Shown here: positions 1 to 64,000 of the stretch, piece after piece
How the letters are laid out: each line of letters starts with the position of its first letter
Position numbering within the stretch: position 1 is the first letter of the stretch
NCBI GenBank assembly: GCA_046563655.1
Contig: CM102284.1
Span: forward strand, 8,804,001 to 8,868,000
Source: Yuukianura sp. NJ FZ-2021
Taxonomy: Eukaryota
Direction of reading: 5' to 3'
Length of the DNA: 64,000 bases
The notes under the pieces: model-generated
Told to the model about the DNA's origin: nothing
Seen by the model: only the letters and a program-made list of their open reading frames with translations
The model's database searches: none
Position numbers and translations under genes: made by a program

Positions 1-955
1 ACTGCACAAGCAACATTCCTCACCAGCCATTTCGTGGAACTGCTCAAACTTTCATTTTTTGGGAATGTGAACTTTCAAAATTGAAAAAGATGACACTTAT
101 TTTTAAATTTTGAAAACCTTAATTTCGTGTGTAGTGTGAATGTTGGATTTCTTTGTCTCTTTTGTTTGAATTTTCCCCGTAAGAAAAAGCAGTTGCTCAG
201 TCATTCTTTGATTCTCCCTTCAAAAGTCGCTTGTTCAAATGACACTTTTTTAGAATTTCAAACAGAGGAGGATTTGGATTTAAAGTGAAAGGGTTCTGGA
301 GTGGACGTTGACATGAGTTGTCGCAGGTTGAGCCATGTCATGGACTTGTCCATTGTCACTTCCACACAAAAACCTTGGCCACATTCGGAGTCTTTCAGCG
401 GAGCAGCGGGAGACGCCGTTTGGCCACAAAAGTTCAACCACAAAACCAACTTCACTTTCACCTGCTTTCTCCAACTTCTCAATTCCATTTTGCAGTTTTC
501 GAAATTTTGAATCTGCAGTTTGAATTCCGGAGTTGAATTTGAGATTTGCAGAGACTCGTCATAGTCCATTGTTGTTTTGTGAATAGAACAATGTGGAACT
601 GTCTTCCTATCGTGTAATGAGTTCTTTTGTGTGGAAGTGTGAAGGGGGTTTGTTTGTTAGAGTAATCACTGTCATTACTTTCTTCTGGATTCATCTAATT
701 GCACGTCAAGGAGACTTAAGGGCCCAGTAGACTTAAGGACCAAAAATCCAAAGTCTTTACACAATTGACAACAAAAGAAATCTCATTCTCACCTTCCTTT
801 CAGATGTCAATTCTCAACTCTTTTTCAACAATCGACGCAACAATCCAAAACAAAACTCAAATTCCATTGCACAACCCACAATTTCCTCTTTTTAAATTTG
901 AGACTTCCTGTTTCAAAATATCCATTTTTTCATAATTTTGAAATTTGAATTTCAG

Positions 956-1992
956 CGGGTCTGCCTGCTGCTCAGATGAGTTACTACAACAGTGCTTACA
1001 ACTCTAGTTTTGGGTCTCCGCAAGTCGTTTCTTCAATGCAGGATGCGATGAAGGCCTACTCCAGCGGAATGGACGACAAGTACAGATACTCAGCAGCACT
1101 CGGAAGTATGTACTCTTCCGAAGCAGTCGCCGCTGCAGCGGCTGCTGCCAAGTACATGCAGGAGGCAGCGGGCAAGTCTTATTTGGACACACCCACCTCC
1201 AGATACTTTGACTCCACCAGCCCCACCAAACCATTCTCGGGTGAGTCCCACTAAGCCCCACCAAACCCACCAAATGAACGCTGTTTCTCTCTTTCCAGTT
1301 TCCACTCTTGTTTCTTTTGTTAAAATGTTGAATTGATGAATTAACGAGATTCACCACAACCACCGTTTCACTCAACACTTGTGTTTGTTCTCTTTTCAAT
1401 TGACTATTTGTTAATTCAACAATAAAATATAAAACTATAAATTATTGTTGAATTGTCGAATGTTTAACTCACAGTTGAACCACAAAGGAAACATTTTGCA
1501 GTTTCAAATTCGGTTTTAGTAATTTTGACTTTGTTTGTTGTAGGGTCGACGCCCACCTCAAGCGAGCGTTATGAAGTTGGAGGGAGCAAATCTGAATCTG
1601 AGTCTCCGAAGAGCAGTTTGCATGAGGATTCCATGGGTGGGACTCCTGAGTTGCCCCACGGGGTGGCTTCCAAAGGCCAGCAGTTGAGTCATCGTGGGAC
1701 GCCGGAGGATCAAGTGGGGCTGTTGTCCGGTGGGACTCCAATGACTTCTGCCGGTGGTTTTCCGCCCCACTTCTCGTCCTTGGCCAGTTACTACTCTCAG
1801 TTGAACCACGTTGGTGGGTTGTCCGGTGGGACTGGCCCCACCTTGGCCCACATCTCTCAGTACTCCCACCCTCCCCTGCCAGGCAGTGCACAGAGCCCTT
1901 ATGGGCCCCTTCACCCCACACCCGCTGCCCAGCCACCCACCGCCCCCTCATCGTCTAACGACTTTCGAAGGGCCCTGCCTGTAATATTTTGA
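956..1992 (+). CDS. Last two coding exons (956-1240, 1544-1992) of a transcription-factor-like gene, probably SoxB2 class (Sox21b/Dichaete-like); 5' part incl. any HMG box lies upstream of the window
   Basis: AG acceptor at 954-955, GT donor at 1241, AG at 1542-1543; phase-1 junction joins the frames. Ala/Ser/Tyr/Pro-rich low-complexity sequence ends in FRRALPVIF*, which resembles the RRP-x-x-V-[IL]-[FY] C-terminal motif I recall from insect Sox21b/Dichaete. No DNA-binding domain is visible in the window. Confidence 0.5.
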
Positions 1993-4591
1993 AAAACGAA
2001 ACAAATTCCTACGAAGTGAAATCAAAAATTTCGTTTGTTCAAAAACTGGTAAGAAATTTAAAAAAAAAGTTAATTCCAACTTTCACTGACTTTCACTTTA
2101 ATTTTACTTTTTTGTTTTGAAAATTTCAGTTCCTGGATCTAGGATGGGTCGACTTATGTTGATAACAATTTTAATTTTGAAAAAAGTTGAGTTTAAAATG
2201 CGGCACAGACGACTTTAAAAACTTCATTTAAATTTTTACGTGAAGACTGGAGCGAGATCCCCACAAATCCAAAATTTTGCCAGTTTTAATTTTGTCCTTA
2301 TTCTAAAAGTTATTAATTATTAATTAAGTTAAGTTTAGAATTAATAAAATTTCAACAAAAAATTGCGCTGTTTAGGAAAACTGAAAAATGATGGCGAGGA
2401 TGAGAGTGAAAGTGGACTTCCGGATACCGTAAAGTTTCCAATTATTATCTAACTCTGCAATTACTTTAAATTCATTCAAAATCACTTCAAATTCATTTGA
2501 ACTACTCAAAATATTACTAAACTTTCACCATATTGCTGAAATTTCGAAACCAAGTGGATTGAAATTTTTATTGGTCCACTGACGCCCATTTTACTACTCA
2601 AATCCAACAAGCTTTTGCTATCGACCGAAGTGTTTCTGTTCATTTTACTCTCTTTTGATCAAATTAATCGCCTCAAATGTACATAAATGGTGCAGATGAT
2701 TGAATTGGAAGAGAAAGTCCCCCCGAGGAATTCACATCCAGCCCCACCAAACAAAAACATGGTGGCTCCGGTGGGACTCAAGTTGGTGGCTCTCGGTGGG
2801 ACCAGAGACCCACTTTCTCCAGCACTTTCACTCTGTTGACTCTCCTTCTTCTACTGGATTTTATAAACACAACTGACAAAACACACAAAAAGATAGTGGA
2901 AAAATGAAAAAAATTCATCTTAAATTGAAAACACAATTGAAAAGTGGAACTGACTACAAAATGTAAAGTGTGTTGTACTATCAAAATTTTGAAACTTCTG
3001 AAAGCGTTTGATGGTGCTGTAAAAAGGAGAGGGACTGTGTCAATTCTTTGTAAATTTGCATTTTGAGGGAGAAAGCAGAGAGGGATTTGGTTGTTATTGT
3101 GTTTGATCCAATTTTGAATAGATTTTGTACAGAAGACTCAATCAGATCCACACTCTACTCAAAAAAGAGAGTCTTTCACAGAAATAAGAGTTGAATTGAG
3201 CGTCTATTCAATTCAAAAGTGACGGAAGTTCTGCTTTTTTTGAAAAAAAGAAAAACTTGAAACTTTCTTTTTGTGCTGGAAAAGAAAACAGGGATTTTAA
3301 AGGAAATGAAAAAGATAAGCTCAGATCCGATTTCAAATCCTTTTCAAACTCTCACATTTTAAAAAAAATCTCACTTTTCAAAATCTCAATTTTCAAAATT
3401 TTCATTAAATTTTACTAAACCTATTACATAATTCAATGATAAGGTGAAAGAATACTACACCTTATTCTCCCGTGGTTTAAAATTTTGATTTTTTTGAAAT
3501 TTCGAAATTTGATTACTTTGTTGTACCAAAATGAGTTAAGGACAGGAGAGCCCTTAAGTGAGTTTAAGTGTACGTGGGCGTGGCCAAGGGACAGACAAAG
3601 AAAAGGGGCGTGGTCAGCAGGAGAAAGTGCATTTGGACACACGGAAAAGCTTTCTCCGGGGACACGCCCCCAACTCCCACCCACAAATCATAACAACTCT
3701 AATTTCAAATTACTCAAAGTTAATTTAAAAGGAACTTTGTAATTAAGTGGTGCGTTAATTAGTAATTAGTGACTAAAGAGTGAGAGTGTATTTTGAAATG
3801 GGAGCCCTTAGGAGTGCCTTAATTGAGTGGACAATGGAGGTGAGGCAGAAGCCCTTCAAGGGCCCTCCTTCAATTTCACACACAAAGAGTGTCCACCTCC
3901 ACAAGGAAATGAACTTGGTTCAAATTAGTTTGTGAAAAAGAGAGGTGGATTGTGTCGTGATACTTGTGGGGTTGCGGGGTTCAGGGGATCAAAAGTGAGG
4001 GGGTTGCGGGGTTCGAGGGGGATCAAATTTGAGGGGTCAAGTGGGGGTAAGGTCACCCCCTTCCTTTGTCCTCCCCTTCTGCACAATTGACTTTCTCTCA
4101 AGTGAAAGTGGCGGGTGATTAAAATTTCAATTAGGAAATTGAATGGAGAGGAAAGGACTCAACTCTAAATGGCTCCCACGCCGCAAATAGGGAAAGTAAA
4201 TTAAATTTCTAAGCTCACATTTTTTAAAAAGCTTATCTAAATTTAAAATTTTAAACAACTTTTCAAAACTTACTTATTTAAGAGCTAAGATTAGAAAATT
4301 TTGTAAAAATTTAAAATCAAGTTTACAAAAACACAACACAAAAATATTTCAAGATTTTGAAGATTTATTTCTATTTGTATTTTTCAAAATATGAAATTTG
4401 TAATCAATGATTGATTCCTCGTAATTAAAGTTTTTGTAATAAAATAAAAATTTCCAGTAAAATCTTGTTCCGATTCTTCTCTTCAGAACATTTTCTTCGA
4501 TTTCTTGCAGATTTCTCAGTTTTTGTTTGGTAATTTTGATTGTTTGAGAAGGTCGTTGACCTTTGGTTGACTTTTGGATGAGTTGAGGAGG

Positions 4592-4990
4592 TTATTGTTG
4601 TTGTTGTGCATAGCTGGGGTGGACACTTTGTTGATCTGCATACTGCTGATCTGGTGGTGGTGCGTAACCTTGTTGTTGATTTTGAGCTGGCGCGTACTGA
4701 CCTCCGCCAGCGGCGGCCTTAGCAGCTTTGCGTTTTGCCAGGAACATTCCCAGGAAGACTCCGATGATGAGGAAAATGATGGCTGCGAAAATGAAGCACA
4801 AGCATCCGACGAGAGCCAATCGGCCGTTGCGTTTCGAATTGAGGCATTCTAAGTATTTATCGCGTGTGTCAAGCTTTTTTTTGCAACAATCTTGATCGTC
4901 GTTAATATGATCAGACTCCACTGCCAGTTTGCCTTTGAGCAGTTCCTTAAGCTCTTCGTCACTCACGATTCTGCAGGGTGCTCCACTCAT
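4592..4990 (-). CDS. Small membrane protein, paralog 1 of 4 (132 aa; C..CC..C N-region, ~28-aa hydrophobic segment, KRK, YAPPP/Q-rich tail)
   Basis: Clean ATG-TAA ORF, clearly similar to three neighbouring ORFs. Upstream non-coding exon with GTAAG donor at 5115 and acceptor at 5018-5019. Confidence 0.8.
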   Translation of the reverse strand: MSGAPCRIVSDEELKELLKGKLAVESDHINDDQDCCKKKLDTRDKYLECLNSKRNGRLALVGCLCFIFAAIIFLIIGVFLGMFLAKRKAAKAAAGGGQYAPAQNQQQGYAPPPDQQYADQQSVHPSYAQQQQ

Positions 4991-5588
4991 TCTTCCGGTT
5001 ACTTTTGACTTTGCAGTCTAAAAGACACAAAAATATTTTAGGTCAATGACCTTTGGAATGACCTCTGACACAACTTTTGTCACAAAAGTGTAAGAAAGTT
5101 ACATGAAATGCTTACCAATGCAACAATGTGGTCCGAAACTACTGGAATTGACGTAGATCAAGTACTTGAGTGCGGAATTTCCTGGACGAGGAACTGGATT
5201 CGTCGAATACTGCCAACCGAGGGAGAAAAACACGTCTTGCTGGGTCGACGGTCAAACGTCAAATGAACTAAAACGCTGAGGTGTTCAGAGAAAACATTTT
5301 CCAAATAGTAAACAACATAGAAACTTTAACTTTCTTTTGTTGTCATGACAACACTTTCAAATTCAAATCGAAATTGAAAAATATTTTTTAACGATTTTTT
5401 TTGTAGATGATTTTATTCTTCCAGAAATTATGAAATTTTGACGATCAATTTAGTCGTAAATCCTGAGCTCTCATACTATGTTTCGGCAGCACATTTCGGA
5501 TGCGATGGGAACCAAGCGATGTCGTTGACCTTTGGCCCACTTTTGGTTGACCTGAGAAGGTCGTTGACCTTTGGTTGACTTGGGAATG

Positions 5589-6206
5589 TTATGGTAGTTG
5601 TCCAGCACTTGGCTGGACACTGGGCTGATCTGGATACTGCTGATTCGGTGGTGGTGGTGCGTACATCGGTTGTTGATTGGGAGGTGGCGCAGTCTGACCT
5701 CCACGGCCGCCTTGATTAGCTTTCCGTTTTGCAAGGAACATGCCCAGGAAGAATCCAGCCACGAGACAGATGATTCCCATGAAGAGTGCTGCCAAGCATC
5801 CCACCAGAGCCAATTGGTTTCGTCGCTTCTTATCCAAGCAACTGTTCATGTCTTCACCCAAAGTATCAGCGTCTGCCTTACTCTTTACCTTGTTGAGTTT
5901 AGATTGAGTTATTTCAAGGTCTTTGCAGCAATAGTGCAAGTCGATCGACAAGTCCGCAGCGTGTCCGCCAACTTCCTTGGCTACTTCCTTAGCCGTCTCG
6001 TAGGTGAAACTGGGACACATTACTACTAGTAGATGACTTATACGTAGTCCTCCCAATACTCCTAGCCCTCCTCCTCCTCCTCCTCCTCCGACTGGCCATC
6101 CTCCTCCGAATTCTCGCTCTGGTCTTCCTCCTCCGAATTCTCGCTCTGGTCTTCCTCCTCCGAATTCTCGCTCTGGTCTTCCTCCTCCGTAAGCCGGGTC
6201 GTACAT
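5589..6206 (-). CDS. Small membrane protein, paralog 2 of 4 (~205 aa; N-terminal GGGRPEREF x3 repeat and poly-Gly added)
   Basis: First ATG after the acceptor at 6226-6227 is 6206 (MYDPAY...). Core HYCCKD..C..KKRR-hydrophobic-KRK-YAPPP is shared with the paralogs. 5'UTR exon donor near 6313. Confidence 0.75.
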   Translation of the reverse strand: MYDPAYGGGRPEREFGGGRPEREFGGGRPEREFGGGWPVGGGGGGGGLGVLGGLRISHLLVVMCPSFTYETAKEVAKEVGGHAADLSIDLHYCCKDLEITQSKLNKVKSKADADTLGEDMNSCLDKKRRNQLALVGCLAALFMGIICLVAGFFLGMFLAKRKANQGGRGGQTAPPPNQQPMYAPPPPNQQYPDQPSVQPSAGQLP

Positions 6207-6826
6207 TGTTCCTGTCGCTGTTGACCTTAAATAGAAACAGAAATTAAGATTTGACCTTTCAATTTTTTTTGGTAAAAGTATGGAATTCCAAACAATTTTT
6301 AGGAAATGCTTACCAATCAAACAACTTCCTCCAAAACTACTGGAATTCAGTACCTGAGTGCGGAATTTCCAGGAAATTTGAATTTGTTGAAAAAAGTATG
6401 ACACGTACTTCCTGTTGTTGATGCTGCTGCTTGCTGGATGTCGGAGGTCAAAGGTCAACTGAACGACTGAACCCAAACAAACGTTTTCAAACAAAACAAT
6501 TTCTGTCGCCTTTTACATGGAAACTTTTAAACTTTTTAAAAACAAAATAAAATCTGCGTTTACTGTTTTTAGAACAAAAAATATATAAACATTTGGAAGA
6601 TTTATTTTCATTTGTGTTTCTATTTAAGTTTGAAATTTGTAACCAATTGATTGTTCGTAGGTTTTAGTAATAAAATTAATTTCTAAGTAAAAATCTTCAT
6701 CCGCTTCTTTCTTCACAAAATTTCGTGGATTTCCCAGTTTTCTTCGCAAATTTTGATTGTTTGAGAAGGTCATTGACCTTTTGTTGACCTATGAAGGCCT
6801 TTGACCTTGGTGTTGACTTGAGCAGA

Positions 6827-7297
6827 TTATGATTGTTGTGCAGCAGTTGCTTGATTCGCGTACTGCTGATTTGGTGGTGGGGCGTACATCGGTGGCTGAT
6901 TTGGAGGTTGTGCGTACATCAGTTGCTGATTTGGAGGTTGTGCGTACATCAGTTGTTGACTTGGAGGTTGTGTGTACATCGGTTGCTGATTCGGAGGTGG
7001 TGCGTACTGTCCTCCACCTCCACCTTGATTACCTTTCCGTTTTCCAATGCATATTCCGACGAAGATTCCGATGCCAAAGCAGAGGATTCCGACGAACAAT
7101 GCTGACAAGCATCCGGTGAGAGCCAATCGGTTGTTCCGCTTCCTTTTCTCGCAAGCAAACAATTCTTTTACTGTTTTAACACCATCCTTGCAACAGTCCT
7201 GGGCGTCCCATAAGGCATCTTCGCGGCTGGTGCCCTTAGCATGAGTCTCTGCTATGAGCTCATTCACCCGTCTGTTACTCGCGCAATCTTCTCCCAT
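6827..7297 (-). CDS. Small membrane protein, paralog 3 of 4 (156 aa; tail of ~10-aa MY(A/T)(Q/P)PP(N/S)QQ repeats)
   Basis: ATG-TAA ORF; DCCKDG..CEKRKR-hydrophobic-KRK; 30-bp tandem repeats in the tail. Confidence 0.8.
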   Translation of the reverse strand: MGEDCASNRRVNELIAETHAKGTSREDALWDAQDCCKDGVKTVKELFACEKRKRNNRLALTGCLSALFVGILCFGIGIFVGICIGKRKGNQGGGGGQYAPPPNQQPMYTQPPSQQLMYAQPPNQQLMYAQPPNQPPMYAPPPNQQYANQATAAQQS

Positions 7298-7867
7298 CTT
7301 TGCAGTGTAGTCGAAAAACCTGCATCAAAAAAATGAGACTCGTTGGGGTCAATGACCTTTGGAATGACCTCTGACCTAAAAGGTACAAGAAATGCTTACC
7401 TATCAAACAATGTGGTCCGAAACTACTGGAATTGGCGTAGATCAAGTACTTGAGAGCGGAAGTTCCTGAACGAGGAACTGGATTAGTCGAATACTGCAAA
7501 GCGAGGGAGAAAAACACGTTTTGCTGTGTTAGAGGAGGTCAAAAGGTCAAATGAACCCGAACGCCAACATTTTCAGAGAAACGTTTTCCGACTCGTAAAC
7601 AACCTGGAAACTTTCTTTTGTTGCCATAACAACACATTCAAATTCAAAACGAAGTAAAAAAAATATTACGATTTTTTTTTTCTTGTAAACGATTTTATTC
7701 TTCCAGGAATCCTGAAATTTTGGCGATCAGTTTAGTCGTAAATGCTGAGCTCTCATTGACTTCGGCAGCACATTTAGGATCCGATGAGAACCAAGCGAAG
7801 TCGTTGACCTTTGGTTGACTTTTGGTTGACCTGAGAAAGTCGTTGACCTTTGGCTGACCTGAGAAAG

Positions 7868-8344
7868 TTATGATTGTTGTGCAGCACTCGGGTAGACACT
7901 GGCTGGATCCGCATACTGCTGATTTGGTGGTGGGGCGTACATCGGTGGTTGACTTGGTGGTGACCCGTACATCAGTTGTTGACTTGGTGGCGCGTACATC
8001 GGTTGTTGACTTGGTGGGGCGTACATCGGTTGTTGATTCGGAGGTGGGGCGTACTGGCCTCCACCGCCGCCTTGATTAGCCTTGCGTTTTGCAATGCACA
8101 TTCCCACGAAGATTCCGATGATGAAGAAAATGATAGCTGCGAAAAGAAAGCTCAAGCATCCGACGAGAGCAAATCGCCCGGTCCGCTTCCTTTCGGCGCA
8201 TTTTCTTGTTTCTTTTTGTGTTGTGGTGCCTTCTTGGCAACAGGCACGGGCGTCCCACAGCGAATCTTCGCCGCTGTCGCCCCCATAATTATTCATTACT
8301 ATGAGAGCCTCCACTTCCGCTTTAGTGTTGCACCTTTCTCTCAT
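7868..8344 (-). CDS. Small membrane protein, paralog 4 of 4 (~158 aa)
   Basis: First ATG (MRERC) at 8344, after an acceptor near 8367. ACCQEG..CAERKR-hydrophobic-KRK followed by MYAPP(S/N)QQ repeats. Confidence 0.8.
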   Translation of the reverse strand: MRERCNTKAEVEALIVMNNYGGDSGEDSLWDARACCQEGTTTQKETRKCAERKRTGRFALVGCLSFLFAAIIFFIIGIFVGMCIAKRKANQGGGGGQYAPPPNQQPMYAPPSQQPMYAPPSQQLMYGSPPSQPPMYAPPPNQQYADPASVYPSAAQQS

Positions 8345-8915
8345 TTTTTCAGTCCAGTCCAAAAGCCTGGAACCAAAAAAAAATGAGACTCATGGGGTCA
8401 ATGACCTTTAAAATGACCTCTGACCCAATTTCTCTCACAAAACATAAAGGCTTACCAATCGAAACAATGTGGTCCAAAACTACTGGAATTGACGAAGATC
8501 AAGTACTTGAGTGCGGAATTTTCTGGACACAAACTTGGAATACTGCGAAAAGATGCGGCAAGTACTTCCTGCTGCTGCCCCGTAGAAAGTCAAAGGTCAA
8601 AGGTTATGTTCTCCACAAAAAATTTGCAGGTTCATCACTACGAATATTTAGTTGCGACGGGTAGACTTTCTACACTAAAATTAAAAGAAATTATTATTAT
8701 TATAGTTATTTATTTATTTATTTATTTAATTGCCACTGATACCCTGTTTAAATATTTGCCAAATATAAAAATAATAAAAATTGCCACTGATAGTTTAAAT
8801 TTTTTATTCAATATTTGTAACTCTTCATTGTCTAGATAAGCATTTTAGAACCGTTAGCAGTAGTTTTTCAAAATGTTTGTAAAAGTACTGGCAGTAGGTA
8901 TTGGCAGTATTTTTG

Positions 8916-10791
8916 TCAGTCCGAGAGTGACGAGGTGATAAGCGATGAGATGATGCAGAGCATAAAAAATGAGCCAATCGCAACCAAGAAAATGATTCTG
9001 CCAAGAGAACTTCCATACCACGTGATGAGAAAGTAGAACAGCCCAACTACTCCAAGCGCCAATATTGCAGCGATTACAAATACAAGCACCGTGGAAATCC
9101 ATGTACAGCATGGTTCAGAAGTATCCTTGCAGCATCTCGGTGCTGGAACAGGTACAGGATGAATCGGCTCAGGATCGCTGCGTCCAGCAGCAGCAGCAGC
9201 GCGATTGGCCGAATCATCGTACAGCGCAGCATCAATGATTTCGTCCACAGTGGCTCTCGGAATCGGTCCAGCTCCACCCTCTCGCAGTCCAGCAGCACCA
9301 TCTCCTTCTAGATACTTCCGCAGCACATACTTCGAGTTTTCCGACAGTTCTTTGATCTGTGTTCCTTGGAGACGTAGTTGTCGTAAAGCTGAAACTTCTT
9401 CTAAGCCTTGCGACGGAGCAAAAATGGCTTCAGTGACGTTGCAATTCCGGAGATCCAGAGTTTCCAAAGTGTTTTGATGAGCACAGAGCACTTTTCGGAC
9501 TAATTCATCCAGGTTTTCCAGAACTGGCGCACAGGCGTTTTCATCCGTCCCGAGAATGACGTTCTGGAGTTCGCATCCCAGGAAGGTAAGTGCAAATTTT
9601 TTTAGTTTCAGATGTGCCAGGTCGGTCATTTGTCCTAGGCATGATGGAGTAGCAGCATTCGGAATGTCATAGAATGCCAAACTTGTCAAATGGACATGCA
9701 CCGGATTCTGGGCCAAGGTCAGCAGAACACGGTTGACCGTGGCGATTCCGAAACCGGTAAAAGTGACACTTTGAAGCTGAGTAGCCGAGAGTAAAATTTC
9801 TCTGATCATGAGTGGATGGAGATCTTGAATTTCCAAAGTGTCGATTCGGTTTCGATGGACCGACTGCCGACCGAATTTCAATTTGTGTCGGAACAGTTTC
9901 AGGACATACGATGACTCAAAAATTAGAGTTCGGAGGTTCACGAATGCTGGCAAGTTGGAGTCGCGTTTTGACGGTAAAAGTGATTCGGTATTGACGAGGC
10001 AATGAAAAATACCGGTCATCTGAAGTGCTTCTAAGGATGAGCAGAAGTGAATGATTCTTTGAAAAGAAACGAGTGATAAGATGCAGTTGTTGAGCCGAAG
10101 AGATTTGATATCGGGTCCGTTTTCGTGAAAGAATTTCCGAACCACTTCGAACCGGGTATCGACCGAAACGAAACGGTACTTCGGACAGTGGAACTCCGTG
10201 ATGAGACTGCTTTTTGAAAATTCAGCGAATTGGGCAATCAGCACTTCCGTTTTGACATGATGACTGTAAAACACACAAAATTTCAAAAATTTAAACTTTT
10301 CAAATTTTGAAATTTTTTAATTTTAAACTTTGTCATGTGACTAACCTTGCATCAGGCGGGTATGACAGCATGCTGGGATCAAAGTAGAGACGACCTCTGG
10401 TCCAAAGTGGTCCGATTGTCACTTGACCTTTGACCTTTCCGGTTTCGTGGTCACCGCAAATAGCCCGATTCCACTTTTTGGAGACCAGTCGCAGTGTGAG
10501 CAAATCAGAGAAGCCAATCAGGGGTACGATAAGAGCCAAAGCCTAAAAAACACAAAATTTCGACAATTATTTTCAAAATTTTATAATTTTTTTTTGTTAG
10601 AAATTAGTTTTGAGTCGTACCTGTCCGAGTTCTCCGTCCGAATTTGAACTGGATACGTGTCGAACGCTTTTCAATGATCTTGACGGCGCATGATGACGCT
10701 GATGGTGATGGTGATGGTGGTGACCATGACGAGATTGCGGCTGTTGTGGACGTGGACGCCGCGGGCGGTCAATTGTAGCTTCTGACAGCAT
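8916..10791 (-). CDS. F-box/LRR (RNI-like) protein with His-rich N-terminus and two C-terminal transmembrane segments; exons 10791-10621, 10542-10346, 10263-8916 (~570 aa)
   Basis: Three exons splice in frame (phase 0, phase 2). F-box-like LALIVPLIGFSDLLTLRLVSKKWNRAI; LRR-like motifs IKSLRLNNC, LEALQMTG, LRTLIF, LETLDLRNC, LRQLRLQG; terminal hydrophobic helices WISTVLVFVIAAILALGVVGLFYFLITW and IIFLVAIGSFFMLCIISSLI. Confidence 0.75.
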
Positions 10792-11628
10792 TTTAAAGAT
10801 AGTTTTGACCTTTGCCCTTTTTGCTTTGACAAGAAAACTTTTAGCCCACACAGTATTTTTAGCAGTAATTTTTAAAAATTCTCACCAAAGTACAAACGAA
10901 ATTCAAAATTTTTGATTTCGGCTTTATCACCAAGGTGAGGAAGTTTTGTGAAAGGAAAAAAATCAGTAATTGCTAAAATTTCAAAAAAATCGAAATCGAA
11001 TTTTAGGAAAATCGCCTTTTTTCCTGAAATTCGATTTCAGTTCAACCAGTAGTAAGTTGAAACGATTAATTTAATTGAAAAACTTAAAAAAATCACATAA
11101 ATCAACCAGTATAATTTGAAAAGACTAGAGTTAATGCCCCAAAATAAATACCATAACAAAAAATAAACAAAATTAGGTTCTTAGCAATTTAGTATTTAAG
11201 ATCATCCTATGAGACCATAATGATTGATACTCCTAATTAATTAATTAACCAAAAGTTAATTAACTTAGGGCTAGTGAGAAAGGAGTTTGAGGCATTTTAG
11301 TTAATTTTAGTAATTAAAATTCACTTTTGAGGGAATTAATTTGTAGTCAACTATGACTAGAACTTATACCTTCTGGCTTAGACTTTTTTCAAAAAAGTTT
11401 TTTGCACCTATTATTTTAACTCATAGAGATCAAAGAGAGATTAAAGTGCTGCTTCAGCATTTGGGAAGCATCGCTAAAACGAAAAGTTGAACAAAAAGGT
11501 TCCTAATTTGATTAGCTTTTAATTTTGGAAAGTTGAGTTGGGTAATTTGGAAAAGGCAGAGCTGCTATTTAGTTAAGTTAGCATTAGATTCTGTCTCAGT
11601 TTTTAAAATTCAGCTAAGATTTTAGTTC

Positions 11629-13041
11629 CTAGCCGTCAACGGGAGGTCCAAGGTAAATCATGGACACTTCAGTGTTACCGTAAACAGCTGAAATGGCCGG
11701 GTAGAGTCGCTCTGTCGCCGGTAATCCACGAAATGCTACTCCGTAGAATTCGTTATCCCTTTCAAAAGAGAGCGTGTGGTCTTCACAGTCCAAAATCACT
11801 CGAATCCTGTCTCCAACCTGGGAAAAATCACAAAATTAAACTTCAAAACTTCGGGAAAACGGATTTTGAAAATCCAAAAATTTGAAAATTCAAAATTTTG
11901 AAATAGTCTAGAAACGTTCCGTACCTGGTACCGCGGTGCATTGTTTATCAAGGGATAATTTCCTTGTACTCCGTGGTGTAGAAGAACGTTTTCCACGAGA
12001 TTCCAACCCCAGGATTGGTCATCTTGACCCAGCAATGGAACGTATCCTAAACGTTTTATAAATCATTATTGTTAGTTAATTGAAATTGTTAATTACATTG
12101 TGATTTATGATTAATTTACTAATTTATAGCTACCTTGAGCTCTCATTTCAGCTCTAGCAGTGGCTACTCCAATAACAGCTACAGTTCCCAAAGGCCCCTC
12201 CCAAACAACTTCCCATGAATGTCGCCCTTGATGGAATCCTGAAATTCAAATATTTTCATAAAATTTTAGCAAATGAAAGAATGTGAATTTCAAAATTTCG
12301 AATTTGGAGCTGCTTCTGAACGTTACCGATTTTTCCGCGGACACCGTCTGTACTCTGAGCCACCGGATTGCGGTGAATAGTAAATCCGTTAGTTCTGACA
12401 TAGATGTTACGTGAGCAATCACTTGGATTCCAGGCATGGTAAAAGGCTCTCAGTTTGGATTTGTAGCTTTGCAACTCCGTGAGAAGACGGAAGTTGTGGG
12501 CATCATGTGGAAGTAGAGACTGAAAATGATATCTCCAAACGTCATTGTTCTCGTCATTTACTATTCGGCCCCATTCGGAACAGACGAGACTTGCGGACAC
12601 TAAGTCTTGCAGAGGGAGAAACGTAAAGACAAATTCCATAACGTTTTCGGGCAAATCCATGATGTGGGTAGTTTCTCCAACGGGTTCTTCCGTTTCTTCA
12701 GCAGGAGAAAACGAAGAATACTCGAAATCTGGACTTTCTTCTTCCGTTTCGGACTCTTCACTTGTAGAATATGAAACGACACGGGAATGCCTGTTCCCAT
12801 TGGTATGCGGAGGAATGAGAGGAAGTTGATGGTGGGTGTGACTATGGTGACGCTGTCGATTGCTATTCGTTGTGGCTACACTGCTGTTGCCAGTAGCATT
12901 GGCTGCTGCTGCTGACGACGTGCCAACTTTTGATGAAAAGGAGACTGATTTAGGAGACTTGTGAGCTCTGTCTTCTCCAACGATTACGTGATGTACTTTG
13001 TCCTTGTCATCTTGAGATTTCCGATTACCGGAACCGGACAT
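11629..13041 (-). CDS. Fsn: F-box/SPRY domain protein 1 (Fsn / FBXO45 orthologue); exons 13041-12327, 12238-12134, 12046-11925, 11817-11629
   Basis: F-box [23 protein letters not shown] hallmarks [79 protein letters not shown]. Start codon inferred. Confidence 0.93.
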
Positions 13042-13578
13042 GACTACGAGTGCTGGTGTCAAAATTTAGCTCTGGGTTGACGGTACTTGCACTATCTGCG
13101 TGTTCGTCCCCTATTAAAAATTTGAATAAAGTTAACAAACATGTACATTTACCGATCCAAAACAGGCATACTGATGATAATAAATAAACTCACCAATTCA
13201 TTTGTCGTCATAATCCATCAGCAGTGATTGACGACAACGAAGACCCAAAGTTGAGTTGGACTGCTACTCTTCGTGGTATCGATTTTGGAACGTCCACATC
13301 ACTTGTCCTTGTCCAACTCAACTTAACATGTTGAAAATCATACCAATCAATTAACCCAACGTTTAAAATTTAGAATTTGGTATAAATTAATCAAACAGAT
13401 TAGAAAACTACTGAAGAGAAATCGTAAATGTCAAACCAAAACCATATTAAAATTGATAAATCCAAAATCCTGTTGTCATCAAATGCCAAATCACCCAACA
13501 GCTGTATTGCATTTTGCAATGGCAACTTCAATTTTGCAACGAAAACTGCCCAGAAATTATGGCTGAACAATTAAACGT

Positions 13579-13949
13579 CCAGTGGCGTAATCGCCACTTT
13601 CACTGGATATCCACTGGAAGAAATTCACCCGAAATAAATAAAATGTTAGGTGGATGGAAAAAACTAATAATTTAGCGCAAAATTTAAAAAAAAAATTCAA
13701 AATTTAAATTACAAAACAATGTTAAAAAAAAGTTGCTTTCATTGTTAAAATTACGTAATTATTTATTTAAAACTCCTACAAAAAAGGTGTTTCCTTTGTT
13801 TTTGTATGGTATTTTGAATTTTTAAGGTTTTTATATTTAATTAATTTAAACCCCGCCGACAAAACTGCGCTTTTGGATTCATCTATTTCTTCCACTGGGT
13901 ATCCAGCCGTGGACGAAATGTCGTAAAAGTGGATATCCAGCATCACTGG
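13579..13949. mobile_element. MITE-like inverted-repeat element between the divergent Fsn and Dp genes; a related partial copy lies at ~40503-40685
   Basis: CTGGATATCCACT (13603) is the reverse complement of AGTGGATATCCAG (13928-13940). The reverse complement of 13760-13930 aligns by eye with 40503-40685. No TSD found, so ends are approximate. Confidence 0.55.
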
Positions 13950-14753
13950 CAGCAACGCTCTTCGATTTGTAGTTTTGTAGCACCCCGGGTTGGCATTTTG
14001 AAGTTTTGCAACTACAATTGCAATGGCAGTTGTGTTGTATTGCCACTTTTGTGTCCAAAATCAATATTATTGATTTTTGAAGTGGAGTTTCGCGGTCTTC
14101 GAATTTTTCGTATCACTTTGCCCCAGTTGGAGACAATGTTGGATTACCCTGATTTTTTTTTCTTGTTAGCAACTTTCCCCCTCCTCCTTCCCGCCTTCTT
14201 GTGCCACCCACTTTCTCCCAAAACAAACTCCCGCCAAAAGAGTTGAGGAACCCTTAGCATCTCCGGTCCACTTCTGTGCCCTTTGACCTCTCTCCAGCCC
14301 CCCGTGACCTCTCCAGGTCAACTGCTCCTCATTTGCACTGACACCGCGACCTTTCTGACCAAAATTAACTAACTTTAATTTTGGTTAGGTTAACAAGTTA
14401 GGGTGTTGTGGTCCCCCTTCTCCCTCATTCGTCCCCCCAGTCATCGCGCAAACAGCTCCTTTCCCTCTCATTCTTCTTTGAAGAGGTGCCGCCTGGCATA
14501 GTCTTTTTGCTGGGGTTCTGTAGGACACGATACACATTTTACATTTCACACACAACTTCCTCCGTGTCCCACAGAGCCACCAGGAACATCACGACTACAA
14601 ACAGCCTTCCCACCTTCCACAGAAATCCACTCCTAATTACGTACTCAATTAAGTTCCAGATCAGACTACAGCACAGGAACGGCACCTCTGGAACGTCCAT
14701 TCCTCGATTCCATAACGTTCTTAAGGCACTGGGTCAAGTAGACGGAGGACACA

Positions 14754-17700
14754 ATGGCCACTGCTACAACACCTCAGACTCAGCCAATTACGAGGAACCT
14801 ACTCATCAAAGATGCCAGTGGTGAGACTCAATTAAATTTTTGTGGTGCATGGGAAATGGACATGATCGGGAAGTATCCAGGTCAAATGATCATGATGTGA
14901 AATTGTAAGATAAGGGCATGAACATGAGGCATGAGGGCGGCTAAAACGTCACCCTGCTATCGGCATGACGTAAGGAAAAGGTTGGTAGGTGTAGTTGCAA
15001 ATTTGGCCGCTTATGTGTTAAGACAAAAATCGGTTAAGCTAGCTAATGCATAAGTGAAAATATAGGTACAGATGTAGCCTATGATTTATGGAGGTCAAAT
15101 GCCGTGGTCATAGTTCGGCACTTATGCGATCCCGGCACAGCGATCCCGCGATCCCCGATCTCCGATCCCACTCTTGGGAACGGGGAGCGCCGCTCCCCGA
15201 TCTTTTGAAAAAGATCGGGGATCGGATGCAAGGGAGCGCAAGGTATTTTGCGATCTTCTTGCGATCCCGATCCCCGCTCCTAATGTTAACAGCATGGGGA
15301 TCGGGGATCGGAAGCAGCGATCCTTCTCCCCCCTGCATGGATCGGGTCAGATCGCGGGGTATGCTCAAAGATCGGGGATCGCAGCGGGTAAGATCGCGGG
15401 GTAAGGCCAGAAGATCGGGGATCGCGTGTTTGGGAGCGCAGCAGAAGTGCCGAACTCTGGCCGTGGTTTTCTTTGTAAGTTTCGACATATGGTTTGAGGT
15501 ATCGCCGGCTACATTAGTCGAGCAGTTATGTTTTTATATTTTAGAATTTACTTTACAGTGAATTGATTTACGGTAGAAAATTGTTATTTTTCAGTGTACT
15601 TGTCTCCAGCTCCAGAATCATAAGCAGGATCGGCTCTGCGTTACCGGCACGAGTCGACTCGGACGTTGCCGAATCCGAATTTTCAGTGCTCGGTTTACTT
15701 GCCGTTTCCTCTAGTTTGTACTTTTCTTCGGGTTTTAAAGTTTTTTAAACATAAGTTTTAGCACACAATCAAGCCGTAACCATCGCAGACACTGGACATG
15801 TCTTGTCTGTCTGGCTGAAGTCGTCAACCGGCACCATCAGTTGACACTTTCCGAAGACTAGCGGCTTTAGATGCATTGAGTTAAACTAAATCGATAGCTT
15901 TTAGCTTAAGATTTGATTTTCTTAAACAATTAGCTCATAAGCTGAACGATTAATTGCAGGTAACACACAGCTGATTGAAGTTGTACAAACGGGACCTGGA
16001 AAGTTTGTGACGACCAGTGGACATTCCATCAACACTACGCCTGCAGCCACTCCTGGGAAAACTGCTCTCATCCGAACAGTACAAGCCACTGGAAATGCTG
16101 TTCCAGCTCCAACTAAAGCCGTTTCAGTGACCAGGGTGTGTTTTGATTCCTTATCAGCGACAACAAGTTGCGCTTAAGCGATAACTTTGTGGTCGTTCAT
16201 GTTTTTAGACGCCTTTGGGACAACAAATTTTAATAACCACATCGGCCACTGGAGCTACGACTGTTGGCCAAGTTCAACCTGGTCCTCAGATTATTAGAGC
16301 CATGACTCCCACTGGAACCATACTCAAGACCACTCCAGCGAGACAAATCATGGCAATTCCAATTCAACCAAACCCCGGCACTCCAACGACCATTCTAAAA
16401 ACAACTAACATCAAAAGCGAATTTGGTGGACCACCCACTCAGGCCACAATTATTCAACGAGCAGCTCCGGGAACTGTCGTTGGATCTCCCGTTGTCATCA
16501 ATTCAGTAAGATTTCTAAGTTTTCAGTTTTGAAATTCCAATTTTCACTGAAAAGTTTTCAGTTTCGATTATTTTTTTGATACTTTTTAGCAACAAATCAT
16601 TCAAGCAGGAAACCAAAGGCTCCTTCTGACACAGACACCGAATGGTGCTCAGTTGACTCCACTCACTTCAGCATCAATTGCCCAGTTAGGACAAAACCAA
16701 CTTGCCCAGTTCATAACAACTCCCGGTGGCGGACAAACTCCGACTTCCACCCTGTCTGTGTCCGGAATTGGACCGACTCTGAACATTTCCAAACAAAGTT
16801 TTATTTCACCCATTTTGGATCATACGGGAGCACGGAAGAGAGTGGACTTTCCATCTGATGTGTCCTATGAAAGTAAACGCAGGAAGGCAGAGAAGGGGGG
16901 CAAGGGGTTGAGACATTTTAGTATGAAAGTGTGTGAAAAAGTTAGGACAAAGGTAAGTCAAGTGGTTTCATGCAATATGGTCAAAAACAATTTGGTCAAA
17001 AAGTGAAAAGATCAAACATAAGAAAACTTAACCTATCTACAACGAAAACATAACTTACTTTTTGTAACGGTTGACATTTTCACTTTTTGATCAAATTATT
17101 TTGACCATTTTACGTCCTACGAAGTGAAGTATCCATGTCATTTCACGAATTAGAATTGACCTTTGACCTGAACTCTTTTTTTTTTGTGTTTCCAGGGGTC
17201 AACAACTTATAATGAAGTGGCGGATGAGCTTGTGAATGAATTTGCTTCTCCGGCAATGGGGCTGAGCCAGATTGAGCAACAGTTTGACCAGAAGAACATC
17301 CGACGTCGAGTTTACGATGCTCTGAATGTTCTAATGGCTATGAACATCATTTCAAAGGAGAAGAAGGAAATCAAGTGGCTAGGGTTACCCACAAATTCTA
17401 TGCAAGAGTGCACCACTCTGGAGAAGGACAGACAGAAGCGAATTGAGCGTCTCAAGGCAAAGACACAACAGCTCCATGACCTCATCATTCAGGTCAGTCC
17501 GGATCAAGAAAAAACTTCAAAAGTCAAAGTTTTTGGAAAAACTGAAAAACTGCTTTTTGATTTCAGCAAGTTGCGTTCAAGTCGTTGGTGGAACGAAACA
17601 AAGCAAAAGAGCGGGAATTCGGTCCACCGCCGGCTCACGGTTCCATTCACCTCCCTTTTCTTATTGTGAATACCAACAAACAGACGGTCATAGATTGCTC

Positions 17701-18438
17701 CATTTCATCTGACAAGTGAGTAAAATTGGTTCCATGTAATATGTTCAAAGACAATTTGGTCAATAAGTGAAAAGGTCAAAAAGTGAGACGTCAAAAATAA
17801 GTACACCTACCCTAGTTTAATGGTGGATGTTTTTTCTTTTTGATCTTTTTGCTTTTGACCAAATTGTTTTGAACTGGTTTTTAGTGGTTTAGGAACTAAG
17901 TTTTGTGATTATTGAGTGATTAACTGTTGATTTGTTTGAATTTCCCTGTAGAATGGAGTACTTGTTCAACTTTGATGGAACCTTTGAGATTCACGATGAC
18001 ATTGAAGTGTTGAAACGCATGGGTTTGGCTCTGGGACTGGACAAGAATGAGTGCACGGATGAGGACATTGCCCAAGCGAAGCGGATTCTGCCAAAGGCCT
18101 TAGAGGATTATGTGGATCAGATTGGGAAGAGGTCAGAGGACTGGAAGGCAGACTTCGGTGACCTCGACTTTGAAGAGAACTATTTCCACAGCATGGACGG
18201 AGACATTGACACTGAGAATGTGGAGAACGTGTACGAAGTGTCTGGACATTCCTTGACGAATGACTCTGTCGATGGTCTGAACTTGGCCGTGGAGGACTTG
18301 GAGATGCAGGCAGCCATTGCTGCTCTCCATGGCCAGGAGGATGGACATGTTCTGGATGAGGATGAGGAGGATCTGGGAGTGGATGGGGAGGAGGATGACT
18401 TTGGGGAGGAGGAGGATGTGGGCGCACTGTCGGAGTAA
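14754..18438 (+). CDS. Dp: Transcription factor Dp (E2F dimerisation partner); exons 14754-14820, 15960-16135, 16209-16505, 16590-16952, 17196-17492, 17567-17715, 17952-18438
   Basis: All junctions GT-AG and in frame. [61 protein letters not shown] (DEF box), [31 protein letters not shown]; acidic tail. Confidence 0.95.
15109..15459. mobile_element. hAT-type non-autonomous element (MITE) in the first coding intron of Dp
   Basis: 15-bp TIRs CATAGTTCGGCACTT / AAGTGCCGAACTCTG (14/15 match). Perfect 8-bp TSD GCCGTGGT at 15101-15108 and 15460-15467. GC-rich interior of CGATCCC/GGGATCG motifs. Confidence 0.88.
16964..17120. mobile_element. Foldback MITE family A, copy 1 (Dp intron)
   Basis: ATGGTCAAAAACAATTTGGTCAAAAAGTGAAAA is inverted at the other end as TTTTCACTTTTTGATCAAATTATTTTGACCAT. 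Similar to 17728 and 20752. Confidence 0.7.
17728..17874. mobile_element. Foldback MITE family A, copy 2 (Dp intron)
   Basis: GGTTCCATGTAATATGTTCAAAGACAATTTGGTCAA ... TTGACCAAATTGTTTTGAAC; same arms as copy 1. Confidence 0.65.
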
Positions 18439-19487
18439 TTTTATGAATTTTTATAAACAATTGAGACAGTTGCAATTTTTTAAAGTTAAGACGAGCCTAA
18501 CCAAGAGGGTGACCTGGGTAAAGGTCAGGGCTGGGTTGGACATAATGTTTATGAAAATAATTTTTAGATCCAAGGATTTTGACGATGTGAGAGAATTAGT
18601 TTGAACAGATACAACTTATTACTGTGTAATGGATGGTTTAATTATAATTTAACATCACAGATTTAATTCACATTTGACCTTCCTCTCAAAGATCACCAAA
18701 AAATTAAGAAAATTAAAAAAAAGAAAGAAGAGTTAGAAATAAATTGATTTTATTTATAAAAGGTTCACATTAGTTTTGATCACGTTTAATCCAAATTATT
18801 TGAGTAAATAACTTTATCCCTTCCATATTATTATTATAGACAAGAGTGATTAATAAACACGAGCCTCTCAATTCAACATTTTTTTTAAATATATTGTTAA
18901 TTATTCATTTATTTTAACTAAATTTTTGAAATTATTTAAATCAAAACAAATTTTTAAAAATTTGATTCCAATTTGATTTCTTATTGTTCTAAGAATTTCT
19001 CGAGCGCAATCCGCAGATTTGGGGAAAATGGAACATGAAACTAGCGGGAAATTTGGCGGGAAGCAGAGTAAAGTTTCCGATTTGAATCCGATGTAAACAA
19101 GAACAGCTGACGTTTGCAACCAATCAGCTGTTTCGATTTGCTTTACTGTGAATAATGACGGGGCGGGGATGTTATGAAGAATTTAGTTAGGTTTAGTTGA
19201 AGAAGTTAATTAAATTAACCTTTAACGTAAAACGTTAAGTCATCAAACGTCACTTGACTTAAGGGTCATAGGTCACTATTGTTGAAACATCAGTGAAATC
19301 GTATTTATTAGTAAGTAGGTGAGAATTACTCTTCTAATTATTAGATAACATTGTTACATTAGTTTACTCGTAATCCGTTACGGTTTTGCAACCGTAAACA
19401 AGATAAGATATTTTTAATCACTTCATACTTAAACTGGCGCATGCAATACTGTCACTTACTAAGTTGGCGTTTATAGTTCCGAACAGG

Positions 19488-20730
19488 ATGGATCGCGAGA
19501 GAAGACAAAAGTTGTTGCAAGATGGATTCACGTCTGTCAAAGAAATACTGAGCTACCTTCTGATTCCAGTTGCTGTTTGTCTACTTTTCCTTCAAGAATT
19601 GGCAGCCTTTGTTCGTGAGAAGATTGGACTTAAGAAACGTTCACTTGAAGGAAAGGTACTATTAAACTTTTCAGTTTTTTTGGTAATCCTGTTTGATTTG
19701 ATTTGAAAAGTGATCTGATTTTAACTTTACAGGTTGTGCTTATCACCGGAGCAAGTACTGGAATTGGAGAAAGCTTGGCCAAGTCGTTTTATTTGGCCGG
19801 ATGTCACTTGATCCTGGTCTCTCGGAGGACAGCACAATTAGAGCGTGTTAAACGCGACCTTGTTCGACTCAAGACTGTAAGCTTACTGCTGAAAAACCAA
19901 CGATTACTTAAACATAAATCGTTTGTTTGTATTTTTAGGAGGGTCGTGTCCATGTTCCAGCCGTGTTGCAAATGGATGTGAGTGATTTGGAAGCACTTCC
20001 AGATAAATGCAAAGAGGCGATAGCAATTCATGGGAGGATTGACATCCTAATTAACAATGCTGGCTTGGGAATCAGAGGAAGTGTTCAGGATACAGCAATG
20101 GATGTTCATCAACAACTCATGGCAGTCAATTACTTCGGACCATTGGCCATCACAAAAGGTAGCTACTGATTCTAAAACACAAGTTCTAACGCTTGTTCTA
20201 GAATTGTACTAAAAATTGAAAATTTTGTTCTTCAGAATTACTTCCCCAAATGATATCAATGAAGTCCGGAAATATTGTGTACGTCGGGAGTGTCCAAGGG
20301 CTGATTGCTATTCCACATCGGTAAGTTTTACAATGTTTTGACGCAATTAACTTCCGAAACTGTTTGTTTACTTAACTTTTTGGTTTCCAGTGCTGCTTAC
20401 TCCGCCTCAAAACACGCTCTCCAGGCCCTTGCTGATTCCCTTCGTGCAGAGCTAACAACCACTGGCGTCCAAGTGACCATGATTTCTCCAGGGTACGTTC
20501 GGACAGAATTCAGTGTCAATGCCAAGACTGGCAGTGGAGAACATCATGGAAAGTCAGATCCACAAAGCGAGAAGGGGTTCAGCCCTGACTTAATTGCGGA
20601 AAGAACGCTGAAAGCAGTCGTTACTGGAGAAAAGGACGTCGTCATTGCTCAATTCATTCCAAACTGCGTAATATTCATAAGACACATGCTGCCCAACTTG
20701 TACTTTTACCTCATGGGACGAAGAGGCTAA
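19488..20730 (+). CDS. DHRS7B: Short-chain dehydrogenase/reductase 7B-like; exons ~19488-19655, 19733-19876, 19939-20158, 20236-20320, 20391-20730
   Basis: N-terminal TM anchor, VVLITGASTGIGESLA (Rossmann), IDILINNAG, VNYFG, GSVQGLIAIPHR, catalytic YSASK, SPGYVRT. Confidence 0.88.
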
Positions 20731-20751
20731 AGTCACTTCAACTCTGAGTCC

Positions 20752-20896
20752 AGTTCTATGTAAAATGGTCGACAACAATTAGGTCAACAACTGAGAAGAT
20801 CAAGCATAAGAAAACCCCAAAACCTCAATAACCTACTATTTACCACACTTTACATTTTCACTTTTTGACCAAATTGTTTTTGACCATTTCACCTAT
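20752..20896. mobile_element. Foldback MITE family A, copy 3, about 20 bp after the DHRS7B stop codon
   Basis: Shares arms (..ATGGTC..ACAATT.GGTCAA / TTTTCACTTTTTGACCAAATTGTTTTTGACCAT) and the internal GATCAA.CATAAGAAAAC with copy 1. Confidence 0.7.
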
Positions 20897-21579
20897 ATAT
20901 AATATAACCTAACTATGTGCAGGTAAGCTCAACTCCCGATAGAACATTTAGTTTTTATTGTTTAACCATTGTCTAAATATATCGAATTGACCTTGAATTT
21001 AAACTTTTAGTAAATAACCAATGTAATTAACACAAATAACGTTTTCGCATGCATTCTTCTAATCATTCGCTTCGAAATGGCAAAAAAGAACATTCATTCT
21101 AATACACCTTGGATTTGTAAACCAAAAAAACAGAAAGACAGAGAAAAACTGCTCATGTACTCCTCACTTTACAGTTTCTTCACACCTTGACAGCCAATCA
21201 ACTAATTACTATCAATTAATTAACTCAAGGCACCAGGATTTAACCACTGGACTAAATACATGTTTCTTACACCAGGATTTAACCACTGTACTACATGTTT
21301 CTTAACTCTCATAGAATTACCAGGGTCAACCAAAAGGAAAAGTGGGAAACAGAAAGTAGACAGAAAAGTATAACTTTTTAGGGAGGCAACGGAACAAATT
21401 AAAGTATAAATCTGAATTTACGAGGCGACAATTAACAATTTGTCTCCTCCAGCACTAAAGATTAAGTAAATTATAGAATCTTAGAAATATGTTTAGTAAA
21501 ACACATGCTGCAGCTTGGCTGTCACACACTTTGCGCTCTTGTCGTCACTCAACCGTACAAATGTCACCGAAGACAGTTT

Positions 21580-24350
21580 TTAGACGCTCTGATATCCACG
21601 GGCACGTGACCGACGGCGACCAATCAAATACGCCACCAAAACAATGGCCACGAGGAGAGCCAGCGAAACTCCAACAGCGATCGGAACGATATCAGCCACA
21701 TATCCGTCCGCAGCACATCCATTTACTAAAAAACGACAAATATTCACGAATTAGCGCAAAAAGTTCAACATTCCGGACTACAAATGAATCCCGAAGAGAC
21801 TTACTTGCTCCAAATACGGCGTCATGTGTCTTATGGAATGCTTGAAACTGCAATTGTTCAAACTTGACTACAACGTGAGAGTTGGGGACAGTCAAAGTTT
21901 CTCTGGCAAGGCAATGGTATGACATGGACTCCTCGGTTGGATAAGCATAGACATCGGTGAACGAAAACTGCATCGTCGCTGTACAAAAACCAAAACGTTT
22001 TCATTACGTTTTTTTTGCAGAATCGTGACGATTTGGTTACGTTGCGTTAACTTACCATTGTTCGTCTTGTTCATTGTCACACTGCCAGCCAACTCCCTGA
22101 TAGCGTAGTGATTTCGTGCAAGTGGACCAGGTTCTGCGATTTGTGTGTTGTTCAGGAAGAACATAAAAGTCATAACACTCGCAACGTCTGTTCCAGGCAA
22201 GGTCCAGTTCAACTGGAGTACTTGGACAGTACCACTCCCATCTTGTGTACAATTTCCGGAAACTATGGCATCTGCTGGAACAGGAACATGAACTGTTTCC
22301 GATGTCTACAAAAAAATAAAAGACAATTCGTTAAGTCCGCCAATTTCAAAAGTTTTTTGAAGTTTTTAGTTTTGGGAAACCTTGTTGTCAACTGGATGGG
22401 TGATTTCCAGTTCCAGAGCACCTTTGAAGAGAATGCAGGTCACGGCTGTTCCGTTGATCGTTTCGGTGACGTTCCAACTTGCGATGTTCGTGGGAAAAGC
22501 GGGAGTTGGTTTTGGAGTAGGTGTCGGTGTAGTTGGGGCCAACGTTGTCGTAGTTGTTGGTTCCGTGGTGGTGGTCGTAGTAGAAGATGGTGGTTTAGTA
22601 GGTTTCCCCTTCACTACTTCTGATTCGGTGACGACATTTTCGGCAGCAGGAGCTGCTGGAGCAGGAGTGGTCACAACTGGTGCTGAATTGTCTTTTGTAT
22701 CATCGGCCACAGCGGCGGGTTTCACGGTTTGAGCAAACGCTGGAACAGTAAAAAAAAGAAGTTATTCGAGCATTGTTCATAAATTCATCATCAATTTTGA
22801 AATTCCTAAATCAAAATACAAAATTCAGAAAATTCGACCCCAACAGACACACAACTAAGCATATTGTCTAAAACGTTTCAAAAATTTGTTAAAACCGAAG
22901 TTTCTACATGACCAGACTATTCTGTGTTAAATTCATAATGGAAATTGGAATAGGACGCCAATGTTAAGCTGGAGAGCTGAAAGGACAACAACTCCATTGA
23001 GCTTATCTTGAAATTCTGTGTGCCAAAATAGAACTACAGTAATTTTGGCAAAGCAAACATTGGAAAGCGCATTGGAAAACGATCTCCTTTCGAGTTTTTG
23101 CAGTAAATGTAAAAACCACATTACAGTTAGCACTTCATTTCAACTGTTGTGTTGTGTAATTTCCAACCCAACTCGAGTCAGTCATGATCATGAGTCATCC
23201 GCTTCTTCAGCATAAAACTACGACTTCACTTGAACCTCTAAAGCTAGTAATCGAAAGGAAACTTTTAGAAACGAACGATATGGATACTCGACTTCAACAT
23301 GAACAAGAACAACAGTTTGATACAAATGGAAAAACAAAATTGAAATGATAATTCTGACTCTTCTGCTTTGTTTCTTTACTACGACTGACTTAAGTAAGAA
23401 TTTTAACCTCAAATCCAACACTTTTTTTTATGTTTTTCGCAGTCTGTCATGTGTGTGTGAACAGTGCATAGTGGAAAATGCAATTTTCAACATTCTATAT
23501 TGCAAATGCATCACGAGGATGCGGTACAAGTACTAGTTACGACAAGTTGATCAGCGATGACTCAGATTTTACTGTAATTTAACTAAAAAAATAAGAACAA
23601 AAAGAAGCTGACTGTGACTTTTTCCTTGTCTACTTTCTGATTCAGATTCTTGGTTTGTGATTCCCTTGCGATTTTAAAAGAAAACAACTCTGACGTGCTA
23701 TGACTAATTAAATATGGCTGGACAATTTTAGTCTTAAGTGCTTTGGGGGTGGAATGAGTGTAATTTGATTTGAGGAACTAAAATGACCTAAAATTTCTCG
23801 TTTGCTGAAGGTTATGATAAAAAACAGTAATGTGTCTGAAGAAAGAAAAAAGTTATAAAGGCCCATGATGATTAAAAGTTGCAGTTTAGGCACGTTTAGG
23901 TTTCGTTTGACTATCACCTAATTTAACCAAAGGAGATTATGGAGATAGATGAGTTAACCGGTTCTTAGAATTAAGTTAAATCAGGACTTCGATACCAAGG
24001 TCATGGTCACCAACGTCAAATTGAATTGAAAGTCATCAAGTGACATCTCTTAATCCTCGCTTCGCCTGATAATTGCACTGTTTTCCTAGAGACCGGCATT
24101 GGATTAACTTAGGATACGCCCCTCCTCTCTAAAAGATCGTCTTTAAAACTGAATCAACTCAATCGCGCTTTAAGTTCTCCGAAATTTCTACATTACAGCT
24201 AGATCTGCCATATCTTCTGTTTTGGATGTGTTTTGAACGAATTTTCAATTATGTTACAGCGGAAATGACAAGTTTTAACGATACAACGATTATCCAGTTC
24301 TTACCACACTGCAAACACAAAAGAGCGACGAAGACTGTGGTCCACGACAT
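21580..24350 (-). CDS. Lamp1: Lysosome-associated membrane glycoprotein (single LAMP domain); exons 24350-24305, 22739-22381, 22305-22056, 21978-21805, 21725-21580
   Basis: Signal peptide MSWTTVFVALLCLQCAFAQ; Thr/Pro mucin stalk; LAMP-domain Cys (TCILFKG, SYHCLA, QFQAF, CAAD); TM helix; C-terminal RRSRARGYQSV* (GYxxPhi lysosomal sorting signal). Confidence 0.92.
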
Positions 24351-25680
24351 TGTAACGAAGTGTGATACTAGTAGACCAGCTTCCTGACGACGATAACCTT
24401 GAACTATGCGAACAATGACTGCCTTGACTAGAAGACCGGAAGAGCCTCTCTCAGCGTTTTAACCTGCAAATTGACAAATCTCAATTAACTTGCATCGTCT
24501 GCTTCATACTAACTGATCTATGCGGATTGTACAGCATAGATTGACAATGAACAACTTACCCTTACGTGAAAATGAGCTCCTTCTCCTCTCCTATCCCTGC
24601 AAAAGCAACTACTGAACTGAGATGTCCTTTTGTTACGTGTTCTTTGTTGCTATGTTCCTTCTTTTACCGTGTGATCTGAGAGTACGAGGGTAACCCCAGT
24701 CTGTCGACAGTTGGTTGAGCACTGGAACTGTGATGAAGATGAGCCAAGTCCAAAGGAAGGATGAAGTAAAAACGGAGAAAAATGAATGCTGTGTGGCTGA
24801 CCCCTGCTTTGCTATGTTCTTGTTTACAATCTTTCCAATTTACGCCTCCTTTTTAGCAGAACAAAAAAAAATCTCGCTGCTTAGTATAGTAACTATATAG
24901 CCTTACTGTCTTTGTGTTTGTACTATGCTTAGCTTCTCACAGTGACACTTGAGGCGGGAAATTCAAATTCAACTCAACACTGGCACCCACTTTAGCATTT
25001 ATGGGCATATGACAAATATTAAATTACTAACAGTTTTAAATAGCTCGGAGAATTAGTTATAAACGTAAAAATTTAAGGCTACTAATGATTAACTTTTATG
25101 TAAATAACTTAATCTAACACGCTTTAATTGTTTGTGATCCCAAAACGTTTTTAAAGTTTGATAGAATTACAACATAATAGCATTATTAAAATAAATTATA
25201 ATGATGATGTTTTTATTTTTCAGTTTGAATGCCCATAAGTGTAGGGTGGCAAGGGCAAGGCGCGAGGAGTATGTTTTTGTCCAACTCGTTCGATTTTTCA
25301 TTTTTTATTTTTCATTCGATTGAATAAATTGCATTGTGCAGATTTGAGTTGTTTTGATTTTAGCAAAACATAAAGAGATTCGAACAATTCAACACACAAA
25401 GGATTCAACGATTAACTTAGTAAACTATGTGGAGACGCATGTAGTGAAACTGAGGGGAGAAGCAAATTAGTACAGAAGTAATTCAGGATTCAGGTCTGTG
25501 TTTGGACGATACTTTTCTTTTTAAGTTTTTATGAATCTGCTAAGCTATTAATAAATTCGTTGAATTAACAGGGAAATGGAGTAGTGTACTCCATCACCAT
25601 CACTTTCCAGTCCAGATTTGAGGGACGTTGTCAATCGCAGGCATTCTTCTTAGGATATCTAACAGCATTAGTTGTTGAAG

Positions 25681-28600
25681 ATGACCATGGAACCTCCCAA
25701 AGTAACGAAGAAAGGAGACCAAGTAATTACGAACTACGTTGACGAGAAGACGGGGAAGTTCACTGCTTATGAAGTTGGAGTGAAGCTAGAAGTTAGCGAC
25801 TTCTCAGGCCAATGGTTTCCAGCTAAAATCGTTGAAGTGGACAATGGAGAGAAGGAGGTTTTGGTCCACTTTGAAAATTGGTCAGCACGATTTGACGAAT
25901 GGATCAAGATGGACAGTAATCGGCTACGGCCCAGTCCCAACACAAACATTGTCAAGTGAGTACACCTTTAGACTAAAGAAATTACAAGGAGAATTTTAAC
26001 GATTTTGTATCGTTTCCTTTTTAGAACGCATTTCAAAGTTGGAGAACATGTCGAAGCATTGTGGAACACAGATGGACAGCGCTATCCCGGCGTTATTCAG
26101 AACGTCCTTCCAAATGGTAATGAAAGCAACTCAATTAATTGGACATGTAACATAAGTTAATGATTTTCTTTGTTTTACTAGACTACTACCAAGTTCTGTT
26201 TGATGATGGGATTAAGTTGAAGAAAAAGTACAACCAAATCTTCAAATTGAAAGCATCAACGAGAAAGGCCGGTGGTGCAGGTTCTTCAAAGAAATATGCT
26301 GGTGATCCTATTCCAATGACTAGTGCTACCGGTTCCCTTCCAGAATTGACTTCTTTTCCATCCACATCATCCGAAACTGCTGCAAAGAAAAGCAACGCAC
26401 TGCAACCGCCTGCTTTGTTACCTAATAAGCCAGCAGTAACAAAAGCAAAACCGAAGGTTTCTGGTACTGTTGATTCAATTCCAGACACGCAGGAGTCCAG
26501 TTTATTTACACCGCCAGGGCCAAAGAAATCAGCACCTAAGAAATCTCGTAAAAAAGCTGTCCAACCGCTACCGGTTCCTTCGCCTTCTCCTCCAGTACTT
26601 TCAACTCCGGAGGTAACTAAAACGTTCTGTACTAAACAGTCAGATCAAAATTTAGTAACCTAAAAATCAGAAGTTACACATGAATTTGTTTCTTGACAGG
26701 TTTTATCGCCAGTTACTCCGAGTACTCCGCAGAGTCAGGATACTTCTCCAGCATCTCCTACGAAATCGGATGATGGACCCGTGTCATCAAAAAGGAAGCG
26801 AACAGTTCAAGATTATTCAGATTTGCTACGCATTCGTCGTCGTTATCAATACCAAAAGGAGACAGGAGGAGGAGGAGAACCTGAAAAATTCAAACGACCG
26901 CGCCGAAGCAGAACTTCTCCATTTGCGTCTCCTCCAGAACTGTTTCCAGAAACAGGCTTACCATTACCAGAGGAACCGCAAACAACTCCAACAGAAGTTG
27001 AATTGGCAGCAGAAACTAAGCAGGACGTAGGAATCGAACCGAAGTCGGAACTTGATGGTGACGAAAATGTCACAATCGCTACTCCACCGGCTTCCCCTCT
27101 TATGAAACGAGAACTGTCGGATCCCAAAGAACAAGAGCAAGAGATTCTACCAGAGACAGAGTCGGAATTTATCCTTCCAGATTCAATTGTTGAGAACACT
27201 GCGGATGTCGACCCGCTTTTGCCGGTTCCAGTCAAACCGAAGAAACCTAAAAGAAAGTTTCGGCCGTTCAACACTTCTCGTCGCAAGGGGAGTAAGAAAC
27301 AGCAGAGAATTATTTATGTGACGGTGGACGATGAAGAGTTTGCTGCTGCCGGTGGAAATTTGAATCCAAGAAAATCGCGTCCCGGCAAGAAAGGAACCTT
27401 AGAGTTGACCGGAAGTGAGCCAATTGTTGCTGATGGAGATTCATCAGCTCCATCAACACCATCGTCATCAGTCACAGCTCAAACTGATGGAAGTTTAACT
27501 CCAACTGCATCGCCAGCAACTGATGGAACTGGACTCAGGATTATCAAGCGTCGAAGACGAAGGACTTATGCAAAACTTGTAAGAATCTGCACAGTTATCA
27601 AGAAATGTTAGAAATTTTGGTAATTTCAGTATAATTGTTTCAAAAAATTATTGATTTTTTTTTGTGTTTTGCAGGCAGCTGAAGGAATTGGAGTTGAAAC
27701 TGGTTCAGCCCCGACGACAATGTCGCCAAATACTCCAAATACTCCCAGCGACGAACCTTTGTCTAAAAGAAAACGAACGATTCACGATTACTCGATGCTG
27801 CTGAAAACACGGCCCAAGTTTTTCTTTGACATTGATGCCGAACAGGAGCGACCTGGAATGCAACCCACCCGGAGGCGCAGAGCCACCGAAGCTTCTTCCG
27901 CAAGTCCAACTTCACTAGCTACTCCAGCGCTGGAACTTTCTTCCGAAGCGATTTCTTCCGTTCTACAGCCACTTACGGATCCCTTGGCACTGACTGGTGA
28001 TGCCTCAGAAGCTGAAAATGAACTGAAACCGAAAGTTATTGACCTTGAGGATGACCTTGGTCCAGCCGAAGTCATTGCCCATAAGTCTGAACCAGTTCCA
28101 GTTCCTGTTCCTGTTCCAGTTGAGCCGACTGGTCCAACGTCAATTGCCACTCATCGTCCAGTTCGTCGCTCCTCGTCACAATTTGCAAGGAAGTCACACA
28201 TTGCACAAGACGTAAGTGCCCGTCCTCATCCTCATCCTCAATCACGCCTCCAAAATATAAAGCCGACGGACTTTAGAATAGTGTTACCCGTGAGTTCTCT
28301 CTCAAGAAAATTTTGGTTCCTTTAAAAATTTTGTGCTTGTAGACGTTAATTAGTTGATTAATTCTACAAAGCGCCTTACTTCCTTTAATTCTAACCAATA
28401 TTTTTCCTGCTTGTTTCCTAAGACGTAACCTGGTAAAGCATTGGACTAACACAAATTAATTGGGAATTGGGATTCATCTGGTTTCAATTAACTTTGATGT
28501 TACCTCAGATTTGTAAATTTTTAGGAAATTCATGTCGTGAGTACGCGAGGAACCGAAAATGGACTCAAAGGAAGCAGTGCGACGGTCATTTTGGAAAATA

Positions 28601-31600
28601 TTGTAAGTTTTTAACACGAAAGTCTGTATAATTTGTATTCCTAAGTTCAACTTTTTCATATTTTCATGTTTTGTGAATCAGGATGGTAAAATTGAATCTC
28701 ACGCTGGAAGATCAGCAGGATCAAGCGGTGGACGACGAGGATCAAAAGGAAATGATGCAAAAGCGGAAGAGCGACGACTGAAAATGCTTGAAAGGAAAAC
28801 ACAATCTTCACAACTTGGATCCAAACTCATAACGGACTTGGACTATAACAGTTTGGAAGAAGACGAAGAGCTGCTGGACATTGGGTACACTGGTGGAGCA
28901 TCCGGTGTCGTGACACCGTCCACGTCCAAGGCCAGAGCCAAGAGTTCGGCAACTACTTCGGCAGTATCTGCTGCTACTCCAGTCCTTCCAGTACCAACTT
29001 CCTCTACTAGTACTGCCAGTACTTCTGTGACCAGTGCCAAGAAAGTTGTCAAGAGAAAGGCACGGTCGGGTGTTCCCGGTAACCAGTGGTGGAAGAGAAG
29101 ACAATCAGCACAGAATGCTCGGAAAGCATCGGAATCAGAAGGAGGAGCAGACTCTGACCGACCAGTATCAACTGTGTCCAATGTTTCGAAGTCCAGAAGA
29201 AGTGTCAAGATCAAGAGAAGACCAGGCGACCTCATGAGTGGACTTACGCTGAATAGAATTCGAACAATTAGGAGCAATTTGTTCAAACAAGGATTCAGGA
29301 AGAGGATTATTGCAGTGCCAGCATCGAAAGATGTGAGTGTGGACATCATCAGCTGTATTTGTGGCTCCAGTGACGAACATGGACTGATGGTTCAGTGTGA
29401 GTTGTGTCAATGCTGGCAGCATGGCCAGTGTTTTGACATTGAGACGGTGGTGGACATGCCGAAGAATTACATTTGTGGGGCTTGTCTGTATCCAGAAAAC
29501 GTTCGTGGCAAGAAACCCATTGATTATCACTACGATTTCTACAAAACCGGGAAAATACCGAGGTATTCAAATTCAAAATTTTAAATCATAAACATAATGT
29601 GTTTTTACGGGATTTGTTTTGGAAATGGATGTATCAAATTAATTTTCTTTTTAGATTTGGATTCACACCGCCGATGCAACCGAAATTTTCCAAGTTGATC
29701 CAAGAAACTAACCAGTTGATTCACCGTCTCCATCAAGTTCGTGGAATAATTCACACCAGTCGTGTCCACATGAATCTGATGGAAGCCAAGCCAGATCACC
29801 CGAAACTCTATCAATGGGACAAACCTCATGAAACAATTCGTGAAAGTCAGCAGGAACGGAGATTCAACAAAGTCTATCGACCTCTACTAAGACGTTTAAT
29901 GTTCTTCAACCGACACGATCCCACTTATGTTAGCAAGTTAAGAGCAAAAGTGGAACAAGTAGTGAATAGACGAAGTGTGGAAGAAAGGAAGAGAGCTGAC
30001 AAGAGGATCAACGAAAAGTTTCCATCGATTTTCCCCACTGCCAAGCCCATTCCGATTCCAAATCTACAAAAACGTTTTGGACCAGCTTCTCCGTCACCAG
30101 TTTTCAAGACTCCGGCAGTTCCACCGCTGTCTCCAGCCAGTAAAGATGCGAAGCGATTGGAGGCTGAAGCTCTTAGGATTCGGAAAGAGTTGGAAACGTT
30201 GGGGAAAGGGAATGGTGCCGCTCAAGCGATGAATTTGGACACGGTGAGGGTAAAATCAGCATCGAACGGTTCCAACTCAGCGCTTTTAGTACCGAAGATT
30301 GAGCAGGACACGGACAGCATCCAAGAAGTTAAAGTTGTCATGGAGGATGTGCTGAACAAGGTCGAGACGATGTGTGACAGTGACAAGAAATCGGGCCAGG
30401 AAGATCTGAAACCAACTTGTCACTCAATATCACCGCAACCACCAAGTTCTGCTGTCGTCAGTGTATTAGTCACCCCCAAAAAAGAATCAGCTGTTCAAGA
30501 AGTTGTTGATTTGGGTGAAGAAGCTCCGCCAGAGTTTCCTGACATGCCAGGAATAGATGCTGATCCACTAGAAGACACGACTGATGGTGTCAAATGTGAC
30601 TTGGCGATGGCAATGGAATCAGCTGACTTGACTTCAGATAGCTCCGCTCAAGTTCTGGAGGAATGTTCAAGTCAAGAAGTTAAGCCAGAACCGCAGCAAC
30701 AACCGGATTTTAACGACGTGGATTTGATGAACTTGGATCCATCTGATCCTAAATTTAGTACAATTGCAGCTGATTTGGTAAAATCCTGCTGCGAAGAACC
30801 AGAAAGTTTGATCAAAACGCTGCAAGATTTGGCCAACGTCACTACAGAGGCTGAACCTGTCCAGGAACTGGAAGGAAGTGATCATGACCTAATCAATTTC
30901 CTGGATGAAGCGCTCATGGAAGATGTAAATGCTGGTCCAACATCAACAAATACTGCGGAGGTAGAGCTTTCTGATGCCACCAAAATGCTGCCTCCACCGA
31001 TACCGCCAGTACCTATGCCAAATACCAGCGCATTGTGAGTGAAATACTGTCATGATTTTTAGAAAATTGGAAATGAACTTTTGAAATTTTTTTTTTAAAT
31101 GTTGATTTTTTTTTAAACTTTTGTTTAGTGTTGTACCAGCAGCACCCCCGAGGCTGACGAGACTTACGCCGGAACTGTGTAGAGGAAATTTGATGCTTAC
31201 CATTCTTGATCAACAGAGAATTATCGATCAGCATCTAGACGAAATAGAAGCTCGTGTAGCAGGTAATAACGGAAGGAGTTTTACATTTTGAAATTTTGAA
31301 AAAAGTTGGAGAGTATAAAATTACTTTTCTTTTTTGAAATTTTAGATATTGAGAAAATGAGAGGGCTGGATTCCCCGAATCGAGCAGCAGCGTTTCACCG
31401 CATTTCGAGTCTTCAGGCCAAAGTGAAAAGAATGATGAGAGGATTTGAGTTAGTAAAATCTATTGGGCGGAGAGCAGAGCGGAGCTTGAGGGAAGTGATT
31501 CAGGAGGAACCGGATGCTTTTGATGAAGCTTCGACGAGTGAACAGGAAATTATAAAGGAAAAAGACAATGAAGAGACGGATTCTGCTGATGAAGAAGGCG

Positions 31601-31638
31601 AAGACGAAGAACTTTCAGAAGAACTAGAAGATTTGTAA
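25681..31638 (+). CDS. PHF20/PHF20L1/MBD-R2-like chromatin protein (tandem Tudor + PHD finger), ~10 coding exons
   Basis: Tudor1 GVKLEVSDFSGQWFPAKIVEVD..VLVHFENWSARFDEWI; Tudor2 FKVGEHVEALW..YPGVI..YQVLFDDG; PHD IISCICG..EHGLMVQCELCQCWQHGQC..YICGAC; C-terminal CRGNLMLTIL..LDEIEARV helix. Internal exon bounds approximate. Confidence 0.85.
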
Positions 31639-32363
31639 AGTATAAACAGCATTTTCATTTATTTTAGGATTTAAAACTTCAAACGTCTTTTGTTTTCATT
31701 CATCAAGTGTTTTTAGATTTTTCTGGAGTGTTTTTCGGTGTAATTCAGTGTTTTTTAGTTCCCGTCTTTTGGTAGTTTCCTTTCGGTTTACAAATTCAAA
31801 ATATTTTTGAAATTCAAAATGTGGTTTGTTTTATTATTATGAGAAAATTTATGAGAACAAATGCAGTAAGAATATGGAATTTATTGGAACTTTTTGAATG
31901 CAATCAATTTTTTTGATTGATTTCAGGTAGTAAAAGTTACTTTAATTATCGTAAACTACGAAATGTTAAGTTCCTCTGCTTTTCAAAGGAAAATAGATTA
32001 GCTGCACCGTTTTCAGAAAAACAAGGTTTTCGTAATTTCGAAAAAATTCCGTAAGCGTCTTCACTATTCACACTAATTCTTCGCACCAACCAATACCAAT
32101 CCGACATATGGAAGATGTCTTGTAACTAACTTTTTAACTCTTTTAAATTGTAAGTTTCAATTTTCAGGAAACTGAAACTTTTGAAAATTGAAAATTTGAG
32201 ATTCTTAAAAGCTCGATTTCTTTAGCACCATTTCCAAAACCAGTCTTACTTTAGCTAGCAAATTGAGAGCAATAGGTTATAGGTTGAGAATTACTACGAA
32301 ATTTTCAGGTTTTAGTTTTTTCGGGGATACTTTTTTTTTCAAAAATTGTGTTTTTTTAAAAAG

Positions 32364-35300
32364 TTAGTCATGGGCAGAGTTATTTTTAAGCAGTTTGATC
32401 TTCCTGTTGTGCACGGGACTTTCTTCGAGAATTGTGAGTTTGCGATTTTTGAGGGCGGGGCGACTTGACACAGCGGACGACGCTGATTGGTTATTGACCG
32501 AAGATGGAGATTCGTTAATAATCGGGAGTTCTGTGATACTTGACATGGCGGATTCAGTTAACTTTGACCCCGCGTGACCTTGACCTTGACCTTCAATGAA
32601 CATTGACGAAGGGGCAGAGTGACCAAGGACTTGTGACGACTTTTCTTTTAAACTTCCGGTTCTGTCACGGTCGAAACTTCCACTGCATGAAGTTGAGTAG
32701 ATGTACTCAGAACTTTCTTCAAGGGACGGAGCCCTTCGCACACTCGACTTTGACTCCAGTGGATGCGCATGCGTACCTCCAATATTTTCAAAAAAACAAA
32801 TTTTTAAATATTTTTTAACTTTATTTTCAAAAAAAAAAAGGTTTACAGATTCAGATTTTCAGATTTTCTCACCTTGGTCAAGAGAATACTGGCGACGGAG
32901 ACCGCGAGCAGCAGGTTTTCCTGTCAGCAGTTGATGAGCTACCTGTTGCCAGAGTTGTTCAAAATTTCAGTAAGGGCGAGCCAAAATTTCAAAAAAGTTC
33001 AAAATTTTGAAAAGTATTGGAATTTTTTGGTTTTTATTACTTGTTCAGCAGGAGACAGAGAGCGGAGAGTGTCGGTTCCAGTGGACCCGCCGCTGTTGCA
33101 GTGGAGTAGCCCGTACTTGTGAATTGGTTTGGCTGGAACTGGAGCAGTACTGCGCTGAATCTGAGTGGGCGTGGCTTCCGGGACGCTGTTTGATCCACTA
33201 CTTGTTCCAGTGCTTGTTGTCGGATCGGCAAATTCGTTTCCGATTTCTCCCGAGTCTGGCCAAACTCCTGTTCGGCCATACATAATAGCCTTTTCGTCCA
33301 AGTGACTAAAAATGACAATAATTTACGAATTTTGGCAAATTTTGAATATTTGTGCCAAAACTTACCAAGAATCGCTGAAAAATTTAAAAATACAAAATTT
33401 TTAGTAATTTTGATATTCAATTTTGAAAAACTTTTTGATTTTTGATTTACTTTGGACCTGGAGGCTTCGGAAGCTCTTTGTCAAAGCCTTCCTTGCCCAG
33501 AAGCCAAAACGTGGGCATTTGACCTTTGCCCTTGATAGCTGTCATACCCCTGATCAGTCAAAACATAATTTTTATGTTAATGTAAATCTTATGTAAGTTT
33601 ATGCAAGTTTCATGTAAGTTTTATGTAAGATAGGTTTACCTGTACTGGATAATGTAACCTCCGATGCTGTCGAGTTTGGCTTTGGTTTCTCCAGAAATGT
33701 GAATCCGCCAAGCTGACCCAGTGGATTCCATTCGAGATGCTGTATTGACAGTGTCTCCTAAAAACCAAATTTTGATTTAAAAATTTGAAAATGTTTCCAA
33801 AATTTTGATTTTTTCAAAAAAACAGGTTTACCGAAGAGACAGTATCGTGGCATAGTGAGCCCCACCACACCAGCACAGCATGACCCTGTATGAAGTCCAA
33901 TACGCAGACGCAGTGGGGTGAATGGCAAATGCCGAATTCGAAATTTCCCGCTTTGGTGTAACAGGTCAAGCGCCATTGTTGCAATTTGGTCAGCATGATT
34001 TTTGGACCAAACTGGAGCACCTCCCACGACCTTCAATAAATTTACCAAATTTTTCAAATTTGAAATTTTGGAAAATTTTGAATCAGGTTTTTACCATGTA
34101 GGCGTCCCCAATCGTCTCAACTTTGTAGACATTGTAGTCGTTGATAGTCGCATCGAAGCATGTGTAAAGGTCATTCAAAAGGTCAACAACTTCAAATGGC
34201 GTAGAATAAGCAGAAATCGTAGTAAATCCTTCAAAAAATGCAATTTTTTAACATTTTCCAAATTTTTTGAAATTTTTCGAATTTGACTTGTTGACATTAC
34301 CGACAATATCCGAAAAGTAAATCGTTACATCCGAGAACTCCTCTGGATCTACCGGGAGTCCCACTTTCAGTTTGTCTGCCACCATACTGTTCAAAATCCA
34401 AAACCAAAATTTCAATTTCTGTTTTCTTCTTTTTTCAAAATTTCAATTTCAGTTTGTTTCAAAATTTTGAAAAAGTCTTACCTCGGCAGCATTCGATTGA
34501 GGAGTTGCTCAGTCTTCTTTTTCTCCAAGTCCAATTGCTCTGTTCTCTCTCTAATTAATTCTTCTAAATTATTGCTGTATTTCTCCAACATTTGGAACAT
34601 TGTGTCCACTATATTGGCTTTTCTAAAATTTTAAAAATTTCAAATTCCAAAATTTCAAAATTTTGAGGCCAAAGGTCATAAATTTTAAGTTGTGCTGTGG
34701 TTATACCTCCCGTGGTTAAGCGTTTTGAACAGATCATGGATGACCATAAAGTCTGGGCGCATGTCCGGCAGTTCCGCCCAGCATTGTCGCATGATATTGA
34801 TGGCTTCCGGTGGAGCCACCCCTTTGCTCACTGACGGCCGAATCAGCGGTGGTGGATGTTTCAACTTCTCAATAATTTCTAAAATTCAAAAAAGTTCAAA
34901 TTTTGAAAAATTTTGAAAATTTTGGAAATTTTGGAGACAGTTGAACTTACCATTCGGTGTGAGTGTGATCATGCAGTAAGGCTCTCCTCTCACCAGCACT
35001 TCTTGCATAATTATTGCAAAACTGAAGACATCGCCAGCCTGCGATCCTAGTTTTCGCAAATTCTCATCACGCAAAAGTTCTGGAGCGGTCCACAGAAGAT
35101 CTAAAGACATTTTTGAAAAAAGTCCAAGTTGGATTAAGTTTTTGAAATTTTTCAGAAATTCTATGTTTTGTGTAACTTCCTTTTGGAGAAAGTGCTATTA
35201 GAAAAGTGGTTTTTAACAGTTTTCATCAACTTTGCAGTTGACCTTTGACCTGGATTGACCTACCTTTGGCTTTCCTGTGAGCAGGAGAGAGTCCTTGGGC

Positions 35301-38300
35301 AGAGTAGAATCCATTGAGTCCATAATCCGTAATTTTTAGAACCCACCGAGCATCCACTACGCAGTTATGTGAAGTGAGACATCCATGCACCTTCACAAAA
35401 CTAAGGTGCAAGTAACGCATTCCCTAAGCAAATAAACGTTTATTAGCCTCCATTACCTTTCACTTCCACCTACATAACCTTACATGATCCTACATAAAAC
35501 ATAACTTTACATAAAACATAACGTAGCTGGTTAGGCTAACTATAAAACCCTAAAGCCAATGAGGTTTAGACGATTAGGATTGTTCGACACGAGAAAAAGA
35601 GAAAGTACGGGAGAAAGTGATTTTAACTTGCGAAAAAAAAACAATCTTTACATGCACAATTTCTAATAAATGTTCCTAAATTTTCAAATTTTGTGAACCC
35701 CATTTGGAATTTCATTGAGAAAATGCAATTTTTTTTTTCAAATTTGCGTTCTCTGCTTTTACTTTCAATGGGAATGGGATTTCGAAAAAGTGAATAGACC
35801 TATTAATGTCGTAACCCAAGAAGAAAAAGTGAAAAGTCTGATTTTAAGTGGTAACTTTCAACTTTCACTTTCCTTTTTCCAAATGTTCAAAGTTTGAAAT
35901 GTGATTTGAGGAAAAATTTTAAATGAAAAAAAGACGTCATCTACAGACATAACAGAAAGTTTGAAATTCTAAATTGAGACGCTTGATTGCCTCTCTGACC
36001 TCATTTTTTGGTGATATGAAGGTGAAAATATAAAAAATGTTAGGTTTTTTTTTTCGAAAGCGTAATTTTGACTTCTTTTTTTTCAAAAATGTAATCTTGA
36101 TTTCAATTTGATGGAGCGGGACAATAGTTGCAGGAAATGAAATAAAAGGAAATTGGATTTAGAAGAAAATGAGAGAATGGAGGAGAAAGTGACCAAAATT
36201 TCGAACTCTAGTGACCAAAAAACGACTTTTTTGATTTTTTTTTTCAAAAATTGAAAAACTTACTCGAACTAAATCGGTGAGTAGAGAGAGCTTAAAGGCC
36301 CAATCCAATTTGATATCATTTTGTTGCAAAATTTCATACAGAGATCCACGAGAGCAGTATTCCCACACAAGTGCTGGGCGTGGTTCAGTCAAGCAGCCTA
36401 ACATTGCCGCCACATTTTCATGTCGGAGTCCATTCAACTGAAATTCAAAATTTCAAAAATCTTTTCCAAAAACTAAAAAATTTTGGTTTTCTTACGTTTT
36501 CCAAAACACTCATTCCCTTCATCTTAATTTGAAGAGACTCCGTTCCTCCTCCTCCGAGTTTTCTCAAGTGTACTAAATCCCCCTGTGTTCAAAAAAATTC
36601 AAACTTGATTAAAATTGTTCCAGAATTGAGCTTTTTGTGCAAAAATTTTTGCATAACGAAATTATGCTCCACCTCCTCGTTTGCTAATTTGAACGAGAAA
36701 CGGAGCTTGTTCTGTGAAGCGTGTGACACGCTTTCCCTCTTTTTAAATTATTCTCTTCACTTTTTGTTCTTTTTTAAAGAGTTTTTTTTTAAAAAGAGAA
36801 AGTTAACAATACCCTAGAGAACAAGCAAATTGGAAACACTGCTGTCGTTTTTTGAAAAAGTGGAGGAGGGTGTTTTAAATTTTGAAAAGCCAGCATCAAG
36901 TGGAAGTCAATTCGGAAAAAAACAGAAAGTAGAACAAGCAGCGCCATTCTTAAAGCTTCCGGCGTCTCTTCAGTGTTGAATGCAAATGATTATTTCAATT
37001 CCCACGCTAAATTTCAGAAATTTTACTTTACACACAAAAAAAAAACGAAGATTAATTCAAAAATTGGAGTTTTAATTTCTGCTTTCTTGGACTTTCTAAC
37101 TCAATTTTGTAAACGTGACGAACAAAGTTTCAATTCTTTTTAAACGTTTCAATTCTAGCTTTGTTTTGTGAATTTCTTAGCAGAATTTAAAGAAGTTTGT
37201 ACAAAAGACGCTTAATTTGATTTCAATTAAAAAGAAAATTCGATTTTTTTTTCATTTCAACTGAATGATTCAATTTAAACTTTCTCTTTGTCTATTTTGC
37301 CTTTTTTGTCTTCTTTTGTGTCGTTTTTATGTATTTCGTCTTCTTCTATGTCGTTTTGTGTAATTTTTAGATTTCATGAAAGCTTGAACACTGTCAAATG
37401 AGTTGCTACGACAAAATGGCGACGATTTGACTTTCACGGCGTAAATTTGTTTGAAAAATGTCGCGTTTTGGCGCTTGTGATTTCAAATTTTTGCCGTGAC
37501 TCCGATGCGTCTTGCTCTGCACAGCAATATTCAGTTCCTGTAGAAATTTTAAGTAACCAACTGCATGTCACAAGACACAAATTCTGTGAAAAACCGAAAC
37601 GACTAAAAAAAATCGTGTCACCGAGAGGTAATGACATTTTATTATACTAGGTCAACCTCAAAAATTTGAAATTCTTCAACTTCAAAAATTTGACATTCTG
37701 AAATTTTGAATTTCAGAACCCCGAGAAAGTGAAATGTCCTTGGCACAACCAGAGACGTATATTCCGAAATGCAATAAATCGTGGAATCGCATTCCAAATC
37801 CATGGACTCTCAAGACGTTAGCACTCAAAAGCATTCTACGCAGCCTCAGTTGCGTCAAACATCCGCTAAGACACGCAAAAGGGGCGGAGTTTCGAGAATA
37901 CTTGGCAGAAAATTTACTTCCGGAATTTTTTGACGATTTGATTCGCGTTGCTCACTTCAATATGCTCAAACCAGAGAGTATGGTCAACGTCCTCCATGCA
38001 GTTCCACCTAGAGTCTATGCAACCTGTGTCGATCTACTTGGATTCTACGAGTAACTTTCAAAAAATTCGAAATTTTCAAAATTTTCAAATTTTCAAAATT
38101 TTGATTTTTGGAATCCTAGGGGCACGGAGTGCTGCAAACCTGACAGCAGTTTGAACTGGATCTTTGGATTTTTGCCTGACATTTGCTTGGGGACTTCAGC
38201 GATGACCAAATTGGTGAACCTTCTGCTAAAACTTGACCTCTCAAAAATTCAAACCATCCGCCTCTGGGCTAAAGACCGAGCTATCAAGGACTCTTACTTT

Positions 38301-41300
38301 CCTCATGTGCTGACCAAAGTGGTCAACCTCACGTCGTTGACCATTCGCGGAGACGTTAACGACCATTTCCTGAGAGTTTTGGGGTCAACATGTCACAGTT
38401 TGCGGTCATTAGATGTTGAAAGGTCAAGCAAAATCACACGTTTGGGACTGTTTAACATGGTGCTTCAGAAGGCTATCAGTGGCCGAACTCCATTCATACC
38501 CATAGCCGTTATGTTGGCACGTGACCGTCGACCAATCGCTGCATCGCTCCAGTACATGAGCCTGACCATTGGAAATATCGGATTGGACAATTTGGAAATC
38601 ATGGCGCGACTTTTGAATTCTTACTTGGCCACTACTCTCCCGGAAGCCAAAATGTTCAAATTCGGGTCAACCATGGGTCAAGATCTATTCGTCGGGTCAA
38701 CGGTCAGTCAGCATCTCAAAATATGGTCAGCCATGAGTCAAATGTTGACCCCCGGGTCAACCATAAGTCAGCATTTGGACGGCGGGTCAACGACGGGTCA
38801 AAATTTGGCCGCCGGGTCAACGACGGGTCAACATCAAAGGTCAAGGGTACCTCAAACCCTTGTGCCCTTGGAGTTCAACCTGCCTTGGAGCCCTGCATTA
38901 GAGGTCATTGACCTCCTCCGGGTCAAATTTGCAAACTGGATGTCACATGACCTTTGGCCTTCAGTTAGGGACATCCTGACCTTCACCTTGCTACATATCG
39001 GAGACTGCCAATTGGATGTCTACCGGAGTCCAATCGACCAATCACTGTTCATCTACGCTCATCGAACTTCGGGCCAATTTCTGCACGTTTTCTACAAAGT
39101 GGCTCCCTCTGTCGGCGTAACTCACTTGACTTCATACTGGGACACTTTTACATGGGATGTGGGCCAAGTCTGTCAACTCTCGGACATTGTCGTCCATGCT
39201 CCAAATCTAGAAAATCTCCAAGGACGGATCACCGGAATCTGGGCCGGCGCGAACCAAATTTTTCCGCGCCTGACGCGCGTCCAGTGCTGGATTCTGGACG
39301 ATGCTACGCTCATTTCTATGCTCCAACTTTGCCCAAACTTGAAATATCTGGATATCAAAAACGTCCGGGCAGTTGAGCATGATCCAAATGACCCGCCATT
39401 GCCAATTTTAAATGACGAAATGCTTTCAAGACTGTTTCAAGTGAACCCTGACCTCTGGCCAAACATGATTGAATTTTTGGTCCGACCAACCAACTTGACC
39501 AAACAGAGTGCCCTGGACATGACCAAAATGTGTCCAAAACTACTAAGACTCGGTGACCTCGAATGCTGGGACATCACGACAGAAGAAATCAAAGAACTGA
39601 ACAAAATACTGTTCAATTCTCGGTCGCAGTGTTCTCTCGTCGTCCTCAGTTTTCCACCACAACGCAACTTCTAAACACAAGCTCAAGTATCAAGTTTTCC
39701 AATTTCAAAATTTTTGAAGAATGCATCAAAATGAAGTTTGATTTTAAAATTTCGCTTTTCTTGAAATTTCAGAACATACTTCATCCAAAGTGTAACTCTA
39801 AACCTAATGCTCAACCAAAAACTGACAACGAAATCATCGTCTCAAATGGATTTCTGCTACAACTGACAACGGTTCCTCTCAAACTTTCTAAATTTGGAAA
39901 ACTTTGAAATTTTGAGAATCTAATCTAATTTTTTTCAAAATTTTGATTTTTAGACGTGATTTTACTTTTGAAAAGCAAGAAAATACGAACCATGGAATTC
40001 GTTGAACCTGAAAAATACAAATTCGTACGAAATTTTTTTGTAAACTAGAAAGTTAAGTGTGAATCAAAAATTGCTAATAAAATCGTATTTCCAAAAAATT
40101 CAAAATGTTCAAAATTCTGAAACTGTTTCAAAATCTTCAAAACTGTAAAACTCATTCTTTTTACCTTGTACCGTGCCTTGTTGTCTCCAGGAAAAGAGAT
40201 GGAGTCTGTTTTGACTAGATTGGAGGCACTTGAGTGTTTGCGTAGTGGACCATGCGGTACTTTCAGCAAATCAGGTTTCTCCTCTGGCCCACAAATTCCA
40301 GCCGCATTCCCACCAGTCAAACTGCAACTGAATGGCAGCGGCAACTGTTCAAAAAATTCGAAATTTCAAATTTTGAACTACTTAAAGTAAAAAAAAGGTA
40401 GCCTCGGACGCTAGCACGCCATTACGACGAACGAATTGCTCCGAAACCAATTCCTCCGAAAGGTAAATTCTTAGGTAAAGCTGCATCTAAAAGCACTATT
40501 GAATTTTTCGACATTACGTCTACGGCTGGATATCCAGTGGAAGAAATGGACGAAATGGATAAATCCAAAGGGCGGAGCTCTGCCCGCAGGGTTTGAATTA
40601 ATTAAATCCAAAAAACTTAAACAAGTCAAAACATCGTTCAAAAGCGAAGGAAATATCGTTTTTGTGAGTCTTAAATAAGTAATTCATTCTAACGATGAAA
40701 AAAAACTCTTTCTCATATCATTCTGTAATTTTAAATTTGAATTTATTTTGAATTTGGCTCTAAATTCTTCATTTCGAAGGGTGGAGCAACTGGTTTTGTA
40801 GCAATTCATTCCGAGCAATGTGCTTCGGAGCAATTCATTCGGAACAATTTGCTTCGGAGCAATGGCATGGAACTGCCCGAGCCGTTCGAATATCCTAACA
40901 TAAACATATTGCTTAGTTTTTAAGTAATCTTTGGTATCAAAAATTATCGGAGAAAGTCTAGCATGAATAGAGTCAAGCTGGAAGTTGATGTTTGTCACAA
41001 AGAGAAAGTTTGCAGCCTGTGGGTGTAGTGGAATCCAAAAAACTAAAAATTGAAAAAAAAATCGAAAAGACTAAAAAAGTGTAAAAAATGTTGAAAATGT
41101 TTGAACAGGAGTGACTTGCTGTTGACTGTGGCTCCATATTTGGGAATGAATTTGTTTACTTTCTCCCTTCGGCCTCAAAAGAAGATTGATTTCCTTTTCC
41201 TCGCTTTGCTACAAAGGAACTTTTATTTATTCTTTCCCCCGCACCAATTCCGTAGAGAAAACCTTAAAAGAAGAATGACGCGCGAAAGGCGCGAAAAAAA

Positions 41301-44300
41301 AACATTTGAAGCTAAAAACAGAATTGGAAGAGAAAGTAACCGGAATTGGCCTCTTCTCGTTTCTTTCGTATTAGGAGTGACGTACAAGTACTACTCAAGC
41401 TGTCAGCGTGAGAAAAATGTATTAAAATATATTAATACAATATAATAAATAATTACCTTCCTCCCAATCTCCTCATTGGCTAAGCCCATAGAACCAAACA
41501 CAATGTCATTTGAAGTGAGCAGGATTTTGTACGGACCTTGATTTCTCTGTCTCCGAGACATTTTGCGCTGAATGGATCCATAGAAAGAGTCACGCGAACG
41601 GTGTCTAAAATTTCGAAAAAATCAATTTTGAGAAAATTTCAAAAAAGTGAGAAAGTAGTTTCGAAATTTTGGTTTCAGCCTAACCTGGCATAAAGTGAAA
41701 GTCCGATGACGCTGAAGATGAATAGAGCAAGGAGAAAGATTGCAATGAGAACCTGGACCCACGTGTGAATTGCAATTGTCGTCAAGTCTGTTTAAAATTT
41801 GAAAGTTTCAAAATTTCGAAATTTTGAAAAAAAAAATGTTTTGGAGAACTTGAAAAACGAGGTGAAAGCACTTTAGATTTCCGCAACTTTTGAAATTTCG
41901 AAAGAGAAAACAAAGAGGATTTGGAGCATAAATAACTTTTGTGCTACACACAAACAAAAAAGAAGGAAAAGTTAGGAAAACAAAACAAATACTGTGAAAG
42001 CAACAGGATCAAAAAAAAGTTGTGTCTCAAAGAGAGAGTAAAATTTTGAAATTTTTCACTTTCGCCACTTTCACGTTTGAGTTTCAACTTTCCTTTTGTG
42101 TTTTTTCAGTTCCCGGAACGTTTCCACTTCAAAATATGTCGAAACCAAGGAAAACTGAAACTTTTGTGGCTTTTACACAACTTTCCCAAGGGACTTCAAT
42201 TAGAATAAATAATGTAAACCTGATCCCTTCTGCAACTCTGGAAAAGTAAAAATTTTCAAAAAAAAAAGTGTATTCTTTTTTACTTTTTCAAAAAGAACTT
42301 TTCAGTTTTCAAAATTGGTGAAAGTTGGTAGCCAAATTCAGACGGAAAAAACTGCCTAAAGAAAGCAAAAAAAAGTTTGTTTGGTTTTCATTACTTTCAC
42401 TTTTCGCTGTGTGGGCAGCAACATCAGTGTGGTTTCCGTAATTGTTATTAGGTTGGCCAGACTTTACGTTAGGCTAACTTACTCTGAGATTAGGTTAGTT
42501 AGGTTTATGTTAGGCTAACTTTGAGATTAGGTTAGCCTAACTTTTGTTTTTCTGCAGGAATTAGATCCAGAAAGTTACTAGGTTTGGGCAGAATGAGGAA
42601 CAGAAAATGACTCCCTCCTGGGAAATCTTATGAGAATGATCATTCAGTTTCTCTTGACTGAGACTTAGCACGTCCAATTGTAAACCTAATGCTAAGGTGT
42701 TAATGTTTATTTTTATACTTATATGAATAAAATAAGTACCCCCTTGGACAGGCTAAGGGAGGGGGGCCCTTGATTACCTTCTGGTTTCGTGTGGAGTGGA
42801 GTGGGCACAGTTCGGTCTGACTTTCTCCTTGGAACCTTGTCTCCATTGGATAGATTTATGAGGGGGTGCCATCTGAAGAGGAAAACAAAGAAACTTCATA
42901 ACTAATGACTTTGGAGAAATTTATTACACAAAAAGTTAGGTTATGTTAGGCTAACCTTGCTTGTTCGTATTGAGACAGAGAAAAATAGAAAGAGAGGAAA
43001 GAGTGATGGGGTTTCTGCAGTGAAGGGGTGCTCCCTTCAGTCGTATATTTTGACACTGGACCCCAGGTTTGACCCCTTAAAGTCCCCCCGCGACCCATCT
43101 CCAGCCGAATCCTCACGCTTTTTAATATCATTTGAGCTAAAAGGGATTCCTGAAATCAAAATTTGGAAAAAAGGAATTTAGAAATCTGGTGAAAGTTCTT
43201 TCTCTAAACACAAATTTCAGTCCAAAATTATAAAATGGTGGTAAAACTAACAATTTTTTTAGTTTTTGAGTACTTACGATCATTTTTGCGAGGAGACTTG
43301 AAGAGCCCTCAGACCGTGACCCTTGACCTCCAGCATACAAGTTTGGATCTGCCCAGCCAGATCTTAGCGTAGGTGACGAAGGTGGGAACGGATGCTGATT
43401 GGTCACGAGCCCCAAAGTGGACACTTCTGGACTAAAGATGTCCAGGGGCAGGGGCCATTCAGGCAGCAACACGAGGGGGACTCTGCGAAAAGACGTTGTG
43501 GGGCCCTTATCAAGGGCTCCTCCTGGGATATGTTCTTTGCTAAATAAAGTATCTTGGAATCCATTCGCATACGAAATGCACAGGAAAAGATCTGGAAATT
43601 TAAAGAAAAACGACCTTTTTTAAAAAAAAAGTTTGAGTCAATTTCGGCTCAACTTTCACTGTAAAGTGAAAGACTTTCATTTTCTTCCGGCCCACGAACT
43701 CCCAAATTTCAAAGGGAATTGAGAATCATTCCAAGTGAAAGTTTCAAAGAGGAAGCTTCTCTCGCCAAATCGAATGCATAAGGGATCCATTGTTTATTAT
43801 TCGTTGGCTGTAGTTAGGCTATGTTAGGATTGTTAGGCTATTCTGAAATTGTTAGGTTAGACTATGTTAGTTGATATGGAATTGGAAGGAAGGCATTTAT
43901 CAAAGCCCATTTCCAAGTGGATGAGCAGAGAGAGGGGCTGTGGTCAGGGGCGCCTGTAACGACTTCCAAACTCCACAACTTTCTCCATTTCAAACTCGCA
44001 TTTCCATTGAGCAGACACAGAACCCAGTCAAGCAGTCGCTCCAAACCAGACGAAATCAGAAAAGGCTTCTCAAAAACGAAAAAAAAAGTTCATAAATGAG
44101 CTAAAATATGACTAGACTCGTGGATTTTACTTAAAAGGAAATGTTTGCAATGAGGAGCTAAGAGCAGCTGTAACAATTCGGCTTAGAATTTTGGAAAATA
44201 GAAAATTTTTCTAACCATGCTTTTTTTTTTCAAAAGTAAATACCGTAGAAAGTTAGAAGGGATGTGTTGAAAAAAAACATATTTTGGAATTTTTGAAATT

Positions 44301-47300
44301 TTTCATAAATTAGGAAAATACACTTGAGTGATTTTCTCAGCCTAATCGTGACTTTTCCAAAAGTCCTACTGCAGAAAATTAGAAGGTGTGATGCTGTTTT
44401 AAAAAACAATATTTTGGAATTTTGAAAATTTCTCAAAAATGAGGAAATTACATTTTAGTATAATTTTCTTTTGAAAAATTTCAATTTCTCATGATTGAGG
44501 AAACTACGGTTTAGATTCGCCCAAAAAACCGTAAACTAAAAAACTTGAGAGTAATGCAAATTAATTAACTACTATAATTATTTTATGCAATTGCGGAATT
44601 ACACCTCACCAGTAACTTTTCATTAGTACTACTGATAGATTTGTGAAAAACGGAAAAGTGTTGGTATGACTTTTTGAAAAACGTTAGAAAGTGAAAGCTG
44701 GAGAAAACTCGAAAATGAAACGGCTTGAACACAGCACCAAACTGTGTTTCTTTCGTTTTTTTTTAAATGCAATTTTGAGCTGGGAAGCTCAAATTAATTA
44801 AAAGTCGTTATAAGCGATGATGATGGTGGTAAGGTAAATATTTGCTGAGGGTTTTACACGCGGATTTCTCTTTGTAGCAGAACTCCGTCAATTTCATTTG
44901 AATTGTTAAATCCCATAAACCAAACAAAACCAAAAGACTGTTCCTGCTCAGACGCAAGTTGAGAAAGTTGAGGCGGAAGTTTCTGAATTTTGAATAATGA
45001 AGAAAGGCCCTCAAGGGGAAGTGAAAGTTACACGTTCATTAGCAGGCAAGGCAGCTTACACTTCCGCTTCCTTTCTTCTTTCTTTCTTTAAAGGAAACGC
45101 GCTCTACCCGAATTTTCTTGTTTCCGCAAAACACGTCTCGACCTGCACCACTCTCCTGTGACATATCACTTTCATTTTCACACTTCCGTTTTAAACAGAA
45201 AGTCAAAAAACGTAAGCAACTCTTCCACTTTTTCGAAATTGAACTTCTCTTGCCCAAATTCAACTTTTTTAGCACCTCATCCAAGGTTCCCTGACAACCG
45301 AATTGTATTTCCTACAACAGGTTGTCGTTGTCCAGTAACCCAGGGTTTTCAAAAATCTTCCCTCAAACAACTTTTAGCACCAATCCCATTTACATTTCAT
45401 GCAACATGCAACAATTACAAACGAAAGGCAAATTTTACAACTTTAAAATAAATTTTTAAACGTCGAGTTATTGGACAACCTGGTGTAGAAAAAGTTTTCT
45501 TTCTTTTTTTAAGAACCTTGACCTCATCCAAAATTTGTGCTGTGAACGTAACGAAAAACTTATACAAATAATATCACTTTCTTTTTTTTTTTAATTTATT
45601 TTCGTCCTTTTTCCCTCTCTATTTTCACTTTTCTTTGAAACGTTTTATGTGCCGTAGGTTTCTGACTTTATTATTTCTCGTAGCACCAAATATTGCAAAA
45701 CTTCTCTCAATATTTTTTGTTACACTTTTGAAAAAAACGGCGTAGTACAAAGTGTGTTTATTTTCAGCAAATCTGGAAAGTCCAAAGCAAGTTTCTCATA
45801 TCCGCTCTCCTCTCTTTCCTTTACTGTTCAAACCAATAATTCCCTGAAAGAACAAAGAGAATTCCAGGGGCGGGAGATTTCGGGGGTTAAATTCCGGGGG
45901 GAAAGCGACTAAAAGCTTTTCTTATTCCGGTGCCCAAAGAAACGGAAGTTCTCCCCGCCACTTGATTCAAATCAAAATCAAACAATACGGAGAAAGAAGG
46001 AGAAAGTGAATTGGAAATACGAGGAATCTGTGGTCGTAAGGGAACAAAGTACACTGGAATTTATAACCCTTTGTTTTCCCCGGGCTTTAAGCAAAAGGCG
46101 GCAGAAATTGAAATTGGGATTCCGGAAGACACCCAGTTTTAGAACCTCATAATTTCCCAACGGAATTTCCAGAACCTCTCTTTTGTTTTGTCTCTCAAGT
46201 TTTAATTAAATTTGATTAAATATAGTATTAATTTAATTTAATTTAAGATTAATTATTAGTTTAATTAAACTTACTGTCGATAGAAGTGGCTACAGAGGCA
46301 TAGACTTGCATCTGATCCAAATCTTCATAATTTCCTAAAATTACGACACTCACGTTGTCTTGTGGTTGGTGAAAGTAGAATTCCTGCAGCTGAATCCCAA
46401 GCTCGTCACAAAAGGAACTCGTGTCTAAACAAAGTTCAAGTTTTCCAAATTTTGAAAAACGAAAGTTTCTTTTCAAGTTTCAAAATTATAAACATGTTTT
46501 TTGATTTACTTTCACAATCTGAAATTTCAAATTTATATTTACCGGTTCTGGATTTTACGAAAGCAACTTTCCTCCAATTAAAATAAGTTACGAGACGTTG
46601 TACGGCTCCAATCACATCAGAATTTTCTGGTTTCAGTGAAATCACTCCAGGAATCTTTTAAAAAAACACAAAATTCAACATGTTTGAACGCCACTTTGAA
46701 GAAAAAGTTTCCAATCTAGCATTTAAAACCGAAAAAAAGTTACGACTTCGCTTGTTTGGTTAGAATTTTAACTCTTTTCAAAAGATGCAAAAACAGAAAG
46801 TGAAAGTTAAGAAATAGATTTTTAGATTTTTAGGAAAGATCTAAATCTGCCTTTCAAAAACACAAATCTGTTCAAGTCCCGTCTAAGATTTTTAGTCTTT
46901 TGAAAAACTATTTTCGAAAAACAAAAAGTCGGAGTAAATGAATTCTTTTGTGGTTCTATCATCCGTGTTGAGATAAGAATTAGAAAGGAAAGTGAAAACC
47001 TGAAAAAATTGTTTTTGGCAGTGTTAACTAAGCTAGTCTGAGCCAATTGTGTTCCTAATTGCCCATTGTCTCAAGTATTCCTTTTCTTCCTCCCTCCTCC
47101 TTCCTCCTCCTCCCACCCTCCTCCTCCTCCTCCACTGCTCAAATAAAGTTGGTTTTGAGCTTACCCTGGGACATGTCCATGAAATGAACAGTTTCTGCTT
47201 CAGTTGACACGCTGAGGCAGCGGTGGGGCAGAAGTGGGGCTCTAATGAACCCACCATTGTTCCCGGTGGCTCAGAGTACGCCAGAGAAATAAATTTCAGC

Positions 47301-47713
47301 AGCCCTTCACTCCCATCGCAGATTTCTAAACAACAACAAAAAGCAGAGAAATTTCATTTTATATGTGTCACACACACGACATCCATTTTTAACACTTTTT
47401 CATAACATGTCTTTTCAAAATTTTGAAATTTTAGAATTTTGATACCTTCAGGTCCCAGAATATTAATCAAAACACGACTGTTTTCGTCCCGTATGCCGAG
47501 ATGTACTGTTTCATGGATCCAAGTGAGATTGACTCTTACAGTTGGTGGCAAATGACAAATTTCGGGAATGACAACGTTAAAGTCAGACGTGCAGAGTTGG
47601 GCACTGACGAGCAGAAAGTAGAAAACACCCGTTGCTCCTTTACTCTTCCCACACCAATCCTCTGACAACAACGGACACGCCGGGAAAGTTGTGCGATGAG
47701 GAAAACTTAACAT
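32364..47713 (-). CDS. Receptor-type (single-TM) guanylyl cyclase with diverged extracellular domain, kinase-homology domain and cyclase domain; >20 exons
   Basis: In-frame exons 47713-47446, 47325-47165, 46654-46543, 46424-46275, 43591-43278, 42872-42778, 41787-41685 (TM), 41604-41457, 40344-40165, 36582-36496, then onward. Motifs [88 protein letters not shown]. Start codon inferred. Confidence 0.92.
37734..39674 (+). CDS. Nested antisense gene in a guanylyl cyclase intron: BC-box-like N-terminus + LRR/RNI-like repeats (~623 aa); exons 37734-38050, 38120-39674
   Basis: Phase-2 GT-AG intron joins the two ORFs. [13 protein letters not shown] resembles an Elongin-C-binding BC-box. LRR-like [48 protein letters not shown]. 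Lies within host intron 36583-40164. Confidence 0.8.
38664..38843 (+). repeat. Coding 30-bp tandem repeat x6 (GST-x-[GS]Q-x-L-x-x)
   Basis: GGGTCA/TGGTCA recurs at 38664, 38694, 38724, 38754, 38784, 38814. Confidence 0.8.
40415..40873. mobile_element. MITE family B copy, apparently interrupted by a second repeat related to 13760-13930
   Basis: Left arm CGAACGAATTGCTCCGAAA..GAAAGGTAAATT and right arm TTCGGAGCAAT..GGCATGGAAC match the ends of 59161-59496 in the opposite orientation. The middle matches the Fsn/Dp element. Confidence 0.6.
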
Positions 47714-48005
47714 TGCATCAGTCCTCACTTTCACTTTACACCAATTCCACACAAGTTAGCGATTTTCACAGTCACGTGACACGATTTTCACAAAAATCAC
47801 ATTACACGATTTTCACACAGTCAAAATAGCCGACTTTTCACCGACTTTCACCGTTTTACACTTTTTAGTCAAAATTTCAAGTTTCGGCGCCAGTCACAAT
47901 TTTCTCCAAATTTCGTTTCCACGAGTTCAGCTTTTTAGTTACAACGTACCCGTCGAATTCGTTCACCTGCAAGGTTGTATAAATCGGAATTTTGTTTTTT
48001 TTTTC

Positions 48006-48160
48006 TTAACAGGTTATGCCATACCTCCTGTTTTTAAAAAATTGGTTTGATTTTTTTTTCTGAAAACGTTGACCTCGCGCCATGTTAAGCAAACTGGATT
48101 GGTACAAAATTTGTTTTTTCGTATTTTTTTTTAAAAAGAGAGTTATGGTATAACCTGTCA
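48006..48160. mobile_element. Diverged TTAACAGGTT-terminated MITE (family C-like), in a probable 5'UTR intron of the cyclase gene
   Basis: TTAACAGGTTATGCCATA ... TATGGTATAACCTGTCA inverted ends; lies between a donor at 48201 and an acceptor at 47967 on the minus strand. Confidence 0.5.
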
Positions 48161-51100
48161 GAGCATTTGTATAAATGGGCGCTATAATAACCTTGGCTCA
48201 CCTGAGTGTCACTAATGAATAGAAGTGCGATGTAGTTTTAGTTTTGACGCAACGGAGTTTTGGAATGTTAAAACTAATTCAATTTTGGCGCTAAAAAGCT
48301 TGGAACGCCCAATGGCACCACTCTACACTTTCACCGAAGAGCTGCACTTTCACTTGATAGAATTCTGACGAAAAGGTGGCACCAAAGCTACTTAAGTTCA
48401 GATGAAGATGGTTCTGCTTCAGAAAACTTTGTTACATTTTGAGAAAAAAAAATTGAAGTTGTCTGCGGGCATGTTTTAGTCAAGTGGAAAAATATTTGAG
48501 TTTTCACGGAACATTTTCTCCTTCAACTTTCACTTTGCACTAATTCCAGACATTTTCGAAGAAAAAAATTCTGCTTCCAGCTATACTCCAAAGTAATAAA
48601 TTTCTGCTCTCCTTTTTTCAATTGACTTTTTTTCTTGAATTTTCTCCGTGTTCCTGAAAATAAAAAAAAGTTAAGCTCGATTTAACAATTTCGTAATTGT
48701 AAAAACTGGAAAGCATGCCAGAAGCAGTAGATTGTCTGGAAGTTTTTTTTTCGTTTCCTGGAATGTGAAATTCATTCTGATTTGAGTTTTTGAAATTTCT
48801 GAGACTACTATAGAAAACTTTTTTTTTGTGTTTTTGGGTTCACCTGGCCTCGAACCCCCAACCCCCACTCGGCTGGAAGCCACAATCGTCACTCAGCCGC
48901 TGAGGTTTTCCGAGCCTAAAAGGAATTTAATGTTCTCCTCACTTTCTCAACTTCTATTCAAAATAGAGCCTAAACCTCCACAATTCCTGGTTAGGTTAAC
49001 CTAACAATTCTCGGTTTTGGCGGGAAAGTAAAAGTTTTTGAAAAATTTTTAAAACACAGGTCGTTTTGTCCCCGGGAACTTTTTGGAAATTGAAAAGAGA
49101 AAGTTACTTTCACTTTTTTTCGCTGAGTTCCTGTTTTTATCGCCACCACAAAAGAAAACGATAGTAATTTGTTCAACCCGTTTTTAAAGTCGATTTTTTC
49201 AAAAAGTTCCCATACCTTCTGGGTAGGTTCTGTTCTAAAATTCTCTTTTCAAAAAAAAAGTGGAGAAAGTTGAAGATTAACCTCCTGGCGAGCTAACTTT
49301 TGAGTTTGAATCTACGGACTTTTTTCCGCCTAAACTTTATCTTTCGAAATCTTCCAGAATTTTGTCCTAAGTCATTGGTTTAGGGTCGTTAGACTGTCGG
49401 TCGTAAATTTTTTGAACTCTACGTGAAGAGAACGGCACAAGTGCTATACGTTAAGCTCTGCATGTCTCGTCTAACAATTTTTTAACAAGAAAGTTTTCGT
49501 TTTTACTTAAAAAAGAAGTTACAATTGTAAAAAAAATTGACGGGAGAAAGTTTTATAATCGACTGAGTAAATATTCTTGGAGAAAGCAAATTGAGAGAAA
49601 GACGCCGACCAGACTGCAGCAAGTTCCATTTTGGCAATTTTTTTGAATGTGCAAAAAAGTAGACTGGAATTTTTGAAAATAAAAACTTACACGAATACTT
49701 TAAATTCAATTGGTTGGAAATTTTGTACACTTTGAATTGGAAATTCAGAGACTTTCTCCTTTTTTAGATGACTAATGTATCCAGGAAGTGAATTTTTTCG
49801 GAGAAACTCGAATTTGAACCCATTCGTCTTGTGAACTTTTCAAAAAATTGGAAAATTCAAATTTTGAAAACATTTGTTCAAAATAAATTATGGTAACTAG
49901 CTGAACTCAGTTTGAAAAAAGCGGGAGAAATTTAAGAGCTGCGTTTTTACTTAGTATCTTTGCAGTCCTACTTTCTCCCAAATTTTAAAAAGGCGTGCAA
50001 CTTTTAATTCACAATTTCAATTCGCAACTTTTCAAAATTTTGAAACTTCTTATTTTGATTCTAGTTCATTTTTTAGTATTGACTTTCGCCGAAATTTTGA
50101 CTCCAGCGTTTTTTGAAGCGTTGAAATTTGAAAATTGTAAAAAGATGGTGGTTGACAGTTTATGAAAAGAGTTCACTATTGACAAACCGTTCGAATTTCT
50201 GTGCTCTGGAGTTGCAGAGATCATTTTTTCATGCTCTGAAAAGAACAAGTTCAAAGCACAATAGTCAGAAATAAGTGGAAAGTGATACGGAAGAGCCCGG
50301 ATTCCTTTGAAATTGGTTTCTCCCGCACTTTTCCTGTTCAAAATCCAAGACTCCGGTGACAACAAAACCAGAAATGAGGAGCACAGGCGAATATCTTTGT
50401 CATCTCGCAGTATTCAACTCAAAGTTCGCAGAATGATTTTCATCCACCAGGTCTCATTAGGAACTCAAAGAAAAGGAGTCTGCAACTGACAGCATTTGTA
50501 TATTCACCAACTCTACTTTAACTACCGCGTTTTTCTCAATGCTCAAAAACCAATTCAATTCCAATTTTTAAAAAAAGTACACTCTGATCCAAAAGTTTGT
50601 TCCAAGAACTTCATAACTTTCACTGGAAATTCAACTTTCAATTCAAACTGCTATTCAGAATTCAAAATTTGATCAACTTATGTAATAGAATTTTTTTTTT
50701 GATGAAAATCGTACTTTTCTTATTGAGCATTCAGAAAATTGGAAGAAAATGAAGTTTTTTTTTTCAGCAAATTGGGAGAAAGTGAGGTTTTCAACAACTT
50801 TTTTACAACTTTTTTTTTTGAAAACTATTTCAAAAATGGAACGTTGGCAAGAAATTTTGAACTTGAGTTTATATGTATGTATGTTAATGTTATTTTGAAA
50901 AAGACTGCTGCTTATGTCCGTTTGTGTGTCATAACTTTTGATGTTCGCTTTCCCCACTTTCACCCAAGAGCAATTTTTGCTGCTCCGTTTAATTTCAAGT
51001 TCTTCGCTCCCTCCTTTTAGTTTCACAAGTGTTGATTCCTGTTTAGACTCAAATAGCACAAGGATATTGATCCTCCACAACACAAACCAACTCCATTTTT

Positions 51101-51774
51101 TCAAAAACAATCCTATACTGTTAAGGAAATCCCGAAAAACGGCAGTTTTTAGACTTTTTTCAAAATTTCAATCCCGAGAAAGTTTAAGCGACCGATGTAA
51201 GCTCAGGAAAACCTGCAAAGTCGAGATTGTCAGAAAATTGTTTGCAATTTCGCTAAGCGATTCCGCTTTCACTTTCATTGAAGTGAAAAAGAATCGAAAT
51301 TCCTGTTATTTTTGGCGGGAAGAATGAATCCAATGTCGCCAGTGGACAGTGACAGAAAGGAAGTTATGAGAAAGCGGGTAACTCTTTCTTTTGAATTTCA
51401 TTGGGTTGGAAGGGAGCCTTGAACTTTTTCTGTCTGTCTAAACTCCGACTTCTTCTGGATTTTGTTGGTTTAGTGCTGGAAGTAAGTTGGAACTTGAATT
51501 CCAGTTCCAACTTGACCTGCAGTAAGTCCATTTCTGGAAGGAACTTGGAGACACTTTCTCCTAGTCTACTTTGTCTCCATTGTATGGATTCCTTATGACG
51601 ACTTTAGCACAAGAATAGACACACATTCCAAGGACTCCAAGAAGGACTCGCTTCAATTCACTTTGGTCAGTGCTGACCACTGACAATTTTTACAGCCCTC
51701 ATCGACAGGGGCTCTAAAATTACCAACTTTCACACAAAATTTCATCAAATTTCCGCTTATTTCAGAATTCTCCT

Positions 51775-51935
51775 TCTTTCGATTTCTCCAAATTCTGCTT
51801 ACTCCGATTTTTCGAAAATCTTTGATTATTGCGATTTTTTGAAATTCTGCTTACTCCGATTTCTTGAAACTCTGGTTATTCCGATTTTTTTGAAAACGAG
51901 CTGATTCCGATTTTTTGAAATTCTGCTTGTTTCGA
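51775..51935. repeat. Degenerate ~24-bp minisatellite (TCCGATTTTT..GAAATTCTGCTTA)
   Basis: About six imperfect tandem units visible. Confidence 0.6.
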
Positions 51936-53362
51936 GTTTCAAAATTTGTGTTTTTATGAGATGAACTTCAAAAAAACATAATTTTAACCCTACCTAACGT
52001 AAACTTAGGTTTGTCTAAGCAAGTACTGGAGCGTTGAAGAAAGTGCTAAAATTTTATGTCCTTGTGGAAGGAGTAGTTGGGCATGCATACGAAGGGGGTA
52101 CTTAAAGGGGCCCTTGGAATGATGTACTGCATTATTTAAGTAGAGTGTAAAGTGGTACCTAATTAATGATCGCGTGAGGAAGACAAATGTAAAAGTGTCA
52201 AAAGGGAGAAAGTCCTTGGAGAGAAGGAGAGTTGAGACTTAACACTTGAGGCTCAAGGGGACGTAAGTACTACATAGACTTAAGGCCTAACATTCACAAA
52301 GTTAGGGTAGGTTTCTAGGCCTAAGTTATACAAGTTGATTGGATTACAAATCAGGAGCCTTGGGCCCTTAAGGGTCCCCCAGAAAACGAGTCAAGGGAAC
52401 GGAAATCCCGTCATTTCTCAAATTCAAAGTTACTAGTACCAAGGCCATTAGACTCAAAACTTACCAAAAAGTTAAGAATTTTCAAGGTTTTTGGCAAAAT
52501 TTTAAACACCAAAAACTTTCTCCAAGATTTTCAAAATTTACTGCTGCCCTGCTTTTCAACCAATCAGGAGCTCGTGTTTACTCTGAAGAGAAAGTGGTGT
52601 TGTTTCTCCAGTTGATTAATTAGAAATGTATGAATTCGTACATTTGTAATTAATCAACACCTTGCTCTTTAGTGCTAAACACGTACTAGTCCATTCACCT
52701 CACATTTCCATTTCCCCCAAGGACTCTGTGGTTTTAGAATCAAATGAACTCTCTAAACCTTTGATTTCCCGCGCTTTCATTCTAATCCATTTCACTCTAA
52801 CGTAACCAAATGTTAACCTAATGTTAACCTAACTTTAGCCTAACTCTATATCTATCATATGTCACTTCTAATTTATTTCATTAGCATCAACATCCAAACA
52901 CTTTCACCCTCCAAAACCCATCAAGTCACTCTTAAAAGCTTAACCTTTCTATTTAAATCCAAGTTTATCAAATTACCGTAATTTGTCTCATTAGAGCCCA
53001 GGGAGCTGTAATCACATTTTCAAATTTCACGGCACTTTCACTCAATCTAACTGCTTTTACTCTTGTTAAGTTTTAAGTGAGAGTTAATAAGTAGTAGATT
53101 AGTTGCTAATTTTTTTTATCTGCCTGAAGTTCATTATTGGAACAACTACGGTACTTTGAGAAAAGGCAGCGAAGCTTTTAAGTGCTTATTTGGCAATGCT
53201 AATTTTAGAAAGTGGGTTTTACTTTAAGTCAAATGAAGCGTTCTCCTTTCTCTGTCAATTCGAATTGACTTTTCGTATAAATAATTCACAGGTCCTGATC
53301 AATTTTTAGGCTCAAACGGAGCTCCACTACTCCAGGCAAGGTTTGTTGGCTTTTGATTATAT

Positions 53363-53560
53363 TTAACAGGTTGTATAATCCCTCATGTTTTTTCGATTTT
53401 GCAAAGAAAAGTTTCTTATCATTTCGGAGCACCGTAGTCATACCAATACAGCTAATTTTTTTAAATTTTGCATACGAATTGTTTTGGATTTTTACTAAAT
53501 TGATACTAATTTTGTTTTTGTTTTTTTTTTGTCAACCGAGGTAGTAACTCAACCTGTTAA
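53363..53560. mobile_element. MITE family C copy (~200 bp, TTAA-bounded)
   Basis: TTAACAGGTTG ... CAACCTGTTAA termini; interior is the reverse complement of 62058-62261 (CCTCATGTTTTTTCGATTTTGCAA). Confidence 0.75.
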
Positions 53561-55985
53561 ATAAAATTAACTATTCGTTGTCAAGGAACCTTGATTCCAG
53601 GTGCTTCGAGTTAGGCTGAGTTTCAGAAAGTTAGGCTAGTTAGGTTATGTTTGAGCTTAGGTTAGGCTAACTTTCACGTCAGGTTGGAGAAAGTAAAGCA
53701 AAAAAGACAAAGGAAGTTGTTAACAAGGAAGACGGTGAGCGATGGTAGTCAAATATTTGCAGTTTGATGGACTAGACTCTCAGAGGGCCAGTAAAGACAA
53801 AAGTGAAACCTCTATTTACTCAAAGAGACACACGGGTTGAAATCAAATGAGCAACTGACTCCACGGTGACCTTTGACCTCTGCTCAATTAACTCTAACTG
53901 AAGGTGATGATGCTATGCAAAGCAGGATTTTAATTAAAACGAGTTTCATAATAGCAATTTCATTTTGGTGGAAATTTTGTACTAAAAACTGACTCAACTT
54001 TTTATTGCTCAACTGATGAGCTGAAGGTGATTTGGAAATTTCAGGAGAAAAGTGACTTAATTAAAAGTTATGAACAACACCCACTTCTCATGTTGTTAAT
54101 AAAACTCCAAATTTTTATAAAAACTGCAATTTTGAAGTTTTTTTTTTGAAAATCGCTTGCTTTATCAAAAAACTAAAGTCTATTTGTAATTTTGGCCAAT
54201 AATAAGTTATGAAAGAGGAAGTTTTAATTCTTGTTTTCCAACTAAAAATGTTGTAGTTTTTGGAATTGTAGGTGCGTGCATACGTCTATAATCCTGGTTT
54301 AGAACAATAGCTGCACAAATGCTTACGTCTATAATAGTAGTTTTTAGTCTTTTAGTTACTTTTAGTAACTAGTGAAAGCTTAATAATTGGGGTTGATGTG
54401 CCTCGAGGGGAAAGTGAGCAACTTTCTCAGCTGAAAATTAATTATTCAATCCCTCTCATCCTCTCCGTCAAACTCAAATTATTACACAACCTTCAATTCT
54501 CAAAAAACTCTATAGTCTCAGTTTCAAAATTTTATGAAATTTTGGCTTTCTGAAAATAATACAACTAATGCAACAACAGTCAGTCGGCTTCAGTGAACTT
54601 TTTTTTCTCATAAATTCTTACGGGATTTCCTGCACAAAATTTAGAGAGTGGCGTAAAAAAAATTACCTTGGATTCTTTTTTTCACAGCGATGGAGATGAT
54701 TTTCGGCGTTGATGCTTCACAAAAATTTTAAACTCAAAATGAAATTGTAACTTTTGGAGTTTTTTTTTTTTGAAAAAGAAGAACTGTTGAACCGAATTTT
54801 CTGAAACTCGTCGTTGAAACACTGAGCCTTGCTGTTCTCTTCCAGCTCAAAACTGACACTGAGCAGTTCCTTTGCTTTCTCCTCGAATTTTCTCTGCCTA
54901 ACCAGAACCAGTTCCAATTTTTACTATTGAACAGAGTAGAAAGCTTTCTCTTCTAAAGTCTGCTTATATGGCCAGAAATGTACACCGTGATCCGAAATTT
55001 GGATCCGAACAGAAAAATTATTGCATTTTGCCCAAAAAATTGCTTCACATTCTTGAAAGTTGCGTATATCTCCTTAGAAGTTTCACATTTTTTGCCAAAT
55101 TTCTACTTAATAAAAATCTCTTGAATTAAGAAGAAGTCAAAATTCAAAAATTTAGACTTGGATTTTTTAAGTTTGCTTACAAACTAAATTTTTTTTGTTA
55201 AAAGTTAGACCAACTAACACTTCAAGAGCAGAAAATATGAACTTTTGGACCATGGTGTACTTTAGTTATTCCACAGAGGTTCCACCGCCTTCTTCCAAGG
55301 TTAGCAAAGTCCGAGGATTAGGTGGACCATGGCTCCCATACAAAACGAGCAGCCTTTTGAACACCATAATGAAACTTTCCCTTTGCTTTATGGAAAAATA
55401 AGCTTCCATTTTCCTTCTCCAAGAAAAGTCACTGCTCTCACCGACTTTTTCAATTTCAAATCCTCCCTCCTTTCACTAAATACTTTCCGCAAGAGGATGG
55501 TTCATTTTTAGTTAAAAAGAGAAAGAACTCCAAGGACTTAGACTCCAAATCCTATTGATTTCTTTTATAAACACACTTTGACGCCTTCCCATTCTCCAAA
55601 CTTACTATAATAAGGAATGAAAAGCAAAAGAAAGCAAGAGACTCAAAAAAAAGAAAAAATCGGAATTAATTGTGTTAAGAAATGGAACAAAAGTTTTGAA
55701 AACTGAGAGAAAGTGATTACGTCCTCGCTGTTATTAAAAAAATAGAAAGTTTCGTTGTTCTCGTTTACACAAAACTTTGAATCTGTTCAATCGTAACTCC
55801 AAATGCGCAGTGCAAGTGAAAGTAACAAAAAACTTTCTTTCGTTTTTTAGAAAAATACAGAAGTGAAAAAGTGAAAGTCCAAGTTTCACTCGCATGCAGC
55901 TTTTCAAGTTCTTCAGGTTGAGAAAAGTTTGTTTATTTTTTTCCAGGAGCTTGAGGATGGCATTTCTAATGCTTTTCCAGTTTTT

Positions 55986-56054
55986 GGTTAGGTTAGGTTA
56001 GGTTATGTTAGGGTTTAGGCTAACCTAACCTAACCTAGCCTAACCTAACCTAAC
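55986..56054. repeat. Inverted (TTAGG)n/(CCTAA)n tract
   Basis: GGTTAGGTTAGGTTAGGTTATGTTAGGGTTTAGG is followed directly by CTAACCTAACCTAACCTAGCCTAACCTAACCTAAC. Confidence 0.75.
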
Positions 56055-59000
56055 TCAGTTTTTGACTTTTGAAAAACTAAAAAGAAAGTTGCTTTTCTGT
56101 AACTCTGATCTCCGCATGTGTAAGGAGTCTTCAAAATTTCTAAAAATGCAGATGGAAATGTCTTTATGAGGAGTCGTGAAAGCTGAAATCGAAAAGTACG
56201 GAAGTCACCGTCCTTATTTTATGTTTTCTCCAAAAGTTTTGAAGTTGAGGCCATTAGTGAAACTGGGCACAAGAACTTTCTGCAAAAGCCGAACTTTCTG
56301 CAGGTTCTGAAGCGTCTGTGTGCCCTTGAAAGTTTAATCCAAGGGCTCCAAGGGCACAGGGACCATTTGCGAGCCTTGGAATAACTAAAGGAAATGACTC
56401 AAAATCTCTCATAACTTTTCTAGGGCCAGTCGTAAGTGACCTCCGAAACCAAAAAACTTTCACGCATGCTCTGTTTGCAGAAAAAGTTACTTTCACTCAT
56501 GCGAAACGCAGGAAGCCAGGGAGGCAGAAAAGAGTCATAATTTAACAAAATTCGGTGTAAAACTTAAAAAATTCACTTTTTATCTAACTTTCATCAAAAA
56601 ATGTTCATGTTTTTTAAAAAAGGTATCCCTTTTGTTAGGAATTTTTAAAAATCTTGCTTCAAAGTAAGCGTCTGTCCATGACGCACGGAGTCAGTTACTG
56701 CAGAGATCATTAGAAAAAATTCGGAGTTTGATGGCTGATTCCCGGGCGATTTGGGAACCCTGCAGCGAGCTTCAGACGATCACGTTTAAACGATTCCACA
56801 AAAGTTCTACGATCGCTTTTTTTTGTCAGAAAAGTTTTCGAATGAAAATTCTCGTTTTTTGAAAATTTGTAGAAGTCGGAGAGAAAGTTTGAGCGTTTGT
56901 AAGTAAGTAGGAGGATGTTCTTGTTTGTTAGGGAGAAAGTAATTCAGCATTTGTGGTTTACGTAGTTTGAAACACACAAGTATTCCCGAACCTCCACTTT
57001 GGGACTTAAGGAGAAAGTAATTTATGAGACCCAAAATCGTTCCTTTTTACCCCGAATCGGGCACTAGACTTCTTTTTCCTAAAATTTATTAGAAAACCTG
57101 TGCCCTTCTGTCCTAAACTCAACTAAATTCTAAATTGTAGTTACTCCCTCCATGATAATGGCCACCAAAGAGGTCCCAGTGGACACACTTCCACAATCCT
57201 TATGCTTTTGGTTTTTGGCGTGTTCCGGAATCTGGGTTTCACGTTAGGTTAACCTAGTTTTGTAGTTTAAAATCCGAAATCTAAGGCTTATTTCCTGTGG
57301 GAACCTTCCATCCGGTTCGGTTCTGTCGATAAAGCCTCAAACAAACTGAAATCTGGAGTTTCTTGACAAATTTTGAATCTACCACATTTTTTTTTTCAAA
57401 AATTTGTCGAAAATTTCTCAAATTACCAGATTTTTTCGAAAAAATCTGTACAGCAAGGTCAGGTATATGTCAAAGCCATTGTGCAGCGGAGCGGAACGTA
57501 AAAAGGCATTAGTCTTAGGATTCATTTTTCATCCGGTTTTGATTGTCTCCTGTCCGCTTCATTGTTCTTAAGCATGTCCACTTTTTTTTTGGAAGAAATG
57601 ACTTGGGTGGGAATCGAACTCACATCTCCCCAGTGGACTTGATGCTACAGGAACCACTGCGTCTCCAGACTATCAATCTTCGTTTAGTCCAAATTGTTGG
57701 TCAGACATTGACCTAAAACTTCCCCTGGTCAGGGGAGAGGGGTCAGTGTTTTTTTTTTGGTTGAGGGAGGGGGGGGGGTACTTAAGGGGTCATCCCTCAT
57801 CGTAGAGACAAGGAAATGTGCTGTGGAAAGACGAACAAGCTCCATTTGTTTTGACAACTGACGAATCTGACCCATAAAACTTTCATCTCCACTTAAGCAG
57901 CTTCCGCAGCCCTGCACTTTCTCTAAGATTTGACTTTCCGGGATAAAAATTCGGCGGGAATGGCTGGAGAAGCACGTAGGGCCCCTGGGCCCTTAATCCA
58001 CTGCAGTCAGGGCCCAGAAAACCCGGGTTTTCCGGGTTAACGAAAGTGTGTCTTTGGTTGTACTGAAACGGAAGGTTCCAAAGAGATTTCTTAGGATTAG
58101 TGTGTCTTCTCCTAAACGAGAACATGATCTGCTTGACACGACCTTTGTTCTTAACAAATCCCGTTGGAAAAACTACAAATTGGAAGCATCTGAAATCAAA
58201 AACTGACTTTTTCTGTTCAGTTTTTTAAAAAAACGACAGAAAAAATGAAAAACTGATGATTGTGTCTCGGTTTCAGCAAAAATATAACGAGCGAGTGCAG
58301 CTTTCTTTTCAAAATCATTGCTTTCATGTTTTTTTTTAAAGAAAGTCTGAGAAAACCTGAACGTGGTACTTAACTTTTTGTTTTTTCTTTTGTCAAACTT
58401 TTTCTCGTTTTGCGCAAGAAAATTACAAGAAGTGGTTTTTGGAAACTCTACACGCCAAATTCTTGCGAAATTTCATCTCTTCCTGTGTAGTTGACTTAGA
58501 AGTTTCGTAAATGTTGGATTTTTTTTTCTTGTGAAGGTTAACAAGGCATGCAAGAAGTTTGATACACCAAAATCTCTTGCAAAAGTGATTTGATAAGTTG
58601 CGTTTTTACGTTTTCGAGACACGAAGGTCACGCCGGAATGAAATCTGATAAAATCTGGAGGAATTGCGAAAATAAGAGAAAGTTGCGACTGAAAGGTAGA
58701 AAAAATGTGACAAGGTAAAGGTGACCTCGTTTTTTATGAGTTGACCTCAATCTTAACTATTTTTTCAACAACTAAATGAAAAAAAAATTAAGCTAAATTT
58801 TTTCCTAATTTTACAATACCGACACAACGAAATTGCTCAACTTGTGAAAATCACGTAGTCTTAAAATAAAGTTACAAAATGTTTGCAGCGAGATTGAACT
58901 TCCTAAAAGTCAAAATTTTCAAAATTTTGATTTTTTTTTTCTGAAATGTTAGTCGTTTGGGCATATAATGTGACAGGAGGGGTGTTTGACATGATGGATG

Positions 59001-59160
59001 ACTTGGCAAACACTTTTTTGTTTAGTTGTGATAAGATCTACTCAAACGGCGACACTTCAGTTTGAGTCATGATCCAAAACATCGCTAGGTTACAATTTTA
59101 TGGAGTTATTCAAGCACTACTCTTTGCCTTTGGATATCTTCCAGATCCAGACACTACGAA

Positions 59161-59496
59161 GGTTCCATGTCATTGCTCCGAATGAATTGCTCCGAAACTC
59201 GATTTCTCCGAAATACTCTTGTATACTACTATCGACAGGAAATTCTTCTAAAAAATCCAACACTCTGGTGGGATTTCAGTTTTTCTTTCGGTATGGCCTA
59301 ACCTAGCCTTGTGACTAACCTAGCCTAACCATACTAACTTTACAATTTAGAAAAACGTAGATTAGGCTATGTATATGTAAATGTAAATGAATTCAATATT
59401 GGAGCATCTAGTTTTTAGGAGCAATTTACCTTTCGCAACAATTGGTGTCGTGCCAATTCTTTCGGAGCAATTCGTTCGGAGAAATGTCATTCTACC
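59161..59496. mobile_element. MITE family B, uninterrupted copy
   Basis: Imperfect ~35-bp TIR GGTTCCATGTCATTGCTCCGAATGAATTGCTCCGAA / TTCGGAGCAATTCGTTCGGAGAAATGTCATTCTACC. Confidence 0.7.
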
Positions 59497-59695
59497 GTGA
59501 AAAGGCAGAACTCAAATTAGCACCATCATTCTTAGATGCGATGACTTCTAGGCTAATGTTGAGGAATAAAATGAAACTCCTAGGATCGAAATATTGTAGA
59601 ATCTAAATGCAGTTTATTTGATCATGATTGATAGGATAAAAGTTGAGAACTCTTGTTTGAACTGTCCTTGTTCTTGTTATTTTTTCAATTTATGT

Positions 59696-59992
59696 TCACT
59701 TGCAGTAAGCTGAAGAACGAGTGCATGATCCGCCGCTAAAACCATGAGCACGGCAGCACTGGGCGATTTCCGGAGCAGTACGGCCGCAGTCAACGCTGCA
59801 TGCTGCGCTGTAGCTGGAACCTTCAGTGACTCCTGCAAAGCGTTACAAATATTTTTATATTTTGAGCAGCATTGCCGGAATTAGAGATTTCTAAATTTTA
59901 AATTTAGATTTGTGAAGACAAAGTGACTTACCAATGGCCACAACTCCAACGCAGACCAAGACGGCCAAGAACACGAAAAGTTTTGAAGCCAT
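59696..59992 (-). CDS. Diapausin-like secreted cysteine-rich antimicrobial peptide (65 aa); exons 59992-59932 and 59832-59696
   Basis: Spliced product MASKLFVFLAVLVCVGVVAIGVTEGSSYSAACSVDCGRTAPEIAQCCRAHGFSGGSCTRSSAYCK*. Signal peptide, six Cys in the mature part with C-x3-C-x9-CC spacing, and the CCRAHG motif of diapausin. GTAAG/CAG phase-1 intron, TATA/Inr upstream, AATAAA downstream. Confidence 0.9.
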
Positions 59993-60055
59993 TTCGTTTT
60001 GAAGTGAAAGCGAGTTTTGAATTTTCAGAAAAGTTTGGTTTTCGAAAGCAATCGT

Positions 60056-60092
60056 ACTGATATTTACCAGAGTCGAAGCGGGTGGTTTTATA
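60056..60092 (-). promoter_or_regulatory. TATA box (TATAAAA 60092-60086) and arthropod initiator (TCAGT 60060-60056) of the diapausin-like gene
   Basis: Consensus motifs about 30 bp apart, ~65 nt upstream of the ATG. Confidence 0.65.
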
Positions 60093-62057
60093 CCAAATGG
60101 AGAGATAATTGGTCATACAGTTTTAATTTTGGAAGGAAGTTGGAAAAACTTACATACTTTCTCCATTTAGCTTGTCTACAAAATTGATAATTCTAAAAAT
60201 AGACAAATTGTAATGATGTCGTCTAATAGAGATTTACTTAGGTTAGTGTTAATTGGTAAAACTGGTATTAACCAATGTATGTTGCAATGCTAATGAGCTC
60301 AACATTTCTTCAACCAGCGCAAGTCACATTTTGTACAATTTCGTTTCAGATGTATTTGTTTGCGAACTAAAATAAGTTTTACTCCAAATTTTGTTAGCAT
60401 AAAAATTTTTGCTCCTCATCCAGCATTTTCTAAATCAGGATTTTGTTGAATGTTAGGTTCATAAAGAACTGAAATGTTGAACTTTCACCGCCTCTTCCTG
60501 TAAACATTACGTTTTTGGTTAGGTTATGCCTAGGTTGATAACAAATTCAAAGTGACACAGAAATCCGGAGATAACTGTATCTATTCATGACATCCTGGAA
60601 TCAGACACACGTCAAAAAAGTGTTAAAACTTTGTTCTAAACTAAAAAATTTTAGAACAAGAACTTTTTTAAACAAGAGAAAGTTTTTACTCAAAATGAGA
60701 ATCTCGGAGAAAGTAGTTTTTAATTTTCAAGAGAGAGTCAAACACTTCAGAGACTCAGGTTTAACTTTAATTTGTAACTTTTTACAACTATTTCGACACA
60801 CTTTGGGACGCACGAGTGGAATTTACACGATTTCCAACATTTTTTTTGAAACAAAGAGGATTTTCAAAAAAAAAAGTTTCTGACAAGAATTTCAGCGATT
60901 TATACTTGTGCTGAGAGTTAAACCAGGCTTTCCTTTTTTGAAATTTTAAAACTAGAAATTCGGATTTGAATTTTCTTTGTATCTTGAATAAAATGTGAAA
61001 AAGATTTCTATCAGGATGAGTAGAACACGCTGACGCGTGGGTTTTTTTTTCTTCCAATTTTTCAAAAAATTTGAAAAATTCTTGTTTTCTCCATGCCATA
61101 AATTCGTAACATGTCGACAAGGCCAAGGAAAGGAAAAAAGAAAGTAGGTCTCGGTAGCACATTCATTCTTTTTGTCACACAAAAAACATAAAACCAAAAC
61201 AAGAAAAAGATTCATGAATTTTTGAAAAAAGGCACAAACTCCTCAAAACCTCACGTAACCACCAGAATACCAATTTGGACCAACCAAGATGATATACTCG
61301 TAATGCAGTTTGGTACGCAGGGAAAGTCTTTTCTTCCATTTTTTCAAAAAAATCCAAAAAGTTTCAAAAAATTTGAGACCTTGAACCGTGAAATTATTCC
61401 TTGAAGCGTAAGTTCTCCAGAGAATGCTGAAGAAGCTTTTTTTCGTTTAAAAAGTAGACTTTCGGTTCACTTTCGACTAGATTTTGGATGGGAAAATATG
61501 AAACCAGAAAAGCATGAACAAAATGGATGAGAAACTGAAATTGAGAACCTAAAACCTAACTTTCTCTTTCCTTTTTTAGCTAAAAGTGAAAGTTCGGCTA
61601 GGTTAGGTAAGAAAGTGAGGAGAAAGTGAAAGAAGTAAGTAAAAGTTGTGACTGATTCCAAAAATTTAATTTACCTCTTGCATTTATCATCATAAAAGTC
61701 AGACTTCCTTACCTTAAAGATTTATGGACTTTTGCAGTTTTTCCCAGAAGACACTTTCTCTCGCTACTTAAACCTTAAAAACTATGTTGCACCTCTAACG
61801 AACTAAGGAAGAGACAATGGAACTGAAATTCAATCAGAATCCGGGTCTCGAAATTTTGAAAAAATGCTAATTTGAAAATCTGAAATTGAATTTCAATCTC
61901 CACTTGCTTCCAGAGAAGTTGGGATTTCCCACGTCCGGATTCACCCATCACTGATTTTGATTTACAGCGTGTGTTACAGTGACTTTGACCTTGACCTTGA
62001 GAGTTATGGACCAAGATTCCTTGCAAACGAACCTTGACAACGAAACGTTAATTTTCT

Positions 62058-62261
62058 TTAACAGGTTGGGTACTACCTCGCTTGTTGACAAAAAGAAAAC
62101 GAAAAATACAAGTAATTAGTACCATTACCAATCCGAAAAATCGGTAACAATTTGTATGCAAAGTTTAAAAAAAAATGGCTATATTATTAGGACTACGATG
62201 CAAGAAAAAGATAATTTTCTTGCAAAATCGAAAAAACATGAGGTACTACACAACCTGTTAA
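62058..62261. mobile_element. MITE family C copy (opposite orientation to 53363-53560)
   Basis: TTAACAGGTTG ... CAACCTGTTAA termini and shared interior. Confidence 0.75.
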
Positions 62262-63394
62262 AGAAAATCACCCACCAGTCAAGAAACCTTGGCTAACCTT
62301 GTTGTGGACTGTGTTTTCGCTGACCTTGACCTTGATATTGGAAGTTAAGAGAGAATTCGGACAGTAGGTTAGGAAAGCAAAGTTATTGAGGCAGAGGAAA
62401 TGGGCGGAAGGTCAGGTTCGGAGTCGTAAAAAAAACGAGAGAAATGGGGGGGGGGGGTCTGGGAGAAGGGGGGGGGGGTCTAGAGAAACACATAAATAGA
62501 GTAAACAGTAAACATAAATACTGCTGTTGGTTTTCGAGAACAAAAAATCGAGGTCAGGGAGGAAAAACGACTAAAACTATTTGGCACGCTCTATCACCAG
62601 AAAGTTCGTAAATTACTCCCAACAACTCGTAACATCTAAAGTTCCAATTCAATCTACTGTTAGACTTATAGAACAACTGTAAGTCAACACTATAAGTTAG
62701 GTTGTTAGGCTAAAAGTTAGGCTAACCTAACAAAGAAAGAAACCTGTTAACATATACAAAGAAAAGGAAACCTAATCAACTTATACTCGAATTTCCGTTT
62801 CAGCAGATTTCCGGGAAATTCGGTTCGGAGAAAACAGAAAAAAAATTCTTCCCAAAATTTCTCCTTTCTCTGAAATCTTCACACAACTTTTTCAAAATTC
62901 CTAGAACCCGGTAAAAATCAGGTTTTCACTTTTATGTTTTCGAAAAGTTCAAAGTTTTTGAAAAAACAAAAGAGATTTGTGAAGGATTTGACTTTCTTTT
63001 TTTGATAAAGCAACAGTCGTGCCCGGAATTGGAGAAAAGAGAAAGTTGGATGATAGATTTTTGGTCAAAATTGAATTATCTGACGATAAAAGATTGTTTT
63101 GTTTTCTCTTATCATCGGTTTCTGCTTTCACTTTCATTGATTCCTCTTCACACAGGGGAAAAAACAATTTGAAATGCTTTCTAAGCCTAACCTACGTTAG
63201 TCTAAACTTTCCTTTTGCCACTGCTTAGTAGCTTTTGGCTTCACTTTTATCTTTTTTCAAAAAGTGAGTTCAGTTGGATTCCAAAAGTCACTAAATAATT
63301 CAAAAGACTAAAATGTGTAAAGGCTTTTTGAGAAGCAGCTTATCTTACTTTTCCTCTTGCTTCATTTCCACATCACTTACAAAACATGTTTCAG

Positions 63395-63625
63395 AAAACG
63401 AAAAAAGAGAAGCTTTTTGCCCCGTATGAAAAACAGAGAAGCGTTCTCCCCAGGCAGGAAAAAACAAAAAGGTTTTCACCGCACAAGAAAAAAAGGGACT
63501 TTTTTTGCCCCACAGGAAAAAAAAAGAAGCTGTTTGCCCAGCAAGAAAAAATGGAAGCTTTTCGCCACGTATGAAAAAAGAGAAGCTTTTTGACCCCTAT
63601 GAAAAAAGAGAAGCTTTTTGACCTA
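63395..63625. repeat. ~28-bp minisatellite (GAAAAAAGAGAAGCTTTTTG(C/A)CCC.TAT)
   Basis: About eight imperfect tandem units. Confidence 0.7.
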
Positions 63626-64000
63626 GTTCTTGAGACGAAATTCATTTTGAGCTATGAGAGAAAGTTATAACAGAAAACCATTACGGTCTTAGAATTTTTC
63701 CGGGAAGAAGAAGCCAAGCCAATCAAATTTTCCGAGAAATTCGGGCTCTATGACTCACAAGTCGCTAAATCCTAAAGTGACTTTGGATTTGAACTGAAAA
63801 CGACTTTTTCAAAAGCAGTTTTTAAAAAAAGTAGTTGAATCAGCGCTAAATGGATTCCCAAAACCTACGGTAATTGTGCTTTCAAAAATTTACGTTGACA
63901 CTTATCGCTGTTATCCGTTACGCCAGTAGCTTAGCAAAGTATTCCGAAAGTGACACGATCGCTCTAAAAAAAGTGGACCAATCAGGATTAAGCTTCCAGT

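Follow-up and report, generated by a model that had tools for sequence, protein, structure and literature searches.

Four Tandem Genes in a Springtail-like Genome Encode a Candidate Lineage-restricted Family of Small Membrane Proteins

Introduction

A cluster of small, mutually similar open reading frames within a 64-kb stretch of DNA (hereafter the window, meaning the whole stretch analysed) raises the question of whether these frames are genes and, if so, what kind of protein they encode. An initial annotation, made from the sequence, did not recognise the family and suggested receptors or adaptors. The array sits within a repeat-rich stretch of the window.

Results

Four paralogous genes on one strand

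Four paralogous open frames, all on the minus strand, span positions 4592-8344 of the window, as judged from the ORF list and an alignment. Their coding exons, referred to as g1 to g4, are as follows:

4592-4990, minus strand: g1 coding exon, 132 aa (ORF, alignment, tblastn paralogy)
5589-6206, minus strand: g2 coding exon, 205 aa when read from the first ATG past the acceptor (ORF, alignment)
6827-7297, minus strand: g3 coding exon, 156 aa (ORF, alignment, tblastn)
7868-8344, minus strand: g4 coding exon, 158 aa (ORF, alignment, tblastn)

The four match one another in tblastn at E-values of 1e-24 to 4e-63, which bears out the same-strand paralogs of the initial annotation. No further tblastn match in the window is better than E 0.018; thus, the copy number in the window is four.

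A non-coding first exon had also been proposed for each gene, and this is supported at the sequence level. The splice donor G/GTAAGC is invariant in all four copies, and the putative introns are 98, 88, 80 and 89 nt long (g1 to g4), with the closing AG located 19-27 nt before the ATG. Under this splicing scheme, the leader of every copy is free of ATG over at least 190 nt and contains in-frame stops 45-159 nt upstream of the ATG. Exon 1, whose coordinates are those of the conserved block, carries an 18-mer that is invariant across the four copies, and each gene has a single AATAAA 169-223 nt past the stop codon.

5116-5215, minus strand: g1 putative non-coding exon 1; free of ATG, with an in-frame stop 72 nt upstream of the start codon
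5018-5115, minus strand: g1 putative intron, 98 nt, GT..AG, from sequence only
4364-4369, minus strand: g1 AATAAA, 223 nt after the stop
6314-6400, minus strand: g2 putative non-coding exon 1; lacks 10 nt present in the other copies
6226-6313, minus strand: g2 putative intron, 88 nt
5412-5417, minus strand: g2 AATAAA, 172 nt after the stop
7400-7500, minus strand: g3 putative non-coding exon 1
7320-7399, minus strand: g3 putative intron, 80 nt
6601-6606, minus strand: g3 AATAAA, 221 nt after the stop
8456-8555, minus strand: g4 putative non-coding exon 1
8367-8455, minus strand: g4 putative intron, 89 nt
7694-7699, minus strand: g4 AATAAA, 169 nt after the stop

Translation of g2 probably starts 61 codons upstream of the start that is homologous to the rest of the family (Met codon at 6018-6020; 144 aa over 5589-6023, by ORF and alignment). 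The 61 extra residues are Gly-rich and include the product of a repeat:

6092-6189, minus strand: tandem repeat in the g2 N-terminal extension, 27 nt x3.6, encoding GGGRPEREF x3

The four frames are best explained as real, separately transcribed paralogous genes of a springtail-like hexapod genome.

Architecture of the encoded proteins

Alignment of the four proteins (A1) gives 38 invariant columns. The N-region is about 57 residues long (up to 131 in g2), and among the first 52 residues only seven columns are invariant, namely C6, D27, D31, C35, C36, T42 and C49. Four of these are Cys, and a fifth invariant Cys, C63, lies inside the hydrophobic segment. Outside the Cys, the N-region is strongly diverged, as initially described, with 10-22 identities per 47-52 aligned residues in pairwise comparisons. 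The annotated motif C..CC-x12/13-C is correct as to the four conserved Cys but not as to their spacing, which is CC-x12-C in three of the four copies and x28 in g2. CxxC is absent from the family, as is any Cys C-terminal to the hydrophobic segment. Within the first 40 aa, no copy contains a hydrophobic stretch (maximum 9-residue Kyte-Doolittle mean 0.28-1.69), in agreement with the noted lack of an N-terminal signal peptide.

In every copy, the uncharged hydrophobic run measures exactly 28 residues. The 15 residues that precede it include 4-7 K/R, and KRK follows it directly; the description of a conserved stretch of about 28 aa with basic flanks therefore stands. The segment contains an invariant GxxxG (G77/G81) and three invariant Gly overall, and its positions 12-13 are small residues (AA, MG, VG and AA). 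AF2 models of g1 and g4, built on four sequences and low in confidence (mean pLDDT 57.8 and 66.2), concur in helices at about 8-20, 25-37 and 43-92/95 and in a disordered tail. In both models, one continuous helix runs through the segment (pLDDT 71-89), and the N-region is predicted to form two short helices leading into this long third helix.

The tail is Cys-free, rich in Gln, Pro and Tyr, poor in Ser and Thr, and devoid of N-x-S/T sequons in all copies. Its repeat unit of 9-10 residues has Y-A-P-P (YxxP) as the constant feature and, as initially reported, varies in number. A repeat scan of the DNA found no tandem array in the g1 and g2 tails and the following in the other two:

6864-7007, minus strand: g3 tail tandem repeat, 30 nt x4.8, encoding PPxQQ[LP]MYA repeats
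7920-8054, minus strand: g4 tail tandem repeat, 27 nt x4.7, encoding tail repeats

YxxP occurs 1, 1, 5 and 6 times in the tails of g1 to g4, and YAPP 1, 1, 2 and 4 times. Every copy has a Pro-rich tail, and the canonical [LP]PxY counts are 0, 0, 1 and 1: PPMY is present in g3 and g4 only, and LPxY in no copy. None of the four proteins contains NPxY, YxxPhi, P[ST]AP, the ALG-2-type PPYP motif (following the ABM-1 definition in PMC5037681, in extract), the extended GLPSYDEAL of Comm/PRRG4 or any GLPSY-like motif.

Divergence and exchange among the copies

In the youngest pair, g3 and g4, the N-region has a dN/dS of 1.04, against 0.58 for the membrane segment and 0.17 for the tail, with pS much the same in all three (0.34-0.38); this agrees with the fast-evolving N-domain on a conserved anchor that had been proposed. 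In the older pairs, the pattern is partly a mosaic of ages: synonymous sites in the N-region have reached saturation (pS 0.63-0.90), whereas homogenisation seems to have affected the membrane segment, tail, exon 1 and flanks. Over the copies, dN/dS ranges from 0.17 to 0.57 in the tail and from 0.26 to 0.66 in the membrane segment. Inter-copy exchange is suggested because different segments have different nearest copies: g1-g3 for exon 1 (91%), g2-g4 for the 3' flank (89%), g1-g4 for the membrane segment (87%) and g3-g4 for the tail (87%). The array may have grown by tandem duplication followed by exchange between copies. Such exchange would maintain the likeness of the copies in exon 1, membrane segment, tail and flanks; the N-region would drift at a roughly neutral rate except for its Cys.

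Searches for relatives

Searches of Pfam, PDB, NCBIfam and a large protein database returned no significant relative, the one match being confined to the membrane segment, and no confident full-length match to a characterised family. The proteins are thus unrecognised in these collections, as initially annotated. The Pfam models PF13908, PF10873, PF11669 and PF10853 gave no match at E up to 10 with either the full proteins or the N-region plus membrane segment. RCR (PF12273) matched g4 only, and this match (E 0.22; 12.7 bits, cut-off 27.8) does not extend beyond the membrane segment.

In an Atlas feature search, the language-model neighbours of whole g4 included CYYR1 (0.86), WBP1-like (0.82) and Shisa-5 (0.80), and those of the tail-less g3 (residues 1-92) included CYYR1 (0.81), Shisa_N (0.76) and DUF2650 (0.76), in each case among the matches listed. 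Shared features number 121-155. The tool's own lines are 0.9 for the score and 170 for shared features; since all scores are below 0.9, these neighbours are leads only. DUF2650 is placed in the Shisa-like (STMC6) group.

Comparison with known systems

The STMC6 group comprises Shisa1-9, CYYR1, WBP1, WBP1L, VOPP1 and TMEM92 (features from PMC11399591, PMC5578492 and PMC5037681, all in extract). Its defining features include an N-terminal signal peptide (PMC11399591, in extract) and an outer domain with six conserved Cys, C..C..CC..CC (PMC5578492, in extract); a single transmembrane helix past the Cys-rich domain and a Pro-rich cytosolic tail bearing PPxY/LPxY motifs are further marks of the group. 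CYYR1, which recruits WWP1, has three PPxY motifs in addition to a Cys-rich domain and a single membrane helix (PMC11399591, in extract). The g1-g4 proteins resemble this group in being small and, as predicted, single-pass, with a short Cys-bearing N-domain that includes CC and a disordered Pro/Tyr-rich C-tail; the single helix has its counterpart in the 28-residue run of all four copies and in the one helix predicted by AF2, and a Cys in the membrane helix is common to CYYR1 and g1-g4. They differ in lacking a signal peptide, in having four N-domain Cys (C..CC..C) instead of six, in the polybasic residues on both flanks of the membrane segment, and in carrying canonical PPxY in just two of the four copies, once each. 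The signal peptide, the six-Cys pattern and the Pfam profiles all speak against membership in the group.

Comm and two PRRG proteins have no signal sequence, the outer domain of Comm is free of Cys, and Rcr1 uses the non-canonical motif VPEY (PMC5578492, in extract). Like the PY-motif sorting adaptors Comm, PRRG4 and yeast Rcr1-Rcr2, the g1-g4 proteins are short and predicted to be single-pass, and like Comm and two PRRG proteins they lack a signal sequence. The cytosolic tails of the former carry Pro-x-Tyr-type motifs, VPEY of Rcr1 being comparable to QPMY and HPSY of the g1-g4 family. The Cys-free outer domain of Comm contrasts with the four Cys of the N-region. The PY motif and the RCR match, which is far below its cut-off, speak against membership in Comm/PRRG/Rcr.

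In bearing several Tyr motifs on a disordered scaffold attached to the membrane, the g1-g4 proteins also resemble the p130Cas substrate domain and LAT/PAG-type transmembrane adaptors, with no sequence kinship expected. YxxP belongs to the class of Abl/Src substrate and Crk/Nck SH2 site motifs. In LAT/PAG, only a few residues lie outside and a CxxC follows the membrane helix; in g1-g4, no Cys follows it. LITAF bears CxxC knuckles on both sides of its hydrophobic region, and the absence of CxxC and of any Cys past the hydrophobic segment speaks against a LITAF/SIMPLE-type hairpin.

Nuclear-receptor-type motifs

The following motifs lie within or beside the genes:

5040-5052, no strand assigned: perfect IR-1 palindrome AGGTCAATGACCT, g1 intron
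6767-6779, no strand assigned: perfect IR-1 palindrome AGGTCATTGACCT, g3 3' flank/UTR
7346-7358, no strand assigned: near-perfect IR-1 GGGTCAATGACCT, g3 intron
8395-8407, no strand assigned: near-perfect IR-1 GGGTCAATGACCT, g4 intron
6447-6457, minus strand: DR1-type TGACCTTTGAC, upstream of g2 exon 1
5251-5261 (g1, 1 mismatch), 8589-8599 (g4) and 7537-7550 (g3, spacing +1 base): equivalents of the g2 DR1-type site

Four of the five AGGTCA IR-1 palindromes in the window are thus within or beside the genes. EcR/USP binds IR-1 better than hsp27pal (PMC1885670, in extract), and the palindromes hint at EcR/USP-type candidate elements. AGGTCA-type motifs are over-represented over the whole window, not in the array alone, and these EcR/USP-type palindromes are the only hint of the immune or moulting role once suggested, for which there is no direct support.

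Discussion

The array is best explained as an undescribed, lineage-restricted family of small membrane proteins. Our main reading, to which we give a probability of roughly 40%, is that these are single-pass adaptors of the Shisa/CYYR1/Comm kind, whose variable N-domain, braced by Cys, faces outwards and whose tail serves for docking on the inner side. Insertion would be of type III, which places the N-region outside, and would need no signal peptide, as has been reported for Comm and two PRRG proteins; the four N-region Cys would form two disulfides. Together with the membrane helix, the variable N-domain may engage a partner membrane protein, and the multivalent Pro/Tyr tail may dock cytosolic WW, SH3 or, once Tyr-phosphorylated, SH2 modules, which would then set the trafficking or turnover of the partner.

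An outside, disulfide-bonded N-region is suggested because it retains no invariant residues beyond its Cys and three others, amid a dN/dS of about 1 (g3-g4), and because the hydrophobic segment is long and the tail has neither Cys nor sequons. The adjacent CC pair would fit a single metal ion poorly. The net charge of the C-flank, which equals or exceeds that of the N-flank in g1 and g2, also argues for this orientation. Against it, no copy has a signal peptide, and the stretch to be translocated in g2 could reach 131 residues. The presence of [LP]PxY in g3 and g4 only, the lack of the other motifs searched for, the silence of the Shisa-like Pfam models and the low confidence of both AF2 models all count against the main reading. 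The receptor or adaptor role that had been put forward is plausible by architecture, but is weakened by the sparse [LP]PxY and by an ambiguous membrane topology.

By the positive-inside rule, basic flank residues stay on the cytosolic side, and the ratio of K/R in the N-flank to the C-flank is 5/4, 4/4, 6/3 and 7/3 in g1 to g4; the N-flank excess therefore points to the opposite orientation or a hairpin. Net charge likewise favours N-inside in g3 and g4. In a type II orientation, which we consider unlikely, the N-region would lie along the membrane in the cytosol, its Cys, including that of the membrane segment, S-acylated or metal-binding, and the Gln/Pro/Tyr tail would be extracellular, e.g. 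a cross-linkable or adhesive stalk towards matrix or cuticle. The absence of a signal peptide fits such an arrangement, as does the long g2 extension, which is more easily left in the cytosol; Cys near membrane segments are typical acylation sites, and Gln and Tyr serve in transglutaminase and dityrosine cross-links. The KRK right behind the hydrophobic segment would, however, have to cross the membrane, the fixed Cys spacing amid a dN/dS of about 1 resembles a disulfide scaffold more, and the tail lacks sequons and is poor in Ser/Thr. Comparable Tyr/Pro/Gln repeat tails, those of synaptophysin, cephalopod rhodopsin and annexin A7/A11, are cytosolic.

Nested within the adaptor reading would be true homology, i.e. 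a very divergent STMC6 member from which the signal peptide and two Cys have disappeared. Every named Atlas neighbour among the matches listed belongs to families placed in STMC6, even for the tail-less query, and the layout of CC pair, single membrane helix and Pro/Tyr tail is shared, as is the Cys inside the membrane helix (PMC5578492, in extract, for CYYR1; C63 here). With Atlas values below the tool's own lines (scores 0.76-0.86, shared features 121-155), four Pfam models silent and a different Cys pattern without a signal peptide, we regard this as distinctly unlikely.

In a monotopic hairpin, the 28-residue segment would dip into one leaflet and turn back, leaving the basic flanks, Cys region and tail all cytosolic, as a LITAF/caveolin-like surface scaffold. 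Strong basic clusters on both sides in all four copies, small residues at segment positions 12-13 and three invariant Gly would suit it; the continuous helix of both AF2 models, the lack of a central Pro, a length that is short for a hairpin and the missing CxxC knuckles make it improbable. We see as a long shot a newly arisen, springtail-specific class of membrane-anchored phosphotyrosine/proline scaffolds, with a diversifying, disulfide-braced sensor outside and, inside, a (YxxP)n docking tail tunable by repeat number. In that case, the moulting-hormone receptor would drive transcription through the perfect IR-1 elements of the first intron, and the array would be a signalling or sorting module private to the lineage and coupled to the moult cycle. 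Finally, decaying or unexpressed duplicates, held open by recent inter-copy exchange, would accord with the lack of homologues outside the array in the databases searched and with the N-region dN/dS of about 1 (g3-g4), but are very improbable given four open frames despite pS of 0.25-0.90, a tail dN/dS of 0.17 (g3-g4), invariant Cys (five), GxxxG and basic flanks, and splice and poly(A) signals retained in all copies.

The likeness of the four proteins to known adaptors is one of layout only, and the array, judged by its sequence, is at present an unexceptional case of a lineage-restricted tandem family. Annotation pipelines may miss its genes because they are small, lie in repeat-rich surroundings and have no relatives in the searched protein collections. 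If the adaptor reading is true, the family would represent an independently built or unrecognisably diverged sorting adaptor of the Shisa/CYYR1/Comm type in a basal hexapod. It would also offer a series, provided by nature, of differing N-domains and of tails with 1 to 6 YxxP units, which could be used to probe how small adaptors choose their partners and how tail valency relates to output.

Structure of the four-gene array

The four paralogs g1-g4 are encoded on the minus strand as follows (all four from the standard-code ORF listing):

4592-4990, minus strand: g1 ORF, 132 aa
5589-6206, minus strand: g2 ORF, 205 aa from the first ATG; alignable part from the Met codon at 6018-6020
6092-6189, minus strand: 27-nt x3.6 tandem repeat in g2, encoding GGGRPEREF three times and then a run of eight Gly
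6827-7297, minus strand: g3 ORF, 156 aa
7868-8344, minus strand: g4 ORF, 158 aa

The four-copy array is real and well described. Its products can be aligned end to end, with 46-51% identity to g1; tblastn gives 64% identity between g3 and g4, and the mutual matches within the window have E-values of 1e-24 to 4e-63. No fifth copy was found by tblastn in the 64-kb window; since the other matches are no better than E 0.018 and lie in low-complexity DNA, the window is taken to hold four copies.

The initial annotation proposed a non-coding first exon followed by a single coding exon, which the sequence supports well. A conserved block upstream of all four ATGs ends in an invariant G-GTAAGC donor, cut after the first G, and its 18-mer AATTCCAGTAGTTTYGGA has four occurrences in the window, all at g1-g4, versus 0.26 expected. 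If the nearest pyrimidine-tract AG is the acceptor, the introns would measure 98, 88, 80 and 89 nt in g1, g2, g3 and g4, respectively, with exon 2 starting 19-27 nt 5′ of the ATG. The spliced leaders would then be ATG-free over at least 190 nt, with in-frame stops 72, 45, 48 and 159 nt 5′ of the respective start codons, so a hidden upstream signal peptide is impossible under this predicted splice. There is likewise no signal-peptide-like stretch in g1-g4, as had been noted at the outset. Starting g2 at the first ATG beyond its acceptor would add an in-frame, Gly-rich N-terminal extension of 61 residues that g1, g3 and g4 lack.

The conserved block GGAAATTCCGCACTCAAGTAC is found on the minus strand at 5150-5185, 6345-6372, 7435-7470 and 8490-8525, and is presumed to lie in exon 1 or the core promoter. 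It is a candidate for a 5′UTR element or for an ETS, Rel or STAT-like site, and its conservation exceeds that of the sequence coding for the N-terminus. Within it, g1 and g2 keep GGAAATTCC intact, and g3 and g4 each differ from it by one base; GGAAATTCC was dropped as a kappaB, STAT or ETS site because only two of the four copies keep it.

A single AATAAA follows each stop codon at a distance of 169-223 nt. The 3′ flanks also carry repeats, namely: 4555-4581 (g1) and 7803-7868 (g4), with similar ones in g2 and g3, composed of the 11-nt unit GTTGACCTTTG (x2.5-2.7) and a 28-nt unit (x2). Both lie right after the stop codons, within the presumed 3′UTRs, and read CAAAGGTCAAC on the mRNA strand.

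Anatomy of the encoded proteins

The alignment of the four proteins contains 38 invariant columns. Only seven of these fall within the first 52 residues (C6, D27, D31, C35, C36, T42 and C49), and four of the seven are Cys. The C..CC-x12/13-C pattern described initially stands for g1, g3 and g4, in which the spacing is C-x28/29-CC-x12-C, but not for g2, where a 16-residue insertion places 28 residues between the CC pair and the fourth Cys. In all four proteins, the fourth Cys is 8 residues ahead of the hydrophobic segment, which is free of charged residues and in each case exactly 28 residues long. One invariant Cys lies close to the start of the segment and an invariant G-x-F-x-G close to its end. 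The 15 residues before the segment include 4-7 K/R, and an invariant KRK comes after it. An RxxR sequence abuts the segment in three copies (RNGR in g1, RNNR in g3 and RTGR in g4), but is unlikely to be a convertase site because it lies so near the bilayer and is absent from g2, hence unconserved.

The tail that follows the membrane segment is 46-73 residues long, with no Cys, hardly any acidic residues and, in g1-g4, no N-x-S/T sequons. Gln, Pro, Tyr, Ala and Gly make up 55-70% of it, and its conserved skeleton is GGQ-x-AP..NQQ..Y-x-PPP-x-QQY. The number of repeats in the tail does vary among copies, as first described, through expansion of DNA tandem repeats of 30 nt x4.8 in g3 and 27 nt x4.7 in g4. 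Canonical [LP]PxY motifs number 0, 0, 1 and 1 in g1, g2, g3 and g4, respectively, YxxP motifs 1, 1, 5 and 6, and YAPP motifs 1, 1, 2 and 4. The ALG-2-binding ABM-1 motif (PPYP..YP) is absent.

AlphaFold2 models built from four-sequence alignments are of low confidence (mean pLDDT 57.8 for full-length g1 and 66.2 for g4 residues 1-95). Both predict two short helices and then a long helix that starts near residue 43 and extends across the hydrophobic segment, where pLDDT is 71-89; the tail is predicted to be disordered in these low-confidence models. A complex prediction for a homodimer of residues 1-95 spoke neither for nor against one (score 0.03).

Divergence and probable exchange among the copies

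Rates were estimated by the Nei-Gojobori method on the codon alignment; with 36-66 codons per part, the ratios are indicative only.

Substitution between g3 and g4 by protein part (dN/dS indicative only)
N-region (before the membrane segment): 52 codons, dN/dS 1.04, pS 0.38
Basic flanks and membrane segment: 36 codons, dN/dS 0.58, pS 0.37
Tail: 66 codons, dN/dS 0.17, pS 0.34

These indicative ratios suggest near-neutral change in the g3-g4 N-region, except for its Cys, and constraint on the tail. The earlier view of a fast N-region on a conserved anchor thus holds for this pair (1.04 versus 0.58, indicative only); for the older pairs the contrast is in part a mosaic of ages, since the synonymous sites of their N-region are saturated (pS 0.63-0.90, versus 0.25-0.58 in the membrane segment and tail).

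At the nucleotide level, identity among g1-g4 forms a segment-wise mosaic. The nearest pair is g1-g3 for exon 1 (91%), g1-g4 for the membrane segment (87%), g3-g4 for the tail (87%) and g2-g4 for the 3′ flank (89% and 78%). The N-region does not exceed 63% and in every pair is below the non-coding exon 1 (72-91%). Because the nearest pair differs by segment, the pattern points to exchange between copies, by gene conversion or unequal crossing-over, which would homogenise all but the N-region. The flank pattern would also fit duplication of a two-gene unit (g1,g2 / g3,g4).

Neighbouring genes and nuclear-receptor-type motifs

The neighbours of the array in the window include LRR/TM, F-box/SPRY-like, DP, short-chain dehydrogenase (one exon), LAMP-like and PHD-finger genes. 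Two are specified here:

8916-10316, minus strand: LRR gene adjoining the array (weak Pfam LRR_4 match, E 0.0015)
16590-18438, plus strand: exons of the transcription factor DP (E2F dimerisation partner)

The C-terminus of the LRR neighbour has CCKD...CC right before two hydrophobic segments; it was rejected as a relative of the array family, there being no similarity between them (E 26). Across the DP exon at 17196-17492, identity is 96% to an unannotated protein and 94% to the proteins of two springtails, Orchesella cincta and Allacma fusca; most of the other matches listed are from insects, at 79% or less. The window is therefore taken to come from a springtail-like hexapod. The suggestion that the family is immune or moulting related finds no direct backing here: no protein feature bears on either role, and the neighbouring genes give no functional context.

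Around g1-g4 there are 29 AGGTCA half-sites in 4.3 kb (6.7 per kb, versus 1.2 per kb elsewhere in the window). Four of the window's five GGTCANTGACC palindromes are at the array, versus 0.04 expected for the whole window. The perfect AGGTCA-n-TGACCT form occurs twice, once in the predicted g1 intron and once in the 3′ flank of g3; the predicted introns of g3 and g4 each contain a near-perfect IR-1 palindrome. The natural hsp27 element is bound less well than this IR-1 arrangement by EcR/USP, whether as DNA-binding domains or as full-length receptors (PMC1885670). A DR1-type element, TGACCTTTGAC, is found upstream of exon 1 in every copy: it is exact in g2 and g4, has one mismatch in g1 and has one extra spacer base in g3. 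These sites may hint at nuclear-receptor control of g1-g4; as the four genes are duplicates, the IR-1 and DR1 sites are not independent of one another. The AGGTCA sites of the 3′ flanks consist of the 11-nt microsatellite.

The perfect DR1 13-mer TGACCTTTGACCT is present at 6445-6457 within the array and, in unrelated contexts, at 10424-10436, 17157-17169, 35239-35251 and 53867-53879. Because of this recurrence, the DR1 element looks less like a feature of the array than like a genome-wide cis-element of the HNF4/RXR-USP/COUP type. The DR1 11-mer, with up to one mismatch, occurs 22 times in the window, versus 2.04 expected.

Elsewhere, twelve GGTCA lie within 200 nt at 38653-38856, inside an ORF (38055-39674, plus strand, 539 aa) for an LRR-like protein. 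This cluster is due to a coding repeat, GGG TCA ACN, for Gly-Ser-Thr ('GSTxxQxL' units), and is a caution for any half-site count. A perfect IR-1, AGGTCATTGACCT, is located at 38902-38914.

Search for relatives

Judged by its sequence, the family is new to the libraries searched. The initial annotation did not recognise it, and indeed no full-length match turned up in Pfam, PDB, NCBIfam or 1.84 billion representative proteins. Pfam, searched up to E 10 with the full proteins and with the N-region plus membrane segment, returned only sub-threshold membrane-segment matches. In the PDB profile search no match was better than E 0.1 and all fell on the membrane segment or tail; no NCBIfam score came near any cut-off. 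Word-indexed protein searches weighed 1191 candidates with g4 (E up to 0.01) and 2900 with the four-protein alignment (E up to 10), and retained none. Among metagenome contigs, peptide patterns gave 285 matches, none of which was confirmed, and the exon-1 DNA pattern gave none. An Rfam gathering scan of the whole window detected no family, and a full-text search for YAPPP-tailed transmembrane proteins gave no relevant literature match. The protein collection searched does not contain the window's own DP protein, and the blank searches therefore say little on close relatives of this species.

An exhaustive profile search of the 1.84 billion representatives yielded a single match (P0001, E 3.3e-4), a 146-aa singleton aligned over 49 columns only, namely: the basic flank, membrane segment and Gly run. 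No Cys column was matched, and the protein has no informative Pfam or PDB match. Owing to the short alignment and the unmatched Cys columns, we regard it as a membrane-segment look-alike. A suspected resemblance of its C-terminal part to a type II peptidase was not confirmed by the follow-up comparison.

The only pointer came from a language-model feature search, which with whole g4 returned CYYR1 (0.86), a nematode cluster (0.84), WBP1-like (0.82) and Shisa-5 (0.80), and with the tail-less residues 1-92 of g3, nematode clusters (0.82-0.83), CYYR1 (0.81), Shisa_N (0.76) and DUF2650 (0.76); scores below 0.9 are leads only, and shuffled proteins reach 0.8 in one case out of three. Those neighbours that have names fall into a single architectural group.

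Comparison with the STMC6 group

The founding STMC6 paper is reportedly that of Pei and Grishin in 2012, and its definitions are taken here second-hand from later papers. These describe proteins with one transmembrane segment and six conserved Cys, for which a role as adaptors of other membrane proteins has been postulated (PMC5037681), and give the Cys pattern as C*C*CC*CC (PMC5578492). CYYR1, placed in the group with WBP1, VOPP1, WBP1L and TMEM92, is reported to combine a signal peptide with a Cys-rich domain and a membrane helix, and to bind WWP1/WWP2 at late endosomes through three PPxY motifs (PMC11399591). Its membrane helix is described as containing Cys, a signal sequence as absent from Comm and two PRRG proteins, and Rcr1 as binding Rsp5 via a non-canonical VPEY (PMC5578492).

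The g1-g4 proteins share the single membrane helix, as predicted. However, they have no signal peptide, carry four invariant N-region Cys in place of the six-Cys outer domain and match no STMC6 family profile; canonical PY motifs are confined to the single copies in g3 and g4. Because the first three of these features are lacking, we do not class the family as an STMC6 member. That it may work like one is a weaker claim, but the best available.

Proposed function and topology

We propose, tentatively and with a probability of about 0.4, that the proteins are type III single-pass adaptors with a disulfide-braced N-region outside, a cytosolic YxxP/xPxY docking tail and GxxxG packing. In a helical region that otherwise changes freely, the four invariant Cys, two of them adjacent, would most simply form two disulfides, and it is this reading that would put the N-region outside the cytosol. 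The tail, which is Cys-free, sequon-free, predicted to be disordered and rich in Pro, Tyr and Gln, would most simply be cytosolic, following as it does the stop-transfer-like KRK cluster. It would then offer 1-6 YxxP/xPxY units to modular domains. GxxxG is the glycophorin-type helix-packing motif, and the invariant copy in the membrane segment may pack the helix against itself or a partner.

Topology is the main weakness of the adaptor reading. Membrane orientation is predicted by the positive-inside and charge-difference rules, which do not settle it here because the K/R counts of the flanks and the net charge point different ways. The N-flank carries 5, 4, 6 and 7 K/R in g1, g2, g3 and g4, versus 4, 4, 3 and 3 in the C-flank, which would favour a type II orientation, as would the net charge of g3 and g4 (N-inside); the net charge of g1 and g2, however, favours N-outside. 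We consider type II less likely than type III. Less likely still is a hairpin, in which the two basic flanks would both face the cytosol. The adaptor reading is our best-supported guess at the function of this family, drawn from architecture only.

Follow-up and report, generated by a model that had tools for sequence, protein, structure and literature searches.

A gene on the minus strand of the window, the 64-kb stretch of DNA that was analysed as a whole, is predicted to encode a 571-residue protein of the FBXL type with a C-terminal hairpin anchor. We read this protein, with a probability of roughly 60%, as a hairpin-anchored SCF receptor that acts at a membrane, and the array of small genes beside it as independent. 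SCF receptors are mostly soluble. A membrane-tethered SCF receptor had been put forward in an earlier note on this DNA and is, as a prediction, the best reading of a protein with two C-terminal hydrophobic helices, because the same design is found in the nine family sequences examined.

Organization of the F-box/LRR gene

The ORF list contains a stop-free minus-strand frame of 466 codons, running from 10316 to 8916, in which an LRR-like part, a RATVDEII helix, the string RCCKDT, and two hydrophobic stretches follow one another, and two shorter minus-strand frames (10542-10333 and 10881-10597) lie upstream of it. The predicted gene (10791-8916) is of an animal type and has three exons joined at canonical GT/AG sites with a total of 1716 nt, and the reading frame is intact through both splice junctions. 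Exon 1 (10791-10621) begins with an ATG at 10791, has 57 codons, and ends at the donor CAG/gtacga; its product is a His/Arg-rich, low-complexity N-terminus that is not hydrophobic and whose last residues are the start of the F-box. Intron 1 (10620-10543) is 78 nt long, conforms to GT...AG, and has a T-rich acceptor. Exon 2 (10542-10346; acceptor ttttttag/, donor AAG/gttagt, phase 2) contains the second half of the F-box, with the Pfam stretch at about 10453-10512, and a linker, and is followed by the 82 nt intron 2 (10345-10264), which is likewise of the GT...AG type. Exon 3 (10263-8916; acceptor gttttacag/) has 448 codons plus the stop. The ends reached by splice joining, 8916 and 10791, are exactly those given in the earlier note. 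An AATAAA polyadenylation-type signal (8808-8803, minus strand) is located about 108 nt past the stop.

The LRR solenoid, the linker, and both hydrophobic helices are all within the one open frame of exon 3. Only one donor-like site, at 9222, is present in exon 3 and its 3′ flank, and a search of the same region for a T-rich acceptor found none; a single exon running from the LRRs into the hydrophobic part, as the earlier note had stated, is therefore correct. Elsewhere in the window there are multi-exon genes with short GT/AG introns for an E2F/DP-type factor, a PHD-finger protein, and a guanylate cyclase, which together with the F-box gene give the window a eukaryotic look. Rfam and tRNA scans of the window were empty.

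F-box and LRR domains

Exon 2 alone matches the Pfam F-box model PF00646 marginally, at 20.7 bits relative to a cut-off of 20.5, and falls below the cut-off for PF12937 (20.4 and 24.3 bits, respectively). Of the 43 profile positions, the match spans 18-37; the initial part of the motif straddles the exon 1/2 junction, and the scored query was exon 2 alone. The canonical start of an F-box is Leu-Pro, which is replaced in the window protein, as read from its sequence. Among the eight homologue sequences scanned, P0006 is the sole relative above the PF00646 cut-off (21.5 bits), and P0001, P0004, and P0012 have sub-threshold F-box matches at the same N-terminal place; the PF00646 scores of the other members are 13.6-16.8 bits. 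Taken by position, the F-box signature occurs at the same N-terminal site in the window protein and in four of the five homologues that reach that region. When the family profile was compared with solved structures, SKP2 was matched (E 1.2e-5), with an alignment that keeps its register over the latter half of the F-box and on through the first LRRs. The F-box/LRR identity assigned earlier is upheld by the Pfam score of exon 2, by the SKP2 profile match, and by the fold matches described below.

The LRR solenoid (10184-9363, minus strand) corresponds to about residues 27-300 of the exon-3 protein and has alternating strand/helix repeats of the FBXL/RNI type in an AF2 model. The model, computed from an eight-row alignment, has a mean pLDDT of 67.6 and a pTM of 0.61, and consists of a regular strand/helix solenoid over that range followed by a linker of low confidence that includes a helix at 336-359. 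No Pfam LRR model scored above its cut-off on exon 3 (LRR_4, 19.2 bits relative to 27; LRR_1, 16.3 relative to 20.6), and the LRR models were likewise under cut-off on the relatives; the repeats of the window protein are divergent. FBXL17 is the top VIA-align match to the exon-3 model (Z 18.0, rmsd 5.0, 268 residues aligned), with FBXL2 (Z 17.0) and Rad7 (Z 16.7) next. Because RanGAP, NLR, and ribonuclease-inhibitor structures trail the top matches by only 2-3 Z, the fold is best described as RNI/FBXL-type and not as specifically that of one FBXL. The LRR matches obtained with Foldseek include COI1, FBXL17, SKP2, TIR1, and FBXL2. Sequence identity in the structural alignments is only 11-16%, and the matches barely reach beyond model residue 366.

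The predicted C-terminal hairpin

Between the solenoid and the hydrophobic end is a linker with one predicted helix (9257-9186; exon-3 residues 336-359), modeled at low confidence, which includes the string VDEIIDAAL common to the window protein and its closest relative, L001. A CCKD motif (9134-9123; residues 377-380) follows, seven residues before the first hydrophobic helix. The first predicted membrane helix (9101-9015; residues 388-416) and the second (9011-8922; residues 418-447) both have an AF2 pLDDT of about 80 and reach hydropathy peaks of 2.88 and 2.63, respectively; the hydropathy segments themselves are at 382-418 and 417-447. The turn between the helices is one to a few residues long, and so short a turn would place both ends of the hairpin on the same side of a membrane.

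By hydropathy and AF2, the tail thus has the two helices of membrane-spanning length, without a signal peptide, of a C-terminal helical hairpin. After the helices the protein ends in SLSD, with no CaaX. A Pfam search with the tail alone gave nothing meaningful at E≤10. Membrane insertion of the tail is predicted from its hydropathy and from the AF2 model of eight sequences.

A small family with the same design

HMMER, run in full against 1.84 billion representatives, returned eight proteins at E≤0.001, three of them at ≤1e-10 and one at ≤1e-30. P0001-P0006 align over the LRR part with 22-44% identity, and six of the eight matches have the design of F-box half, LRR, and hydrophobic C-terminus. 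P0007, a generic LRR protein without a hydrophobic end, was dropped as a family member. P0008, a match of 137 aa, covers the tail only, and its contig is that of L001, where a 464-codon ORF (136-1527) and exon 3 share 43% identity over 451 residues (E 1e-114). The L001 ORF runs unbroken from the LRRs through the VDEIIDAAL helix to two hydrophobic helices, and a piece resembling exon 2 is directly upstream of it. The candidate L002, which has a hydrophobic match of 31 residues only, was rejected.

Hydropathy was compared in nine sequences (the window protein, L001, P0001, P0010, P0003, P0004, P0005, P0012, and P0006), all of which have a hydrophobic C-terminus. In seven of the nine, this end comprises two segments or a single stretch of 56 or more residues; P0001 and P0006 have a single C-terminal segment above the hydropathy threshold. 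Between the window protein and L001, identity is 52% in the LRR part and 25% in the hairpin, and in the dN/dS comparison of the two the synonymous sites are saturated, so that selection on the hairpin is unmeasurable. The recurrence of the design in such divergent relatives suggests that the family has had its membrane tail for a long time; judged from sequence, the arrangement of F-box, LRRs, and two helices was inherited within a small, divergent family and is no local accident.

Other searches returned little. A related-locus search with the exon-3 protein matched 170 stretches, none of which was confirmed; a word-indexed protein search with exon 3 alone gave no match among 8000 candidates, and the same type of search with the family alignment returned P0003 alone. 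Exact-sequence look-up of seven matches (P0007 left out) placed all of them in environmental assemblies, where the sole name attached is ‘hypothetical protein’. Look-alikes proposed by a language model all scored below 0.9 and are leads only.

The adjacent array of small genes

Four small paralogs form a tandem array 3′ of the F-box/LRR gene and on the same strand, with coding sequences at 8344-7868, 7297-6827, 6020-5589, and 4990-4592; the downstream paralogs reported in the earlier note, with the strings it quoted, are thus accounted for. All four proteins combine an N-terminal Cys and the motif CC[KQ][DEK] with a further Cys, a patch of basic residues, a single hydrophobic helix, KRK, and a tail that starts with Gly and is then rich in Pro, Gln, and Tyr; a PPxY motif (PPMY) is present in two of the four. 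The DNA of the array is a tandem duplication, with repeat blocks at 4335-8528 that are 70-86% identical in blocks of at least 100 nt. Upstream of each copy is a block of strong conservation that closes with G/GTAAGC, and the donors of these upstream exons are at 8455, 7399, 6313, and 5115 for paralogs 1 to 4, respectively. Since no ATG-initiated frame joins the upstream block to the paralog coding sequence, the block is most simply taken as a non-coding first exon; no signal-peptide exon was found.

Repeat DNA reaches no further than 8528, which is 388 nt short of the F-box/LRR gene stop (8916), and that gene has a poly(A) signal of its own, located upstream of the first repeat block at a distance of about 280 nt. 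The array and the F-box/LRR gene are predicted to be separate transcription units. Pairwise dN/dS values among the paralogs are 0.34-0.69. A word-indexed alignment search for paralog homologues confirmed none of 382 candidates, Pfam listed no family for the four even at E≤10, PF10873 and PF11669 included, and AF2 models of the small proteins have low confidence (mean pLDDT 55.7). The best explanation of the array is that it encodes independent, fast-evolving, single-pass membrane proteins that would not be derivatives of the tail.

CYYR1/WBP1-like proteins resemble the paralogs in their small size, in the cysteines that precede a single membrane helix, and in a tail rich in Pro and Tyr. The language-model scores for this likeness are 0.79-0.83, below the 0.9 level, and it is a lead only. 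CYYR1 and WBP-1 also differ from the paralogs, which match neither PF10873 nor PF11669 at E≤10 and for which no signal-peptide exon was found.

Comparison of the tail with the array

The earlier note had suggested that the tail echoes the paralogs, and had proposed a profile of the four as a check. HMMs were built from the whole paralogs, from their core, and from the pre-membrane part, and compared with the last 140 aa of the F-box/LRR protein, with shuffles of the tail as controls. With standard scoring the tail obtained -8.0, -11.6, and -2.9 bits (whole, core, and pre-membrane, respectively), which were reached by 1409, 2000, and 1085 of 2000 full shuffles and by 1933, 2000, and 875 of 2000 segment-preserving shuffles, so that the proposed profile scores the tail at or below shuffled controls. 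With the composition correction off, the tail scored 3.0, 4.8, and 2.6 bits, reached by 17, 11, and 8 of 2000 full shuffles and by 88, 52, and 8 of 2000 segment-preserving ones. These uncorrected scores are the only alignment-type result that leans towards kinship of tail and array.

Smith-Waterman alignment of the tail with the paralogs gave scores of 29-36, which 19-194 of 500 full shuffles and 54-265 of 500 segment-preserving shuffles reached; for paralogs 1 and 4 the best local alignment consists of residues of hydrophobic helices, and for paralogs 2 and 3 it is confined to the CCKD motif. Semi-global alignment gave z values of -1.26 to 1.12. In hhalign, the family tail matched the paralogs with a probability of 0.9% over nine columns, the sole aligned stretch being the RATVDEII/RRVNELI helix, and the whole family matched the full paralogs with a probability of 0.3%. 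Searching the window by tblastn with the tail and with a paralog produced no cross-match at E≤10, and blastn with 7-nt words found nothing in the tail DNA.

The motif itself is unusual. CC[KQ][DEK], defined post hoc, arises in 63 of 200,000 shuffled tails and in 793 of 200,000 shuffled exon-3 proteins, and occurs six times among the 32,142 residues of the six-frame ORFs that are 60 aa or longer, namely in the four paralogs, in the tail, and in one off-frame ORF. Cysteines beside membrane helices are common. CCKD is absent at the aligned position in L001 and the other relatives, and within 2.2 kb downstream of the L001 gene there is no paralog-like ORF, a CAP-domain ORF being found there instead. 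The resemblance described in the earlier note therefore stands as far as the unusual motif is concerned, but not at the level of alignment, where the tests are at chance level. The further proposal that fusion or fission gave tail and array a shared origin is not supported by the sequences beyond this four-residue motif: the hhalign probabilities are 0.9% and 0.3%, tblastn and blastn found nothing, and the repeats stop at 8528. The antiquity of the tail does not strictly speak against fission, in which a copied tail would have given rise to the paralogs, and the four residues are the sole positive support for it.

Alternative explanations

The protein could instead be a membrane-anchored LRR protein whose F-box is degenerate and recruits no Skp1, and which has a scaffold or receptor role independent of SCF. 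PF00646 scores at or below the cut-off in all members, the best being the 20.7 and 21.5 bits of the window protein and P0006, and the replaced Leu-Pro start points the same way; against this, the signature stays at one N-terminal site across the window protein and most homologues that extend so far, the family profile aligns in register with the F-box half and LRRs of SKP2, and the top fold matches are SCF receptors, so that we regard loss of F-box function as unlikely, though with some real chance of being right. A membrane anchor would be missing if unrecognised splicing, early polyadenylation, or lack of expression of the gene left the tail out of the mature product. The donor-like site at 9222 speaks for such a reading, but no matching acceptor lies downstream of it, some 130 codons stay open beyond the LRRs here and likewise in L001 and the gene-called relatives, and the hydrophobic C-terminus is retained across members that are only 22-44% identical; an absent tail is correspondingly improbable.

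In a different view of the locus, a single module of helix, CCKD, and membrane helix gave rise by fission or fusion to both the tail and the four paralogs, and the small proteins act as partners or decoys of the receptor. The two lie close together on the same strand and have the same order of short amphipathic helix, CC[KQ][DEK], and hydrophobic helix; the rarity of the motif in shuffled tails, the fact that five of its six occurrences in the window are in the paralogs and the tail, the uncorrected HMMs that put the tail above most shuffles, and the helix as the sole stretch aligned by hhalign would all fit. Yet none of the standard HMMs, Smith-Waterman, semi-global alignment, hhalign, tblastn, and blastn goes beyond chance, the repeat DNA stops before the receptor gene, every paralog comes with an upstream exon of its own, L001 has the tail with neither CCKD nor a paralog-like ORF downstream, and the motif was defined after the fact, all of which makes a common module very improbable. 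We hold it to be just as doubtful that receptor and array form one functional system without homology, in which the small proteins, their Pro/Gln/Tyr-rich tails in the cytosol, would sit in the same membrane as the receptor and be its substrates, regulators, or decoys, or that the array is a duplicate of the tail diverged past detection; the hints of a link are adjacency, the same strand, and the common four-residue motif only.

Proposed mode of action

For the hairpin-anchored SCF receptor that we favor, the F-box would dock Skp1-Cul1-Rbx1, and the two helices (about 29 and 30 residues, with a very short turn) would insert post-translationally as a hairpin, leaving the F-box, the LRRs, and the extreme C-terminus in the cytosol. 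Held near the bilayer by a flexible linker of about 70 residues, the LRR surface could pick substrates at the cytosolic face of the membrane for ubiquitination. With F-box and LRRs both on the cytosolic side, the ligase would be expected to act on proteins at the surface of that membrane.

Comparison with known F-box proteins

SKP2 (FBXL1), FBXL17, and FBXL2 resemble the window protein in that an RNI-type LRR solenoid comes straight after an N-terminal F-box. They differ from it in sequence, with identities as low as those given above for the structural alignments, and the Pfam LRR scores of the window protein are below cut-off; none of the solved FBXLs that match the model has a C-terminal pair of membrane helices such as that predicted for the window protein. 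No F-box/LRR family with C-terminal membrane helices is described in the open-access full texts searched, and the exact phrase ‘transmembrane F-box’ appears in no open-access paper searched.

FBXL2 offers a closer parallel, as an FBXL held at the membrane through its C-terminus. Its attachment is by a prenylated CaaX box, in agreement with the title of PDB entry 6o60 (FBXL2 with geranylgeranyl transferase and SKP1), which is among the structural matches; the window protein differs in ending with SLSD after two hydrophobic helices. Lipidation, as in FBXL2, is thus one way by which SCF receptors are known to act at membranes. A targeting sequence is another: a study of FBXL4 describes SCF-FBXL4 on the mitochondrial outer membrane, where it turns over the membrane proteins NIX and BNIP3, and a requirement of FBXL4 for an N-terminal mitochondrial targeting sequence (PMC10308361). 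As described there, FBXL4 is the nearest analogue in working mode, an SCF-FBXL on an organelle membrane, and differs in using an N-terminal targeting sequence where the window protein has a predicted C-terminal hairpin. It is not among the sequence-profile or structural matches listed, and no specific sequence relationship was seen. If the reading proposed here is true, a conserved family with its own two-helix anchor would restrict cullin-RING ubiquitination to a single membrane surface by a distinct route, and would provide a simple natural model for the selection of membrane substrates by such ligases.

Small-gene array

A tandem array of four genes predicted to encode small single-pass membrane proteins occupies 4592-8528 on the reverse strand. 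Judged from their sequences the four are fast-evolving, with pairwise dN/dS values of 0.34-0.69, and no homologues were detectable among 382 candidates. The proteins have conserved cysteines and a tail rich in proline, glutamine and tyrosine, and two of the four contain PPMY, a PPxY-type motif. CYYR1/WBP1-like WW-binding adaptors were suggested as leads by a language model, and a Pfam scan of the four paralogs gave no match backing them.

Each small gene is preceded by a conserved block on the same strand (8455-8528, 7399-7471, 6313-6374 and 5115-5187), ending in G|GTAAGC and at least as conserved as the N-terminal coding region. These blocks are probably non-coding first exons plus promoters retained through duplication. 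The open frame of the third paralog also extends upstream (6020-6209, reverse strand) to another ATG, through three GGGRPEREF repeats and a glycine run.

Neighboring genes

In L001, the contig of the closest relative, the F-box/LRR/hairpin ORF is followed downstream not by a small paralog but by an ORF with a CAP domain (cysteine-rich secretory protein; 2763-3470, forward strand; 49.6 bits). In the window itself, a forward-strand open frame of 539 codons (37710-39674) matches no Pfam family, lacks a hydrophobic end, and aligns weakly with the family profile of the F-box/LRR/hairpin protein through a single FBXL-like repeat (hhalign probability 8.8%); its sequence is possibly that of a further divergent LRR protein. 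Another, unrelated F-box gene (12256-13041, reverse strand; F-box-like match, 39.3 bits) lies 1.5 kb upstream of the F-box/LRR gene on the same strand. Where its exon ends, the sequence resembles the beginning of a SPRY domain, which would make the gene FBXO45/FSN-1-like.
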